The position numbers and the translations under genes are program-made. Source: an uncultured Arcobacteraceae bacterium (GTDB lineage Bacteria > Campylobacterota > Campylobacteria > Campylobacterales > Arcobacteraceae). Taken from it: a stretch of DNA of 39,064 bases. This document shows, piece by piece, positions 1 to 39,064 of the stretch. The stretch is taken from the NCBI GenBank assembly GCA_964022095.1, contig CAXHZO010000021.1, positions 1-39,064 on the forward strand, given 5' to 3'. Numbering within the stretch: the first letter of the stretch is position 1; every line of letters starts with the position of its first letter. The notes under the pieces are model-generated. The model ran no database searches. It saw only the letters and a list, made by a program, of their open reading frames with translations, and was not told the origin of the DNA.

Positions 1-18
1 AATAGGTTTTTTTCGCTT

Positions 19-50
19 TGTCAAGGGGTTTTGGCTTAAATTTGGCTTAA
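19..50 (-). promoter_or_regulatory. Probable sigma70 -35 box (TTGACA) with upstream 10-bp direct repeat, for a gene left of the window
   Basis: + strand tgtcaa at 19-24 is TTGACA on the minus strand. A 17-nt spacer puts the -10 start at position 1. tttggcttaa is repeated at 30-39 and 41-50. The -10 itself is outside the window. Confidence 0.45.
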
Positions 51-84
51 GTTTTTAAATTCGTGGTTTTTGTTCTGATTATAT

Positions 85-116
85 ACAAAAATACAATAGT
101 AATATTGTATTTTTGT
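85..116 (-). terminator. Inverted repeat downstream of the T1SS operon, probable terminator
   Basis: Perfect 14-bp arms acaaaaatacaata (85-98) and tattgtatttttgt (103-116) with a 4-nt loop, about 20 nt after the HlyD stop. AT-rich stem. Confidence 0.6.
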
Positions 117-135
117 CATTAAATAATATTTGATA

Positions 136-1479
136 TTATCTTTCGTGTAGTGCGTTTGCTTTTGTTTTTAAAATAGGCTTTAAAATGAAGTCTAAAATAG
201 ATTTTTTTCCAGTGATAATATCAACTGTTGTTATCATTCCTGGAATAATTGGTAATTTATCACCATTTTTTTCTAAGTAGTTTTTATCTGTTTCTATTAC
301 TACTTTATAGTAACTTTCTTGGTCTTTATCATTTTTATCTACAATACTGTCTGCTGATATTTCTACAATCTTTCCATCTAAAGAACCATATATAGAAAAA
401 TCATAAGCTGTGATTTTTACAATAGCTTTTTGTTGTGGGTTAATAAATGCAATATCTTTTGGATCTATTTTTGCTTCTATTAATAAAGTATCACTTAGGG
501 GAACTATTTCTATTAAATCCATACCTGATTTTACAACTCCACCTACTGTATTTACATGAATAGTTTTTACAATACCATTTACAGGTGAGTGTAAAACTGT
601 TTTATCTAGCTTATCTTCATCTGCTACTAGTTTTGATTCATATTTTTTTATTTCAGTGTTTATTTTTTGTAGTTCATTTCTTGCTTCTGCTTTAAAAGTC
701 TTTAGTTTTTCTTCTACTTTCTTTTTAGCTTCTTGGATTGCGAACTTTGCTCTTGGAATTGAGACGTATGTATTTTGCAAGTCGCCTTGTAATTGTGTTA
801 GCTCTTTTCTAATTTTTAGGAGATCATTTTTTGATTTTGATCTTCTTGCAACTAGTTTTTCCATTGTTGCTTTTTCTTCTTTTACAAGTGTTATGCTTCT
901 TCTTAATTGGTAGCTTTGGCTGTTTAGCTCTTTTAATTCTTGTTCTTTTTGTTTGAGTTGTACTTTATAAATATCAAGTGTACTTTTGAGTTCTTCTATT
1001 CTTGAGTTAAAAAGCTTCAAATCATTTTGAGCAAATGATTGGGCATTTTTTAGTGTGTCTTGGGATACTTCTATTTTTGTTGGGATATTGTCTAACTCAA
1101 GTTTTGCTTCTACTTCTAATCTAGCTTTAGTAACTAGTAAGTGATAGTAAGTTTGCTTGTTTTCTTCAAGTGAAGCTTCAAATCTTGTAGTATCGATTTT
1201 CATCAATGCTTGTTGTGGTTGAACTTCATGTCCTTCTTTTACTAAGATTTCTTGAATCAAACCACCATCTAAACTTTGGATTGTTTTTATTTTCTCAGAT
1301 GGTATAACTTTACCCTCACCTCTAGTTAGTTCATCAACCTGTGAAAAATATGCCCAAACAAATGCTCCTATAAAAAATGCGAATATCAAAAAGAAAAAAA
1401 GTACTACTTTAGAGTTTGGTTGTGCATTTTTTTGTGAATGTAAAATATTTACAAAATTTAAATCATCATTACTTTTCAT
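136..1479 (-). CDS. HlyD-family type I secretion membrane fusion protein (LapC-like)
   Basis: N-terminal TM helix, then TRGEGKVIPS..IQSLDGG..ILVKEG, a long coiled coil, SPVNGIV, GGVV..G..LIEIVP, AYDFSIYG and IIPGM..VDI.TG.KS. Overlaps the ABC gene stop. Confidence 0.95.
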   Translation of the reverse strand: MKSNDDLNFVNILHSQKNAQPNSKVVLFFFLIFAFFIGAFVWAYFSQVDELTRGEGKVIPSEKIKTIQSLDGGLIQEILVKEGHEVQPQQALMKIDTTRFEASLEENKQTYYHLLVTKARLEVEAKLELDNIPTKIEVSQDTLKNAQSFAQNDLKLFNSRIEELKSTLDIYKVQLKQKEQELKELNSQSYQLRRSITLVKEEKATMEKLVARRSKSKNDLLKIRKELTQLQGDLQNTYVSIPRAKFAIQEAKKKVEEKLKTFKAEARNELQKINTEIKKYESKLVADEDKLDKTVLHSPVNGIVKTIHVNTVGGVVKSGMDLIEIVPLSDTLLIEAKIDPKDIAFINPQQKAIVKITAYDFSIYGSLDGKIVEISADSIVDKNDKDQESYYKVVIETDKNYLEKNGDKLPIIPGMITTVDIITGKKSILDFILKPILKTKANALHER

Positions 1480-3685
1480 TTTGTACTACTCTTTTTGGTT
1501 TTATCATATTTTTTGAAGCTTTTTGCTGTGTTGAGAAAGATGAGACTATTTTTTCTTTTGGTCCATCTGCTATTATCTTTCCATCTTCTACTACTATTAA
1601 TCTATCAACTAAACTTAAAAGTGATGGTTTATGAGTAATGATTACTACTGTTTTATCTTTTATAATAGATTCTACTTTTTTCTTGAAAATATTTTCTGAT
1701 AATTCATCCATCATGTTTGTAGGTTCATCTAATAATAAGATATTTGGATTTGATAATATTGCCCTTGCTAGAGTTACTGATTGTCTCTCTCCTCCTGATA
1801 ATCCCTCACCTCTTTCACCTACAATTAAATCATATCCTTTTTCATGTTTTCCTAAAAAATCATGAACACCTGCTATTTTTGCAGCTTTTAGTACTTGTTC
1901 ATCTGTAGCATATTGTTCACCAATAGTGATGTTATCTTTGATGCTTCCCATAAATAAGAATGGCTCTTGAGGAACATAGCCTATTGATCTTCTTAAATCC
2001 ACTGGGTCTATTTGTCTTATGTCTGTGCTGTCAATTAAAACTGAACCTTTTGAAGGTTCGTATAGGTTTAGTAATAGTTTTGCTAAAGTTGATTTTCCTG
2101 AACCTATTTTTCCTATGATCCCTACTTTTTCGCCTTTTTTGATTGTTAGGTTTATGTTTTTCAGAACATCAAACTTTTGGTCTTTGTATGCAAAATTTAC
2201 GTCTTTGAAAATAATATCACCTTCTAAATCTGGTCTTGAAAGATACTTTTGTGCTCTTTCTCTCTCAACTGGCATATTCATGATTTCATCGATATTATTT
2301 AATGAAAGTAAAGTTCTATCTAGCCTTATAATCATTCCTGCTATTTGTGAAACTGGTCCTATTACTCTACTGTTTAACATCATAGCTGCAATAATAGCAC
2401 CCATAGTAACAGTTCCATCACTAGCTAAAAGTACCCCGCCAGCTACTATTAATACTCCTGATAGTTGTGAAATAAATCCTACAAAATAAGTTACTATTTG
2501 AGATAAATAATGTGATTTGTTTCCATAATATGAAGTTTGTGAGATTGATTTTTCCCAGTGTGTTCTCATACGATTTTGAGCTCTTACACTTTTGATAATT
2601 TCTAATCCAGTAACAGTTTCTGTTAAAACTGTTTGTTTGATTTGGTCTTCTTTTGCTGAATTTAGTATATTTTTTTTGATTGGTCTTTGCATAAACCAAG
2701 AAAAAATGATTGCAATTAGCATAGTAGCAAGAGATATATAACCTAAGGCTCCACCTATATAGAAAATTATACATATAAAGAAAATTACAAATGGTAAATC
2801 TACAAATGCAGTGATAGTTGCTGTTGTAAAAAACTCCCTAACACTTTCAAAAGATTGAAGTCTACTTACAAACATACCAGTTGAGCTTGGTTTTGCATCT
2901 AGTTTTATATTTAGAAGTTGATCAAAAATTTTACTTGACATTCTAATATCAGCTCTTTTTCCAGCTTGTTCGATAAAGTATGCACGCATTAGTTTTAGTA
3001 TAAAATCAAATACTAATACAAAAACAATACCTGTTAGAAGTACCCAAAGTGTATCTACAGCTTTATTTGGTAAAACTCTATCATATACATTCATAGTAAA
3101 AAGTGGCACAAATATTACGAAAATATTTATTAAAATGGCTGCTATTATTACTAGTTTGTAGATACTTAGGTTTTTTTTCATTGTTCGCCAAAACCATTTC
3201 TTACTATCTTGTACTTCTACATCATGATCAACTCTATTTTCAAAGTTGTATGCTGGTTTTACTAAAAACATATTTTGAGTGTATATTTTTTCAAGTTCAT
3301 CTATTCCCATAGTGATTTGTGAACCTGCTGCTACATGTGGCATTATTAGTTTTGCTTGATTTTCTTTTGGATTTAGTTCTATTAAAATGCAGGCTTTGTT
3401 ATTTTGTAGAAGTAAGACTGCAGGTAGTACTAGATTGTCTATTTCGTTTAGTTTTCTTTTTACTGGTTTTGTAATAAGTCCGATTCTTTTTGCTGATTTT
3501 TCAAACATTGATGGAGTCATCAATGAATCATAAATAGCAAGTCCAGCGATAAGTGATTCAGCTGAGGCTGTTCTTTTGTGATATTTAGATAAAAAAAGAA
3601 GAGACTCTAAAAGAGTATCTTCTTTTTTATTTTCATTTATATTTTCAAAATCACTATCAAAATCTATATTTTCAGATTTTTCCAA
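1469..3685 (-). CDS. Type I secretion ABC permease/ATPase (LapB/LssB-like) with N-terminal C39-like domain
   Basis: PLFTMNVYDRV, Walker A GKIGSGKST, signature LSGGERQ, Walker B LLLDEPT, H-loop ITHK. TTG start preceded by AGGA. Confidence 0.95.
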   Translation of the reverse strand: MEKSENIDFDSDFENINENKKEDTLLESLLFLSKYHKRTASAESLIAGLAIYDSLMTPSMFEKSAKRIGLITKPVKRKLNEIDNLVLPAVLLLQNNKACILIELNPKENQAKLIMPHVAAGSQITMGIDELEKIYTQNMFLVKPAYNFENRVDHDVEVQDSKKWFWRTMKKNLSIYKLVIIAAILINIFVIFVPLFTMNVYDRVLPNKAVDTLWVLLTGIVFVLVFDFILKLMRAYFIEQAGKRADIRMSSKIFDQLLNIKLDAKPSSTGMFVSRLQSFESVREFFTTATITAFVDLPFVIFFICIIFYIGGALGYISLATMLIAIIFSWFMQRPIKKNILNSAKEDQIKQTVLTETVTGLEIIKSVRAQNRMRTHWEKSISQTSYYGNKSHYLSQIVTYFVGFISQLSGVLIVAGGVLLASDGTVTMGAIIAAMMLNSRVIGPVSQIAGMIIRLDRTLLSLNNIDEIMNMPVERERAQKYLSRPDLEGDIIFKDVNFAYKDQKFDVLKNINLTIKKGEKVGIIGKIGSGKSTLAKLLLNLYEPSKGSVLIDSTDIRQIDPVDLRRSIGYVPQEPFLFMGSIKDNITIGEQYATDEQVLKAAKIAGVHDFLGKHEKGYDLIVGERGEGLSGGERQSVTLARAILSNPNILLLDEPTNMMDELSENIFKKKVESIIKDKTVVIITHKPSLLSLVDRLIVVEDGKIIADGPKEKIVSSFSTQQKASKNMIKPKRVVQNEK

Positions 3686-3698
3686 TATTTATCCTAAT

Positions 3699-5333
3699 TT
3701 ATTTTTTTTTGTAATATGCTCCTGGATATGAAGAACTAAACTCTTCTTTTAAATCCATTGCTTTTTGTTCTGTTGGGATATTATACAATACTAAAGTATG
3801 AGTTCCATTTGGATTTGTTACAATTTTCGATTTTACATCATCTTTTAAATTTAAATCTGCTTGCTTTGTAGTTAGATACTTGCTATATGATGAAGAGATT
3901 AAAAATATTGCATAATTATCATTTGTTAAAGATTCAGTTTGTGTTACTGCTTCTTCTGCCATCATTGTATTTTCTTCTAAAAGTTCTTGTACTGAAGTGT
4001 CTTCAGTAGTTGCACTTATATTTGAAGTTGTATCTGAACAACTATTTTGAGAAGAGTTTTTAATACTTTTTTGTAAGATTGAAGTATTTTTCAAGATATT
4101 GTAATATGCTAAATACATATCAAACTCTGTGTTTATTAAAGTGATGTTTGAGTTGTATAAATCTGCTTCTACATTTAGAACATCGATGAAGTTTCTTGTA
4201 CCTGCATCGAATTGATCTTTATAAATATCAATAATTGTTTTGTTTTCTTCAATAAACTTTTTTAACTCATTACTTTGTTTTATTGCTGTTTGATATGTAT
4301 TATATGAAACTGTTAACTCATCAAGTACTGTTTTTGTAGCTACATCAAGTTTTGCTTGAGCTTCTCTTAAGAATAGTTCTTCTCTGTCTGTTTTTGCTGA
4401 ATCTAACATACCATTAAAGATATTATATCTTAATTCGATTTTTCCACTGTATTGAGTAGTTTCTAAATCTTCTTCTAATAAATCTCTATCATATAAAGCT
4501 TGAAGTTTTAACTTTAGTGTTGGAAGGAAATTTGATTTTGATTGAGAAATTAAAGCTCTTTGAGAATCAATTGCTTTTATTTGCTCTTTAATTGTGTAAT
4601 TGTTTTTTAAAGCTATTTTATATAACTCATCAAGAGAAGACGGAATTAATGATTTGTCAATATCAGGTCTACAAAATGACTCATCTAGTTTCATCCCTAC
4701 GTTTTTGTTAAAAGAACTAATTGCTGAGTTTCTGTTATTCATGTCACCAAATAAATTGCTTTTTGCAGAATAAATTTTTGCTTTTGTTTGAACTTTATCT
4801 AAGATTTCACCATTTATTTCTTCTGTTTGTGTTGCAATTGATAAGTAATCTTCATGAACTGCTAAGTTGTCTTTTGAGGCTGCAATTCTTTCATCGAATT
4901 TTATGATATTTAAATATGCTGAAATAGAGTCATATAATATATTTTCTATATCTGCTGCATTTTTATATTTGTTTGATAAATAGTTTGATTTTGCTTCTTC
5001 TACTAAATTTGGTGTTAAGTTTCCATCATATAGCAGTTGTTCTAAATCTAGTTGAGCATTTCCACCCTTATAATCTGTAGTTGCGTCTATACCTGCTCCT
5101 GCATCATAGTCTAAATCTTCTTTCTTTTTTTCTAGATATGCTGTTAAGTCCAATTTTGGATAATATCCACTTTTTTGTTCATCTACATATTTTCTAAATG
5201 CTTCATTATTTAGTGTTTTAGATGCAATATCTTGATTATTTTCAATTGTATAATTTACAACATCCTTAACTGTTGTTGCATGTGTAAATGAAAATAATAA
5301 TGCCAATGTGGGAATACTATATTTAAGTCTCAT
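3699..5333 (-). CDS. TolC-family outer membrane protein of the T1SS (LapE/AggA-like) with C-terminal extension
   Basis: Signal peptide, SGYYPKLDL, QLLYDG, FLPTLKL, YNIFNG, QFDAGTRNFIDVLN. First gene of the T1SS operon. About 120 extra C-terminal residues. Confidence 0.92.
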   Translation of the reverse strand: MRLKYSIPTLALLFSFTHATTVKDVVNYTIENNQDIASKTLNNEAFRKYVDEQKSGYYPKLDLTAYLEKKKEDLDYDAGAGIDATTDYKGGNAQLDLEQLLYDGNLTPNLVEEAKSNYLSNKYKNAADIENILYDSISAYLNIIKFDERIAASKDNLAVHEDYLSIATQTEEINGEILDKVQTKAKIYSAKSNLFGDMNNRNSAISSFNKNVGMKLDESFCRPDIDKSLIPSSLDELYKIALKNNYTIKEQIKAIDSQRALISQSKSNFLPTLKLKLQALYDRDLLEEDLETTQYSGKIELRYNIFNGMLDSAKTDREELFLREAQAKLDVATKTVLDELTVSYNTYQTAIKQSNELKKFIEENKTIIDIYKDQFDAGTRNFIDVLNVEADLYNSNITLINTEFDMYLAYYNILKNTSILQKSIKNSSQNSCSDTTSNISATTEDTSVQELLEENTMMAEEAVTQTESLTNDNYAIFLISSSYSKYLTTKQADLNLKDDVKSKIVTNPNGTHTLVLYNIPTEQKAMDLKEEFSSSYPGAYYKKK

Positions 5334-5443
5334 CTTGCTTCCTTTTATCTTCTTGTTGGGGTATTGTATAGTAAAAAAATAAATAAATCAATTAAAAGTT
5401 ATTAAAAAATAGACACTTATGTTATTTTTTCATAAACTTATTA

Positions 5444-5452
5444 TGCTATAAT
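5444..5452 (+). promoter_or_regulatory. Extended -10 promoter (TGcTATAAT) upstream of the wecA-like gene
   Basis: Exact TGnTATAAT. A second TATAAT lies at 5515-5520. Confidence 0.5.
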
Positions 5453-5458
5453 ATAATC

Positions 5459-5482
5459 TTGTAATTAAATTGTAACTTTTAT
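5459..5482. promoter_or_regulatory. Candidate regulator site (TTGTAA direct repeat, 11-bp period), copy 1
   Basis: ttgtaattaaattgtaacttttat, 22/24 identical to 31472-31495. Confidence 0.5.
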
Positions 5483-5567
5483 TTTTTCTAATAAAAGAAT
5501 TTATATTGTTATTGTATAATAACAAAAAACAACTCAAGAAAAAACACTAATAACATAAGAGAGATTA

Positions 5568-6650
5568 ATGACCTACCTACTACTTCACTGCATAATTTTT
5601 TTTATTATAACATACTTTATGATAAAACTGTTTATTCAATTTGCCCCAAAACTTGGATTTGTTGATATTCCCAATGAAAGAAGTTCCCATGTAAAGATTA
5701 CACCTAGAGGTGCTGGGATTGTATTTGGGTTTACTTATCTATTGGCTTTAATAACTTTTGACTTATCACTATTTAGTGAAAACTATTTGGTATATTTAGC
5801 GATATTTATTATATATATTTGTGGTGTACTTGATGATAAATTTAATATCAGTGCTAAACAGAAGTTGGTGTTTATTGTTGTAGCATCTGTAATAGTATTT
5901 TTTCAAGGTTATCAAATAACAAATATTGGTGAGTTTTTTAATGTTCAATTAAATCTTGGATACTTAGCACTTCCTGTAACTGTATTTGTAATAGTAGCTT
6001 TGACAAATGCAGTAAATCTTAGTGATGGACTTGATGGGCTTGCTGGTTCTTTAGCTAGTATTATTTTAACTGCAGTATTTTTTATAGGATTTATCTATAA
6101 TGATGTATTTTTGATGTCATGGAGTTCTATATTAATTGCTATTATCTTAGCATTTTTATTTTTTAACTGGCATCCTGCAAAAGTATTTATGGGAGATAGT
6201 GGTTCACTTTTACTTGGTTTTATAATTTCTATTTTGGCTATAAAATCTCTTGAATATATCTCAGCTGTATCTATACTGTTTTTGGCTGCTATTCCTGTAC
6301 TTGATACATTTGTAGTATTTAGAAGAAGAATACAAAGAGGACAATCTCCTTTTAGTGCTGATAAAAATCACTTACATCATATTTTAAACAATATGAAACA
6401 AGATAAAAAGTTTACAGTGAATATGTTATTAATGATTCAATTTGTATTTTGTTGTATGTTTATACAACTTCATGAAAAAGGTGATGAACTTAATATATTA
6501 ATTTTCTTTTTACTTTTCTTAATATTTTTTAATCTATTTGATCCAAGAATGAGAAGAAGAAATGATAAGTTTAGACTTAGAAAAAAATACAAAAAACAAA
6601 AAGAGAAAAATAAAATACTAAAAGAAAAGCTAGAAAATATACAGGTGTAA
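5568..6650 (+). CDS. wecA: Undecaprenyl-phosphate alpha-N-acetylglucosaminyl 1-phosphate transferase (WecA/TagO, MraY family)
   Basis: DIPNERSSH..TPRGAG, G.LDD, NAVNLSDGLDGLA, KVFMGDSGS, PFSADKNHLHH. Polytopic membrane protein. Confidence 0.88.
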   Translation: MTYLLLHCIIFFIITYFMIKLFIQFAPKLGFVDIPNERSSHVKITPRGAGIVFGFTYLLALITFDLSLFSENYLVYLAIFIIYICGVLDDKFNISAKQKLVFIVVASVIVFFQGYQITNIGEFFNVQLNLGYLALPVTVFVIVALTNAVNLSDGLDGLAGSLASIILTAVFFIGFIYNDVFLMSWSSILIAIILAFLFFNWHPAKVFMGDSGSLLLGFIISILAIKSLEYISAVSILFLAAIPVLDTFVVFRRRIQRGQSPFSADKNHLHHILNNMKQDKKFTVNMLLMIQFVFCCMFIQLHEKGDELNILIFFLLFLIFFNLFDPRMRRRNDKFRLRKKYKKQKEKNKILKEKLENIQV

Positions 6651-6671
6651 AAAATTTATTATATTATTTTA

Positions 6672-6699
6672 TGATATAATATATACAGTTAATAAGGAG
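6672..6699 (+). promoter_or_regulatory. Extended -10 (TGaTATAAT) and RBS (AAGGAG) for algC-galU-pgi
   Basis: TGATATAAT at 6672-6680 and AAGGAG at 6694-6699. Confidence 0.55.
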
Positions 6700-6710
6700 A
6701 AAAAATTATA

Positions 6711-8081
6711 ATGAGTTCATCAATATTTAGAGAATATGATATAAGAGGAATTTTTGAAAAAGAGTTAAACGAGGATATCGTTAAGAAAATTGGGTTTTAT
6801 TTAGCAAAGGCACTTTTAGAAAAGAACAAAGATGCTCAGTTTATGGCTGTAGGTTATGATGCAAGACTTCATTCACCAATTTTAAAAAATTGGCTTGCTA
6901 GTGGTATAAATACTGCTGGGTTAGAAGTACTTGATATGGGATTGGTTCCTACACCTGCTAACTACTTTTCAAATTTTACTGCATTTGATGAGCTTGAAGC
7001 TGATGGTTCTGTAATGATTACTGGAAGTCATAATCCTCCTGAATATAATGGATTTAAAATCACACTAGATAAAGATCCTTTCTTTGGTGAAGATATTTAT
7101 GCACTAGGAAGAGATATTTTAGCTGATAATTCTACTATAGAAGATAATGAAGTTACAATTTCAATTGATGCTAAAAACAAATATATAGAATATATTGTAA
7201 ATGCCTTTTCTCATCTAAAATTAGAAAACAAAAAGTTTGTATTTGATTGTGGTAATGGTGTTGCAGGTGTTGTATTAAGAGAGATATTAGATAAGTTAAA
7301 TATCCAACACAAAATTCTATTTGAAGAGCCAGATGGAAACTTCCCAAATCATCATCCAGATCCAAGTGATGAACATACATTAGAAGATATTAAAAAAGAG
7401 CTTGCTACTGGTGAGTATGACTTTGGTTTTGCTTATGATGGAGATGCAGATAGAATCGCCCTACTTTCTCCAAAGTATAATTTCAAAGGAGATATCTTAG
7501 CGATATTCTTCTCAAGATTTATCGAAAATCCAACTGTAATTGGTGAAGTAAAATGTACACAAGTTATGTATGACATCATCAATACATATGGAAAAGCAAT
7601 TATGTATAAAACAGGTCATAGTAACCTAAAAGTAAAAATCAAAGAAACAAAAGCAGATTTTGCAGCTGAAGTATCAGGACATCTGTTTTTCAATGACAGA
7701 TACTTTGGTTATGATGATGCTATTTATGCTACATTTAGAGCTTTAGAGTTACTTGATCAAGGTTTTGATTTCGATGCTGAATATGAAGCTTTACCAAAAG
7801 TTTATTCAACTCCTGAGATAAATGTAACAGTAACAGAAGAGACAAAGTTCAAAATCATAGAAAATCTTAAGTCTGCACTTCAAACTCCACCTGAATATAT
7901 GCCTCCTATTAAAGACATCATCACTGTAGATGGTATTAGAGTTATATTTGAAAATGGTTGGGGATTAGTGAGAGCTAGTAATACTACGCCTAAACTTGTA
8001 ACAAGATTTGAAGCAGATACAGTAGAAAATGCAAAAGTGTATGAAGATGCACTAATGAAACTATTTAACGAAATAAAATAA
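6711..8081 (+). CDS. algC: Phosphomannomutase/phosphoglucomutase
   Basis: IFREYDIRG, catalytic TGSHNPPEYNG, metal loop DGDADR, EVSGH, GWGLVRASNTTP. Confidence 0.95.
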   Translation: MSSSIFREYDIRGIFEKELNEDIVKKIGFYLAKALLEKNKDAQFMAVGYDARLHSPILKNWLASGINTAGLEVLDMGLVPTPANYFSNFTAFDELEADGSVMITGSHNPPEYNGFKITLDKDPFFGEDIYALGRDILADNSTIEDNEVTISIDAKNKYIEYIVNAFSHLKLENKKFVFDCGNGVAGVVLREILDKLNIQHKILFEEPDGNFPNHHPDPSDEHTLEDIKKELATGEYDFGFAYDGDADRIALLSPKYNFKGDILAIFFSRFIENPTVIGEVKCTQVMYDIINTYGKAIMYKTGHSNLKVKIKETKADFAAEVSGHLFFNDRYFGYDDAIYATFRALELLDQGFDFDAEYEALPKVYSTPEINVTVTEETKFKIIENLKSALQTPPEYMPPIKDIITVDGIRVIFENGWGLVRASNTTPKLVTRFEADTVENAKVYEDALMKLFNEIK

Positions 8082-8100
8082 ATTAAGGAGAAATGAAAAG

Positions 8101-8946
8101 ATGATTAAAAAATGTTTATTCCCAGCAGCAGGATATGGAACTAGGTTTTTACCAGCAACAAAAGCAATGCCAAAAGAGATGTTACCAGTACTAACAAAAC
8201 CACTTATTCAATATGGTGTTGAAGAAGCTATGGACGCAGGATGTGACATCATGGCAACAATCACAGGTAGAGGAAAAAGAGCTATTACTGATCACTTCGA
8301 TATCTCTTATGAATTAGAACACCAAATTCAAGGTAGTTCTAAAGAGAAGATGTTAGCTGATATTAGAAATATTATTGATAAGTGTACATTTACTTATACT
8401 AGACAAAATGAAATGAAAGGTCTTGGTGATGCTATTTATAAAGGGAAAGTACTAGTTGGAGATAGTGATCCTTTTGCAGTAATTCTTGCAGATGACTTAT
8501 GTGTAAATCCAGATGGTGATGGCATCTTAAAACAGATGGTAAAACTATATGAGAAATATAAGTGTTGTATAGTTGCAGCTATGGAAGTACCAAAAGAAGA
8601 TGTTCATAAATATGGTGTTATTGAAGGTAAAGCTATGGAAGATGGTGTTTTTGTGGTATCAAATATGGTTGAAAAACCTGATAATGACAAAGCTCCTTCA
8701 AATTTAGCAGTTATTGGAAGATATATCTTAACTCCAGATATTTTCAATATGATCAAAAACACAAAGCCTGGTAAAAACGGTGAGTTACAAATCACTGATG
8801 CACTATGTGACCAAGCTAAAAAAGGCATGGTTTTAGCTTATAAGTTCAAAGGAAAAAGATTTGATTGTGGTAGTGTTGATGGATTTGTAGAGGCTACTAA
8901 TTATTTCTATAACTTAGAAAAGTCAAAAGATAAAAAGAAAAAATAA
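8101..8946 (+). CDS. galU: UTP-glucose-1-phosphate uridylyltransferase
   Basis: PAAGYGTRFLPATKAMPKEMLP, GLGDAI, VEKP, GELQITDA, RFDCGS. Confidence 0.97.
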   Translation: MIKKCLFPAAGYGTRFLPATKAMPKEMLPVLTKPLIQYGVEEAMDAGCDIMATITGRGKRAITDHFDISYELEHQIQGSSKEKMLADIRNIIDKCTFTYTRQNEMKGLGDAIYKGKVLVGDSDPFAVILADDLCVNPDGDGILKQMVKLYEKYKCCIVAAMEVPKEDVHKYGVIEGKAMEDGVFVVSNMVEKPDNDKAPSNLAVIGRYILTPDIFNMIKNTKPGKNGELQITDALCDQAKKGMVLAYKFKGKRFDCGSVDGFVEATNYFYNLEKSKDKKKK

Positions 8947-8971
8947 AACACATACACAAAAGGCATAAAAT

Positions 8972-10174
8972 ATGAAATACGAAAAGAACTTCTACCAAAT
9001 AAAATCAAATGCGAGTATATTTGACAAGATAGTAAAAGAAAAGGAGACTATAGGTTACTATAGTCTTCCATATCAAGATACTACTGAGATAAAAGAGTTT
9101 GCAAAAACTGTAAAACAAAAAGATATAGTAGTAGTTGGTATTGGTGGGAGTTCTTTGGGAACATATGCTATTCATCAGTTTTTAATGAAAAGTGAAAACT
9201 CTAAGAAGCTTCACTTTTTAGAATCAACTGATCCAGTTGATCTTCACTGGAGACTTAGTAAAGTGGATTTAGATCACGCACTTTTCATAATCATCTCAAA
9301 ATCTGGAACTACAGTAGAAACAATAAGTATCTTAAAATATCTTCATAGTGTAACAACAATAGATAATACAAACACAGTATGTGTAACAGAAAATGATAGT
9401 AAACTAAATGCCTTTGCAAAAGCAAATGATATGAAAACATTTGAAATAGCTAAAAATGTAGGTGGGAGATTTTCAGTGTTTTCTCCGGTGGGATTATTAC
9501 CACTTGCTATCATGGGACTTGATATAGATAAAATTTTAGATGGATGTAAAAAAATAAGCGATAGCTTCTTTGAAAAAGGAGAATACTATGAAACAATCAT
9601 GGAAAAAGCTAGATTTATAGTAGAAAATAAAAATAGATTTAATATAAATGTAGTTTTCTCATACTCATCACTTCTAGATGGATTTAATAAATGGTATGTA
9701 CAACTATGGGGAGAAAGCTTAGGGAAGATAAATATCAACTCAACAAAACAAGGTCTAACTCCAATAGGTATCATAGGTCCAGTGGATCAACATAGTTTCT
9801 TACAACTTATCATGGAAGGTAAGAGAGATAAGACTATGACTTTTATCAAGATAGAAGATTTCAAAGATGATATGACAATCCCTGATATCACTATACCTCA
9901 CTTAGAAGAGCTAGATTATCTAAATAATATTAAGTTCAAAGACCTAATAAACATGCAAGCTGATTCTACAATAGAAGCTGTAAAAAACCTAAAAGATATC
10001 CCATATGATATCATCACAATAAAACAACAAAACGAATACAACATAGGCAAACTAATGTTTACATATGAATTACTTACTTCAATAGTAGGAAGTTTTGTAC
10101 AGATAAATACTTATGATCAACCAGGTGTTGAAGCTGGAAAAATCATATTAAAAGATAAATTAAATAAGAAATAA
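8972..10174 (+). CDS. pgi: Glucose-6-phosphate isomerase
   Basis: GIGGSSLG, SKSGTTVET, VGGRFSV, QLWGESLGK, DQHSFLQL, YDQPGVEAGK. Confidence 0.96.
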   Translation: MKYEKNFYQIKSNASIFDKIVKEKETIGYYSLPYQDTTEIKEFAKTVKQKDIVVVGIGGSSLGTYAIHQFLMKSENSKKLHFLESTDPVDLHWRLSKVDLDHALFIIISKSGTTVETISILKYLHSVTTIDNTNTVCVTENDSKLNAFAKANDMKTFEIAKNVGGRFSVFSPVGLLPLAIMGLDIDKILDGCKKISDSFFEKGEYYETIMEKARFIVENKNRFNINVVFSYSSLLDGFNKWYVQLWGESLGKININSTKQGLTPIGIIGPVDQHSFLQLIMEGKRDKTMTFIKIEDFKDDMTIPDITIPHLEELDYLNNIKFKDLINMQADSTIEAVKNLKDIPYDIITIKQQNEYNIGKLMFTYELLTSIVGSFVQINTYDQPGVEAGKIILKDKLNKK

Positions 10175-10232
10175 TTAAAGAATATAAAAAATAATATTTT
10201 TTATTACAAAAATTATTGAATTTGTTATAAAA

Positions 10233-10315
10233 TGAGTCATTTTTGAGTCATTTCTTTGGTATAATGTCGTAATAAATTATTTTGTAACTATGAAGTAACA
10301 ATCTTTTGTTATAAT
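10233..10315 (+). promoter_or_regulatory. Tandem extended -10 promoters of galE, each preceded by an 11-bp-period direct repeat
   Basis: tgagtcattt at 10233-10242 and 10244-10253, then TGgTATAAT at 10257-10265. gtaac at 10284-10288 and 10295-10299, then TGtTATAAT at 10307-10315. Confidence 0.55.
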
Positions 10316-10347
10316 ATTACATATAAATAAATAGGAATATCACACAT

Positions 10348-11394
10348 ATGAACATACTAGTAACCGGTGGAGCCGGATATATAGGCTCTCACACTTTAGT
10401 AGAACTATCAGCTGCAGGATTTGATTTTGTAGTTTATGATAACCTTTCTAACTCTTCTAAAGAGAGTTTAAAAGCAGTTGAAAAAATCATAAACAAAAAA
10501 ATAGATTTTGTTCAAGGTGATATTAGAGATAAAAATAAATTACAAGAAGTGTTTGATAAATATGATATTGATTCAGTTATTCATTTTGCAGGATTAAAAG
10601 CTGTTGGTGAATCGGTAGAAAAACCTTTGGAGTATTATGACAATAATGTCACTGGTACCCAAAGACTTTTAGAAGTTATGAAAAAAAACAACTGTAATAA
10701 AATAGTATTTTCAAGTTCTGCTACTGTATATGGAGATCCTCAAAGTACTCCTATAAAAGAAGACTTCCCAACAGGTGGAACTACAAATCCATATGGAACT
10801 AGTAAGTACATGATAGAAAGAATTTTACAAGATTTACAAATAAGTGATAACTCTTTTAAAATCGCGATTTTAAGATACTTTAATCCAGTAGGAGCTCATG
10901 AGAGTGGAACAATTGGTGAAGATCCAAATGGTATCCCAAATAACCTTATGCCTTTTATTTCTCAAGTAGCAGTGGGTAAAAGAGAGTTCCTTTCAGTTTT
11001 CGGAAGTGATTATGATACACATGATGGAACTGGTGTTAGAGACTATATACATGTAGTAGATTTAGCATATGGTCATGTAAAAGCGATAGAGTATTTAAAC
11101 AAACAAGAAAAAAATATAAAGCCTCTAATAGTAAACTTAGGGACAGGGAATGGATACTCAGTACTAGATGTAGTAAAAGCGTTTGAGAAAGCTTCAAGTA
11201 AAACTATAACATATAAACTAGTGGATAGAAGAACTGGTGATATAGCAAAATGTTTTGCAGATCCAAGTTTTGCAAAAGAAGTTTTAAACTGGGAAGCTAA
11301 AAAAGATATAGAAGAGATGTGTGCTGATTCTTGGAATTGGCAAAGTAATAATCCTAATGGATACAAAACAAATAAAAAAGGAAGTAATAAATGA
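10348..11394 (+). CDS. galE: UDP-glucose/UDP-GlcNAc 4-epimerase
   Basis: [65 protein letters not shown]. Confidence 0.97.
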
Positions 11395-12590
11395 AAATCG
11401 CCATAGCAGGTACAGGATACGTAGGACTGTCAAACGGAATCTTATTGTCTCAACATAATGAAGTAATAGCACTAGATATTATTCCAGAAAAAGTAGAACT
11501 TCTAAAAAATAAAAAATCTCCTATTGAAGATAAAGAAATAGAAGAATACCTTCTAAGAGATGATTTAAACTTTACTGCTACTTTAGATAAAAAAGAAGCT
11601 TATGAAGGTGCTGATTTTGTAATCATATCAACTCCAACAGATTATGATCCAGAAACAAACTATTTTAATACTAAATCAATAGAATATGTAATAAAAGATG
11701 TTTTAGAAATAAATCCTAATACTACAATGGTAATAAAAAGTACCATTCCTGTAGGATATACAAAAAGTTTAAATGAAAAGTTTAATACAAACAACATAAT
11801 TTTCTCTCCAGAATTCTTAAGAGAAGGTAAAGCCTTACTTGACAATCTATATCCAAGTAGAATAATAGTAGGAGAACAAAGTAAAAGAGCAGAAACTTTT
11901 GCAAACCTTTTAAAACAAGGTGCTTTAAAAGAAAATATTGATATTTTATTTACTAACTCAACAGAGGCAGAAGCTGTAAAATTGTTTTCAAATACTTATT
12001 TAGCTATGAGAGTAGCGTACTTTAATGAACTAGATTCTTATGCACAAGCTCATGGACTAAATACGAAACAAATTATTGAAGGTGTAGGATTAGATCCTAG
12101 AATTGGAAGTCATTATAATAACCCTAGTTTTGGGTATGGTGGATACTGTTTACCAAAAGATACAAAACAATTAAGAGCAAACTACCAAGATGTACCATCT
12201 TCTATAATAGGTGCTATAGTAGAGTCAAATAGTACTAGAAAAGATTTTATTGCTGATAGTATTATTCAAAAACTAAACCTAACTTTGTTTGATCACATGA
12301 AATCAAATAAAACGGTTGGGATATATAGACTTGTAATGAAAAGTGGAAGTGATAACTTTAGATCTAGTGCAATACAAGGAATAATGAAAAGAATAAAAGC
12401 AAAAGGTATAGAAGTAGTAATCTATGAGCCAAACTTAGAAGAGGATGTATTCTTTAATTCAAAAGTAATTAAGAATCTAGATGAGTTCAAAGCTTTAAGC
12501 GATGTAATTGTAGCAAATAGAATGGAAACAATTCTAAGTGATGCAAAAGATAAAGTATATACAAGAGATATATTTAATAGTGATGATTAG
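11391..12590 (+). CDS. ugd: UDP-glucose 6-dehydrogenase
   Basis: [26 protein letters not shown], catalytic [16 protein letters not shown]. Confidence 0.96.
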
Positions 12591-12603
12591 AGGAAAGAAA
12601 TAA

Positions 12604-13653
12604 ATGAAAATACTAGTAACAGGAACAGCAGGCTTTATAGGATATCATCTGGCTTTAAAACTTCTTCAAAGAGGTGATGAAGTAGTAGGTTTAGATAATA
12701 TAAATGACTATTATGATGTAAATCTAAAATATGCAAGATTAAATGAACTTGGTATTGATAAAAAAGAACTTGAAGATAATAAGTTAGTTCAAAGTACTAC
12801 ATATGATAAACATAAATTTGTAAAAATGGATTTATCAGATACAAAATCTATTTATAAACTATTTGAAGATGAAAAGTTTGATGCAGTATGTAATCTAGCA
12901 GCGCAAGCAGGTGTTAGATACTCACTAGAAAATCCTCATGCGTATATAGATTCAAATGTAAAAGGCTTTATGAATATACTAGAAGCTTGTAGACATAATG
13001 AGATTAAAAACCTATCTTATGCATCTAGTTCATCTGTATATGGCCTAAATAAATCTCAACCTTTTAAAACAAGTGATCATACAGATCACCCAGTAAGTCT
13101 TTATGCAGCTACTAAAAAATCAAATGAAATGATGGCTCATACATATAGTCACCTTTATGGTATTTCTACTACCGGACTAAGATTTTTCACCGTATATGGA
13201 CCATGGGGAAGACCTGATATGGCACCAATGCTTTTCGCGGATGCGATACTTAATGATAGAGCAATAAAAGTGTTTAATCATGGAAATATGAGTAGAGACT
13301 TTACTTATGTTGGTGATATAGTTGATGGTATTATAAAAGTAATTGATAATCCAGCAAATAGTTCAGATGACTTTAATTCTGAAAATCCAAGTCCAGATAT
13401 TTCAAGTGCACCATATAGAGTATATAATATTGGGAATAATGCACCTGTATCTTTAATGGAGTTTATAGAAACACTAGAAGATAAACTTCAAATAGAAGCT
13501 AAGAAGAATTTCATGGATATACAACCAGGGGATGTAGTATCAACATATGCAGATACAAATGATTTAATCAAAGATTTTGATTATAAACCGGATACTAAAT
13601 TAGCTGAAGGAATTGAACAATTTGTATATTGGTATAAAGGGTTTTATTCTTAA
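12604..13653 (+). CDS. UDP-glucuronate 4-epimerase (CapI-like NAD-dependent epimerase)
   Basis: TGTAGFIG, LAAQAGVRYS, SLYAATKK, LRFFTVYGPWGRPDMA. Confidence 0.9.
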   Translation: MKILVTGTAGFIGYHLALKLLQRGDEVVGLDNINDYYDVNLKYARLNELGIDKKELEDNKLVQSTTYDKHKFVKMDLSDTKSIYKLFEDEKFDAVCNLAAQAGVRYSLENPHAYIDSNVKGFMNILEACRHNEIKNLSYASSSSVYGLNKSQPFKTSDHTDHPVSLYAATKKSNEMMAHTYSHLYGISTTGLRFFTVYGPWGRPDMAPMLFADAILNDRAIKVFNHGNMSRDFTYVGDIVDGIIKVIDNPANSSDDFNSENPSPDISSAPYRVYNIGNNAPVSLMEFIETLEDKLQIEAKKNFMDIQPGDVVSTYADTNDLIKDFDYKPDTKLAEGIEQFVYWYKGFYS

Positions 13654-15122
13654 TGTTATTTAGTTCATTTGAATTTATATTTATATTTTTACCAATATCA
13701 TTTTTTATTTATTTTTATTTAAATAGAAAAAAATTAGGTGAAGCAAGTAAAGCTTTTTTACTTGTCACATCTTTATTCTTTTATAGTTGGTGGAATATAG
13801 TTTATTTACCATTGATATTAATTTCAATGATTTTTAACTATGTAATAGGTGTAAACTTATCTAAAAATATAGAGAATAGAAAAATATCAAAAAAAACACT
13901 TCTAATTTTCGGTATTATCTCAAACGTATCTTTATTAGGATATTTTAAATATAGTGATTTTTTTATAGATAATTTTAATGGTGTTTTTGGTTCAGAAATT
14001 CCTCTTTTAAATTTAGCTTTGCCACTAGCCATATCATTTTTTACATTTCAGCAAATAGCATATTTAGTTGATAGTTTTAGAAATGAAACAAAAGAATATG
14101 ATTTTTTAAATTATGCTGTATTTGTTAGTTTTTTTCCACAATTAATTGCAGGTCCTATTGTACATCATAAAGAAATGATGCCTCAATTTGAATCTGCAAG
14201 AACAAAAATTATAAACTATAAAAATATAGCTGCTGGCCTTTTTATTTTTTCAATAGGATTATTTAAAAAAATAGTTGTCGCAGATACTTTTTCAGTTTGG
14301 GCAACTAATGGTTTTGATAAATCAGAGACATTATCTTTTATTGAAGCTTGGGTAACAAGTTATAGTTACACTTTCCAATTATATTATGATTTTAGTGGAT
14401 ATACAGATATGGCAATAGGTGCAGCACTTCTTTTCAATATAAAGCTACCTATTAACTTTAACTCACCATATAAAGCTAGAAACATTCAAGATTTTTGGAG
14501 AAGGTGGCATATTACTTTATCTAGATTTCTAAGAGACTATATTTATATTCCACTAGGTGGTAATAAAAAAGGGAAAATAAGAACATACTATAATCTTCTT
14601 GCTACATTTGTTATAGGAGGTTTTTGGCATGGTGCAGGATGGACTTTTATTATTTGGGGAGCTATGCAAGGGATCGCAATTGCAATACATAGAATCTGGT
14701 CTGAGTTTAACATTAAGATACCATATTTTATTGCTTGGTTTATTACAATTAATTTCGTAAATATTTCTTGGGTATTTTTTAGAGCATTAACTTTTGATGA
14801 TGCTATCAAAGTTTTAAAAGGTATGTTTGGATTAAATACTTTTTTACCAAATGGCATGACTATTTCAGAGTTTAATTTAACTCCAGAAGTTGTAAAAAGT
14901 TTTCAATTCATTCAAAACCAAAGTGAATTTGATTTAAAAGTATCATTAATAATTGCATTAATAACTTTATTAACAACTTTTTGGATTAAAAATAGTATTG
15001 AATTATTAAAAGACTTTAAACCAACTAAACTAAGATTAGTAATATTTATTTTTTCAATACTAATTAGCTTAATTTTTATGAATTCAGTAAAAGAAATGGA
15101 GTTTTTATATTTTGACTTTTAA
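13653..15122 (+). CDS. MBOAT O-acyltransferase (AlgI/DltB/PatA family)
   Basis: LPLAISFFTFQQIAY, FFPQLIAGPI, YDFSGYTDMA, FWRRWHITLS, catalytic GFWHGA, C-terminal FLYFDF. Confidence 0.93.
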   Translation: MLFSSFEFIFIFLPISFFIYFYLNRKKLGEASKAFLLVTSLFFYSWWNIVYLPLILISMIFNYVIGVNLSKNIENRKISKKTLLIFGIISNVSLLGYFKYSDFFIDNFNGVFGSEIPLLNLALPLAISFFTFQQIAYLVDSFRNETKEYDFLNYAVFVSFFPQLIAGPIVHHKEMMPQFESARTKIINYKNIAAGLFIFSIGLFKKIVVADTFSVWATNGFDKSETLSFIEAWVTSYSYTFQLYYDFSGYTDMAIGAALLFNIKLPINFNSPYKARNIQDFWRRWHITLSRFLRDYIYIPLGGNKKGKIRTYYNLLATFVIGGFWHGAGWTFIIWGAMQGIAIAIHRIWSEFNIKIPYFIAWFITINFVNISWVFFRALTFDDAIKVLKGMFGLNTFLPNGMTISEFNLTPEVVKSFQFIQNQSEFDLKVSLIIALITLLTTFWIKNSIELLKDFKPTKLRLVIFIFSILISLIFMNSVKEMEFLYFDF

Positions 15123-16041
15123 ATTATATACAAAGTTATCCTTAGGGATATTATTCAGTTCTATTTTATTGATTATTGGTGTTAACTATCTTTGGAATCC
15201 ATATGGTTTATTTGGTAATGTAAAAGGTAAAGAAATAAAAATAATAGAGTATGAAAAATCGTCTAAATACCTTATGAGTTTTAACTATATACCTCAAAAC
15301 TTTGAAGGTTTATTAGTAGGTCCATCATTATCTGCAAATCTAAATACAAAAAATATTAAAGACTATAAAATTTATAATATTTCAATGGCTGGTGCTAATA
15401 TTAGTGAACTTAAAATGGCAGTAAATAATGTAATAAAATTTGGGAACCTTAAATTCATAATTTTTTGTTTAGATCCATATCTTACAAAAGATTATGGGAT
15501 GAAAAGTTCTCAAATTAATATAAAAGAGTATTGGGGAAGTTTAGGTTCAATTAATACAATAAAATTATTGAAGGCTAATCTAAATAAAAAGAAACAATTT
15601 GAAGATAGCACATACGGATATAATAACTTTAATTTAAAGAAAAAAAAACTTGAACCTAAAGAAGAAATGCTTAAAAGTTTAGAAAAGATTAAATCTGGTA
15701 AATCTAAATTTTATGATTTAAATGAAAAAGCACTTAAAGAAATGCATGAATTAATAAAATATGCTGAATCTAAAAATATAAAATTATTTGCTTATATATA
15801 CCCTAGATACTACGAAGTATATAATTTACAAAAAGAAAAATATGATGTAATTTATAAAAAACAGACTTCTCTATTTAATAATAATTTAACTTTTTTTAAT
15901 TTTAATGATTCTAAATTTGACAAATTAAGAAAGAATTATAATAGTTATAGTGATGGAAGTCATTTAAGTGACAATGGAGCTAAAATGGTTTTAGAAGAAA
16001 TTGAATTTCAATTAAATAAATATTACAAGTCAAACAAATAA
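15112..16041 (+). CDS. Membrane-anchored SGNH-like acyltransferase partner of the MBOAT (DltD/AlgJ-like)
   Basis: Single N-terminal TM ending NYLWNPYG, GPS nucleophile-type motif, C-terminal DGSHLS (DxxH). TTG start overlaps the MBOAT stop. Confidence 0.7.
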   Translation: MTFKLYTKLSLGILFSSILLIIGVNYLWNPYGLFGNVKGKEIKIIEYEKSSKYLMSFNYIPQNFEGLLVGPSLSANLNTKNIKDYKIYNISMAGANISELKMAVNNVIKFGNLKFIIFCLDPYLTKDYGMKSSQINIKEYWGSLGSINTIKLLKANLNKKKQFEDSTYGYNNFNLKKKKLEPKEEMLKSLEKIKSGKSKFYDLNEKALKEMHELIKYAESKNIKLFAYIYPRYYEVYNLQKEKYDVIYKKQTSLFNNNLTFFNFNDSKFDKLRKNYNSYSDGSHLSDNGAKMVLEEIEFQLNKYYKSNK

Positions 16042-17288
16042 TGACTCTTTTAAAAACTTCTATCTTATCTGCTATATCATCTGGCATAAAAATTTTAACA
16101 GGGCTTGTAGTTACTAAAATAATAGCCATTTATCTAGGCCCTGTAGGAATAGCATTACTTGGTCAATTTGCAAGTCTAAAAACAATAGTAACTGCTTTTT
16201 CTACAGGTGGAATAAAAAATGGTATTGTAAAATACATTTCAGAATATAGAGATGATGCAACTAATCGAAATAACTTTCTTATAACCTCTTTTTTAATTGG
16301 TTTTATTTTTTCTATTATTTCATGCATAATTCTAGTAGCGTTTAATGAGTTTTTTGCAGAGAAAGTACTTCATGAAAAAACATATGGATATATTTTTACT
16401 ATATTTGGTATTAGTATTTTTTTCCTTACTCTAAATATTATCTTGATGAGTTTTTTAAATGGTATGGGTGAAATTAAAAAATTTATTATGATAAATATTG
16501 CTTCTAATTTTGTAGGACTAATATTCACATCCATTATGTCAATATATATAGGAATAGAAGGTGCACTAATATCATATGCTACAGGTGAAGCAATTGTATT
16601 AATAGTAACAATAGTAATGATTTTAAAATCAAAATGGTTTTCTTTTGATATTTTAAAAGGGGAAATTGAAAAAGACAATATTACAAAACTCCTAAAGTAT
16701 ACACTTATGGCACTTTTTACTTTAATTTCATTAGCTCTTACTCCCATAATTATTAGAGAATATATAGGTTCATATTTATCATGGGAAGAAGCAGGATATT
16801 GGCAAGCTGTTTGGAGAATCTCACAGATTTATTTAATGGTTTTTACTATGATTTTAAGTATTTATTATGTTCCTAAGCTATCTGGATTAAATGATATTAA
16901 TGATATAAAAAAAGAAATAAAATCTGGATATAAACTATTGATGCCAATTGTAATAACAATAATGCTTTCAATTTATTTTTTAAGAGAATTTATAGTTGAA
17001 TTAATTTTTACAAAAGAGTTTTTACCCGCAATTACTCTTTTTGCATTTCAGTTAATTGGCGATACAATTAGAGTAGCTAGTAGATTAGTAGATAAGCTTT
17101 TAATTGCAAAAGCGAAAACAAGACTCTTTATTTTTTCTGAATTGTTTTTTTCTTTGACTTTTATCACTTTTGCAATAATAGGAATTAATTACTATGGTTT
17201 GATTGGAGTAACATATGGTTATGCATTCTCTTTTTTATTATATTTTATTTGGATTATGTATATGTATAATAGAAATAAGTTAGTATAG
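16041..17288 (+). CDS. wzx: O-unit flippase (WzxE-like translocase)
   Basis: About 12 TM segments, KIIAIYLGP.G..LLGQF, AGYWQAVWRIS, QLIGD. Confidence 0.88.
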   Translation: MTLLKTSILSAISSGIKILTGLVVTKIIAIYLGPVGIALLGQFASLKTIVTAFSTGGIKNGIVKYISEYRDDATNRNNFLITSFLIGFIFSIISCIILVAFNEFFAEKVLHEKTYGYIFTIFGISIFFLTLNIILMSFLNGMGEIKKFIMINIASNFVGLIFTSIMSIYIGIEGALISYATGEAIVLIVTIVMILKSKWFSFDILKGEIEKDNITKLLKYTLMALFTLISLALTPIIIREYIGSYLSWEEAGYWQAVWRISQIYLMVFTMILSIYYVPKLSGLNDINDIKKEIKSGYKLLMPIVITIMLSIYFLREFIVELIFTKEFLPAITLFAFQLIGDTIRVASRLVDKLLIAKAKTRLFIFSELFFSLTFITFAIIGINYYGLIGVTYGYAFSFLLYFIWIMYMYNRNKLV

Positions 17289-17301
17289 AGGTTTTAAAAT
17301 T

Positions 17302-18402
17302 ATGAAAAATATTGTTTTAGTAATATCATCATTTAATACAGGTGGAGCACAAAGAGTTCTTAGTATTATGGCTAACTATTGGGTAAAAAAAGATTATAAT
17401 ATCACATTTGTGACAATTTCAGGCGGTGAAGTTTTTTATCCTCTTGATGAAAGAATAAATATAGTTTCTTTAAATTTAAAATCTGAGTCAAAAGGTATAA
17501 TAAGTGCTATAAAAAGTAATTATATAAGAGTAAATGAATTAAAAAGAACTTTTCAGGAAATAAACCCTGATTTGATTATTAGTTTTATGATTACGGTAAA
17601 TATGATAAGTATTTTAGCTGCTAAATTAGCAAAAAAGCCTATCATAATTTCAGAACGAAATAATCCTTGGAAAATTGAAGTTCAAAGATATTGGAAAATC
17701 TTACAAAAATATATTTTCCCAATCTCCAACACACTTGTTGTTCAAACAGAGAGAACAAAAGATTTTTATAGAAATTATGATCTTCCGATAGTTACAATAC
17801 ATAATCCTTTAGATATAAATAAAATGAATTTAAATGATATAAATATTGAAGAACGAGAGAAAATAATATTAGGAGTAGGTAGACTAGTTGATCAAAAAGG
17901 ATTTGATACATTAATTAAAGCATTTAGTATTTTAGAAAATAAAGAAGAATGGAAGTTAATAATTTTAGGTGAAGGGAAAGATAGAAATAAATTGGAAAGA
18001 CTTATAAAAGAATTGAAAATTGAAAATTTTGTAGAATTGCCAGGAACAGTCAAAAATGTAGATGAATATATGAAAAAATCTTCAATTTTTGTTTTATCCT
18101 CTAAATATGAAGGTTTTCCTAATGTTTTAGCGGAAGCTATGGCATATGGAATGGCTCCTATAAGTTTTAACTGTGATACTGGGCCATCAGAAATTATTAT
18201 AAACAATAAAAATGGATTACTATTAGAAACTAATGATATTGATTCTTTAACAATTTCTTTACAAAAATTAATAAACAATGAAACTTTAAGAATAAAACTA
18301 GCTACAAATGCAATAAATATTTCAAAAAGCCTAAGCGTTTCAAATATAATGAATAAATGGGATAATTTAATTAATAAAATACTCAAGGAAATTAATAAAT
18401 GA
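17302..18402 (+). CDS. GT4 glycosyltransferase (PglH/AmsD-like)
   Basis: GGAQRV, IISERN, GRLVDQKGFD, SKYEGFPNVLAEAM (EX7E). Confidence 0.88.
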   Translation: MKNIVLVISSFNTGGAQRVLSIMANYWVKKDYNITFVTISGGEVFYPLDERINIVSLNLKSESKGIISAIKSNYIRVNELKRTFQEINPDLIISFMITVNMISILAAKLAKKPIIISERNNPWKIEVQRYWKILQKYIFPISNTLVVQTERTKDFYRNYDLPIVTIHNPLDINKMNLNDINIEEREKIILGVGRLVDQKGFDTLIKAFSILENKEEWKLIILGEGKDRNKLERLIKELKIENFVELPGTVKNVDEYMKKSSIFVLSSKYEGFPNVLAEAMAYGMAPISFNCDTGPSEIIINNKNGLLLETNDIDSLTISLQKLINNETLRIKLATNAINISKSLSVSNIMNKWDNLINKILKEINK

Positions 18403-19598
18403 TATTAAAAACTAATTTCTCTTTTATAAAATTATTTATAGGAACTATTACTTTTTTAATTTTTTCAAATTTTATTATATATCAAATATTTATATTAAAA
18501 ATACCTCAATTTATTTTACTTGGTTTAATTTTTTCAATCATTATTGCATATAAAGTTTTAAAAAAAGAAACTATAAAATTCCAACTTTCAGGACTATTAA
18601 TATGGACTTTTTATTATTTTATTTTAGTTTCCTTTTCTTTCATTTTAACAGATCCTGATGACACAACATTTGGTCTTTACAAGAAGTTCTTTGTTTCACT
18701 TTTTGCATTATGGACTACCTACATAATTTATAAATATGATGATTATGAATTATTAACGACAAGAAGAACTATACTTTATACCATGATTTTTTCTACTTTT
18801 TTAGTAATATTTGATTTTATAAACCCTGGCTTTTTCATCTCGGAAGAAAGTGATCGTTATGTTGCAGGTAGAGCAGCAGCAATGTTTTTAAATCCAAATA
18901 TTGCAGGAACAGCACTTATAATTAGTTTAATTTTGTCAATAGACATTGTTCATAAGAAATGGCGTTCTTTAATAATCTTTTTTGTATTTATTGGGGTAGC
19001 TTTAACATTCTCTAGAGCAAGTATTTTAGCATATGTTGTTATCACATTTATTTTAATGTTACAAAGAAAAATAGAAGCTAAAAAAATATTATTAGCAGTA
19101 TTAATTTTAATGATTAGCTTTTCAGTTTTTTTAACTGCAGGTATTAGTTTTCTAGAAAAAAAGGGTATAAACACTGACAATATTTTGGGACGTATAACTT
19201 TTTTTCAAACAGCAGGACAAGAAATTAGAGATTATAGTTATTATGAAAGAAAGATGATTCTAGAAAAAGCCCTAAATATGTTTGCAGAGAATCCTTTAAC
19301 GGGATCTGGTTTTGGGGCAACTAGAACATGGGACGTTGATGTATCAGCTCATAATTTATATGCTGTTCATTGGGCTGAATATGGTATATTTGGAATGATA
19401 ATTCTCCCACTACTATTATTTTTATTATATTGGAAAGCTAAAGGACAAATAAAAAATGTAATCTTTCTTTTTATTATATTTATACTTTTTCGTTCAATCT
19501 TTACACATAATACACTAGATTCTTATTATATACTTGCTTCAATTTCAATAATAATGCTATTAAATTTAAAATCAAGGAAAATAAATGATAAAAAATAA
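18399..19598 (+). CDS. wzy: Wzy-type polymerase / O-antigen ligase family membrane protein
   Basis: Polytopic protein with GRA...FLNPN, LTFSRAS, a periplasmic loop, R..ILEKA..MF.ENPLTGSG and AHNLY. Lies in a wzx/wza/wzc locus. Confidence 0.75.
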   Translation: MILKTNFSFIKLFIGTITFLIFSNFIIYQIFILKIPQFILLGLIFSIIIAYKVLKKETIKFQLSGLLIWTFYYFILVSFSFILTDPDDTTFGLYKKFFVSLFALWTTYIIYKYDDYELLTTRRTILYTMIFSTFLVIFDFINPGFFISEESDRYVAGRAAAMFLNPNIAGTALIISLILSIDIVHKKWRSLIIFFVFIGVALTFSRASILAYVVITFILMLQRKIEAKKILLAVLILMISFSVFLTAGISFLEKKGINTDNILGRITFFQTAGQEIRDYSYYERKMILEKALNMFAENPLTGSGFGATRTWDVDVSAHNLYAVHWAEYGIFGMIILPLLLFLLYWKAKGQIKNVIFLFIIFILFRSIFTHNTLDSYYILASISIIMLLNLKSRKINDKK

Positions 19599-20160
19599 AG
19601 AAGACTATTATGATTATTTATATCATGACAAAATGGCTAATAATAAAAAAAATAAAAAATTAAATATTTTACATTTCTTTGGCTTTGGTGAACCAATTTG
19701 GGTATTTTTAGTATTATTAAGAAAACTAGAATATATAAAGAATTGTAAAAATGGCTTTATATGGAAGATTTATTTCAAAATAATTTATTTTTTTTATATA
19801 AAACAATCTATGAATCTTGATTTTAGTATTCCTTTAAATACTTTAGGAAAAGGTGTTTCTATAGCTCACAGAGGAACAATTGTAATTAACTCAAAAGCTA
19901 GACTAGGACAAAATTGTAGAATTCATGTATGTGTTAATATTGGTGCATATGGTGAAGGGGCACCAAAAATTGGTAAAAATGTATATATTGCTCCTGGTGC
20001 AAAAATATTTGGAAACATTGAAATAGCAGATGATATAGCAATAGGTGCAAATGCTGTTGTTAATAAAAGTTTTACTGAAAAAAATATATCAATTGGAGGG
20101 ATACCTGCTAAAAAAATATCAGATAATGGTTCTAAAGGTTTGGTTCCAAACTATGAATAA
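19585..20160 (+). CDS. Serine-acetyltransferase-like left-handed beta-helix O-acetyltransferase
   Basis: LGKGVSIAHRGTIVINSKARLGQNCRIH, PKIGKNVYIAPGAKIFG, IGANAVV hexapeptide repeats. Confidence 0.85.
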   Translation: MIKNKEDYYDYLYHDKMANNKKNKKLNILHFFGFGEPIWVFLVLLRKLEYIKNCKNGFIWKIYFKIIYFFYIKQSMNLDFSIPLNTLGKGVSIAHRGTIVINSKARLGQNCRIHVCVNIGAYGEGAPKIGKNVYIAPGAKIFGNIEIADDIAIGANAVVNKSFTEKNISIGGIPAKKISDNGSKGLVPNYE

Positions 20161-21259
20161 AATAAATCTTTTATTTATTATTCCATCTTTAAGAGGTGGT
20201 GGAGCAGAAAGAGTTGTTACTATTCTTTTAAAATATATTGATAAAAATAAGTTTAATTTAACTCTAGCATTACTTAAAAAAGAAGGCAAATATTTAGAAG
20301 ACATTCCTTCAGATATAGAAGTAGTAGATTTACAAGTGAAAAGAGCTAGATATTCTATTTTTAAAATTATTAAGCTTATAAATAAAAAGAAACCTGATAT
20401 TACATTTTCAACATTAGGGTATTTAAATTTAATCATTTCAATTATAAAACCTTTTTTATCAAAAAAAACAGTTTTTATTGGTCGAGAATCAAATACAGTA
20501 AGTGTTAAAAATAAATTAGAAAAATATCCCAGATTTTTTGATTTTTTATATAAAAAATTCTATTCAAATTTTGACTCAATTATTGCACAAGCAAACTTTA
20601 TGAAAAATGATTTAGTTGAAAACTATGGAATATCAAGTGAAAAGATTACAGTAATAAATAATCCTATTGATGTTCAGAAAGTAGAAGAGATGTCTAATAA
20701 AAATATAGAGTTTAATTTTCCAAAAGATAAAATTAATTTATTAGCAGTGGGAAAGTTAAAACATCAAAAAGGTTTTGATAATCTTTTAACAATTATGTCT
20801 CAAATTGATGAAAAATATCATTTAACTATTTTAGGTGAAGGACCTGATGAAAAAAGTCTAAAAGAACAATCAAAAAAATTAAATTTAGATAATAGAGTAA
20901 GTATGGCTGGTTTTCAGTCTAATCCATATGCTTTTATGAAACAAGCAGATATCTTTTTACTGTCATCTAGATATGAAGGTTTTCCAAATGTTGTATCAGA
21001 GGCTAACCTTTGTGGAATACCTACAATAGCATTTAACTCTCCAGGTGGTACTGAAGAAATAGTGCGAGAGGATAATGGTTTACTTATTGAAAATAACAAT
21101 TTCAAAGCTTTTGAAAATGCAATTAATTTATTTGAATTAAATAAATATGATGAACAGGCTATTAAAGATTCAATTATTAACAGGTTTTCAAATGAAATAA
21201 TTGTAAAAATTTATGAAAAACATTTCATAAGGTGTATGGAGCAAAAAAATGGAAAATAA
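20153..21259 (+). CDS. GT4 glycosyltransferase (PglJ/WabH-like); start revised from 20045 to ATG 20153
   Basis: MNKINLLFIIPSLRGGGAERV is a typical GT4 N-terminus. SSRYEGFPNVVSEA. ATG 20153 overlaps the upstream stop; the 36-aa extension lies inside the previous gene. Confidence 0.87.
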   Translation: MNKINLLFIIPSLRGGGAERVVTILLKYIDKNKFNLTLALLKKEGKYLEDIPSDIEVVDLQVKRARYSIFKIIKLINKKKPDITFSTLGYLNLIISIIKPFLSKKTVFIGRESNTVSVKNKLEKYPRFFDFLYKKFYSNFDSIIAQANFMKNDLVENYGISSEKITVINNPIDVQKVEEMSNKNIEFNFPKDKINLLAVGKLKHQKGFDNLLTIMSQIDEKYHLTILGEGPDEKSLKEQSKKLNLDNRVSMAGFQSNPYAFMKQADIFLLSSRYEGFPNVVSEANLCGIPTIAFNSPGGTEEIVREDNGLLIENNNFKAFENAINLFELNKYDEQAIKDSIINRFSNEIIVKIYEKHFIRCMEQKNGK

Positions 21260-22424
21260 GAAAATTGCCTTTTTAATAAACTCTTTAACTGCTGGTGGAG
21301 CTGAACGTGTTCTAAGTATAATCTTAGCAGAACTTGAAAAAACTGATATACAAATAGAATTAATTTGTCTAGAAAATAATATTTTTTATAAAATTCCTAA
21401 AAATATAAAAGTTACTTACTTGTCAGATAGTGATGGAAATACAAACTCTATAGGAAAACTTCTTAGTATGCCTCTTTTAGCAAAAAAATTAAAAAAACAT
21501 ATTAAAGAGAATAATATAGATTTAGTTCAAAGTCATATATATAGGGCTAACTTTATCAATGCTTTATCTAAACAACTTGGCTCTTCCCATGAAGTTCAAA
21601 TGGTAAATGCTGGTCAAGTAAGTATGTACAAATCAAAAGGTTTATTAGGTAAGGTAAATCTTTTTTTAGTACAAAAGCTTTATCCTCTTTCAAATAAAGT
21701 TATATGTAAGTCTAAAGGGATGGAATATGATTTACAAACATATTTTAATGGAAATTTGAATACAACTATTATTAATAATCCATATGATTTAGAAAAAATA
21801 AAAATTCTTACTGAAGAATCAATAAATGACTTTGATTTTAATGAAGATAAAAAATATTTAATTTATGTTGGAAGGTTTGCTTCATTTAAAAGACCTGACT
21901 ATGTAATTGAATCACTAAAATACCTTGATGAAAATGTAGAACTAATTCTTTTAGGAGATGGTCCTAAAAAAGAAACTTTAATTGAGCTTTCAGAATCTTT
22001 AAACTTATCTAATAGAGTTCATTTCTTAGGAAAAGTTTCTAACCCTTATAAATATATGAAACAAAGTGATGTTTTTATATTAAGTTCAGATGATGGGGAG
22101 GGTTTTCCTAATGTTCTAGCTGAAGCTATGGCTTGTCAAACATCTGTTATTGCTACAGATTGTAAGAGTGGGCCTAGAGAAATTTTATCACCTAAAAGTG
22201 AAGTTAATAAAGAGTTAGTTGATGATTTAGAACTTTGTGAAAATGGCATTTTAGTTCCAAAAGGAAAGCCTAAAATCATAGCAAAAGCAATTAATATAAT
22301 TTTAGAAGATTCAACTTTTCAAAAACAAATTACTGTACAAGCTTTAAATCGTGTAAATGATTTTTCTAAAAATTCTATTATTGAAAAATATAAAGATACT
22401 CTATTTAACAAAGTGAGCAAATAA
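21249..22424 (+). CDS. GT4 glycosyltransferase (PglJ-like)
   Basis: FLINSLTAGGAERV, YVGRF..FKR, NPYKYM, EGFPNVLAEAMAC, DCKSGPREIL. Confidence 0.88.
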   Translation: MENKKIAFLINSLTAGGAERVLSIILAELEKTDIQIELICLENNIFYKIPKNIKVTYLSDSDGNTNSIGKLLSMPLLAKKLKKHIKENNIDLVQSHIYRANFINALSKQLGSSHEVQMVNAGQVSMYKSKGLLGKVNLFLVQKLYPLSNKVICKSKGMEYDLQTYFNGNLNTTIINNPYDLEKIKILTEESINDFDFNEDKKYLIYVGRFASFKRPDYVIESLKYLDENVELILLGDGPKKETLIELSESLNLSNRVHFLGKVSNPYKYMKQSDVFILSSDDGEGFPNVLAEAMACQTSVIATDCKSGPREILSPKSEVNKELVDDLELCENGILVPKGKPKIIAKAINIILEDSTFQKQITVQALNRVNDFSKNSIIEKYKDTLFNKVSK

Positions 22425-22425
22425 T

Positions 22426-23427
22426 ATGTTAATTTCTATTCAATTTCTAAGAGCTTATGCTTCTTTAATAGTAGTACTACATCATATTACATATAAAGAC
22501 AAAATTTATGGAAATGATGTTTTAAGCTTTTTTACATTTGGTGAGATAGGGGTTGATATATTTTTTATTATTTCTGGTTATATCATGATGTATAGTACAC
22601 ATAGGAAACCTGTTAAGGCTAAAGATTTTATAATAAACAGGGTAATTAGAATTATTCCTTTATATTGGGTTTTAACTATATGCGCACTTATAATTTTCAT
22701 GGTATTACCTGATAAAGTTAATTCATCAGGAGGAACTACTGTAATATTTGAATCATTTTTCCTATTACCTACGGAAGGTAAGTACTTAATACAGAATGGT
22801 TGGACTTTACGTTACGAGTTTTTATTTTATTTTATTTTTATGTTTAGTTTATTTTTAAATAATAAAAAATATATTTTAATTATTATAACAACTTTAGTTT
22901 TATTAGGTTTATTTATTGAATCTGAAAATATTTATTTTAATTTTATTACTAAAGATTTAATTCTAGAATTTGTTTTTGGTATTTTTCTTTATTTTCTTTT
23001 TTATAAATACGGTAAAGATAAAGACAATCTAAAACTCTCAATATTTTTTATAGTAATAAGTTTCATTCTACTATATTTTCTTTTGCAAAATGAAAACACA
23101 ATGAGATACCGTTCTATTTATTATGGTATTCCAGCTTTTTTATTTACTTATGGAATAATCCTAATAGAAAACTTTTTTACAAAGTATAAAAAATATATTT
23201 TACCACTAGGAAATAGTTCCTATTCCTTATATCTAGTACATCCTTTTATTCTTGTTGCAAATATAATAATTCTAAAAAATTTTTATTCAGAAAAAATTTT
23301 TTTTGATATTATATTAATTTTTTCAATGCTTATTTTTTCAATAATAGCAGGGTTATTAGTTTATTACTATATAGAACTTAATTTAATAAGTTTTTTTAAA
23401 AAGTTTAAAATGAAAAAAAAGGTTTAA
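22426..23427 (+). CDS. Acyltransferase-3 (OafA-like) membrane O-acyltransferase
   Basis: SIQFLRAYASLIVVLHH, GVDIFFIISGYIM, RVIRIIPLYW, WTLRYEFLFY, LGNSSYSLYLVH. Confidence 0.92.
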   Translation: MLISIQFLRAYASLIVVLHHITYKDKIYGNDVLSFFTFGEIGVDIFFIISGYIMMYSTHRKPVKAKDFIINRVIRIIPLYWVLTICALIIFMVLPDKVNSSGGTTVIFESFFLLPTEGKYLIQNGWTLRYEFLFYFIFMFSLFLNNKKYILIIITTLVLLGLFIESENIYFNFITKDLILEFVFGIFLYFLFYKYGKDKDNLKLSIFFIVISFILLYFLLQNENTMRYRSIYYGIPAFLFTYGIILIENFFTKYKKYILPLGNSSYSLYLVHPFILVANIIILKNFYSEKIFFDIILIFSMLIFSIIAGLLVYYYIELNLISFFKKFKMKKKV

Positions 23428-23428
23428 A

Positions 23429-24538
23429 ATGAAAAAAAATGTAGTTATTTTATATAATACAACAGTTTATGTGTATAAATTTAGGATTAATTTAATTAAA
23501 AAAATACAAGAACTTGGGTATCAAGTAATTGTTGTTTCTCCTAAAGACGAATATGTTGAAAAACTTAAAGAACAAGGAATTAAACATATAAATATTAATA
23601 TGTCTCAATATGGTATGAACCCCATAAAGGAGATAAAGACATCATATGATATCTATAAGATTTTTAAGAAATATAATCCTGAATTTTCACTTCATTATAC
23701 TATAAAACCAAATATCTTTGGAGGTATTGCAGCAGCTTTTACTTCGGTGAAAGTTATTAATAATATTGCAGGTGCAGGAAAAGCATTTTCAAATGAAGAA
23801 TCTTTATTTGCAAAATTAATTTCAATTTTATATAAAATAGGATTAAAAAGTTCGAGAAAAATATTTTTTCAAAACTTTGATGATATGAATTTATTTTTAA
23901 ATAGAAAGTTAGTAAAAAAAGAACTAGCAGAAAGAATACCTGGCTCTGGCGTTGATTTAAATAAATATAAAACAAGTTCAATATCTACTGATAATACTTT
24001 TTTATTTGTTGGAAGGCTCTTAAAAGAAAAAGGTATTGAATATTATTTAGAAGCTGCAAAAAAGACCCTTTCTTTTTCTCCTGATGCAAAATTTTTTATT
24101 GTAGGGGAACATGAAGAAAGAAGTGAATATATAGAAAAAGATAAATTAGATAAATATTTAGAAAATGAAAATATAATATATTATGGTACTGTATCTCCTG
24201 ATAAAATGCCAGAAATTATAGATAACTCTTCATGTGTAGTATTGCCATCTTATTACAGAGAAGGTGTTCCAAGATCATTACTTGAAGCGGGAGCAATGTC
24301 AAAAGTAATAATAACAACAAATAATGTAGGTTGTAAAGAAGTAGTTGATGAAGGATATAATGGATTTAAATGTGAAATAAAAAATTCAGATTGTTTACAT
24401 AAATCAATGATGAGATATGTTAATTTAAAGGAAGAAGATAAAGTTACAATGAGTAAAAATTCAAGATTAAAAATGGTAAAAGAATTTGATGAAAATATTG
24501 TTCTTAGTAAATATATAAATATAATAAAGGAAAGTTAA
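23429..24538 (+). CDS. GT4 glycosyltransferase (PglA/CapM-like, likely first elongation step)
   Basis: YKFRINLI, YTIKPNIFG, FFQNFDD, IPGSGVDL, GRLLKEKGI, PSYYREGVPRSLLEA. Confidence 0.9.
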   Translation: MKKNVVILYNTTVYVYKFRINLIKKIQELGYQVIVVSPKDEYVEKLKEQGIKHININMSQYGMNPIKEIKTSYDIYKIFKKYNPEFSLHYTIKPNIFGGIAAAFTSVKVINNIAGAGKAFSNEESLFAKLISILYKIGLKSSRKIFFQNFDDMNLFLNRKLVKKELAERIPGSGVDLNKYKTSSISTDNTFLFVGRLLKEKGIEYYLEAAKKTLSFSPDAKFFIVGEHEERSEYIEKDKLDKYLENENIIYYGTVSPDKMPEIIDNSSCVVLPSYYREGVPRSLLEAGAMSKVIITTNNVGCKEVVDEGYNGFKCEIKNSDCLHKSMMRYVNLKEEDKVTMSKNSRLKMVKEFDENIVLSKYINIIKES

Positions 24539-25491
24539 TGAAAATATTAATTACAGGTGGAAGTGGTTTTATAGGTACAAGATTAATCGATGAGTTAATC
24601 AAAGAAGAAAGTCACGAAATTATAATATATGACAAAGTTAAAAGTGAAAAATATCCAGAATTATGTATACAAGATGATATTAGAAATGTTGATTCATTAA
24701 CGAAAGCTTGTGAAGGAGTAGAAGTTATCTATAACTTAGCAGCAGAACATGCTGATAATGTAACTCCTCAATCACTATATGCAGATGTAAATATAGGTGG
24801 TGCAGATAATGTTGTCCAAGCTGCAAAAGTAAATAATATCTCTAAAATTATATTCACTAGTTCTGTAGCAATCTATGGATTAAACAGAGGTACTCCGACA
24901 GAAGATATGGAAGCAAAACCTTTCAATGAATATGGTAGAACAAAATATGAAGCTGAAAAAATCTTTTTAGCCTGGCAAAAAGAAAATGAAAATAACAATC
25001 TTCAAATAGTAAGACCAGCTGTTGTATTTGGAGAAAACAATAGAGGGAATGTTTATAATCTGATAAATCAAATTTCTACAGGAAAGTTTGCAATGATAGG
25101 AGATGGACTAAATAAAAAGTCTATGGGATATGTAGGAAATATTGCTAAGTTTTTATGTGAACTAAAATCTTCAGAAAAAACATTAGATATATTTAACTTT
25201 GCAGGAAAAGGGGATCTTAGTACTAAAGAAATAGTAGAAATAGTAAGAGATGAATTATCTATAGAAAAACCTTTTCCAAAAATTCCATATTGTGTTGGAA
25301 TAATAGGTGGTACAATGCTTGATATTTTATCAAGTATCACAGGCAAAAAATTCCCTGTAAGTAAAGTAAGAGTTCAAAAGTTTGCAGCTGAAACTACAGT
25401 TTCTACAAAGCATCTATTTGAAAGTGGATTTAAAGAAGCCTATAGTTTAGAAGATGGTCTTAGAGCTATGATAAGATATGAATTTAATTAA
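24538..25491 (+). CDS. gnu: GlcNAc-P-P-undecaprenol 4-epimerase (Gnu-like)
   Basis: LAAEHADNVTP.SLY.DVN, FTSSVAIYGLN, PFNEYG, FGENNRGNVYNL, KSMGYVGNI and ITGKK..VS.VRV.KF match my recollection of E. coli O157 Gnu. Confidence 0.8.
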   Translation: MKILITGGSGFIGTRLIDELIKEESHEIIIYDKVKSEKYPELCIQDDIRNVDSLTKACEGVEVIYNLAAEHADNVTPQSLYADVNIGGADNVVQAAKVNNISKIIFTSSVAIYGLNRGTPTEDMEAKPFNEYGRTKYEAEKIFLAWQKENENNNLQIVRPAVVFGENNRGNVYNLINQISTGKFAMIGDGLNKKSMGYVGNIAKFLCELKSSEKTLDIFNFAGKGDLSTKEIVEIVRDELSIEKPFPKIPYCVGIIGGTMLDILSSITGKKFPVSKVRVQKFAAETTVSTKHLFESGFKEAYSLEDGLRAMIRYEFN

Positions 25492-27346
25492 ACAATTTTA
25501 AGTAAATTCTTTTATATAAACTCCTATTGAATCTTTCTTCTGTGATAAATACTTGTGGCCAGCACAAAGAAAGATTCTTTTTATTTTTTATTCTATATGC
25601 TAATAACACATCTATATTTGTTTTTTGACTATAAACTTCAAATATTAATTTTGCATGATTATTACTTATAATTATATCTTCTATTAATTTCTTTATTTTA
25701 GTACTCTTTACATTTTTTAAAGCACTAATTAAAAATTCATTAGTCTTTTCAAAATCTTTTATAGAAAAAAAATCTTTTAAGTTTCTATATAAAAATCTCT
25801 TACCTTTAAAGCCAGCTGCTCTCTTTATGTATTTTAATCTTTTTTGTTCAAAATTATTGCGCCAATATTTATAATATTTTTTAATATAAACTTTTGAACT
25901 ACCAAATATTTTATAATACTCATTTTCAAGTTCCTCAAATGATTTATTTGGATTATTAAAAGATTGAATTAAAATATATCTAGTTATACCAGAAAAACTC
26001 CAATCATCAAAATTATAAGAACTATCATAATCTAATCCTAATATATTTGTATTATTAAAAACCTTAAATCTATCATATATATATTTTTCATGCCCCATAG
26101 GCAATCCAATATCATCGTTAAAATCATTCGGTCTTATAAAAACTTTTTTTAAACCTTTTTTTTTCCATTCATCTAAATCTTTTTTTATTTCTTTTGGTAA
26201 ATCACCAAATTTAGGAACAAAGCCTAAGATAATATCATCTTTTAAGATTTTTTTTGTAGGAGGATACCTATAATCACTATATGCATAAGCTATTAATTTT
26301 GAATCAGGATTAAATTTCTTTGATTTTTCTAATAACCTATTCCAAAAAAATATATATCTATCCGTTTTAGATTTTTTTTGAAAATCTTTATACCTATCAT
26401 CTTCTGAATCATGTAATCGACAGAATTCACAAGTACAATATCCTCGAGAATCATTTATGGTTGCATTATAAATATTCCTATTATATTGGGTATATACTTT
26501 TCTCCAATTTTCTACAATTTGATTTTGAAGATTTTCATTTGATATACAAAATTTCTGTCTACTTGCATCTAATAAAGGGAATCCTTCAACTCCTCTTTTA
26601 TTGCTTTCTGATAAAGAAAACCATTCAGGTTTTTTTTCCCCATATTTATTCCAGAACTTTCTGAAAGCATGACCATAAGAGGGCTTTGAAGAAATATGTA
26701 ATTTCATTCTTCTCTTCCAGAGTAAATCATCCTGCATATATTTTATTACATCTGATTTAGAATAGATTAGCTCTTTTGGAGTATATTTATTCATCTGTAG
26801 TTTCTTTACAAGTTTATTATATCTCCATATATCATTTCTAAATACAGTAAAATTGTAATTTGAATTCCAAGAAAAAGATTTATTAATTAATTTTAAATTT
26901 TTTATTTTCTTATATATTATCCCCTCATCTTTTGGTTTAACCCATCTAATTCCTAATTCATTATATAAAAAATCATATACAGAAAAAAGTGTTCCTACTT
27001 TATTTCTCATAAATAATACAGTTTCTAACTCAGTATTTTTTTTCTTCATAATTTCATCAATACCATATAAATATACCTTATTATCTTCTATTAAATAGTT
27101 AGACATTGAATCTATTTTAAAGTTTTTTTTTGGAGTTTTACCAATATAAAATACATATTTACCATCTGTTTTCAATGATGATATTAGAACTTTTTTATCT
27201 AATACTAATTCTAAATGTTTCTTTAATTCATTGGCAGCAAATTTTTTTATAAAATCTGCATTTGGATCTACAATAATTGTTACATTTTGACTATAGTTAG
27301 AAAACAATAATGAAACAGTAACAAGTAAAATTGATATAACTTTCAT
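25484..27346 (-). CDS. Secreted DUF4838-family protein (putative carbohydrate-active enzyme)
   Basis: Signal peptide, FAANELKKHL, GTLFSVYDFL..ELGIRW, HAF..PEWF, FCISN, ND..GYCTCEFC, DRY..FWN, AYAYSDYRYPP. Confidence 0.72.
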   Translation of the reverse strand: MKVISILLVTVSLLFSNYSQNVTIIVDPNADFIKKFAANELKKHLELVLDKKVLISSLKTDGKYVFYIGKTPKKNFKIDSMSNYLIEDNKVYLYGIDEIMKKKNTELETVLFMRNKVGTLFSVYDFLYNELGIRWVKPKDEGIIYKKIKNLKLINKSFSWNSNYNFTVFRNDIWRYNKLVKKLQMNKYTPKELIYSKSDVIKYMQDDLLWKRRMKLHISSKPSYGHAFRKFWNKYGEKKPEWFSLSESNKRGVEGFPLLDASRQKFCISNENLQNQIVENWRKVYTQYNRNIYNATINDSRGYCTCEFCRLHDSEDDRYKDFQKKSKTDRYIFFWNRLLEKSKKFNPDSKLIAYAYSDYRYPPTKKILKDDIILGFVPKFGDLPKEIKKDLDEWKKKGLKKVFIRPNDFNDDIGLPMGHEKYIYDRFKVFNNTNILGLDYDSSYNFDDWSFSGITRYILIQSFNNPNKSFEELENEYYKIFGSSKVYIKKYYKYWRNNFEQKRLKYIKRAAGFKGKRFLYRNLKDFFSIKDFEKTNEFLISALKNVKSTKIKKLIEDIIISNNHAKLIFEVYSQKTNIDVLLAYRIKNKKNLSLCWPQVFITEERFNRSLYKRIYLKLFN

Positions 27347-27350
27347 TTAT

Positions 27351-28505
27351 TTACTTAAATATTGATATAAATAATCTTAATGGTCTAATTATATAATATA
27401 AGATATTAGTTTTTTTCGATAGATTAATAAAATATATATCATAATGTGTTGGCTTGAAAATTGATGATAAAAAATACTTCACACTATCAAATTTTGAGTC
27501 TTGAAGTTTTGATATTGATAAAAACTTTTTTAAAATTTGCTTCTTTTGTATTTTTATTTTACTTTCATAAAAATGCTCATTATTTATACTTTTGAAAATA
27601 TCATTTAAAACTATATCGAAATTTTGGTACATTTTTATTTCATTATGTATTAGTTGATCTAATTTTGTTTTATATAAACTATTACTAATAAGTAAACCTA
27701 ATAAAAACATATTTCTTACTTTTAATTTTTTAGATAACTTTAATAAATCTTCCCAATTGATTTTATATTTATTTATAATCCTATCTACATCTGTAATCCA
27801 CTCTACTCTTTCCCATAAATGCTTTGAACCATGAACACATAAATATAATAAATATAAATTAATATCTAGTGTCTTAATATTTTGAGAATTTAAATTTATA
27901 TTCGAAATATTTTCCCATATACTATATTGATCAAAATTATCATTTATCAATTTTCTAAATAATTTCCAATGTAATTCTATGTGAATATTATTATTAGTAA
28001 ATAAACTACAGTCACTTCCTACTTCCAATAATGCTTCATTTTTTAATATTGCTAAATCCAAGTCTACTTTATATTTATTTAAATTTAAAACTTTTACTAC
28101 CTCATAAACGTTACTGTCTTTAACTAATAAATCCAAATCACTATACTGCCTAGAAACTATGTCTCCGTAAGCCAACTGTGACAAAGTAGGACCTTTAAAA
28201 GATATCACTTCTATATTGTTTTCTTCTAATAGTTTTGTGATTTTTACTAATTCTGCTGTCATTAACATATTTTGCTTGAGGATTTGTAGTTTTTTTAGTT
28301 TCATTATATTTAGCTTATCACTTGGTACTAAAATATCATAATCTTTAAGAGTCTTATATACTAAAGGAAATAATCCATGACACATCGCTATATATATAAA
28401 ATTATCCCAGTCTTTTATCTCTTTTATAAGATTCTTTATAGTATTTAAGTCTTTGATTTCTTTGCTACACTCTATAATAAGTAATATATTTGAATTAGTT
28501 ATCAC
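27351..28505 (-). CDS. NTP_transf_5 (PF14907-type) nucleotidyltransferase, as in phosphorylated lasso-peptide clusters
   Basis: W..F...A..HG..PL.Y, FKGPTLSQLAYGD...RQYSDLDLLV, IELHW, YLCVHGSKH.W....W..D. GTG start. Confidence 0.85.
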   Translation of the reverse strand: MITNSNILLIIECSKEIKDLNTIKNLIKEIKDWDNFIYIAMCHGLFPLVYKTLKDYDILVPSDKLNIMKLKKLQILKQNMLMTAELVKITKLLEENNIEVISFKGPTLSQLAYGDIVSRQYSDLDLLVKDSNVYEVVKVLNLNKYKVDLDLAILKNEALLEVGSDCSLFTNNNIHIELHWKLFRKLINDNFDQYSIWENISNINLNSQNIKTLDINLYLLYLCVHGSKHLWERVEWITDVDRIINKYKINWEDLLKLSKKLKVRNMFLLGLLISNSLYKTKLDQLIHNEIKMYQNFDIVLNDIFKSINNEHFYESKIKIQKKQILKKFLSISKLQDSKFDSVKYFLSSIFKPTHYDIYFINLSKKTNILYYIIRPLRLFISIFK

Positions 28506-28674
28506 TATTTAGTAACCCCTTTTTATTATTCATAATTGACCATTTAAGTAAATTTTGTTTAATCTTTTATATAATATTATACTAAAAATGTAAGATTTTA
28601 TTATTAAACTATTATTAAAACTTTTAAATTTTTTTTATTATAAAAAAAATCATATATCAACAAGGAGTAATTCA

Positions 28675-30045
28675 ATCACTAATATAATACTATGCGGAGG
28701 AAGTGGTATAAGACTATGGCCAATAAGTAGAACACTTATACCAAAACAATTTGTAAAATTGTTCAATGAAAAATCTTTATTCCAACTAACTGTTCAAAGA
28801 AACTCAAGTGTTTGTGATAGTCAATTTATTGTTTCAAATGCTGAACAATACTTCTTAGCTCTTGATCAACTTGAAGAGCTTAATAAAACTAATAATAAAT
28901 ACCTTTTAGAACCAGTAGGAAGAAATACTGCTCCTGCTATTGCCTTAGCTTGTATGCAATTAGATTATGATGAAATAGTTCTTGTTACTCCTAGTGATCA
29001 CTTAATTAAAAATGAAACACAGTATGCAAAGGTTTTAGAAAAAGCTAAAGATATGGCAAATGATAATAATCTTGTAACATTTGGTATTACTCCTACATTT
29101 GCTGAAACTGGATTTGGTTATATTGAAACTGTAAATACATATGATGTAAAAGCTTTCCATGAAAAACCTGATTTGCAAACTGCTACTTCATATTTAGAAG
29201 CTGGAAATTACTATTGGAACTCTGGTATGTTTATGTTTAAAGCAGGAGTATTTTTAGATGAACTAAAAAAACACTCTCCTGAAATATTTGATACATCAAA
29301 ATTAGCTTTAGAAAACTCTTCAAAAGATGATATTACTAGAATCAAACATGATGATATGATGAGTATTCCTGAAGATAGTATTGATTATGCTGTAATGGAA
29401 AAATCAAATATAGTAAAAGTAGTACCTAGTGATATAGCATGGAGTGATGTTGGAAGCTTTGATGCACTATATGAAGAGTTACCACAAGATAAAAATGGTA
29501 ATACAGTAAATCCTAATCATGTATCAATAGATAGTAAGAATAATCTTATTTATGGAAATCAAAGAAAAATTGCAACTGTAGATGTAGAAGATATGATAAT
29601 AGTAGATACAGGAGATGCACTATTAATATCTAAAAAAGGAAGTTCACAAAAAGTTAAAAAAGTAGTAGCAGAAGTTAGAAAGAATTCTGAACTACATAAT
29701 ATACACTTAACTGGACATAGACCTTGGGGAACATATACAGTGCTTGAAGACTCTGTAGGATATAAGATAAAAAGAATAGAAGTAAAACCAGGGAAGAGAC
29801 TGAGTTTACAAAAGCATTATCATAGAAATGAACACTGGATAGTAGTAAGCGGAACTGCAACAGTAACAGTAGGTGATAAAAAACAGTATATAAGACCAAA
29901 TGAATCAACATATATAAAAATGGGAGAGCTTCATAGGTTAGAGAATGAAGGAAAAATTCCAGTTGTTTTAATAGAAGCTCAAGTTGGTGAGTATACTGGT
30001 GAGGATGACATTGTTAGGGTTAGCGATGATTTTAAGAGGAGTTAA
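28675..30045 (+). CDS. manC: Mannose-1-phosphate guanylyltransferase/mannose-6-phosphate isomerase; homology extends to an ATC codon at 28675
   Basis: The frame upstream of the TTG at 28759 reads ITNIILCGGSGIRLWPISRTLIPKQF. Downstream motifs: LLEPVGRNTAPA, PSDH, WNSGMF, SIDYAVME, WSDVGS, cupin RPWG..LSLQKHYHRNEHW. RBS AAGGAG at 28662-28667. Confidence 0.92.
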   Translation: MTNIILCGGSGIRLWPISRTLIPKQFVKLFNEKSLFQLTVQRNSSVCDSQFIVSNAEQYFLALDQLEELNKTNNKYLLEPVGRNTAPAIALACMQLDYDEIVLVTPSDHLIKNETQYAKVLEKAKDMANDNNLVTFGITPTFAETGFGYIETVNTYDVKAFHEKPDLQTATSYLEAGNYYWNSGMFMFKAGVFLDELKKHSPEIFDTSKLALENSSKDDITRIKHDDMMSIPEDSIDYAVMEKSNIVKVVPSDIAWSDVGSFDALYEELPQDKNGNTVNPNHVSIDSKNNLIYGNQRKIATVDVEDMIIVDTGDALLISKKGSSQKVKKVVAEVRKNSELHNIHLTGHRPWGTYTVLEDSVGYKIKRIEVKPGKRLSLQKHYHRNEHWIVVSGTATVTVGDKKQYIRPNESTYIKMGELHRLENEGKIPVVLIEAQVGEYTGEDDIVRVSDDFKRS

Positions 30046-30302
30046 TCTTTTTTGATTAACCCTTTTTGCTCCAAGGCTTCGCAAAAATTTTGAATATCTA
30101 CTTCTAACTGTTCTTTTGGTACTTCGTACTTAGTAGATAACTCTTCTATAAGTTTATCTTTTGGTGTATTTTTTGAGATGTGTTCCCAGATATCTTTTCC
30201 TACTTCATTTATAGAAAAATACTCTTGTGTATTTGTATCTAAAATGATCACTTCATCATCTACCTCTTGGATAAATACTGTACTTGGTATTGTGTAATTC
30301 AT
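30042..30302 (-). CDS. PqqD-family RiPP recognition element (lasso B1-like peptide chaperone)
   Basis: 86 aa with the RRE pattern EVDDEVIILD....YFSINEVGKDIW....LIEELSTKYEV..EQLEVDIQNFCEALEQKGLI. ATGA overlap with the kinase stop. Confidence 0.9.
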   Translation of the reverse strand: MNYTIPSTVFIQEVDDEVIILDTNTQEYFSINEVGKDIWEHISKNTPKDKLIEELSTKYEVPKEQLEVDIQNFCEALEQKGLIKKD

Positions 30303-31159
30303 TTTGTTTCCTTTTGATGTGATATTATTGATTTGTATACTTCTTCTAATCTATTTTTATCCCATGGAATAATTATATTATATACTTTTAGTTTGTTTGC
30401 TATTGTTGATAGTTTATCAAATCTTGACTGAGTATTTACTCTTAGGTCTATATCTGTAGCATATCTTAGGGCAGTAAATTTTTCTATACCTTTGATTTCT
30501 GATATGTTTATTTCACTATTTTGAGGTGATTTTATTAGATTATAAATACTGTTTATTTCACTTGTTCTTTCTTGGAAATTTTGCGTATAAAGACCTAGAT
30601 CTTCTACTTTTCTGTATGGTCTATGATATGGATATGAAGGTACAGCTATGACTTTGTCTTCATCTAAGTATGTAGCTACTTTATCATCTGATATCATAGT
30701 ATGATTTTTTTTGATAAAAAAATCTGTGAGTGTGGATTTTCCACCAAAAGAGTTTGCTATAAATAACACTGCTTTATCTTCTATATTAACAGCTCCACCA
30801 TGTATATAATAGTACTTGTTTTCAATAGTTAATAAAATAGGTAAAAAAGTATGAGTAAGCCAATAGTTCACTAACTCATGAGTACCATTTTTATGTAGTT
30901 TATAATATATAATATCACTTGAAATATTTGCCCAAAATGTAACTACATCTTGTACATCAAAAAATATTTTTTGATTTTTTTGAAGATTATCAAAAGATTT
31001 ATCACTAGTGATTGAGACTTTTCTGTATTGGTTGTTGTTTAGATAAAGTATCTGTGTAGTATCAAAATCAAAAGAATCATCTCTTTTGATTTGATATGTG
31101 TTTTTTTTAGCTTTTTTTAGCTCATCTGTATAGACTAAATTATAGCCGTAGGCGTACAT
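30299..31159 (-). CDS. HPr-kinase-like P-loop kinase (lasso peptide kinase-like)
   Basis: IHGGAV....AVLFIANSFGGKSTL.......MISDD gives the His, Walker A and DD pattern of the HPrK catalytic domain. Start directly abuts the peptide stop (TAGATG). Confidence 0.82.
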   Translation of the reverse strand: MYAYGYNLVYTDELKKAKKNTYQIKRDDSFDFDTTQILYLNNNQYRKVSITSDKSFDNLQKNQKIFFDVQDVVTFWANISSDIIYYKLHKNGTHELVNYWLTHTFLPILLTIENKYYYIHGGAVNIEDKAVLFIANSFGGKSTLTDFFIKKNHTMISDDKVATYLDEDKVIAVPSYPYHRPYRKVEDLGLYTQNFQERTSEINSIYNLIKSPQNSEINISEIKGIEKFTALRYATDIDLRVNTQSRFDKLSTIANKLKVYNIIIPWDKNRLEEVYKSIISHQKETK

Positions 31160-31369
31160 CTATTTTCCGAAAAGATTATATGCATCGCCTCTATCGTTAC
31201 CTGTGTTAGGATTTGTAGTACCATCGTTTGGTGTTTCAGATCCACCACCTACAAAACTTCCAGCAGCTGCTTTTGAAGGATTTGTAATTTGTCCTAATGC
31301 AATAACAGTTGGAACTGTATATGCAGCCTTTTTAAGAAATTCTCTTCTTGATTGTGTTTTTTTATCCAT
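31160..31369 (-). CDS. 69-aa putative RiPP-like precursor with twin-arginine signal and lasso-type leader motif
   Basis: RBS GGAG (31377-31380) and TATAAT (31399-31404) upstream. SRREFLK, YTVPTVIALG, SKAAA then a Gly/Ser/Thr/Asn/Asp-rich tail. First gene of the kinase-RRE operon. Confidence 0.8.
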   Translation of the reverse strand: MDKKTQSRREFLKKAAYTVPTVIALGQITNPSKAAAGSFVGGGSETPNDGTTNPNTGNDRGDAYNLFGK

Positions 31370-31471
31370 GTGTTCGCTCCATAAATTTGTATTATTGTAT
31401 TATAACTTAATTTATTACAATTTTACCTTAGAAAGAGTTTAAAAATTATACAAAAGATTATTTTCATTATT

Positions 31472-31495
31472 TTGTAATCAAATTGTAATTTTTAT
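31472..31495. promoter_or_regulatory. Candidate regulator site (TTGTAA direct repeat, 11-bp period), copy 2
   Basis: ttgtaatcaaattgtaatttttat, 22/24 identical to 5459-5482. Confidence 0.5.
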
Positions 31496-31564
31496 GCATA
31501 TTATATTTGATGTTTTATAACATACTATGTTATTATAAGCAATTATATTTAAAAAAGGGAGCAG

Positions 31565-32371
31565 ATGCGAAAGATAGTATTAAACACTTTTTTATTATTT
31601 AGTATATTTTTACTAAGTGGGTGTTCATTAAAAGACTACAAGCTTTTCCAAGCAGAAAAAGTTGAGGAAGAAAAAGCTACTGTGATTACAGATACACAGT
31701 ACTTAAAAGATGTAAAGTTTGAATACAAGGTTCAAGCAAATGATAGATTATCTATCACTGTTTATGTACAGTCAGGAAAAGGTTCTCAACAGATGTCTTC
31801 AATGCTAACTACAAGATCAGACAGTAGTATCACAAACTCTGATGATGAAATTGGTATTTTAGTAACACAACAAGGAACGGTAAGACTACCACTTCTTGGA
31901 AGTGTGGAAGTTGTTGGATTAACAGAAGATGAAGTTTCTGAGAAACTAATATCACTATACAAAAAATATATAAGAAATCCTTATGTAATAACAGAAATCA
32001 AAAATCAAAGAGTTACTGTGATTGGTGAAGTTAAAAAGCCAGGTGTAGTAACAGTTACAAATGGAACATTGAACCTAATAGAAGCTATAGCTCAAAGTGG
32101 AGACTTAACAGACTTGGCTGAGAGAAATAATATCAAAATCATTAGAGGGGATCTGCGAAATCCTGATGTAAGAACTATAGATATCACTGATGTAACTGCA
32201 TTAAATGAATCTAGTTTACATTTAAGACCTAATGATATTATATATGTACAACCAAGAGCACTTAAAGGTATAAATAAAGCCTTTGATGAAATCAGTCCAT
32301 TTTGGAATATGTTAACAAGTATTCTTAATCCATTCGAAAAAAGAGTTAATATCTTAAATGGTGGCGACTAA
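31565..32371 (+). CDS. wza: Polysaccharide export outer-membrane lipoprotein (short OPX)
   Basis: Lipobox LLSGC, Poly_export motif Y.VQ.ND.LSI..G.VRLPLLG.V.V.GLT, SLBB VTVIGEVKKPG..NLIEAIAQSGDL, LRPNDIIYV. Confidence 0.9.
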   Translation: MRKIVLNTFLLFSIFLLSGCSLKDYKLFQAEKVEEEKATVITDTQYLKDVKFEYKVQANDRLSITVYVQSGKGSQQMSSMLTTRSDSSITNSDDEIGILVTQQGTVRLPLLGSVEVVGLTEDEVSEKLISLYKKYIRNPYVITEIKNQRVTVIGEVKKPGVVTVTNGTLNLIEAIAQSGDLTDLAERNNIKIIRGDLRNPDVRTIDITDVTALNESSLHLRPNDIIYVQPRALKGINKAFDEISPFWNMLTSILNPFEKRVNILNGGD

Positions 32372-34716
32372 TGGACACAAACAAAATACACAATGATGAA
32401 ATAGATTTAAAGGATTTATTTAAAACTGTTTTAAAATATAAATATATTATCGCACTTTTTGCGATAATATTTGCTTTTGGGTTTGCGTATTATGCATATA
32501 CAAAACCAAGTATCTACTCTTCTTATGCAACAATAGAGCTACAAGAAGAATCAAATGGATGGAACTCTGATGATGCCTTAAAAAAAGCATTTAGTGGTGG
32601 TAGTGTAAATGTAGAAAATCAAATAGAGATTTTTAAATCAAAATCTCTTCAAACAAAAGCTACAAAATTTTTAAATCTTGGGACTAGATACTTTACAGTA
32701 AAAAATCATAGAACTCATGAGTTTTATTTAAACTCACCTTTTGTAGTAGTAGATAAAATAATAGAAAATCCAATTTATGGGAAAAAATTTTTCTTGACTC
32801 CTATCGATGCAGATTCTTTTAGATTAGAAATAAGACCTATTTCTAAATACTCTAAAAGAGGTTTATTTGCTATGACAGGAATAAAGCCATATAATAAAGA
32901 AGAACTTATTACATATAATGAGGTTCATAAATATGGTGAAGATATATCAAATGAGTGGTTCAGTTTAAATATCAAAAAATTAACAACACTAGAAAATGAA
33001 GAGTATAGTTTCTCTTTTGTACATCCAGCTGCTCAATCTAATGTTTATTTTAATGGTCTTTCTGTAGGCCAAGTTTCAGAACTAGCATCTATAGTTAGAG
33101 TTTCTATTTTAGATAGTGTTTCTTTAAGAGCTAAAGATTTATTAAATAGTTTATTTAAAGCTTACTTAGAACAAGAAGTACAAAGAAAAAGTGAAGTTGC
33201 AAACTTATCTTTGGCTTTTATAGATGCTCAATTAGATGAGATTAATAAAAGACTAAAAAAATCTGAAACAAGTTTAGAAACATATAAAGAGACAAATGAT
33301 GTAATAAGCTTATCTGATAAAGCAAATACAATTTCTGAAAAACTAGTAGAATATGAATCAAAGCTTCAAGAACTAGGAATAGAAGAAAATATATTAAGTA
33401 ATTTATATCAATTTATTAGTAAAAACCAAAACTTATCTGGTCTTACAGTTGGTTCAGTAAATTTTGCAGATCCTGCACTTGCAAATCTGATAAAAAATCT
33501 TCATGAAATGGCAACTCAAAAAGAATCTCTTCTTATTGACTATACTGAGTTACATCCTGATGTTGAAAAACTAACTAAAACTATTGCATCTCTTAGACGA
33601 CAGATTATTGCTTCTTTAAAAAGTAATTTAAATCAAATTAATCAAAGAAAAAAATCTTTAAATAACTTAGTATACAAATATAAAAAATCTATAGAGACTC
33701 TTCCTAAACAAGAAAGAGAATTAACTAGACTTTCGAGACACTTTAATGTTAATGAAAAAGTATACTCATTTTTACTAGAAAAAAGAGCTGAAACGGCTAT
33801 TTTAAAATCTTCTACTATTTCAAATGCTAGAATCTTAGATGAAGCAATAAACTTCAGCCAAGCTGTTAAACCAAAAAGAGTTTTAATAGTACTTGTAGGA
33901 ATAATCTTAGGTGTGATATTTGGACTTGCATATGCATTTTTAAGAGAGTTTTTCAATAATACAATTAAAAATACAGATGAAATAGAAAAATATAGTGAAA
34001 TACCAATTTATGGAGTTGTGCCTTTTAATAAAAATAAAAAAACTGATAATATATTTGATGAGGCCTTTAGGTCTATTAGAACAAATCTTCAGTTCTTACC
34101 ACAAAATGAATCAAGTAGAATTATAAGTATTACATCATCTGTTTCTGGTGAAGGTAAAACAACTATTGCTGCTAAGCTTTCTAAGATTATTAGTCAAACA
34201 AATAAGAAAGTGATTATTTTAGATTTAGACTTAAGAAAAGCAAGTATCCATAAAGAGTTTGATATACCAAACAATATAGGTATTAGTAACTTTTTAACTG
34301 GTCAAAATAAGCTAGAAGAAGTTATCAAAAAAACTGAAAATAGCTTAGTAAATGTTATAACTACTGGTCCTTTACCTCCTAATCCTTCTGAGTTAATATT
34401 AACTGATGAGCTTAAGAATATGTTAGAAGAGTTGAAAAAAGTTTATGATTATATTATCATTGATACTCCTCCTGTAGGATTAGTAACTGATGCACTTATA
34501 TTAATGAACTTCTCTGATATTACATTTACTGTTGTTAGAGCTAACTATACAAGAAAAGAGTTTATTAAAAACCTTGATAGACTTGCAAAAGAGCACTCTC
34601 ACAATCATATTGGAATGATTTTAAATGGTGTTGAGATTGGTGATAAATATGGTTATGGTTATGGTGTAAGCTATGGCTATGGTTATGGAAATGGCAAATA
34701 CTACAAAAACAGATAA
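32371..34716 (+). CDS. wzc: Polysaccharide co-polymerase / BY-kinase
   Basis: DEIDLKDL, two TMs, YTELHPDV, EAFRSIRTNL, Walker A SGEGKTT, DLDLRK, IIDTPP, C-terminal tyrosine cluster YGYGYGVSYGYGYGNGKYY. Confidence 0.95.
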   Translation: MDTNKIHNDEIDLKDLFKTVLKYKYIIALFAIIFAFGFAYYAYTKPSIYSSYATIELQEESNGWNSDDALKKAFSGGSVNVENQIEIFKSKSLQTKATKFLNLGTRYFTVKNHRTHEFYLNSPFVVVDKIIENPIYGKKFFLTPIDADSFRLEIRPISKYSKRGLFAMTGIKPYNKEELITYNEVHKYGEDISNEWFSLNIKKLTTLENEEYSFSFVHPAAQSNVYFNGLSVGQVSELASIVRVSILDSVSLRAKDLLNSLFKAYLEQEVQRKSEVANLSLAFIDAQLDEINKRLKKSETSLETYKETNDVISLSDKANTISEKLVEYESKLQELGIEENILSNLYQFISKNQNLSGLTVGSVNFADPALANLIKNLHEMATQKESLLIDYTELHPDVEKLTKTIASLRRQIIASLKSNLNQINQRKKSLNNLVYKYKKSIETLPKQERELTRLSRHFNVNEKVYSFLLEKRAETAILKSSTISNARILDEAINFSQAVKPKRVLIVLVGIILGVIFGLAYAFLREFFNNTIKNTDEIEKYSEIPIYGVVPFNKNKKTDNIFDEAFRSIRTNLQFLPQNESSRIISITSSVSGEGKTTIAAKLSKIISQTNKKVIILDLDLRKASIHKEFDIPNNIGISNFLTGQNKLEEVIKKTENSLVNVITTGPLPPNPSELILTDELKNMLEELKKVYDYIIIDTPPVGLVTDALILMNFSDITFTVVRANYTRKEFIKNLDRLAKEHSHNHIGMILNGVEIGDKYGYGYGVSYGYGYGNGKYYKNR

Positions 34717-34727
34717 TACACTAAGAA

Positions 34728-35474
34728 TCAAATAAGATTATTTCTTATTTGATTCTTCTTAAATACTTCTTCTAATCCTGTGTTGTTTATATAACTTTCT
34801 AAAGAATTAAAATATTTCATTGAGTGAATATCACTACCTACAAAATCTATCAAAGAGTTATCTACTAAAAACTGTGCTGCGCCCTTTGGTTTTTTACCAT
34901 AAAACTGATTTAAAGAGTTTAGATTTAACTGAAATAATAAGCCCTGCTCTTTTAGATTATGATATTTTTCATAGCTTGATGAGTAATAAGTATATCTTTC
35001 AGGATGAGCTAAAATAGGTTTATATCCACTATTTAAAAGTTCAAATACCACTTGCTCTAATCCAAATGGATTTGAAGTATATGAAAGTTCAAATAATACA
35101 TAGTTATCCCCAAAAGTCATTAGATCTTTATTTTTTATTAGATTTATAAAATGTTCATCAAAATAATACTCAGCGGCTGCTTGTATTTCTATTGATATAT
35201 TTTGTTTATGAAGTTCATTTTGAACTTCTTCTAATCCTTTGAGAATAATATCTTTTGTATTTGGATATCTATGGCTCATAATATGTGGAGTAGTAATTAG
35301 TTTTTCATATCCTAGTTTTTTTAGATTTGATATGATTGAGATACTCTCTTCTAGTGTTTTTACACCATCATCTATTCCTGGGATTAGATGAGAGTGTAAA
35401 TCAGTTGTGTAGTAATATTTTAATGAATTTAGTTCTTGTTTCTTTTTAAAACTATTGATTAATTTTTTTAACAA
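34728..35474 (-). CDS. PHP-family tyrosine phosphatase (CpsB/CapC/YwqE type)
   Basis: DLHSHLIPGIDDG, ITTPH, AAEY, ILAHPERY, GSDIH. TTG start with AGGAGG at 35480-35485. Confidence 0.92.
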   Translation of the reverse strand: MLKKLINSFKKKQELNSLKYYYTTDLHSHLIPGIDDGVKTLEESISIISNLKKLGYEKLITTPHIMSHRYPNTKDIILKGLEEVQNELHKQNISIEIQAAAEYYFDEHFINLIKNKDLMTFGDNYVLFELSYTSNPFGLEQVVFELLNSGYKPILAHPERYTYYSSSYEKYHNLKEQGLLFQLNLNSLNQFYGKKPKGAAQFLVDNSLIDFVGSDIHSMKYFNSLESYINNTGLEEVFKKNQIRNNLI

Positions 35475-35486
35475 TTAAACCTCCTA

Positions 35487-35514
35487 TATACAAGGAAATT
35501 TATTCCTTGATATA
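35487..35514 (-). other. Intergenic hairpin between the adhesin stop and the phosphatase RBS
   Basis: caaggaa (35491-35497) pairs with ttccttg (35503-35509), extendable by tata/tata. No following U-tract on the minus strand. Confidence 0.45.
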
Positions 35515-38500
35515 TTATATATTCTCGACTACTATATCTTTATCAATTAGTAAAGTCAATACTTGATTATCAGTTCCTACTGCTGTATATGCAATATAAG
35601 AATCATCACTTAAATCAACTGAATTGTTTAAATCTGTGTCATTTGTGTCTTTTGACCAAGTTGATAAATCTAGTTTGATAGTATCATTGTCTTCACCTTT
35701 AATACTTAGTATATTAGCTGAGTCTTCTGATACCATAGCTTGGAAATCTTCTATTGTAAGATTAGATAAAATATGCTCACTTGAAGATAAATCTAAAGAA
35801 TCAATATCAGATAAATCAAAACTTGATGCAGTATTATCTAAAATACTTGCTAAATCTATATCTTGAGTATTAAAGAATAAATTACCTTCATCATCTAATG
35901 AAATAGCTTCACTCTCATCACTACTATCAATAACATACGTTTCAGTAGATCTACCAAGGAATAACCCAGAGCTATCAGTAGTTGTATAATCGAACTCTAC
36001 TTCAATATCCGTTAATCCAGTAAATGCATCTAGGTATGTTGATAATATTGTATATTCTCCTGTATTCTCATCGATACTTACTATATCTTCTGCTATTGTT
36101 GAGTCTACATTTACTTCTATTGATACTTCACCTAAGGCTTCATCTACTGTTATGATTTCTTGTAGTTTATTCATTACAGATGCAAAGTCCATATAGTTTA
36201 TTAAGCTTGGATTATTTGTTAGTAATGTTTGAATTTGTAATCTTATTGGTTCTGCTTGCATTAATAAATTTGGATCTAGTGACATTAGTTCTGATATTTC
36301 TATATTATTATCTGCTGTTATTGTTTTTACTAAATCTTTTAATCCTGTTGTATTATCCATAAATTGACTTGTTAAGTTATACAGTTCTATTAAATCATTT
36401 AAGTTTTGTTCTGTTGCTAGTGTTTGTAGTAACTCTATATCTGATGCTATTAAACTTGAGTTATTTACTATTGATGTTTTATTTGCTACTACGAAGTCTT
36501 TGATTAATACTATTCCACCTAATGCATTTGGATTAGCGTTATAGAAATCTCTTAGATCAGCATATACTTCTTTTGAAGTTTCTATTGTATCTTCACTTAA
36601 AGTTAATAATCCCATTATATTACCTGTAGTTACATAATCTAAGAATACTGGTTTTATTTCATTTACTGCATCTACTACTTCTTGTGTATTTATATCTACT
36701 AATGAACTTATACTATTTATTCCACTTATTGTCGCTGTTACACTTACTGTTGTTGGGTCTAAAGAGAATAATATTGGTGATTCAAAACTTACAATACCAG
36801 AATATGGTGCACTTTCTCCTGTTGTATTAAATACTTCAGTAGATCTACCAAGGAATAACCCAGAACTATCAGTAGTTGTATAATCGAACTCTACTTCTAT
36901 ATCTGTTAATCCAGTAAATGCATCTAGGTATGTTGATAAGATTGTATATTCTCCTGTATTCTCATCGATACTTACTATATCTTCTGCTATTGTTGAGTCT
37001 ACATTTACTTCTATTGATACTTCACCTAAGGCTTCATCTACTGTTATGATTTCTTGTAGTTTATTCATTACAGATGCAAAGTCCATATAGTTTATTAAGC
37101 TTGGATTATTTGTTAGTAATGTTTGAATTTGTAATCTTATTGGTTCTGCTTGCATTAATAAATTTGGATCTAGTGACATTAGTTCTGATATTTCTATATT
37201 ATTATCTGCTGTTATTGTTTTTACTAAATCTTTTAATCCTGTTGTATTATCCATAAATTGACTTGTTAAGTTATACAGTTCTATTAAATCATTTAAGTTT
37301 TGTTCTGTTGCTAGTGTTTGTAGTAACTCTATATCTGATGCTATTAAACTTGAGTTATTTACTATTGATGTTTTATTTGCTACTACGAAGTCTTTGATTA
37401 ATACTATTCCACCTAATGCATTTGGATTAGCGTTATAGAAATCTCTTAGATCAGCATATACTTCTTTTGAAGTTTCTATTGTATCTTCACTTAAAGTTAA
37501 TAATCCCATTATATTACCTGTAGTTACATAATCTAAGAATACTGGTTTTATTTCATTTACTGCATCTACTACTTCTTGTGTATTTATATCTACTAATGAA
37601 CTTATACTATTTATTCCACTTATTGTCGCTGTTACACTTACTGTTGTTGGGTCTAAAGAATAGATAAGAGCTTCTTCTTTTGTAATTGCACCTACTTCAG
37701 AATCTGCTGAATCATCTAAAATAACTTGTGTAGAATAATTAGTACTAATTGTACTTAGTTGTTCTTCAACTGTCTCAATTTTTTCTTCAATCTCTCTTGT
37801 AACAACTTGTACTTTTACTAAATCTTCTAAAGATTCAAGTGTACTTGAACTATTATTAGTAGCTTGAGATATTGCAGAGTTTGTATTTGAAATAATATTA
37901 ACTAACGATGCCACTCCAGTAGTACCTAAGAAATCTACTGCTGTATGACTACTATCAATATTAGTAAATGTGTTGTTAATTAAGTCTTCTAAAATATCAT
38001 CAATAGATGACATTGTTGAGCTATTTGTAATTAGTAGTTTTGCAAACTCTTCAGATGCAGCAATATAAGCTTCTTTTTTAGTTGCATATCCTGCACTTAC
38101 AGCCGCAGCTGCTATTTGAGAAACTGCATTTTCAATCATTATATTCATAGTTTGTAATTGAATATACGCATCTATTTCAGTTTGATTTGTTGTATTTAAA
38201 GATGATTCAATTGGATCTGAAAGAAGATCTATTGAAGAAGGTACATTAAGTACATTTTGAATTAATGTTTCTGCTTGTGCTTGAGTTAAACCTTCAGCTA
38301 TTAAATTTACAACAAGTGTTGTTGTTGGGTTTAATACAGATTCATTTGATAAAGTTTTATATTGTCCATCAAAATCAAGTCCTGTTGAGATATCAATACC
38401 TCCCTCACCAATAATTGTACCACTCGCACTAGGTTCTAAACCATATTCACCTGCATAGTTAGTTAAAGTATTAGCTTCACCTGAATCTAAAATTCCATCA

Positions 38501-39064
38501 TTATCTGTATCTGCAAATACTGTCATACCTGAGATATAACCATCAATACTTGTTCCAGAAATTGATTCATCCGCGCCTGTTACTGTTACACTTACTGTTC
38601 CTGTATTACTATTTTCTGTTCCATCATTTGCTACTACTTGGAAGCTTACTTCTGTATTATCTGTTGAGCTCATTGAGTCAAACTCTGTGCTATAGATAAA
38701 GAAGTCACCTACATTTACATTTGTTAATCCAAAGTTTGTAATATCTGTTTGTGTTAATTGAATTACTCCATTTACATTACTTGTTACATCTGTTCCATTT
38801 AACACAAAGTTTGAGCTATCTGTTATTAATGAAATACTTAATCCATCATTTACATCTACATCACTTACACCTAATGCTGCGTATACATCTGCTTCACTTA
38901 CTACATAGTATGCATTTTCCATTCCTGATAGTGTTAAGAAGTCATCTTCACTTAAGCTTGACAGTGTTGCTGTTGTATTTGCTATTACTGGTGCATCATT
39001 ACTTCCAGTTACTGTTACACTTACTGTTCCTGTATTACTATTTTCTGTTCCATCATTTGCTACT
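35515..39064 (-). CDS. C-terminal part of a giant repetitive T1SS-type surface adhesin (VCBS/cadherin-like repeats); 5' end outside the window
   Basis: The frame stays open from 38922 to the window edge (VANDGTENSNTGTVSVTVTGSNDAPVIANTT..SGMENA). Acidic, Cys-free sequence. DGYISG..VFADTDNDGILDSGE Ca-binding-like motif. C-terminus IDL..LDL..LSIKGEDNDTIKL..W..Y..Y..LLID resembles T1SS substrates. Confidence 0.85.
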   Translation of the reverse strand, partial: VANDGTENSNTGTVSVTVTGSNDAPVIANTTATLSSLSEDDFLTLSGMENAYYVVSEADVYAALGVSDVDVNDGLSISLITDSSNFVLNGTDVTSNVNGVIQLTQTDITNFGLTNVNVGDFFIYSTEFDSMSSTDNTEVSFQVVANDGTENSNTGTVSVTVTGADESISGTSIDGYISGMTVFADTDNDGILDSGEANTLTNYAGEYGLEPSASGTIIGEGGIDISTGLDFDGQYKTLSNESVLNPTTTLVVNLIAEGLTQAQAETLIQNVLNVPSSIDLLSDPIESSLNTTNQTEIDAYIQLQTMNIMIENAVSQIAAAAVSAGYATKKEAYIAASEEFAKLLITNSSTMSSIDDILEDLINNTFTNIDSSHTAVDFLGTTGVASLVNIISNTNSAISQATNNSSSTLESLEDLVKVQVVTREIEEKIETVEEQLSTISTNYSTQVILDDSADSEVGAITKEEALIYSLDPTTVSVTATISGINSISSLVDINTQEVVDAVNEIKPVFLDYVTTGNIMGLLTLSEDTIETSKEVYADLRDFYNANPNALGGIVLIKDFVVANKTSIVNNSSLIASDIELLQTLATEQNLNDLIELYNLTSQFMDNTTGLKDLVKTITADNNIEISELMSLDPNLLMQAEPIRLQIQTLLTNNPSLINYMDFASVMNKLQEIITVDEALGEVSIEVNVDSTIAEDIVSIDENTGEYTILSTYLDAFTGLTDIEVEFDYTTTDSSGLFLGRSTEVFNTTGESAPYSGIVSFESPILFSLDPTTVSVTATISGINSISSLVDINTQEVVDAVNEIKPVFLDYVTTGNIMGLLTLSEDTIETSKEVYADLRDFYNANPNALGGIVLIKDFVVANKTSIVNNSSLIASDIELLQTLATEQNLNDLIELYNLTSQFMDNTTGLKDLVKTITADNNIEISELMSLDPNLLMQAEPIRLQIQTLLTNNPSLINYMDFASVMNKLQEIITVDEALGEVSIEVNVDSTIAEDIVSIDENTGEYTILSTYLDAFTGLTDIEVEFDYTTTDSSGLFLGRSTETYVIDSSDESEAISLDDEGNLFFNTQDIDLASILDNTASSFDLSDIDSLDLSSSEHILSNLTIEDFQAMVSEDSANILSIKGEDNDTIKLDLSTWSKDTNDTDLNNSVDLSDDSYIAYTAVGTDNQVLTLLIDKDIVVENI
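35941..37659. repeat. Near-identical 825-bp tandem duplication (35941-36765 and 36835-37659; offset 894 bp)
   Basis: Both copies encode the same 275 aa (SLDPTT...LGRSTE) and are separated by a 69-bp spacer. Identical shadow ORFs at 36180 and 37074. Confidence 0.97.
38579..39064. repeat. Adhesin tandem repeat unit with 429-bp (143-aa) period
   Basis: 38579-38635 is identical to 39008-39064 (57 bp, cut off by the window edge). Confidence 0.85.

Follow-up and report, generated by a model that had tools for sequence, protein, structure and literature searches.

A 39,064-bp stretch of Arcobacteraceae DNA (hereafter, the window) carries a precursor peptide gene with genes for an HPr-kinase-like enzyme, a PqqD-family protein and a nucleotidyltransferase. 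We lean slightly toward reading this locus as a lasso-free tailoring system resembling that of linear phosphorylated peptides (LPPs), in which the PqqD-family protein would dock on the leader, the kinase and probably then the nucleotidyltransferase would decorate the peptide, with signal peptidase I and general export standing in for a dedicated peptidase and pump.

Gene organization of the locus

The existence and coordinates of five minus-strand genes, proposed in a sequence-only reading, were borne out by the open reading frame (ORF) list and domain searches. The precursor peptide gene (69 aa; 31160-31369, ORF call) is followed by the genes for the HPr-kinase-like P-loop kinase (286 aa; 30299-31159), recognized by sub-threshold Pfam/NCBIfam matches and a fold model, and for a PqqD-family RRE protein of the lasso B1 type (86 aa; 30042-30302; PF05402, 64.8 bits). 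The kinase start codon immediately follows the peptide stop codon (TAGATG), and the kinase and PqqD genes overlap via ATGA. The NTP_transf_5 nucleotidyltransferase (384 aa; 27351-28505; PF14907, 179.4 bits) and a DUF4838 protein (620 aa; 25484-27346; PF16126, 65.2 bits) are encoded 4 bp apart, so that all the junctions claimed earlier were found. The five genes do lie inside a plus-strand polysaccharide locus with Wza/Wzc, as claimed, but not as a single contiguous block, since the plus-strand gene manC (GDP-mannose pyrophosphorylase/mannose-6-phosphate isomerase; 28675-30045; TIGR01479, 500 bits) sits between the nucleotidyltransferase and PqqD genes, with a 4-bp overlap at the PqqD stop. The minus-strand genes thus form two units, peptide-kinase-PqqD and nucleotidyltransferase-DUF4838. 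Translation of manC probably starts at the ATC at 28675, 7 nt past AAGGAG. With a start at the listed TTG (28759), the GGSGIRLWP motif would be lost.

The plus-strand genes wza (31565-32371; Poly_export/SLBB domains) and wzc (32371-34716; Wzz/GNVR/AAA_31 domains) are separated from the divergently transcribed peptide gene by a spacer of 195 bp. A minus-strand gene (34728-35474; PF19567, 144.6 bits) encodes a CpsB/CapC-type phosphatase, the customary partner of Wzc, and is mentioned as context only. The same contig also carries a C39-peptidase ABC/HlyD/OEP exporter at 136-5333.

Lasso enzymes in the window and the genome

As the sequence-only reading had stated, the window holds neither a lasso cyclase nor a B2 peptidase: no window ORF of at least 80 aa matched PF00733 or PF13471, and intergenic gaps reach at most 234 bp, the next largest being 195, 173 and 169 bp. 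A genome-wide search with the same two models, in a genome that is 99.99% complete, gave no match to PF13471 (B2 peptidase), and the sole strong PF00733 match was the housekeeping asparagine synthase AsnB, which scored 416.9 bits against TIGR01536 (cut-off, 267) and 200.7 bits against the lasso cyclase model (cut-off, 525). These results support the earlier non-lasso interpretation.

Phylogeny and neighborhood of the kinase

In a tree of 95 kinases, the window kinase fell within a 27-locus clade (SH-aLRT 98) spanning Arcobacteraceae, Sulfurimonadaceae and other Campylobacterota. Neither B2 nor a lasso cyclase lay beside the kinase in any of the 27 members, and the relatives thus do not always carry B2/C at this locus; 36 kinases of the remaining clades belong to complete lasso clusters (ABC-B2-kinase-cyclase-PqqD) that encode canonical precursors. 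The peptide adjoins the kinase at 27/27 clade loci, a pairing that therefore exceeds chance. PqqD is present at 25/27, both misses being contigs that end at most 114 bp from the kinase. NTP_transf_5 occurs at 20/27 loci, or 20 of the 21 where at least 3 kb of downstream sequence exists, and was not found within 10 kb in relative L062. The neighborhood survey proposed earlier also placed Wza/Wzc at 22/27 loci, in two gene orders (12 divergent and 10 co-directional), an adjacency that is partly inherited, so that the 22 are not independent events. For 23 kinases, the peptide-kinase-PqqD trio lies without polysaccharide genes beside Laminin_G_3 proteins. One relative (L064) has a split kinase. 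The distribution of the cassette is patchy, the kinase being absent from 23/23 other genomes of the window's own family within a 401-genome sample of the phylum (including G000).

Two neighbors proved to be of narrower occurrence. At the position of manC, manC or other GDP-sugar genes were found in six of the 27 clade loci, which form the Arcobacter group. The DUF4838 protein has a hydrophobic N-terminus and no sequence relative in the PDB, and its gene is probably co-transcribed with that of the nucleotidyltransferase in the window. It had been counted as a member of the module, a view that did not hold: an HMM built from the single sequence, and thus of limited reach, found it at 1/27 clade loci, that of the window, and in the four Pfam-scanned relatives L039-L042 other genes adjoin the nucleotidyltransferase (on its downstream side in three). 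As judged from these comparisons, DUF4838 is no conserved partner of the module.

The peptide and its leader

The peptide, present in one copy in the genome according to our own HMM, has a Tat-type motif at residues 7-14 (SRREFLKK; nt 31328-31351), an RRE-type motif, Y-x-x-P-x-V-x3-G, at residues 17-26 (YTVPTVIALG; nt 31292-31321), a serine (S32) at Y+15 and a signal-peptidase-type A-x-A site at A34-A36 (nt 31262-31270), after which a variable tail, G37-K69, terminates in DAYNLFGK. Conservation was counted in 58 peptides from 51 loci, with positions numbered from the Tyr. R-8 (58/58), R-9 and F-6 (51/58 each) were conserved, as were Y0 (56, plus 2 W), P+3 (58), [LVI]+5 (58) and G+9 (56), followed by T/S+15 (29), A+17 (30) and A+19 (42); both the alignment and these counts showed the leaders to be far better conserved than the tails. 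By its motifs, the leader is a combination of a Tat consensus (S-R-R-x-F-L-K-K), a lasso-spaced RRE motif (Y-x-x-P-x-[LVI]-x3-G) and a predicted A-x-A site.

A profile of the peptide matched 561 representative clusters at E ≤ 0.001. Among the best 150 of these, peptide length ranged from 46 to 141 aa, and 13 ended in Ser, while the window peptide ends in Lys. Of 34 peptides whose A-x-A is strict, only 26 have a Ser/Thr in the three residues behind it. The Pfam TAT_signal model did not match the peptide at E ≤ 1, and a weak match to the UCR_Fe-S_N Tat signal was obtained (E 0.12). Among the genome's ORFs (12,141 of at least 30 aa were listed), eight of at least 50 aa have an N-terminal RRxF[LIVM][KRQ]; the other seven are all typical Tat cargo, including molybdoenzymes, PhoD and the NiFe hydrogenase small subunit. 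Elsewhere, the genome encodes TatC and just one S26 signal peptidase.

The kinase, the PqqD-family protein and the nucleotidyltransferase

The kinase scored 25.9 bits against Hpr_kinase_C, under the Pfam cut-off of 33.3. Its AlphaFold model (pLDDT 92.2) gave the HPrK/P structures 1knx, 3tqf and 1kkl as top Foldseek matches (E 5e-8), in line with the match of the family profile to HPrK/P chains in the PDB (2qmh, E 8.5e-5). A Walker A motif, G140-K-S-T143, is invariant, and G140, K141, S142, T143, D158, D159, H179 and R180 are near-invariant among the 27 clade members. The predicted HPr-kinase-like fold is thus backed by the model and the Walker A motif. For the PqqD-family protein, the top NCBIfam model was lasso_PqqD_Bac (54.7 bits; cut-off, 80), and a profile of 25 clade members matched the lasso RRE TbiB1 (5v1u, E 6.2e-20). 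The nucleotidyltransferase retains an intact catalytic motif, G105 ... D123-x-D125, whose residues are invariant; its model (pLDDT 91.1) has as Foldseek neighbours the pol-beta-fold nucleotidyltransferases MenT1, LnuA and ANT(2'')-Ia and, more weakly, FKRP.

Proposed pathway and alternatives

We propose that the 69-aa peptide is the substrate. On the basis of family knowledge and motif spacing, the PqqD-family protein would dock on the Y-x-x-P-x-[LVI] motif of the leader, and the HPr-kinase-like enzyme would phosphorylate a Ser/Thr in the peptide, with a site shortly after the A-x-A (S38 here) the likeliest, by analogy with Ser3 of LppA. The PF14907 nucleotidyltransferase would then extend the phosphate with a hexose, in the manner of PsmN, or with some other nucleotide-activated group, whose donor may come from the nearby GDP-mannose genes. 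Since there is no B2, SipW-like peptidase or dedicated ABC pump and the leader has a full twin-arginine consensus and A-x-A, we suggest that the cell's housekeeping machinery, Tat (or Sec) plus signal peptidase I, exports and trims the peptide. This would yield a short, decorated peptide that resides in the periplasm or the matrix and has a functional link to Wza/Wzc-dependent polysaccharide. Some features speak against this LPP-like reading: the peptide does not have the C-terminal Ser that lasso kinases use and its phosphosite is unreadable from the sequence, the nucleotidyltransferase is set apart from the trio by the opposite-strand manC, and an RRE bound to the hydrophobic core of the signal could hinder export.

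The same tailoring could occur with the RR-like motif acting not as an export signal but solely as part of the surface on which PqqD or the kinase docks; the peptide would then stay in the cell or exit otherwise, e.g., through the 136-5333 exporter. We regard this as rather unlikely. Conservation extends beyond the RR pair to the entire leader, as in a recognition sequence, the TAT_signal model is unmatched, a peptidase-ABC exporter set lies on the same contig, and dedicated pumps serve LPPs and lasso peptides (available text of PMC13381572). However, the motif agrees with the Tat consensus at every position and precedes a hydrophobic stretch and then small residues occupying -3 and -1 (A+17, 30/58; A+19, 42/58), and the same motif marks Tat-type enzymes in all seven other cases in this genome. 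In addition, the exporter is 26.6 kb off, only one of the 26 other clade loci has an ABC gene within 10 kb, and the peptide, read directly, has no double-glycine leader in register. The constant presence of the peptide beside the kinase, with the genes joined stop to start in the window, also argues against a mere small Tat-exported protein next to enzymes that target Wzc, another export component or a glycan. Such targets would fit the Wza/Wzc adjacency and the highly variable tails, some of more than 100 aa, but the RRE motif at lasso spacing, the trios beside Laminin_G_3 proteins and the action of the kinase's sister clades in lasso clusters make this clearly improbable.

Close kinase relatives in full lasso clusters, and a leader that retains the lasso layout including Ser/Thr at Y+15, could suggest a decaying, non-functional remnant that lost its cyclase, B2 and pump. 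This is highly improbable: none of the five reading frames is broken, the kinase and nucleotidyltransferase have kept their catalytic residues, and the leader gained a conserved RR and A-x-A that are absent from the five lasso precursors compared. As the cyclase-less layout is common to the well-supported 27-locus clade, across several families, the window copy is no deletion remnant. An ordinary lasso peptide, with cyclase and B2 encoded elsewhere in the genome, would be compatible with a cut after A36, which gives a tail with G1 and E9, a permitted ring size, and D/E occurs at positions 7-9 in five of eight Arcobacter-group tails. Yet D/E-rich tails yield such a residue by chance in about 1 in 3 cases, PF13471 is unmatched, and the sole strong Asn_synthase homologue scores as a true AsnB in a housekeeping context, which makes this reading extremely improbable.

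Comparison with known systems

Tat signal peptides combine an S-R-R-x-F-L-K consensus with a core of moderate hydrophobicity and an A-x-A site for cleavage, all of which recur in the window leader, and in TorD/DmsD-type proofreading a cytoplasmic protein binds the Tat signal before export. Here, in contrast, the predicted cargo is no folded cofactor enzyme but a 33-aa tail, and the putative binder is a PqqD-fold RRE rather than a TorD-family protein. The NCBIfam HPr-rel-A system, which we take to comprise an HprK-like kinase (TIGR04352, HprK-related kinase A) and a PqqD-family protein (TIGR04353, PqqD_rel_X) near exopolysaccharide loci, shows the same pairing and setting as the window. Membership, a possibility that the sequence-only reading took from TIGRFAMs, was nevertheless rejected, as the window proteins score 17.3 bits against TIGR04352 (cut-off, 200) and do not match TIGR04353 at E ≤ 0.01.

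Campylobacterota lasso clusters (e.g., L025, L026, L029 and L037) have kinases of 35-45% identity and homologous PqqD proteins, and share with the window type leaders with K-x-[Y/W]-x-x-P-x-[LIM]; L025 also adjoins Wza, Wzc and NTP_transf_5. They differ in having ABC, B2 and cyclase genes and precursors without RR and A-x-A, with Thr at -2 and often a C-terminal Ser. Paeninodin, pseudomycoidin and Bsf-type lasso systems have the identical three accessory enzyme types, and their kinase works on the linear precursor (available text of PMC8498205 and PMC6993621). An uncharacterised nucleotidyltransferase that carries a DxD motif, PsmN, is required there for adding one or two hexoses to the phosphate of phosphoserine (available text of PMC6993621). 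Those systems have a cyclase, B2 and an ABC pump and phosphorylate a C-terminal Ser (PMC8498205, PMC6993621), whereas the window genome lacks cyclase and B2 and its peptide ends in Lys.

The nearest parallel is the LPP system, lppA-K-B-S-D-N of Paenibacillus alginolyticus (Popov et al., Nat Commun 2026, PMC13381572). According to the available text, LPP clusters combine an RRE, a kinase of the HprK-like type, an NTP transferase, a SpI-like peptidase and an MsbA-like pump and lie within capsule loci, the precursor pairs a conserved YxxP leader with a variable tail and is polyphosphorylated at Ser3, and LppN showed no activity in this, the only LPP study. Likened by gene types, both systems have a discrete PqqD-type RRE, an HprK-like kinase and an uncharacterised NTP transferase with no cyclase; both have a conserved [Y/W]xxP N-terminal leader with a highly variable tail, sit in capsule or exopolysaccharide loci and would rely on type I signal-peptidase-type leader removal, by a dedicated enzyme in LPPs and presumably a housekeeping one here. 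The window cluster differs in lacking the SipW-like peptidase and MsbA-like pump, in adjoining Wza/Wzc and in its leader, which has a twin-arginine consensus and A-x-A and in which, beyond YxxPxV, the LPP consensus is missing. LPPs are termed restricted to Bacillota, and Tat, twin-arginine, Gram-negative and Proteobacteria do not occur in the main text of that study (PMC13381572), whereas the window host belongs to the Gram-negative Campylobacterota. LPPs are a published precedent for an RRE-guided kinase modifying a linear peptide (PMC13381572), and the cassette resembles a Gram-negative counterpart to these linear phosphorylated peptides, which were reported from Bacillota in 2026.

Gene layout of the window

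The window corresponds to an entire contig (C21, 39 kb) of a 2.57-Mb genome with a completeness of 99.99%. A plus-strand polysaccharide locus (positions 5568-25491), encoding an initiating glycosyltransferase, sugar-nucleotide enzymes, an MBOAT acyltransferase, a flippase, a Wzy-type polymerase, and several GT1/GT4 enzymes, is followed on the minus strand by genes for a DUF4838 protein (25484-27346) and a PF14907 nucleotidyltransferase (27351-28505; PF14907, 179.4 bits), on the plus strand by manC (about 28675-30045), and again on the minus strand by genes for PqqD (30042-30302; PF05402, 64.8 bits), an HPr-kinase-like protein (30299-31159), and a precursor peptide of 69 amino acids (31160-31369). 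Beyond a 195-bp spacer from the peptide ORF lie wza and wzc on the plus strand, and then a CpsB-type phosphatase gene. The sequence-only reading had given the gene junctions exactly, as confirmed upon rereading of the sequence, and the five minus-strand genes it described are all present; they do not form the single block it had drawn, since the plus-strand manC, which it left unmentioned, makes two units of them. Its claim that neither a lasso cyclase nor a B2 leader peptidase is encoded here also stood, as no window ORF of at least 80 amino acids carries an Asn_synthase or Transglut_core3 domain and the largest intergenic gap, 234 bp, is too small to hide such a gene.

Several other features of the window were recorded. 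No ATG, GTG, or TTG start of manC (28506-28760) retains the N-terminal GGSGIRLWP nucleotide-binding motif, which is encoded in the same frame but ahead of the TTG listed as start (28759); translation most plausibly begins at an ATC at 28675, 7 nt past an AAGGAG, yielding 456 amino acids, equal in length to the ManC of the relative at locus L028. Directly 3' of the MBOAT gene, a plus-strand ORF of 309 amino acids without a Pfam match (15112-16041) may encode a partner protein of MBOAT. Beside the Wzc phosphatase gene, a minus-strand ORF of at least 1135 amino acids (35515-38922, open to 39063) had no Pfam match at an E value of ≤1e-5. Scanning positions 25300-31700 gave 45 promoter-like sites, versus 51 expected by chance, and no terminator. 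Four sequencing runs from three studies (one recorded as RNA, three labeled RNA only by guess) contained contigs of 204-797 nt, 95-99% identical, that span the peptide gene together with the 5' half of the kinase gene and in no case reach past 31360; they show the presence of a near relative, not expression. In two of the runs (X1 and X2; 95-99% identical), the contigs carry one extra T behind position 31100, in the 5' part of the kinase gene, which is either a frame shift in the near relative or an assembly error.

Genome-wide search for lasso enzymes

The same reading had pointed to a cyclase and a B2 peptidase encoded elsewhere as the way in which a normal lasso peptide could still be made. 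In the whole genome, PF13471 had no match, and the one strong match to PF00733, on contig C6, turned out to be an asparagine synthase and not a lasso cyclase: it scored 416.9 bits against TIGR01536 (cutoff, 267) and 200.7 bits against the lasso cyclase model (cutoff, 525), so that by its sequence the protein is a true glutamine-hydrolyzing asparagine synthase, AsnB. Its gene is flanked by genes for a helicase, permeases, and a TRAP transporter. HMMs that we built from the lasso enzymes of relatives detected no B2 in the genome, and with our own HMMs the peptide, kinase, PqqD, and nucleotidyltransferase were each found only once. A hidden lasso ring was thus rejected, the genome being devoid of a lasso cyclase.

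Conservation of the cassette among relatives

Homologs of the kinase numbered 236 at an E value of ≤0.001 in a large protein collection. Of 401 sampled genomes of the phylum, 17 had a match, counting the genome of the window and two weak matches; the window's own family was represented by 23 further genomes, all without a match. Loci around homologous kinases (16 from the 401-genome search and 80 from a scan of GTDB species genomes) were annotated with Pfam and then with HMMs derived from those annotations. Three gene orders emerged. In order A (36 kinases), ABC transporter, B2, kinase, cyclase, and PqqD form complete lasso clusters with canonical precursors; the five that were read have a K-x-[Y/W]-x-x-P-x-[LIM] leader, a Thr at position -2, an acidic residue within positions 7-9, and frequently a Ser at the C terminus. 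Order B-EPS (21 kinases, with 5 more lacking Wza/Wzc in view) runs Wza/Wzc, peptide, kinase, PqqD, nucleotidyltransferase, while order B-LamG (23 kinases) runs Laminin_G_3 protein, unknown protein of ~260 amino acids, peptide, kinase, PqqD.

A maximum-likelihood tree of 95 kinases was computed with IQ-TREE (quick search, LG+G4) and midpoint rooted for drawing only, so that it is silent on ancestral architecture. It leaves out L023, L027, and L028 (same records as L066, L085, and L106) as well as kinase fragments below 750 nt, namely, the second copy of L051 and both halves of L064; for L089 and L115 there was no kinase match to enter. All B-EPS rows, the five rows without Wza/Wzc in view, and L047 fall into one clade of 27 (SH-aLRT, 98), in which the window's kinase belongs to an eight-member Arcobacter/Halarcobacter subclade (support, 97). 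The neighboring clades consist of lasso-type kinases.

Across this clade the peptide is present in 27/27 loci and PqqD in 25/27; in the two exceptions the contig stops shortly behind the kinase, at 18 and 114 bp. The nucleotidyltransferase occurs in 20/27 loci, or 20 of the 21 with at least 3 kb downstream. B2 was found in none of the 27, and the single match to the cyclase HMM (L039), 7.5 kb off, has GATase_7 as its sole Pfam match. The cyclase-less cassette is therefore common to a supported clade, and the window copy is a member of an old, conserved lineage, not the deletion remnant of a lasso cluster that had been raised earlier as an alternative. Recurrence beside Wza/Wzc, for which a neighborhood survey had been suggested, was seen in 22/27 loci, in two arrangements (12 divergent and 10 codirectional). 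That adjacency is kept in two different arrangements argues for selection on the linkage, although the genomes are related and the observations hence not independent. The DUF4838 gene, which the sequence-only reading had counted in, was found in the window alone among the 27 loci and is not a core part.

Other arrangements were noted. One cassette relative has its kinase in two ORFs (L064:9866-10812; 9866-10186 and 10210-10812), a sign of either a damaged copy or a misassembly. Among the five clade loci without Wza/Wzc in view, L046:4051-7706 and L074:5115-7905 adjoin a TgpA-like transglutaminase, not polysaccharide genes, L046 additionally with a MoxR-type AAA_3 ATPase. Sulfurovum and its kin have a second cyclase-less architecture without polysaccharide genes (L031:6533-10719; L024, L032, L033, L035, L076, L081, L090, L091, L097, L099, L113, and others), consisting of a large secreted Laminin_G_3/P_proprotein protein, a ~260-amino-acid protein without a Pfam or NCBIfam match, peptide, kinase, and PqqD; the peptide has a cassette-type leader and a short Pro/Gly-rich tail (e.g., ...GPSGPPxxGW). 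In L024:6577-16565, L108, and L109, a Laminin_G_3-type cassette is interleaved with a complete lasso cluster (peptide, kinase, ABC transporter, B2, second kinase, cyclase), with a single PqqD at the end of the locus in L024 and none in view in L108 and L109. These loci raise the question of cross-talk, studied by Popov et al. in Bacillota.

The precursor peptide

An HMM search retrieved 58 family peptides in 51 loci. Counted from the conserved tyrosine, the residues kept among the 58 are R-9 (51), R-8 (58), F-6 (51), L-5 (49), K-4 (52), K-3 (54), Y0 (56, plus 2 W), P+3 (58), [LVI]+5 (58), L+8 (53), G+9 (56), P+14 (39), T/S+15 (29), A+17 (30), and A+19 (42), and RRx[FL][LIVM][KR] is present in 57/58. 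The leader thus superimposes three signals: the twin-arginine consensus S/T-R-R-x-F-L-K, the motif [Y/W]xxPx[L/V/I/F/A], and small residues at -3/-1, as in signal-peptidase-I sites. The window peptide shows them as S7-RREFLK-K14, Y17-TVPTVIALG26, S32, and A34-A-A36, with a hydrophobic core at A15-I28, followed by a tail of 33 residues behind A36, GSFVGGGSETPNDGTTNPNTGNDRGDAYNLFGK. A profile of the 27 clade peptides matched 561 representative clusters at an E value of ≤0.001 among 1.84 billion proteins; the best 150 of these are all 46-141 amino acids long (median, 79), and 136/150 combine the RR, YxxP, and LG motifs.

Tails are highly variable (mean column identity of the alignment A2, 26%), and peptides of close relatives have a common C-terminal ...D-A-Y-N-L-F-G-K/R motif. 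Serine is the commonest residue at +2 and +3 past Y+19 in the 58 peptides, S38 being the window equivalent. Given this and the parallel to Ser3 of LppA, the precursor of the linear polyphosphorylated peptides (LPPs), the most likely phosphosite is predicted to be the Ser/Thr just behind A-x-A, here S38. Many longer members carry one to three copies of the repeat NNG[WF]GNGDQxAPGNSLxHNxAEN in their tails (L085:12379-12780; L067, L092, L095, L102, and L111, second peptide; L046, L048, L074, and L047), and Sulfuricurvum has a second repeat-bearing peptide gene 3' of the nucleotidyltransferase gene.

The tailoring enzymes

A profile of 25 clade PqqD proteins matched the lasso RRE TbiB1 (5v1u) with an E value of 6.2e-20, as well as two 2026 entries named lasso/PqqD chaperones. 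The predicted complex of PqqD with leader residues 1-45 scored 0.58, and one control scored 0.41, so that the prediction speaks neither for nor against docking. For the kinase, sequence models remained below threshold; structural matches to its model (pLDDT, 92.2) were headed by HPr kinase/phosphorylases, with PEP carboxykinases next, and residues of the catalytic region, the Walker A motif among them, are near invariant. Judged from its modeled HPrK/P fold, its P-loop, and its homology to lasso-cluster kinases, the kinase is HprK-like. Membership in the HPr-rel-A system, which the sequence-only reading had brought up for this gene set, did not hold up (TIGR04352, 17.3 bits versus a cutoff of 200; TIGR04353 unmatched at an E value of ≤0.01). 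In the nucleotidyltransferase model (pLDDT, 91.1), the fold is of the pol-beta type, and G105 and D123-x-D125 are invariant; structural neighbors of the model include ANT(2'')-Ia, described as a distant template also for PsmN (PMC6993621), and, more weakly, FKRP, a phosphodiester-forming transferase. Sequence searches of the PDB with the nucleotidyltransferase and with the DUF4838 protein returned no relatives. In the Arcobacter group, GDP-mannose and GDP-fucose genes are wedged between PqqD and the nucleotidyltransferase; they only hint at the source of a sugar donor, just as the Wza/Wzc linkage only hints at a role in the matrix.

Export and maturation of the peptide

The S/T-R-R-x-F-L-K motif, the hydrophobic core, and the A-x-A site of Tat-exported precursors are all found in the window peptide too. 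As a control, an N-terminal RRxF[LIVM][KRQ] was searched for in the genome (12,141 ORFs of at least 30 amino acids listed) and occurs in eight ORFs of at least 50 amino acids, including the cassette peptide; the other seven encode a molybdopterin oxidoreductase, a MoCoBD enzyme, PhoD, a solute-binding protein, a NiFe hydrogenase small subunit, a transglutaminase-like protein, and a sulfite-oxidase-type enzyme. The Pfam TAT_signal model (PF10518) had no match at an E value of ≤1 on four family peptides, a test of low power because only one of the seven control proteins passes the cutoff and two more match weakly. TatC and a single S26 signal peptidase (gene on contig C3) are encoded elsewhere in the genome, and no S26 or S24 domain is present in the window.

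The ABC gene nearest to the cassette, 26.6 kb off, encodes the C39-peptidase transporter of a minus-strand type I secretion/peptide-export set upstream of the polysaccharide locus (136-5333), together with an HlyD-family protein and an outer-membrane efflux protein. This set was rejected as the exporter, since its adjacency to the cassette is not kept in relatives and the peptide has no GG leader; an ABC gene lies within 10 kb in 1/26 other clade loci. By its motifs, the leader looks tailored to the housekeeping Tat (or Sec) route and to signal peptidase I. Such a leader would explain why B2, cyclase, and ABC transporter are all missing while the RRE is kept.

A more far-reaching and, in our estimate, rather unlikely reading joins these elements: the twin-arginine signal would itself be the RiPP leader, PqqD would act as a Tat proofreading chaperone, and the decorated peptide would be exported and then tied to the Wza/Wzc polysaccharide. 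PqqD would hold the hydrophobic core of the signal until kinase and nucleotidyltransferase had finished placing a phosphate-linked sugar or nucleotide on residues just behind A-x-A. Export and trimming by signal peptidase I would follow only after this step, and the phosphoglycopeptide, once outside, would become linked to the exported polysaccharide or would prime or cap it.

As for the main reading, a leader peptidase and a pump of their own are the norm for RiPP pathways. In this cassette, the leader appears rebuilt so that the general export and signal-peptidase machinery take both jobs, which, if true, would be a new maturation route for modified peptides. We found no description of a Tat-type RiPP leader in the literature outside subscription journals.

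Comparison with lasso and LPP systems

In lasso leaders, the consensus spacing places a Gly at +9 and a Ser/Thr at +15. The window cassette has a B1-type RRE and a YxxPxL-type leader in common with lasso clusters, and its Y, P+3, V+5, G+9, and S+15 follow the lasso layout, whereas the macrolactam cyclase and the B2 transglutaminase-like leader peptidase of those clusters are both missing from its genome. [Y/W]xxPx[L/V/I/F/A] is the motif recognized by discrete lasso RREs (PMC13381572). HPr-kinase homologs of lasso clusters are reported to phosphorylate the linear precursor at its C-terminal Ser, at times more than once (PMC8498205), and in the case of pseudomycoidin the nucleotidyltransferase PsmN is needed for adding one or two hexoses to the phosphate (PMC6993621).

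LPPs were described in Bacillota in May 2026 (Popov et al., PMC13381572). According to that report, the LPP precursors combine a conserved YxxP leader with a tail that varies, Ser3 of the core is polyphosphorylated by the kinase, a signal-peptidase homolog removes the leader with the help of the RRE, LppN showed no activity, and the biological role was unknown to the authors. LPPs are called restricted to Bacillota, and the main text is without Tat, twin-arginine, or Gram-negative bacteria, while the supplements may list non-Bacillota homologs. LPP clusters and the window cassette share a discrete PqqD-type RRE, an HprK-like kinase (judged by fold, P-loop, and homology to lasso-cluster kinases), an uncharacterized NTP transferase (assumed to be of the same family as LppN because the main text gives no Pfam number for the latter), a linear precursor with a [Y/W]xxPx[L/V/I/F/A] leader (Y17-T-V-P-T-V in the window), a conserved N terminus and a variable C terminus, and a polysaccharide-locus setting. 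In contrast, the remaining LPP consensus, VLxHQxIxFETxxS, is missing from the window peptide, and two defining features of LPP clusters, the SpI-like (SipW-type) leader peptidase and the MsbA-like exporter, are missing here. By analogy, the window cassette is best filed as working like an LPP system. If this is true, the 2026 LPP family would reach from Bacillota to Gram-negative sulfur-oxidizing and marine Campylobacterota, where the tight, recurrent Wza/Wzc link would make the question posed by the LPP authors, whether capsule or biofilm formation involves such peptides, directly testable.

Follow-up and report, generated by a model that had tools for sequence, protein, structure and literature searches.

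A 69-residue peptide encoded next to a kinase gene carries a leader that resembles, at the same time, a Tat export signal and the tag on which lasso-type peptide-modifying enzymes dock. From the sequences of the gene and its neighbors, we propose that it gives rise to a linear peptide that is phosphorylated (possibly phosphoglycosylated) in an RRE-dependent manner, a Gram-negative counterpart of the linear polyphosphorylated peptides (LPP); for the whole chain of events, including Tat export, we regard the chances as evenly balanced. The relevant features all lie within the 39,064-nucleotide stretch analyzed here (the window):

31160–31369, minus strand: gene of the precursor peptide (69 aa), whose stop codon is immediately followed by the kinase ATG
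31377–31380, minus strand: ribosome-binding site GGAG, 7 nt ahead of the start codon, read from the sequence
31331–31351, minus strand: twin-arginine motif S7-R-R-E-F-L-K13 (sequence and homologue counts)
31292–31321, minus strand: Y17-x-x-P20-x-V22-x-x-x-G26, lasso/LPP-type RRE-binding motif within the h-region (sequence and homologue counts)
31262–31270, minus strand: A34-A35-A36, predicted signal peptidase I site, with putative cleavage after A36 (homologue counts)
31163–31261, minus strand: predicted core, residues 37–69 (33 residues), with candidate phosphorylation site S38 at 31256–31258
30299–31159, minus strand: HprK-like P-loop kinase, 286 aa (Pfam Hpr_kinase_C, 7.9e-6, below the cut-off)
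30042–30302, minus strand: discrete RRE of the PqqD family, 86 aa (PF05402, 9.2e-18), with a 4-nt overlap with the kinase gene
27351–28505, minus strand: NTP_transf_5 nucleotidyltransferase, 384 aa (PF14907, 1.2e-52)
31565–34716, plus strand: divergent polysaccharide export genes, Wza (31565–32371) and Wzc-like (32371–34716) (conserved context)

Two motifs in one leader

The minus-strand open reading frame at 31160–31369 encodes MDKKTQSRREFLKKAAYTVPTVIALGQITNPSKAAAGSFVGGGSETPNDGTTNPNTGNDRGDAYNLFGK, of which residues 1–36 correspond to 31262–31369. A search of its own genome showed the gene to be single copy. As the original prediction stated, the translation contains SRREFLK at residues 7–13 and P31-S-K-A-A-A36 at the end of the leader. 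The former agrees with the Tat motif S/T-R-R-x-F-L-K near the N-terminus, and the 18 residues from A15 to S32 are uncharged. The alignment with lasso leaders that had been proposed held in part: Y17, P20, V22 and G26 reproduce the spacing of YxxPxLxxxG, but the last position, at which S32 was taken to replace Thr, is not conserved. S32 lies at −5, not −2, relative to the predicted cleavage site, and the penultimate leader residue is not the Thr expected of a lasso precursor.

The precursor had 24 close homologues, and no Pfam family matched it at E ≤ 0.1. Using a profile search among 1.84 billion proteins, we obtained a family of 276 cluster representatives (E ≤ 1e-3; clusters defined at 50% identity), nearly all of 46–141 aa. 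The database names of six of these clusters were either "hypothetical protein" or missing. To count conservation by position, 172 small homologues from the close-homologue and profile searches were pooled and numbered from the RR. RR was present in 172 of 172, F+3 in 168, L+4 in 153 and KK in 168. The second motif was conserved to a similar degree (Y+9 in 166, P+12 in 167, V/I/L at +14 in 165, G+18 in 158 and P+23 in 150), as was a small residue at +26 (−3; 160) and at +28 (−1; 158). The column equivalent to the lasso Thr (+24) was mixed (V 39, T 35, A 24, S 23), and beyond the small-x-small site the sequences were hypervariable.

These counts come from related genomes that are not independent of one another, and the conservation of RR is partly ascertained, since the pattern used to find related loci contained RR and the family profile rewards it. 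Judged by its conservation, the precursor is a real, conserved gene. RR (172/172) and YxxP (Y in 166, P in 167) are conserved jointly, and the original observation of a dual motif is confirmed as a whole, the pattern being beyond chance.

The kinase–RRE cassette and its relatives

The enzymes that matter here, an HprK-like kinase and an NTP_transf_5 protein, were overlooked in the original prediction, as was the closest known system, LPP. The kinase profile aligned with the HprK/P catalytic core (2qmh/1jb1, 3.6e-7) and the protein keeps the His, GKS and Asp of that core; H120, G140-K141-S142 and D158 were invariant among 31 homologues. The RRE profile matched most closely the lasso RRE TbiB1 (5v1u, 5e-22) and also matched LppB (9x8z) and PbaB1 (9x90). 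RRE residues D69 and F73, both invariant (D69 in 33 sequences), correspond in the alignment to D70 and F74 of LppB, which in the crystal structure hydrogen-bond the leader Tyr and pack on the Pro, respectively (PMC13381572); the definition of the RRE-binding motif was taken from the same source. PbaB1 has Gln at the Asp position. Our RRE is thus a PqqD-domain protein that has both contact residues of the lasso/LPP type, the Asp for Tyr and the Phe for Pro. Covariation between Trp or Tyr in the leader and Gln or Asp in the RRE was looked for; the two loci found to have W-type leaders (L078 and L089) had no RRE within 8 kb.

Modelling of the RRE together with peptide residues 1–44 gave a score of 0.58, compared with 0.02 for the best of three controls. 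The runs shared at least 96% of contacts, with a partner pLDDT of at least 55. In calibration, 58 of 80 solved complexes passed, as did 2 of 110 mismatched pairs; the band at 0.60 or under held only 7 of the 80 solved complexes, plus both mismatches that passed. The pass may also reflect memory, because similar RRE–leader complexes have already been solved. The model therefore lends weak support to the predicted binding of the leader by the RRE.

We also surveyed 53 related loci, found with a search pattern that contained RR by construction. A kinase gene was present in 40 of them, directly downstream of the peptide gene in 32. An RRE was found in 33 loci and was absent from 20, an NTP_transf_5 gene occurred in 19, and 10 loci had more than one peptide gene. 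One genome (G119) carried three kinase–peptide pairs and one RRE in the DNA examined. At least five peptide loci with ample flanks (L036, L059, L061, L064 and L065) had no kinase gene, so that the leader can exist without an adjacent cassette.

Members of this last kind, lacking a kinase within 5 kb or more, speak for the view that the leader is a signal peptide and nothing else: an ordinary small family secreted by Tat or Sec, in which YxxPxV...G is an inherited quirk of the h-region while the RRE and kinase act elsewhere. The loci without an RRE point the same way, and the lasso-leader models matched only 2 of 72 family members. However, a near-invariant signal beside a hypervariable mature part is rare for signal peptides. 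In the majority of the loci counted above, the kinase gene comes straight after the peptide gene, and here the genes abut or overlap. Furthermore, the cassette holds no other candidate substrate, the RRE keeps the residues that contact Tyr and Pro, the complex model outscored its controls, albeit as weak support, and YxxP, as we read the list, was absent from all 14 other plausible Tat signals of the genome. We therefore consider a mere signal peptide clearly improbable. Family conservation, the RRE residues and the complex model support the contrary view that the precursor is the substrate of the RRE-dependent kinase cassette, which we hold to be probable.

The lasso frame in which the peptide was originally placed proved wrong. 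A true lasso precursor with a Gly37–Glu45 ring, made by enzymes encoded elsewhere, would fit the YxxPxVxxxG spacing, the 9-residue ring that G37 and E45 could form and the closeness of the RRE to TbiB1. Yet the genome, which is 99.99% complete, gave 0 matches to Transglut_core3 (PF13471) and no B2 homologue by phmmer, which bears out the earlier claim that no B2 peptidase is encoded. Nor did the window contain an Asn synthase. The single Asn-synthase gene of the genome lies on another contig (C6), scores as an ordinary AsnB does (2.7e-84 across the whole Pfam model) and is only weakly similar to lasso cyclases; the lasso pairing of B2 peptidase and Asn-synthase-like cyclase was not found. G37 and E45 vary among close homologues, and the −2 Thr is not conserved. 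We rejected the lasso identity, and consider it exceedingly improbable.

The closest known system is LPP (lppA-K-B-S-D-N; Popov et al., Nat Commun 2026), which comprises a kinase, an RRE, an NTase, a SipW-like peptidase and an exporter in Bacillota. In that system, Ser3 of the core is polyphosphorylated by the kinase LppK and a signal-peptidase-I-type enzyme cuts off the leader; the clusters occur within capsule loci (PMC13381572). The likeness to our cassette is extensive. Both have a short precursor with a conserved YxxPxV leader, a hypervariable core and a Ser near the leader/core junction; both pair an HprK-like kinase with a discrete RRE that has the Tyr-binding Asp, and both include an NTP transferase that is uncharacterised. 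Neither has a cyclase, and both lie in a capsule or EPS locus. The complete set of precursor, kinase, RRE and NTP transferase, with no cyclase, is thus present in our polysaccharide locus, and it recurs in related loci. Kinase-carrying lasso clusters are relatives of both, and removal of the leader by an SpI-type enzyme is predicted for our precursor as well.

The differences concern the leader, the export proteins and the host. The LPP consensus YxxPxVLxHQxIxFETxxS shares only YxxPxV with our leader, which continues as IALGQITNPSKAAA. SRRxFLKK before the motif and AxA after it stand against the VLxHQxIxFETxxS of LPP, and the Tyr is at −20 here versus −16 in LPP. The SipW-like peptidase and MsbA-like exporter of LPP are absent from the cassette and from the window, a distant T1SS aside, and neither was among the 20 annotated of the 25 commonest neighbor clusters in related loci. 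Finally, our host is a Gram-negative member of the Campylobacterota, whereas LPP was called restricted to Bacillota; "Tat", "Gram-negative" and "Proteobacteria" do not occur in the main text of that paper (PMC13381572). The analogy is incomplete in one further respect, since the SpI-type peptidase of LPP requires the RRE to present the cleavage site (PMC13381572), and a periplasmic LepB could not use the RRE.

Two other systems are related. Paeninodin (PadeK) and pseudomycoidin (PsmK/PsmN) are phosphorylated or phosphoglycosylated lasso peptides in which an HPr-kinase homologue acts on the linear precursor, with a B1-type RRE, a YxxP leader and a nucleotidyltransferase that adds hexoses to the phosphate (PMC8498205). 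In contrast to our peptide, whose core ends in FGK with no C-terminal Ser, they are threaded, use B2, C and D proteins and are modified at a C-terminal Ser (PMC8498205).

The HPr-rel-A system (TIGR04352) also combines an HprK-like kinase with a PqqD-like protein near polysaccharide genes. Our kinase scored 17.3 bits against a TIGR04352 cut-off of 200, which places it outside that equivalog family, and our RRE had no match at E ≤ 0.1 to TIGR04353, which we take to be the partner PqqD model. HPr-rel-A is at best a sister group of this cassette. The RRE-Finder papers mention neither HPr kinase nor nucleotidyltransferase nor twin-arginine.

Proposed export of the peptide

It is the combination of SRREFLK, 18 uncharged residues and AxA that points to export by Tat and removal of the leader by signal peptidase I. 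The genome encodes TatA, TatB and TatC, as well as a single S26 signal peptidase (contig C3). With the Tat-signal model TIGR01409, the precursor scored 13.4 bits, below the cut-off of 16.7; 47 of 72 family members matched the model at E ≤ 0.1 (best, 2.7e-4). The best 13-residue Kyte–Doolittle mean of the precursor was 1.28, at the low end of the range (1.25–2.09) of 14 plausible Tat signals of the same genome, and its h-region includes a Pro and several polar residues. Strict [ST]RRxFLK occurred in only one other ORF of the genome. In relatives, the family profile weakly matched the N-termini of ORFs of 440–1105 aa, which we take to be Tat signals. On these sequence properties and the comparison of loci given below, we lean slightly toward Tat as the route by which the precursor would be exported.

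RiPP leaders often contain more than one recognition stretch. RRxFLKK could accordingly be another stretch by which the kinase or nucleotidyltransferase recognizes a leader that serves modification only, with the peptide staying inside or exiting otherwise. The subthreshold Tat score and the weakly hydrophobic, Pro-containing h-region would agree with such a role. The arrangement of RR, F, L, K, about 18 uncharged residues and small-x-small at fixed spacing is, however, that of a cleavable Tat signal, and most of the 72 family members matched TIGR01409. Orphan copies exist without any cassette, and the distribution of export genes described below also argues against this explanation, which we judge unlikely.

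RiPP pathways normally encode their own leader peptidase and exporter. The original prediction held that Tat replaces both, which predicts that loci with and without the RR leader differ in these genes, and such a split was observed. Among the 53 RR-leader loci, B2 was found in none and a lasso-type ABC exporter in 3; at most two had a lasso-like cyclase (fragments in L040 and a distant, weak match in L019). For comparison, we examined a small sample of 17 strong kinase places from the same phylum, the genome itself excluded. An RR-type peptide lay within 1.5 kb of the kinase at 8 of the 17. When 8 other places were extended, five (L091–L095) turned out to be complete lasso clusters carrying an ABC exporter, a Transglut_core3 B2 and an Asn-synthase cyclase. 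Candidate non-RR leaders with YxxP or WxxP were seen in L090, L091 and L093.

The related claim that no peptide ABC exporter is encoded is true of the cassette, but the window holds a T1SS ABC protein at 1469–3685, 26 kb from the peptide gene. No Cys precedes residue 99 in the C39-like domain of this protein, which is probably an RTX-type transporter rather than a peptide exporter. Given this missing Cys, the distance and the fact that the GGG behind the AxA site is conserved in close relatives only, we judged the T1SS an unlikely exporter of the precursor.

A leader could also take the same pathway through Sec, with the RR incidental to the choice of translocon. Precedents come from RiPP precursors with Sec signals (bufferins; PMC12452194, PMC11626156) and with lipoprotein signals (DAG-RiPPs; PMC13056109), and the general Sec/lipoprotein route for RiPPs, recently reported, was called highly unusual (PMC12452194). 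As in our proposal, a general export signal there replaces the classical leader, dedicated exporter and peptidase. In contrast to it, the signals are of the Sec or lipoprotein type, the enzymes are MNIOs with DUF2063-type partners and, in the parts of these papers used here, no specific RRE motif is reported within the signals, whereas our leader has a lasso-type RRE motif in a Tat-type h-region. The basic c-region residue associated with "Sec avoidance" is not conserved in our family (Lys at +25 in 29 of 172), which is in keeping with Sec. Against Sec stand the presence of RR in every homologue within the full S-R-R-x-F-L-K context and a hydrophobicity that is low for Sec and matches the Tat signals of the genome. 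Cytoplasmic, ATP-dependent modification before export would also fit the post-translational Tat route better. We regard the use of Sec as quite unlikely.

The Tat proofreading chaperones TorD, DmsD and NapD bind Tat signal peptides. The original prediction likened the RRE to them, and by analogy a cytoplasmic protein would here too hold the signal until maturation ends. Their fold is unrelated to the wHTH of the RRE, however, and their clients are cofactor enzymes, not peptides. We only infer Tat dependence, signal-peptidase cleavage and this holding of the leader.

Proposed pathway, core and locus

In the pathway that we propose, the RRE would bind Y17xxP20xV22 of the leader and present the peptide to the HprK-like kinase, which would phosphorylate a Ser by the leader/core junction. 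This kinase step is modeled on LppK acting on Ser3, and S38 is the candidate residue by the same analogy. S38, F39 and G41 were invariant among 25 close homologues, and 125 of 171 family members had a Ser within 3 residues of the AxA site. Next, the NTP_transf_5 protein may build further on the phosphate, in the manner of PsmN in pseudomycoidin. Export would fall to the general Tat system and cleavage behind A36 to signal peptidase I; the two would stand in for the SipW-like peptidase and MsbA-like exporter of LPP and for the B2 peptidase and ABC exporter of lasso clusters. Freed of its leader, the 33-residue product would work in the periplasm or envelope, linked somehow to Wza/Wzc polysaccharide export.

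A bolder version makes the Tat signal itself the RiPP leader, masked by the RRE in chaperone-like fashion until the phosphate or phosphoglycan on Ser38 is built, and then delivered by Tat and LepB. The periplasmic phospho(glyco)peptide would serve Wza/Wzc, for instance by priming, anchoring or regulating exopolysaccharide export. We think this version doubtful. If true, it would make this peptide the first RiPP in nature with a Tat route, and such peptides would be widespread. Among the papers that our literature searches brought up, we saw none connecting a Tat-type leader that occurs naturally with a cassette of the RRE or HprK kind; the one twin-arginine/RiPP paper that could be judged, from its abstract, describes an engineered phage-display system (PMC5686179).

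If the proposed pathway is correct, a modification machine and the Tat translocon would read the same short sequence one after the other, and how their order is set becomes a testable question. LPP, described as Bacillota-restricted, would moreover reach into Gram-negative phyla, and the HprK-like/PqqD/NTP_transf_5 gene sets of polysaccharide loci would gain a candidate substrate.

The peptide gene is covered, at 95–99% identity, by contigs from RNA-labelled libraries; these came from two studies, X10/X15 and X16. This is a weak hint of expression only, because DNA can occur in such libraries. The contigs end at different places (31269, 31325 and 31360), so that no transcript start can be claimed, and stretches lacking cover carry no meaning. 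A scan of 29900–31700 yielded 9 promoter-like sites (11.3 expected) and no terminator.

The genes for the peptide, kinase, RRE and NTP_transf_5 protein all lie within the Wza/Wzc polysaccharide locus. Here, manC (28759–30045, plus strand) separates the NTP_transf_5 gene from the cassette; in related loci such as L019, L021 and L027, it directly follows the RRE gene. Among related loci, 18 had a Wza-family gene and 21 a Wzc-family gene no farther than 7 kb from the peptide.

A candidate peptide cassette in a polysaccharide locus

The leader (31262-31369) corresponds to codons 1-36 of a 69-codon ORF, with GGAG 7 nt 5' of its ATG. It lies among the following features:

31160-31369, minus strand: peptide ORF
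30299-31159: gene for a 286-aa protein
30042-30302: gene for an 86-aa protein
28759-30045, plus strand: manC, between the RRE and NTP_transf_5 genes and opposite to them
27351-28505: NTP_transf_5 nucleotidyltransferase (PF14907, 1.2e-52)
25484-27346, minus strand: DUF4838 protein of 620 aa, directly after the NTP_transf_5 gene
136-5333: T1SS at one contig end, comprising HlyD (136-1479), an ABC protein with a C39-like domain (1469-3685) and a TolC-like protein (3699-5333)
35515-39063: giant acidic repeat protein at the other contig end, running off the contig

The peptide stop codon directly adjoins the ATG of the 286-aa gene, which overlaps the 86-aa gene by 4 nt; this arrangement suggests that the three genes form a single operon with coupled translation. 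RNA-labelled libraries from two studies yielded contigs that span the peptide gene at 95-99% identity, a weak hint of expression.

The 286-aa protein matched Pfam Hpr_kinase_C below the cut-off (7.9e-6). HprK/P structures were matched at 3.6e-7 by a profile of 31 homologues, in an alignment over the catalytic core that takes in the His, GKS loop and Asp, all invariant in the family. By homology, we assign this protein as an HprK-like P-loop kinase and the 86-aa protein as a PqqD-type RRE (PF05402, 9.2e-18). RRE and NTP_transf_5 genes are neighbours in related loci and are split here by manC. The manC start is TTG, and its N-terminus may be shortened or mis-called, because the Pfam match starts at profile position 30. 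The DUF4838 protein has a hydrophobic, signal-like N-terminus.

Judged by its genes (glycosyltransferases, Wzx, Wzy, Wza/Wzc, PHP phosphatase), the 39-kb contig is otherwise a polysaccharide locus; a divergent Wza/Wzc pair immediately adjoins the peptide gene. The giant acidic protein, with two long and seemingly identical repeats, is probably the substrate of the T1SS. The window contains no Asn-synthase cyclase, and the sole Asn synthase of the genome, on a different contig, looks AsnB-like. The original prediction held that no B2 peptidase is encoded, and no Transglut_core3 B2 peptidase was found in the 99.99%-complete genome.

Conservation of the leader and its proposed Tat character

The residues on which a Tat signal overlaid on a lasso-type RRE-binding motif had been proposed are all there: S7-R-R-E-F-L-K13; Y17, P20, V22 and G26; and P31-S-K-A-A-A36. 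Searched with a profile, 1.84 billion representatives gave 276 matches at E ≤ 1e-3, and all but one of the 150 listed among them were 46-141 aa long. One match, P0037, is a 2928-aa protein with ten stretches matching profile positions 24-51; possibly, this is a repeat protein assembled from copies of the junction-like segment.

Conservation in 172 small homologues, by position relative to RR
RR: R-R, 172/172 (partly ascertainment, as the profile rewards RR and the pattern used for the 53 loci contains it)
+3: F, 168/172
+5 and +6: K and K, 168/172 each
+9: Y, 166/172
+12: P, 167/172
+14: V/I/L, 165/172
+18: G, 158/172
+23: P, 150/172
+26: small residue, 160/172
+28: small residue, 158/172

RR and YxxP were thus conserved jointly, as the original prediction expected. 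The consensus of the family reads RRxFLKKAAYxxPxVxxLGxLxxPxxAxA, and the core after it is hypervariable; beyond +28 the 172 homologues have no common sequence. The claimed match to the lasso '-2 Thr' did not extend to the family, the column being unconserved (T 35/172, S 23/172). S38 was invariant in the close homologues (n = 24, 62-75% identity), and a Ser lay at most 3 residues from the AxA site in 125/171 homologues.

Outside the window, the genome encodes TatA, TatB and TatC as well as its only S26 signal peptidase. The peptide scored under the TIGR01409 cut-off (13.4 versus 16.7 bits); this model was matched by 47/72 family members at E ≤ 0.1, and a lasso-leader model by only 2/72. The strict motif [ST]RRxFLK occurred in a single further ORF of the genome, and YxxP in none of its 14 other plausible Tat signals, in a list read by eye. 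An uncharged stretch of 18 residues forms the h-region. With a best 13-mer hydrophobicity of 1.28, it ranks near the bottom of the range spanned by the Tat signals of this genome (1.25-2.09), so the reservation about a weak h-region was fair, yet not disqualifying.

Possible RRE recognition and relation to LPP

The RRE profile matched the lasso RRE TbiB1 (5v1u, 5e-22), then PbaB1 (9x90), TfuB1 and LppB (9x8z); the PDB codes are given in PMC13381572. D69, invariant in 33 RREs of the family, and F73 correspond in the alignment to D70 and F74 of LppB; in the LppB crystal structure D70 makes a hydrogen bond to the leader Tyr and F74 packs against the Pro (PMC13381572). In PbaB1, which recognises a Trp leader, Gln takes the place of the Asp. 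Complex prediction for the RRE and peptide residues 1-44 scored 0.58, while the best of three controls reached 0.02. Calibration put 58/80 solved complexes and 2/110 mismatches at or over the mark; of these, only 7 of the 80 and both passing mismatches scored ≤0.60. The runs agreed in at least 96% of contacts, with partner pLDDT of at least 55. The model lends weak support to binding of the leader by the RRE, and its pass may reflect memorised structures, since similar complexes are solved.

The closest described system is the Linear Polyphosphorylated Peptides (LPP; Popov et al. 2026, PMC13381572). As described there, the lppA-K-B-S-D-N cluster lies inside Bacillota capsule loci and yields a peptide that is linear and is polyphosphorylated by the HprK-like LppK at Ser3 of the core; and a SipW-like signal peptidase cleaves the YxxPxV leader only if RRE-presented. 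Its authors describe LPP as restricted to Bacillota, and the main text of the paper does not contain 'Tat', 'Gram-negative' or 'Proteobacteria'. The present cassette resembles LPP in having A, K, B and N, in its capsule setting, in the absence of a cyclase and in a Ser next to the leader/core junction (S38). In contrast, it is without S and D, and its leader differs outside YxxPxV. Taken together, these likenesses and differences argue for a variant distinct from LPP that would work like it but lacks two of its defining features. Signal peptides on RiPP precursors, described as highly unusual, include the Sec signals of bufferins (PMC12452194) and the lipoprotein signal of DAG-RiPP precursors (PMC13056109); our literature search found no natural Tat-type example.

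From sequence features, gene linkage and residue conservation we infer each biochemical step of a possible pathway. The RRE would bind Y17xxP20xV22, the kinase would phosphorylate S38, and the nucleotidyltransferase may extend the phosphate. The peptide would then be exported by Tat and cleaved after A36 by signal peptidase I.

Linkage across loci and comparison with lasso clusters

We compared 53 RR-leader loci, mostly from Campylobacterota, with others from Gammaproteobacteria, Thermodesulfobacteriota, Bacteroidota and Vicinamibacteria. A kinase homologue was present in 40/53, immediately 3' of the peptide in 32/53; an RRE was present in 33/53 and an NTP_transf_5 gene in 19/53. Ten loci had two or three peptide genes, and the other most frequent neighbours were Wzc-like (21 loci) and Wza (18 loci). 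Counting against the link, no RRE was found in 20/53 loci, and at least five with ample flanks had no kinase beside the peptide. A Gammaproteobacteria/Vicinamibacteria subfamily (L036, L059, L061, L062, L065) shows LTLKAAPS instead of ALGxL, together with cores rich in His and Gly, with no kinase or RRE in the retrieved flanks. One genome (G119; loci L102, L104, L105) carries three separate kinase and RR-peptide pairs but only a single RRE gene across the 54 kb retrieved, which suggests an RRE acting in trans. Recurrent neighbours in Sulfurovum-type loci such as L024 and L032 are a rhomboid protease (8 loci), Laminin_G_3 proteins (10 loci) and unannotated families of 267 aa (15 loci) and 126 aa (8 loci).

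A search of 401 Campylobacterota genomes anchored on the kinase, not the peptide, found the kinase in 17, including our own. Outside our genome, an RR-type peptide lay within 1.5 kb at 8 of 17 strong kinase places. Eight of the remaining places were extended, and five (L091-L095; genomes G401, G317, G379, G382, G297) were complete lasso clusters with ABC exporter, Transglut_core3 B2, kinase, Asn-synthase cyclase and RRE. Candidate YxxP/WxxP leaders without RR were seen at L090, L091 and L093. The RR-leader loci had B2 in 0/53, a lasso-like cyclase in at most 2/53 and a lasso-type ABC protein in 3/53. Loci whose leader has RR and AxA therefore lack the dedicated peptidase and rarely have a dedicated exporter; the others have both. 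This contrast, from a small sample of related genomes, offers the best indirect support for the proposal that Tat and signal peptidase replace a dedicated peptidase and exporter.

At one locus (L098, G336:C1:352000-371000) an RR-leader peptide and kinase lie directly beside an ABC-B2-kinase-cyclase-RRE lasso cluster, with one RRE only for both cassettes, mirroring the LPP/lasso cluster adjacency reported in Paenibacillus. The candidate L091 precursor has a PSDPGGW-like tail, an ending common to many RR-leader linear peptides of Sulfurovum-type loci, a hint that lasso precursors gave rise to the linear family.
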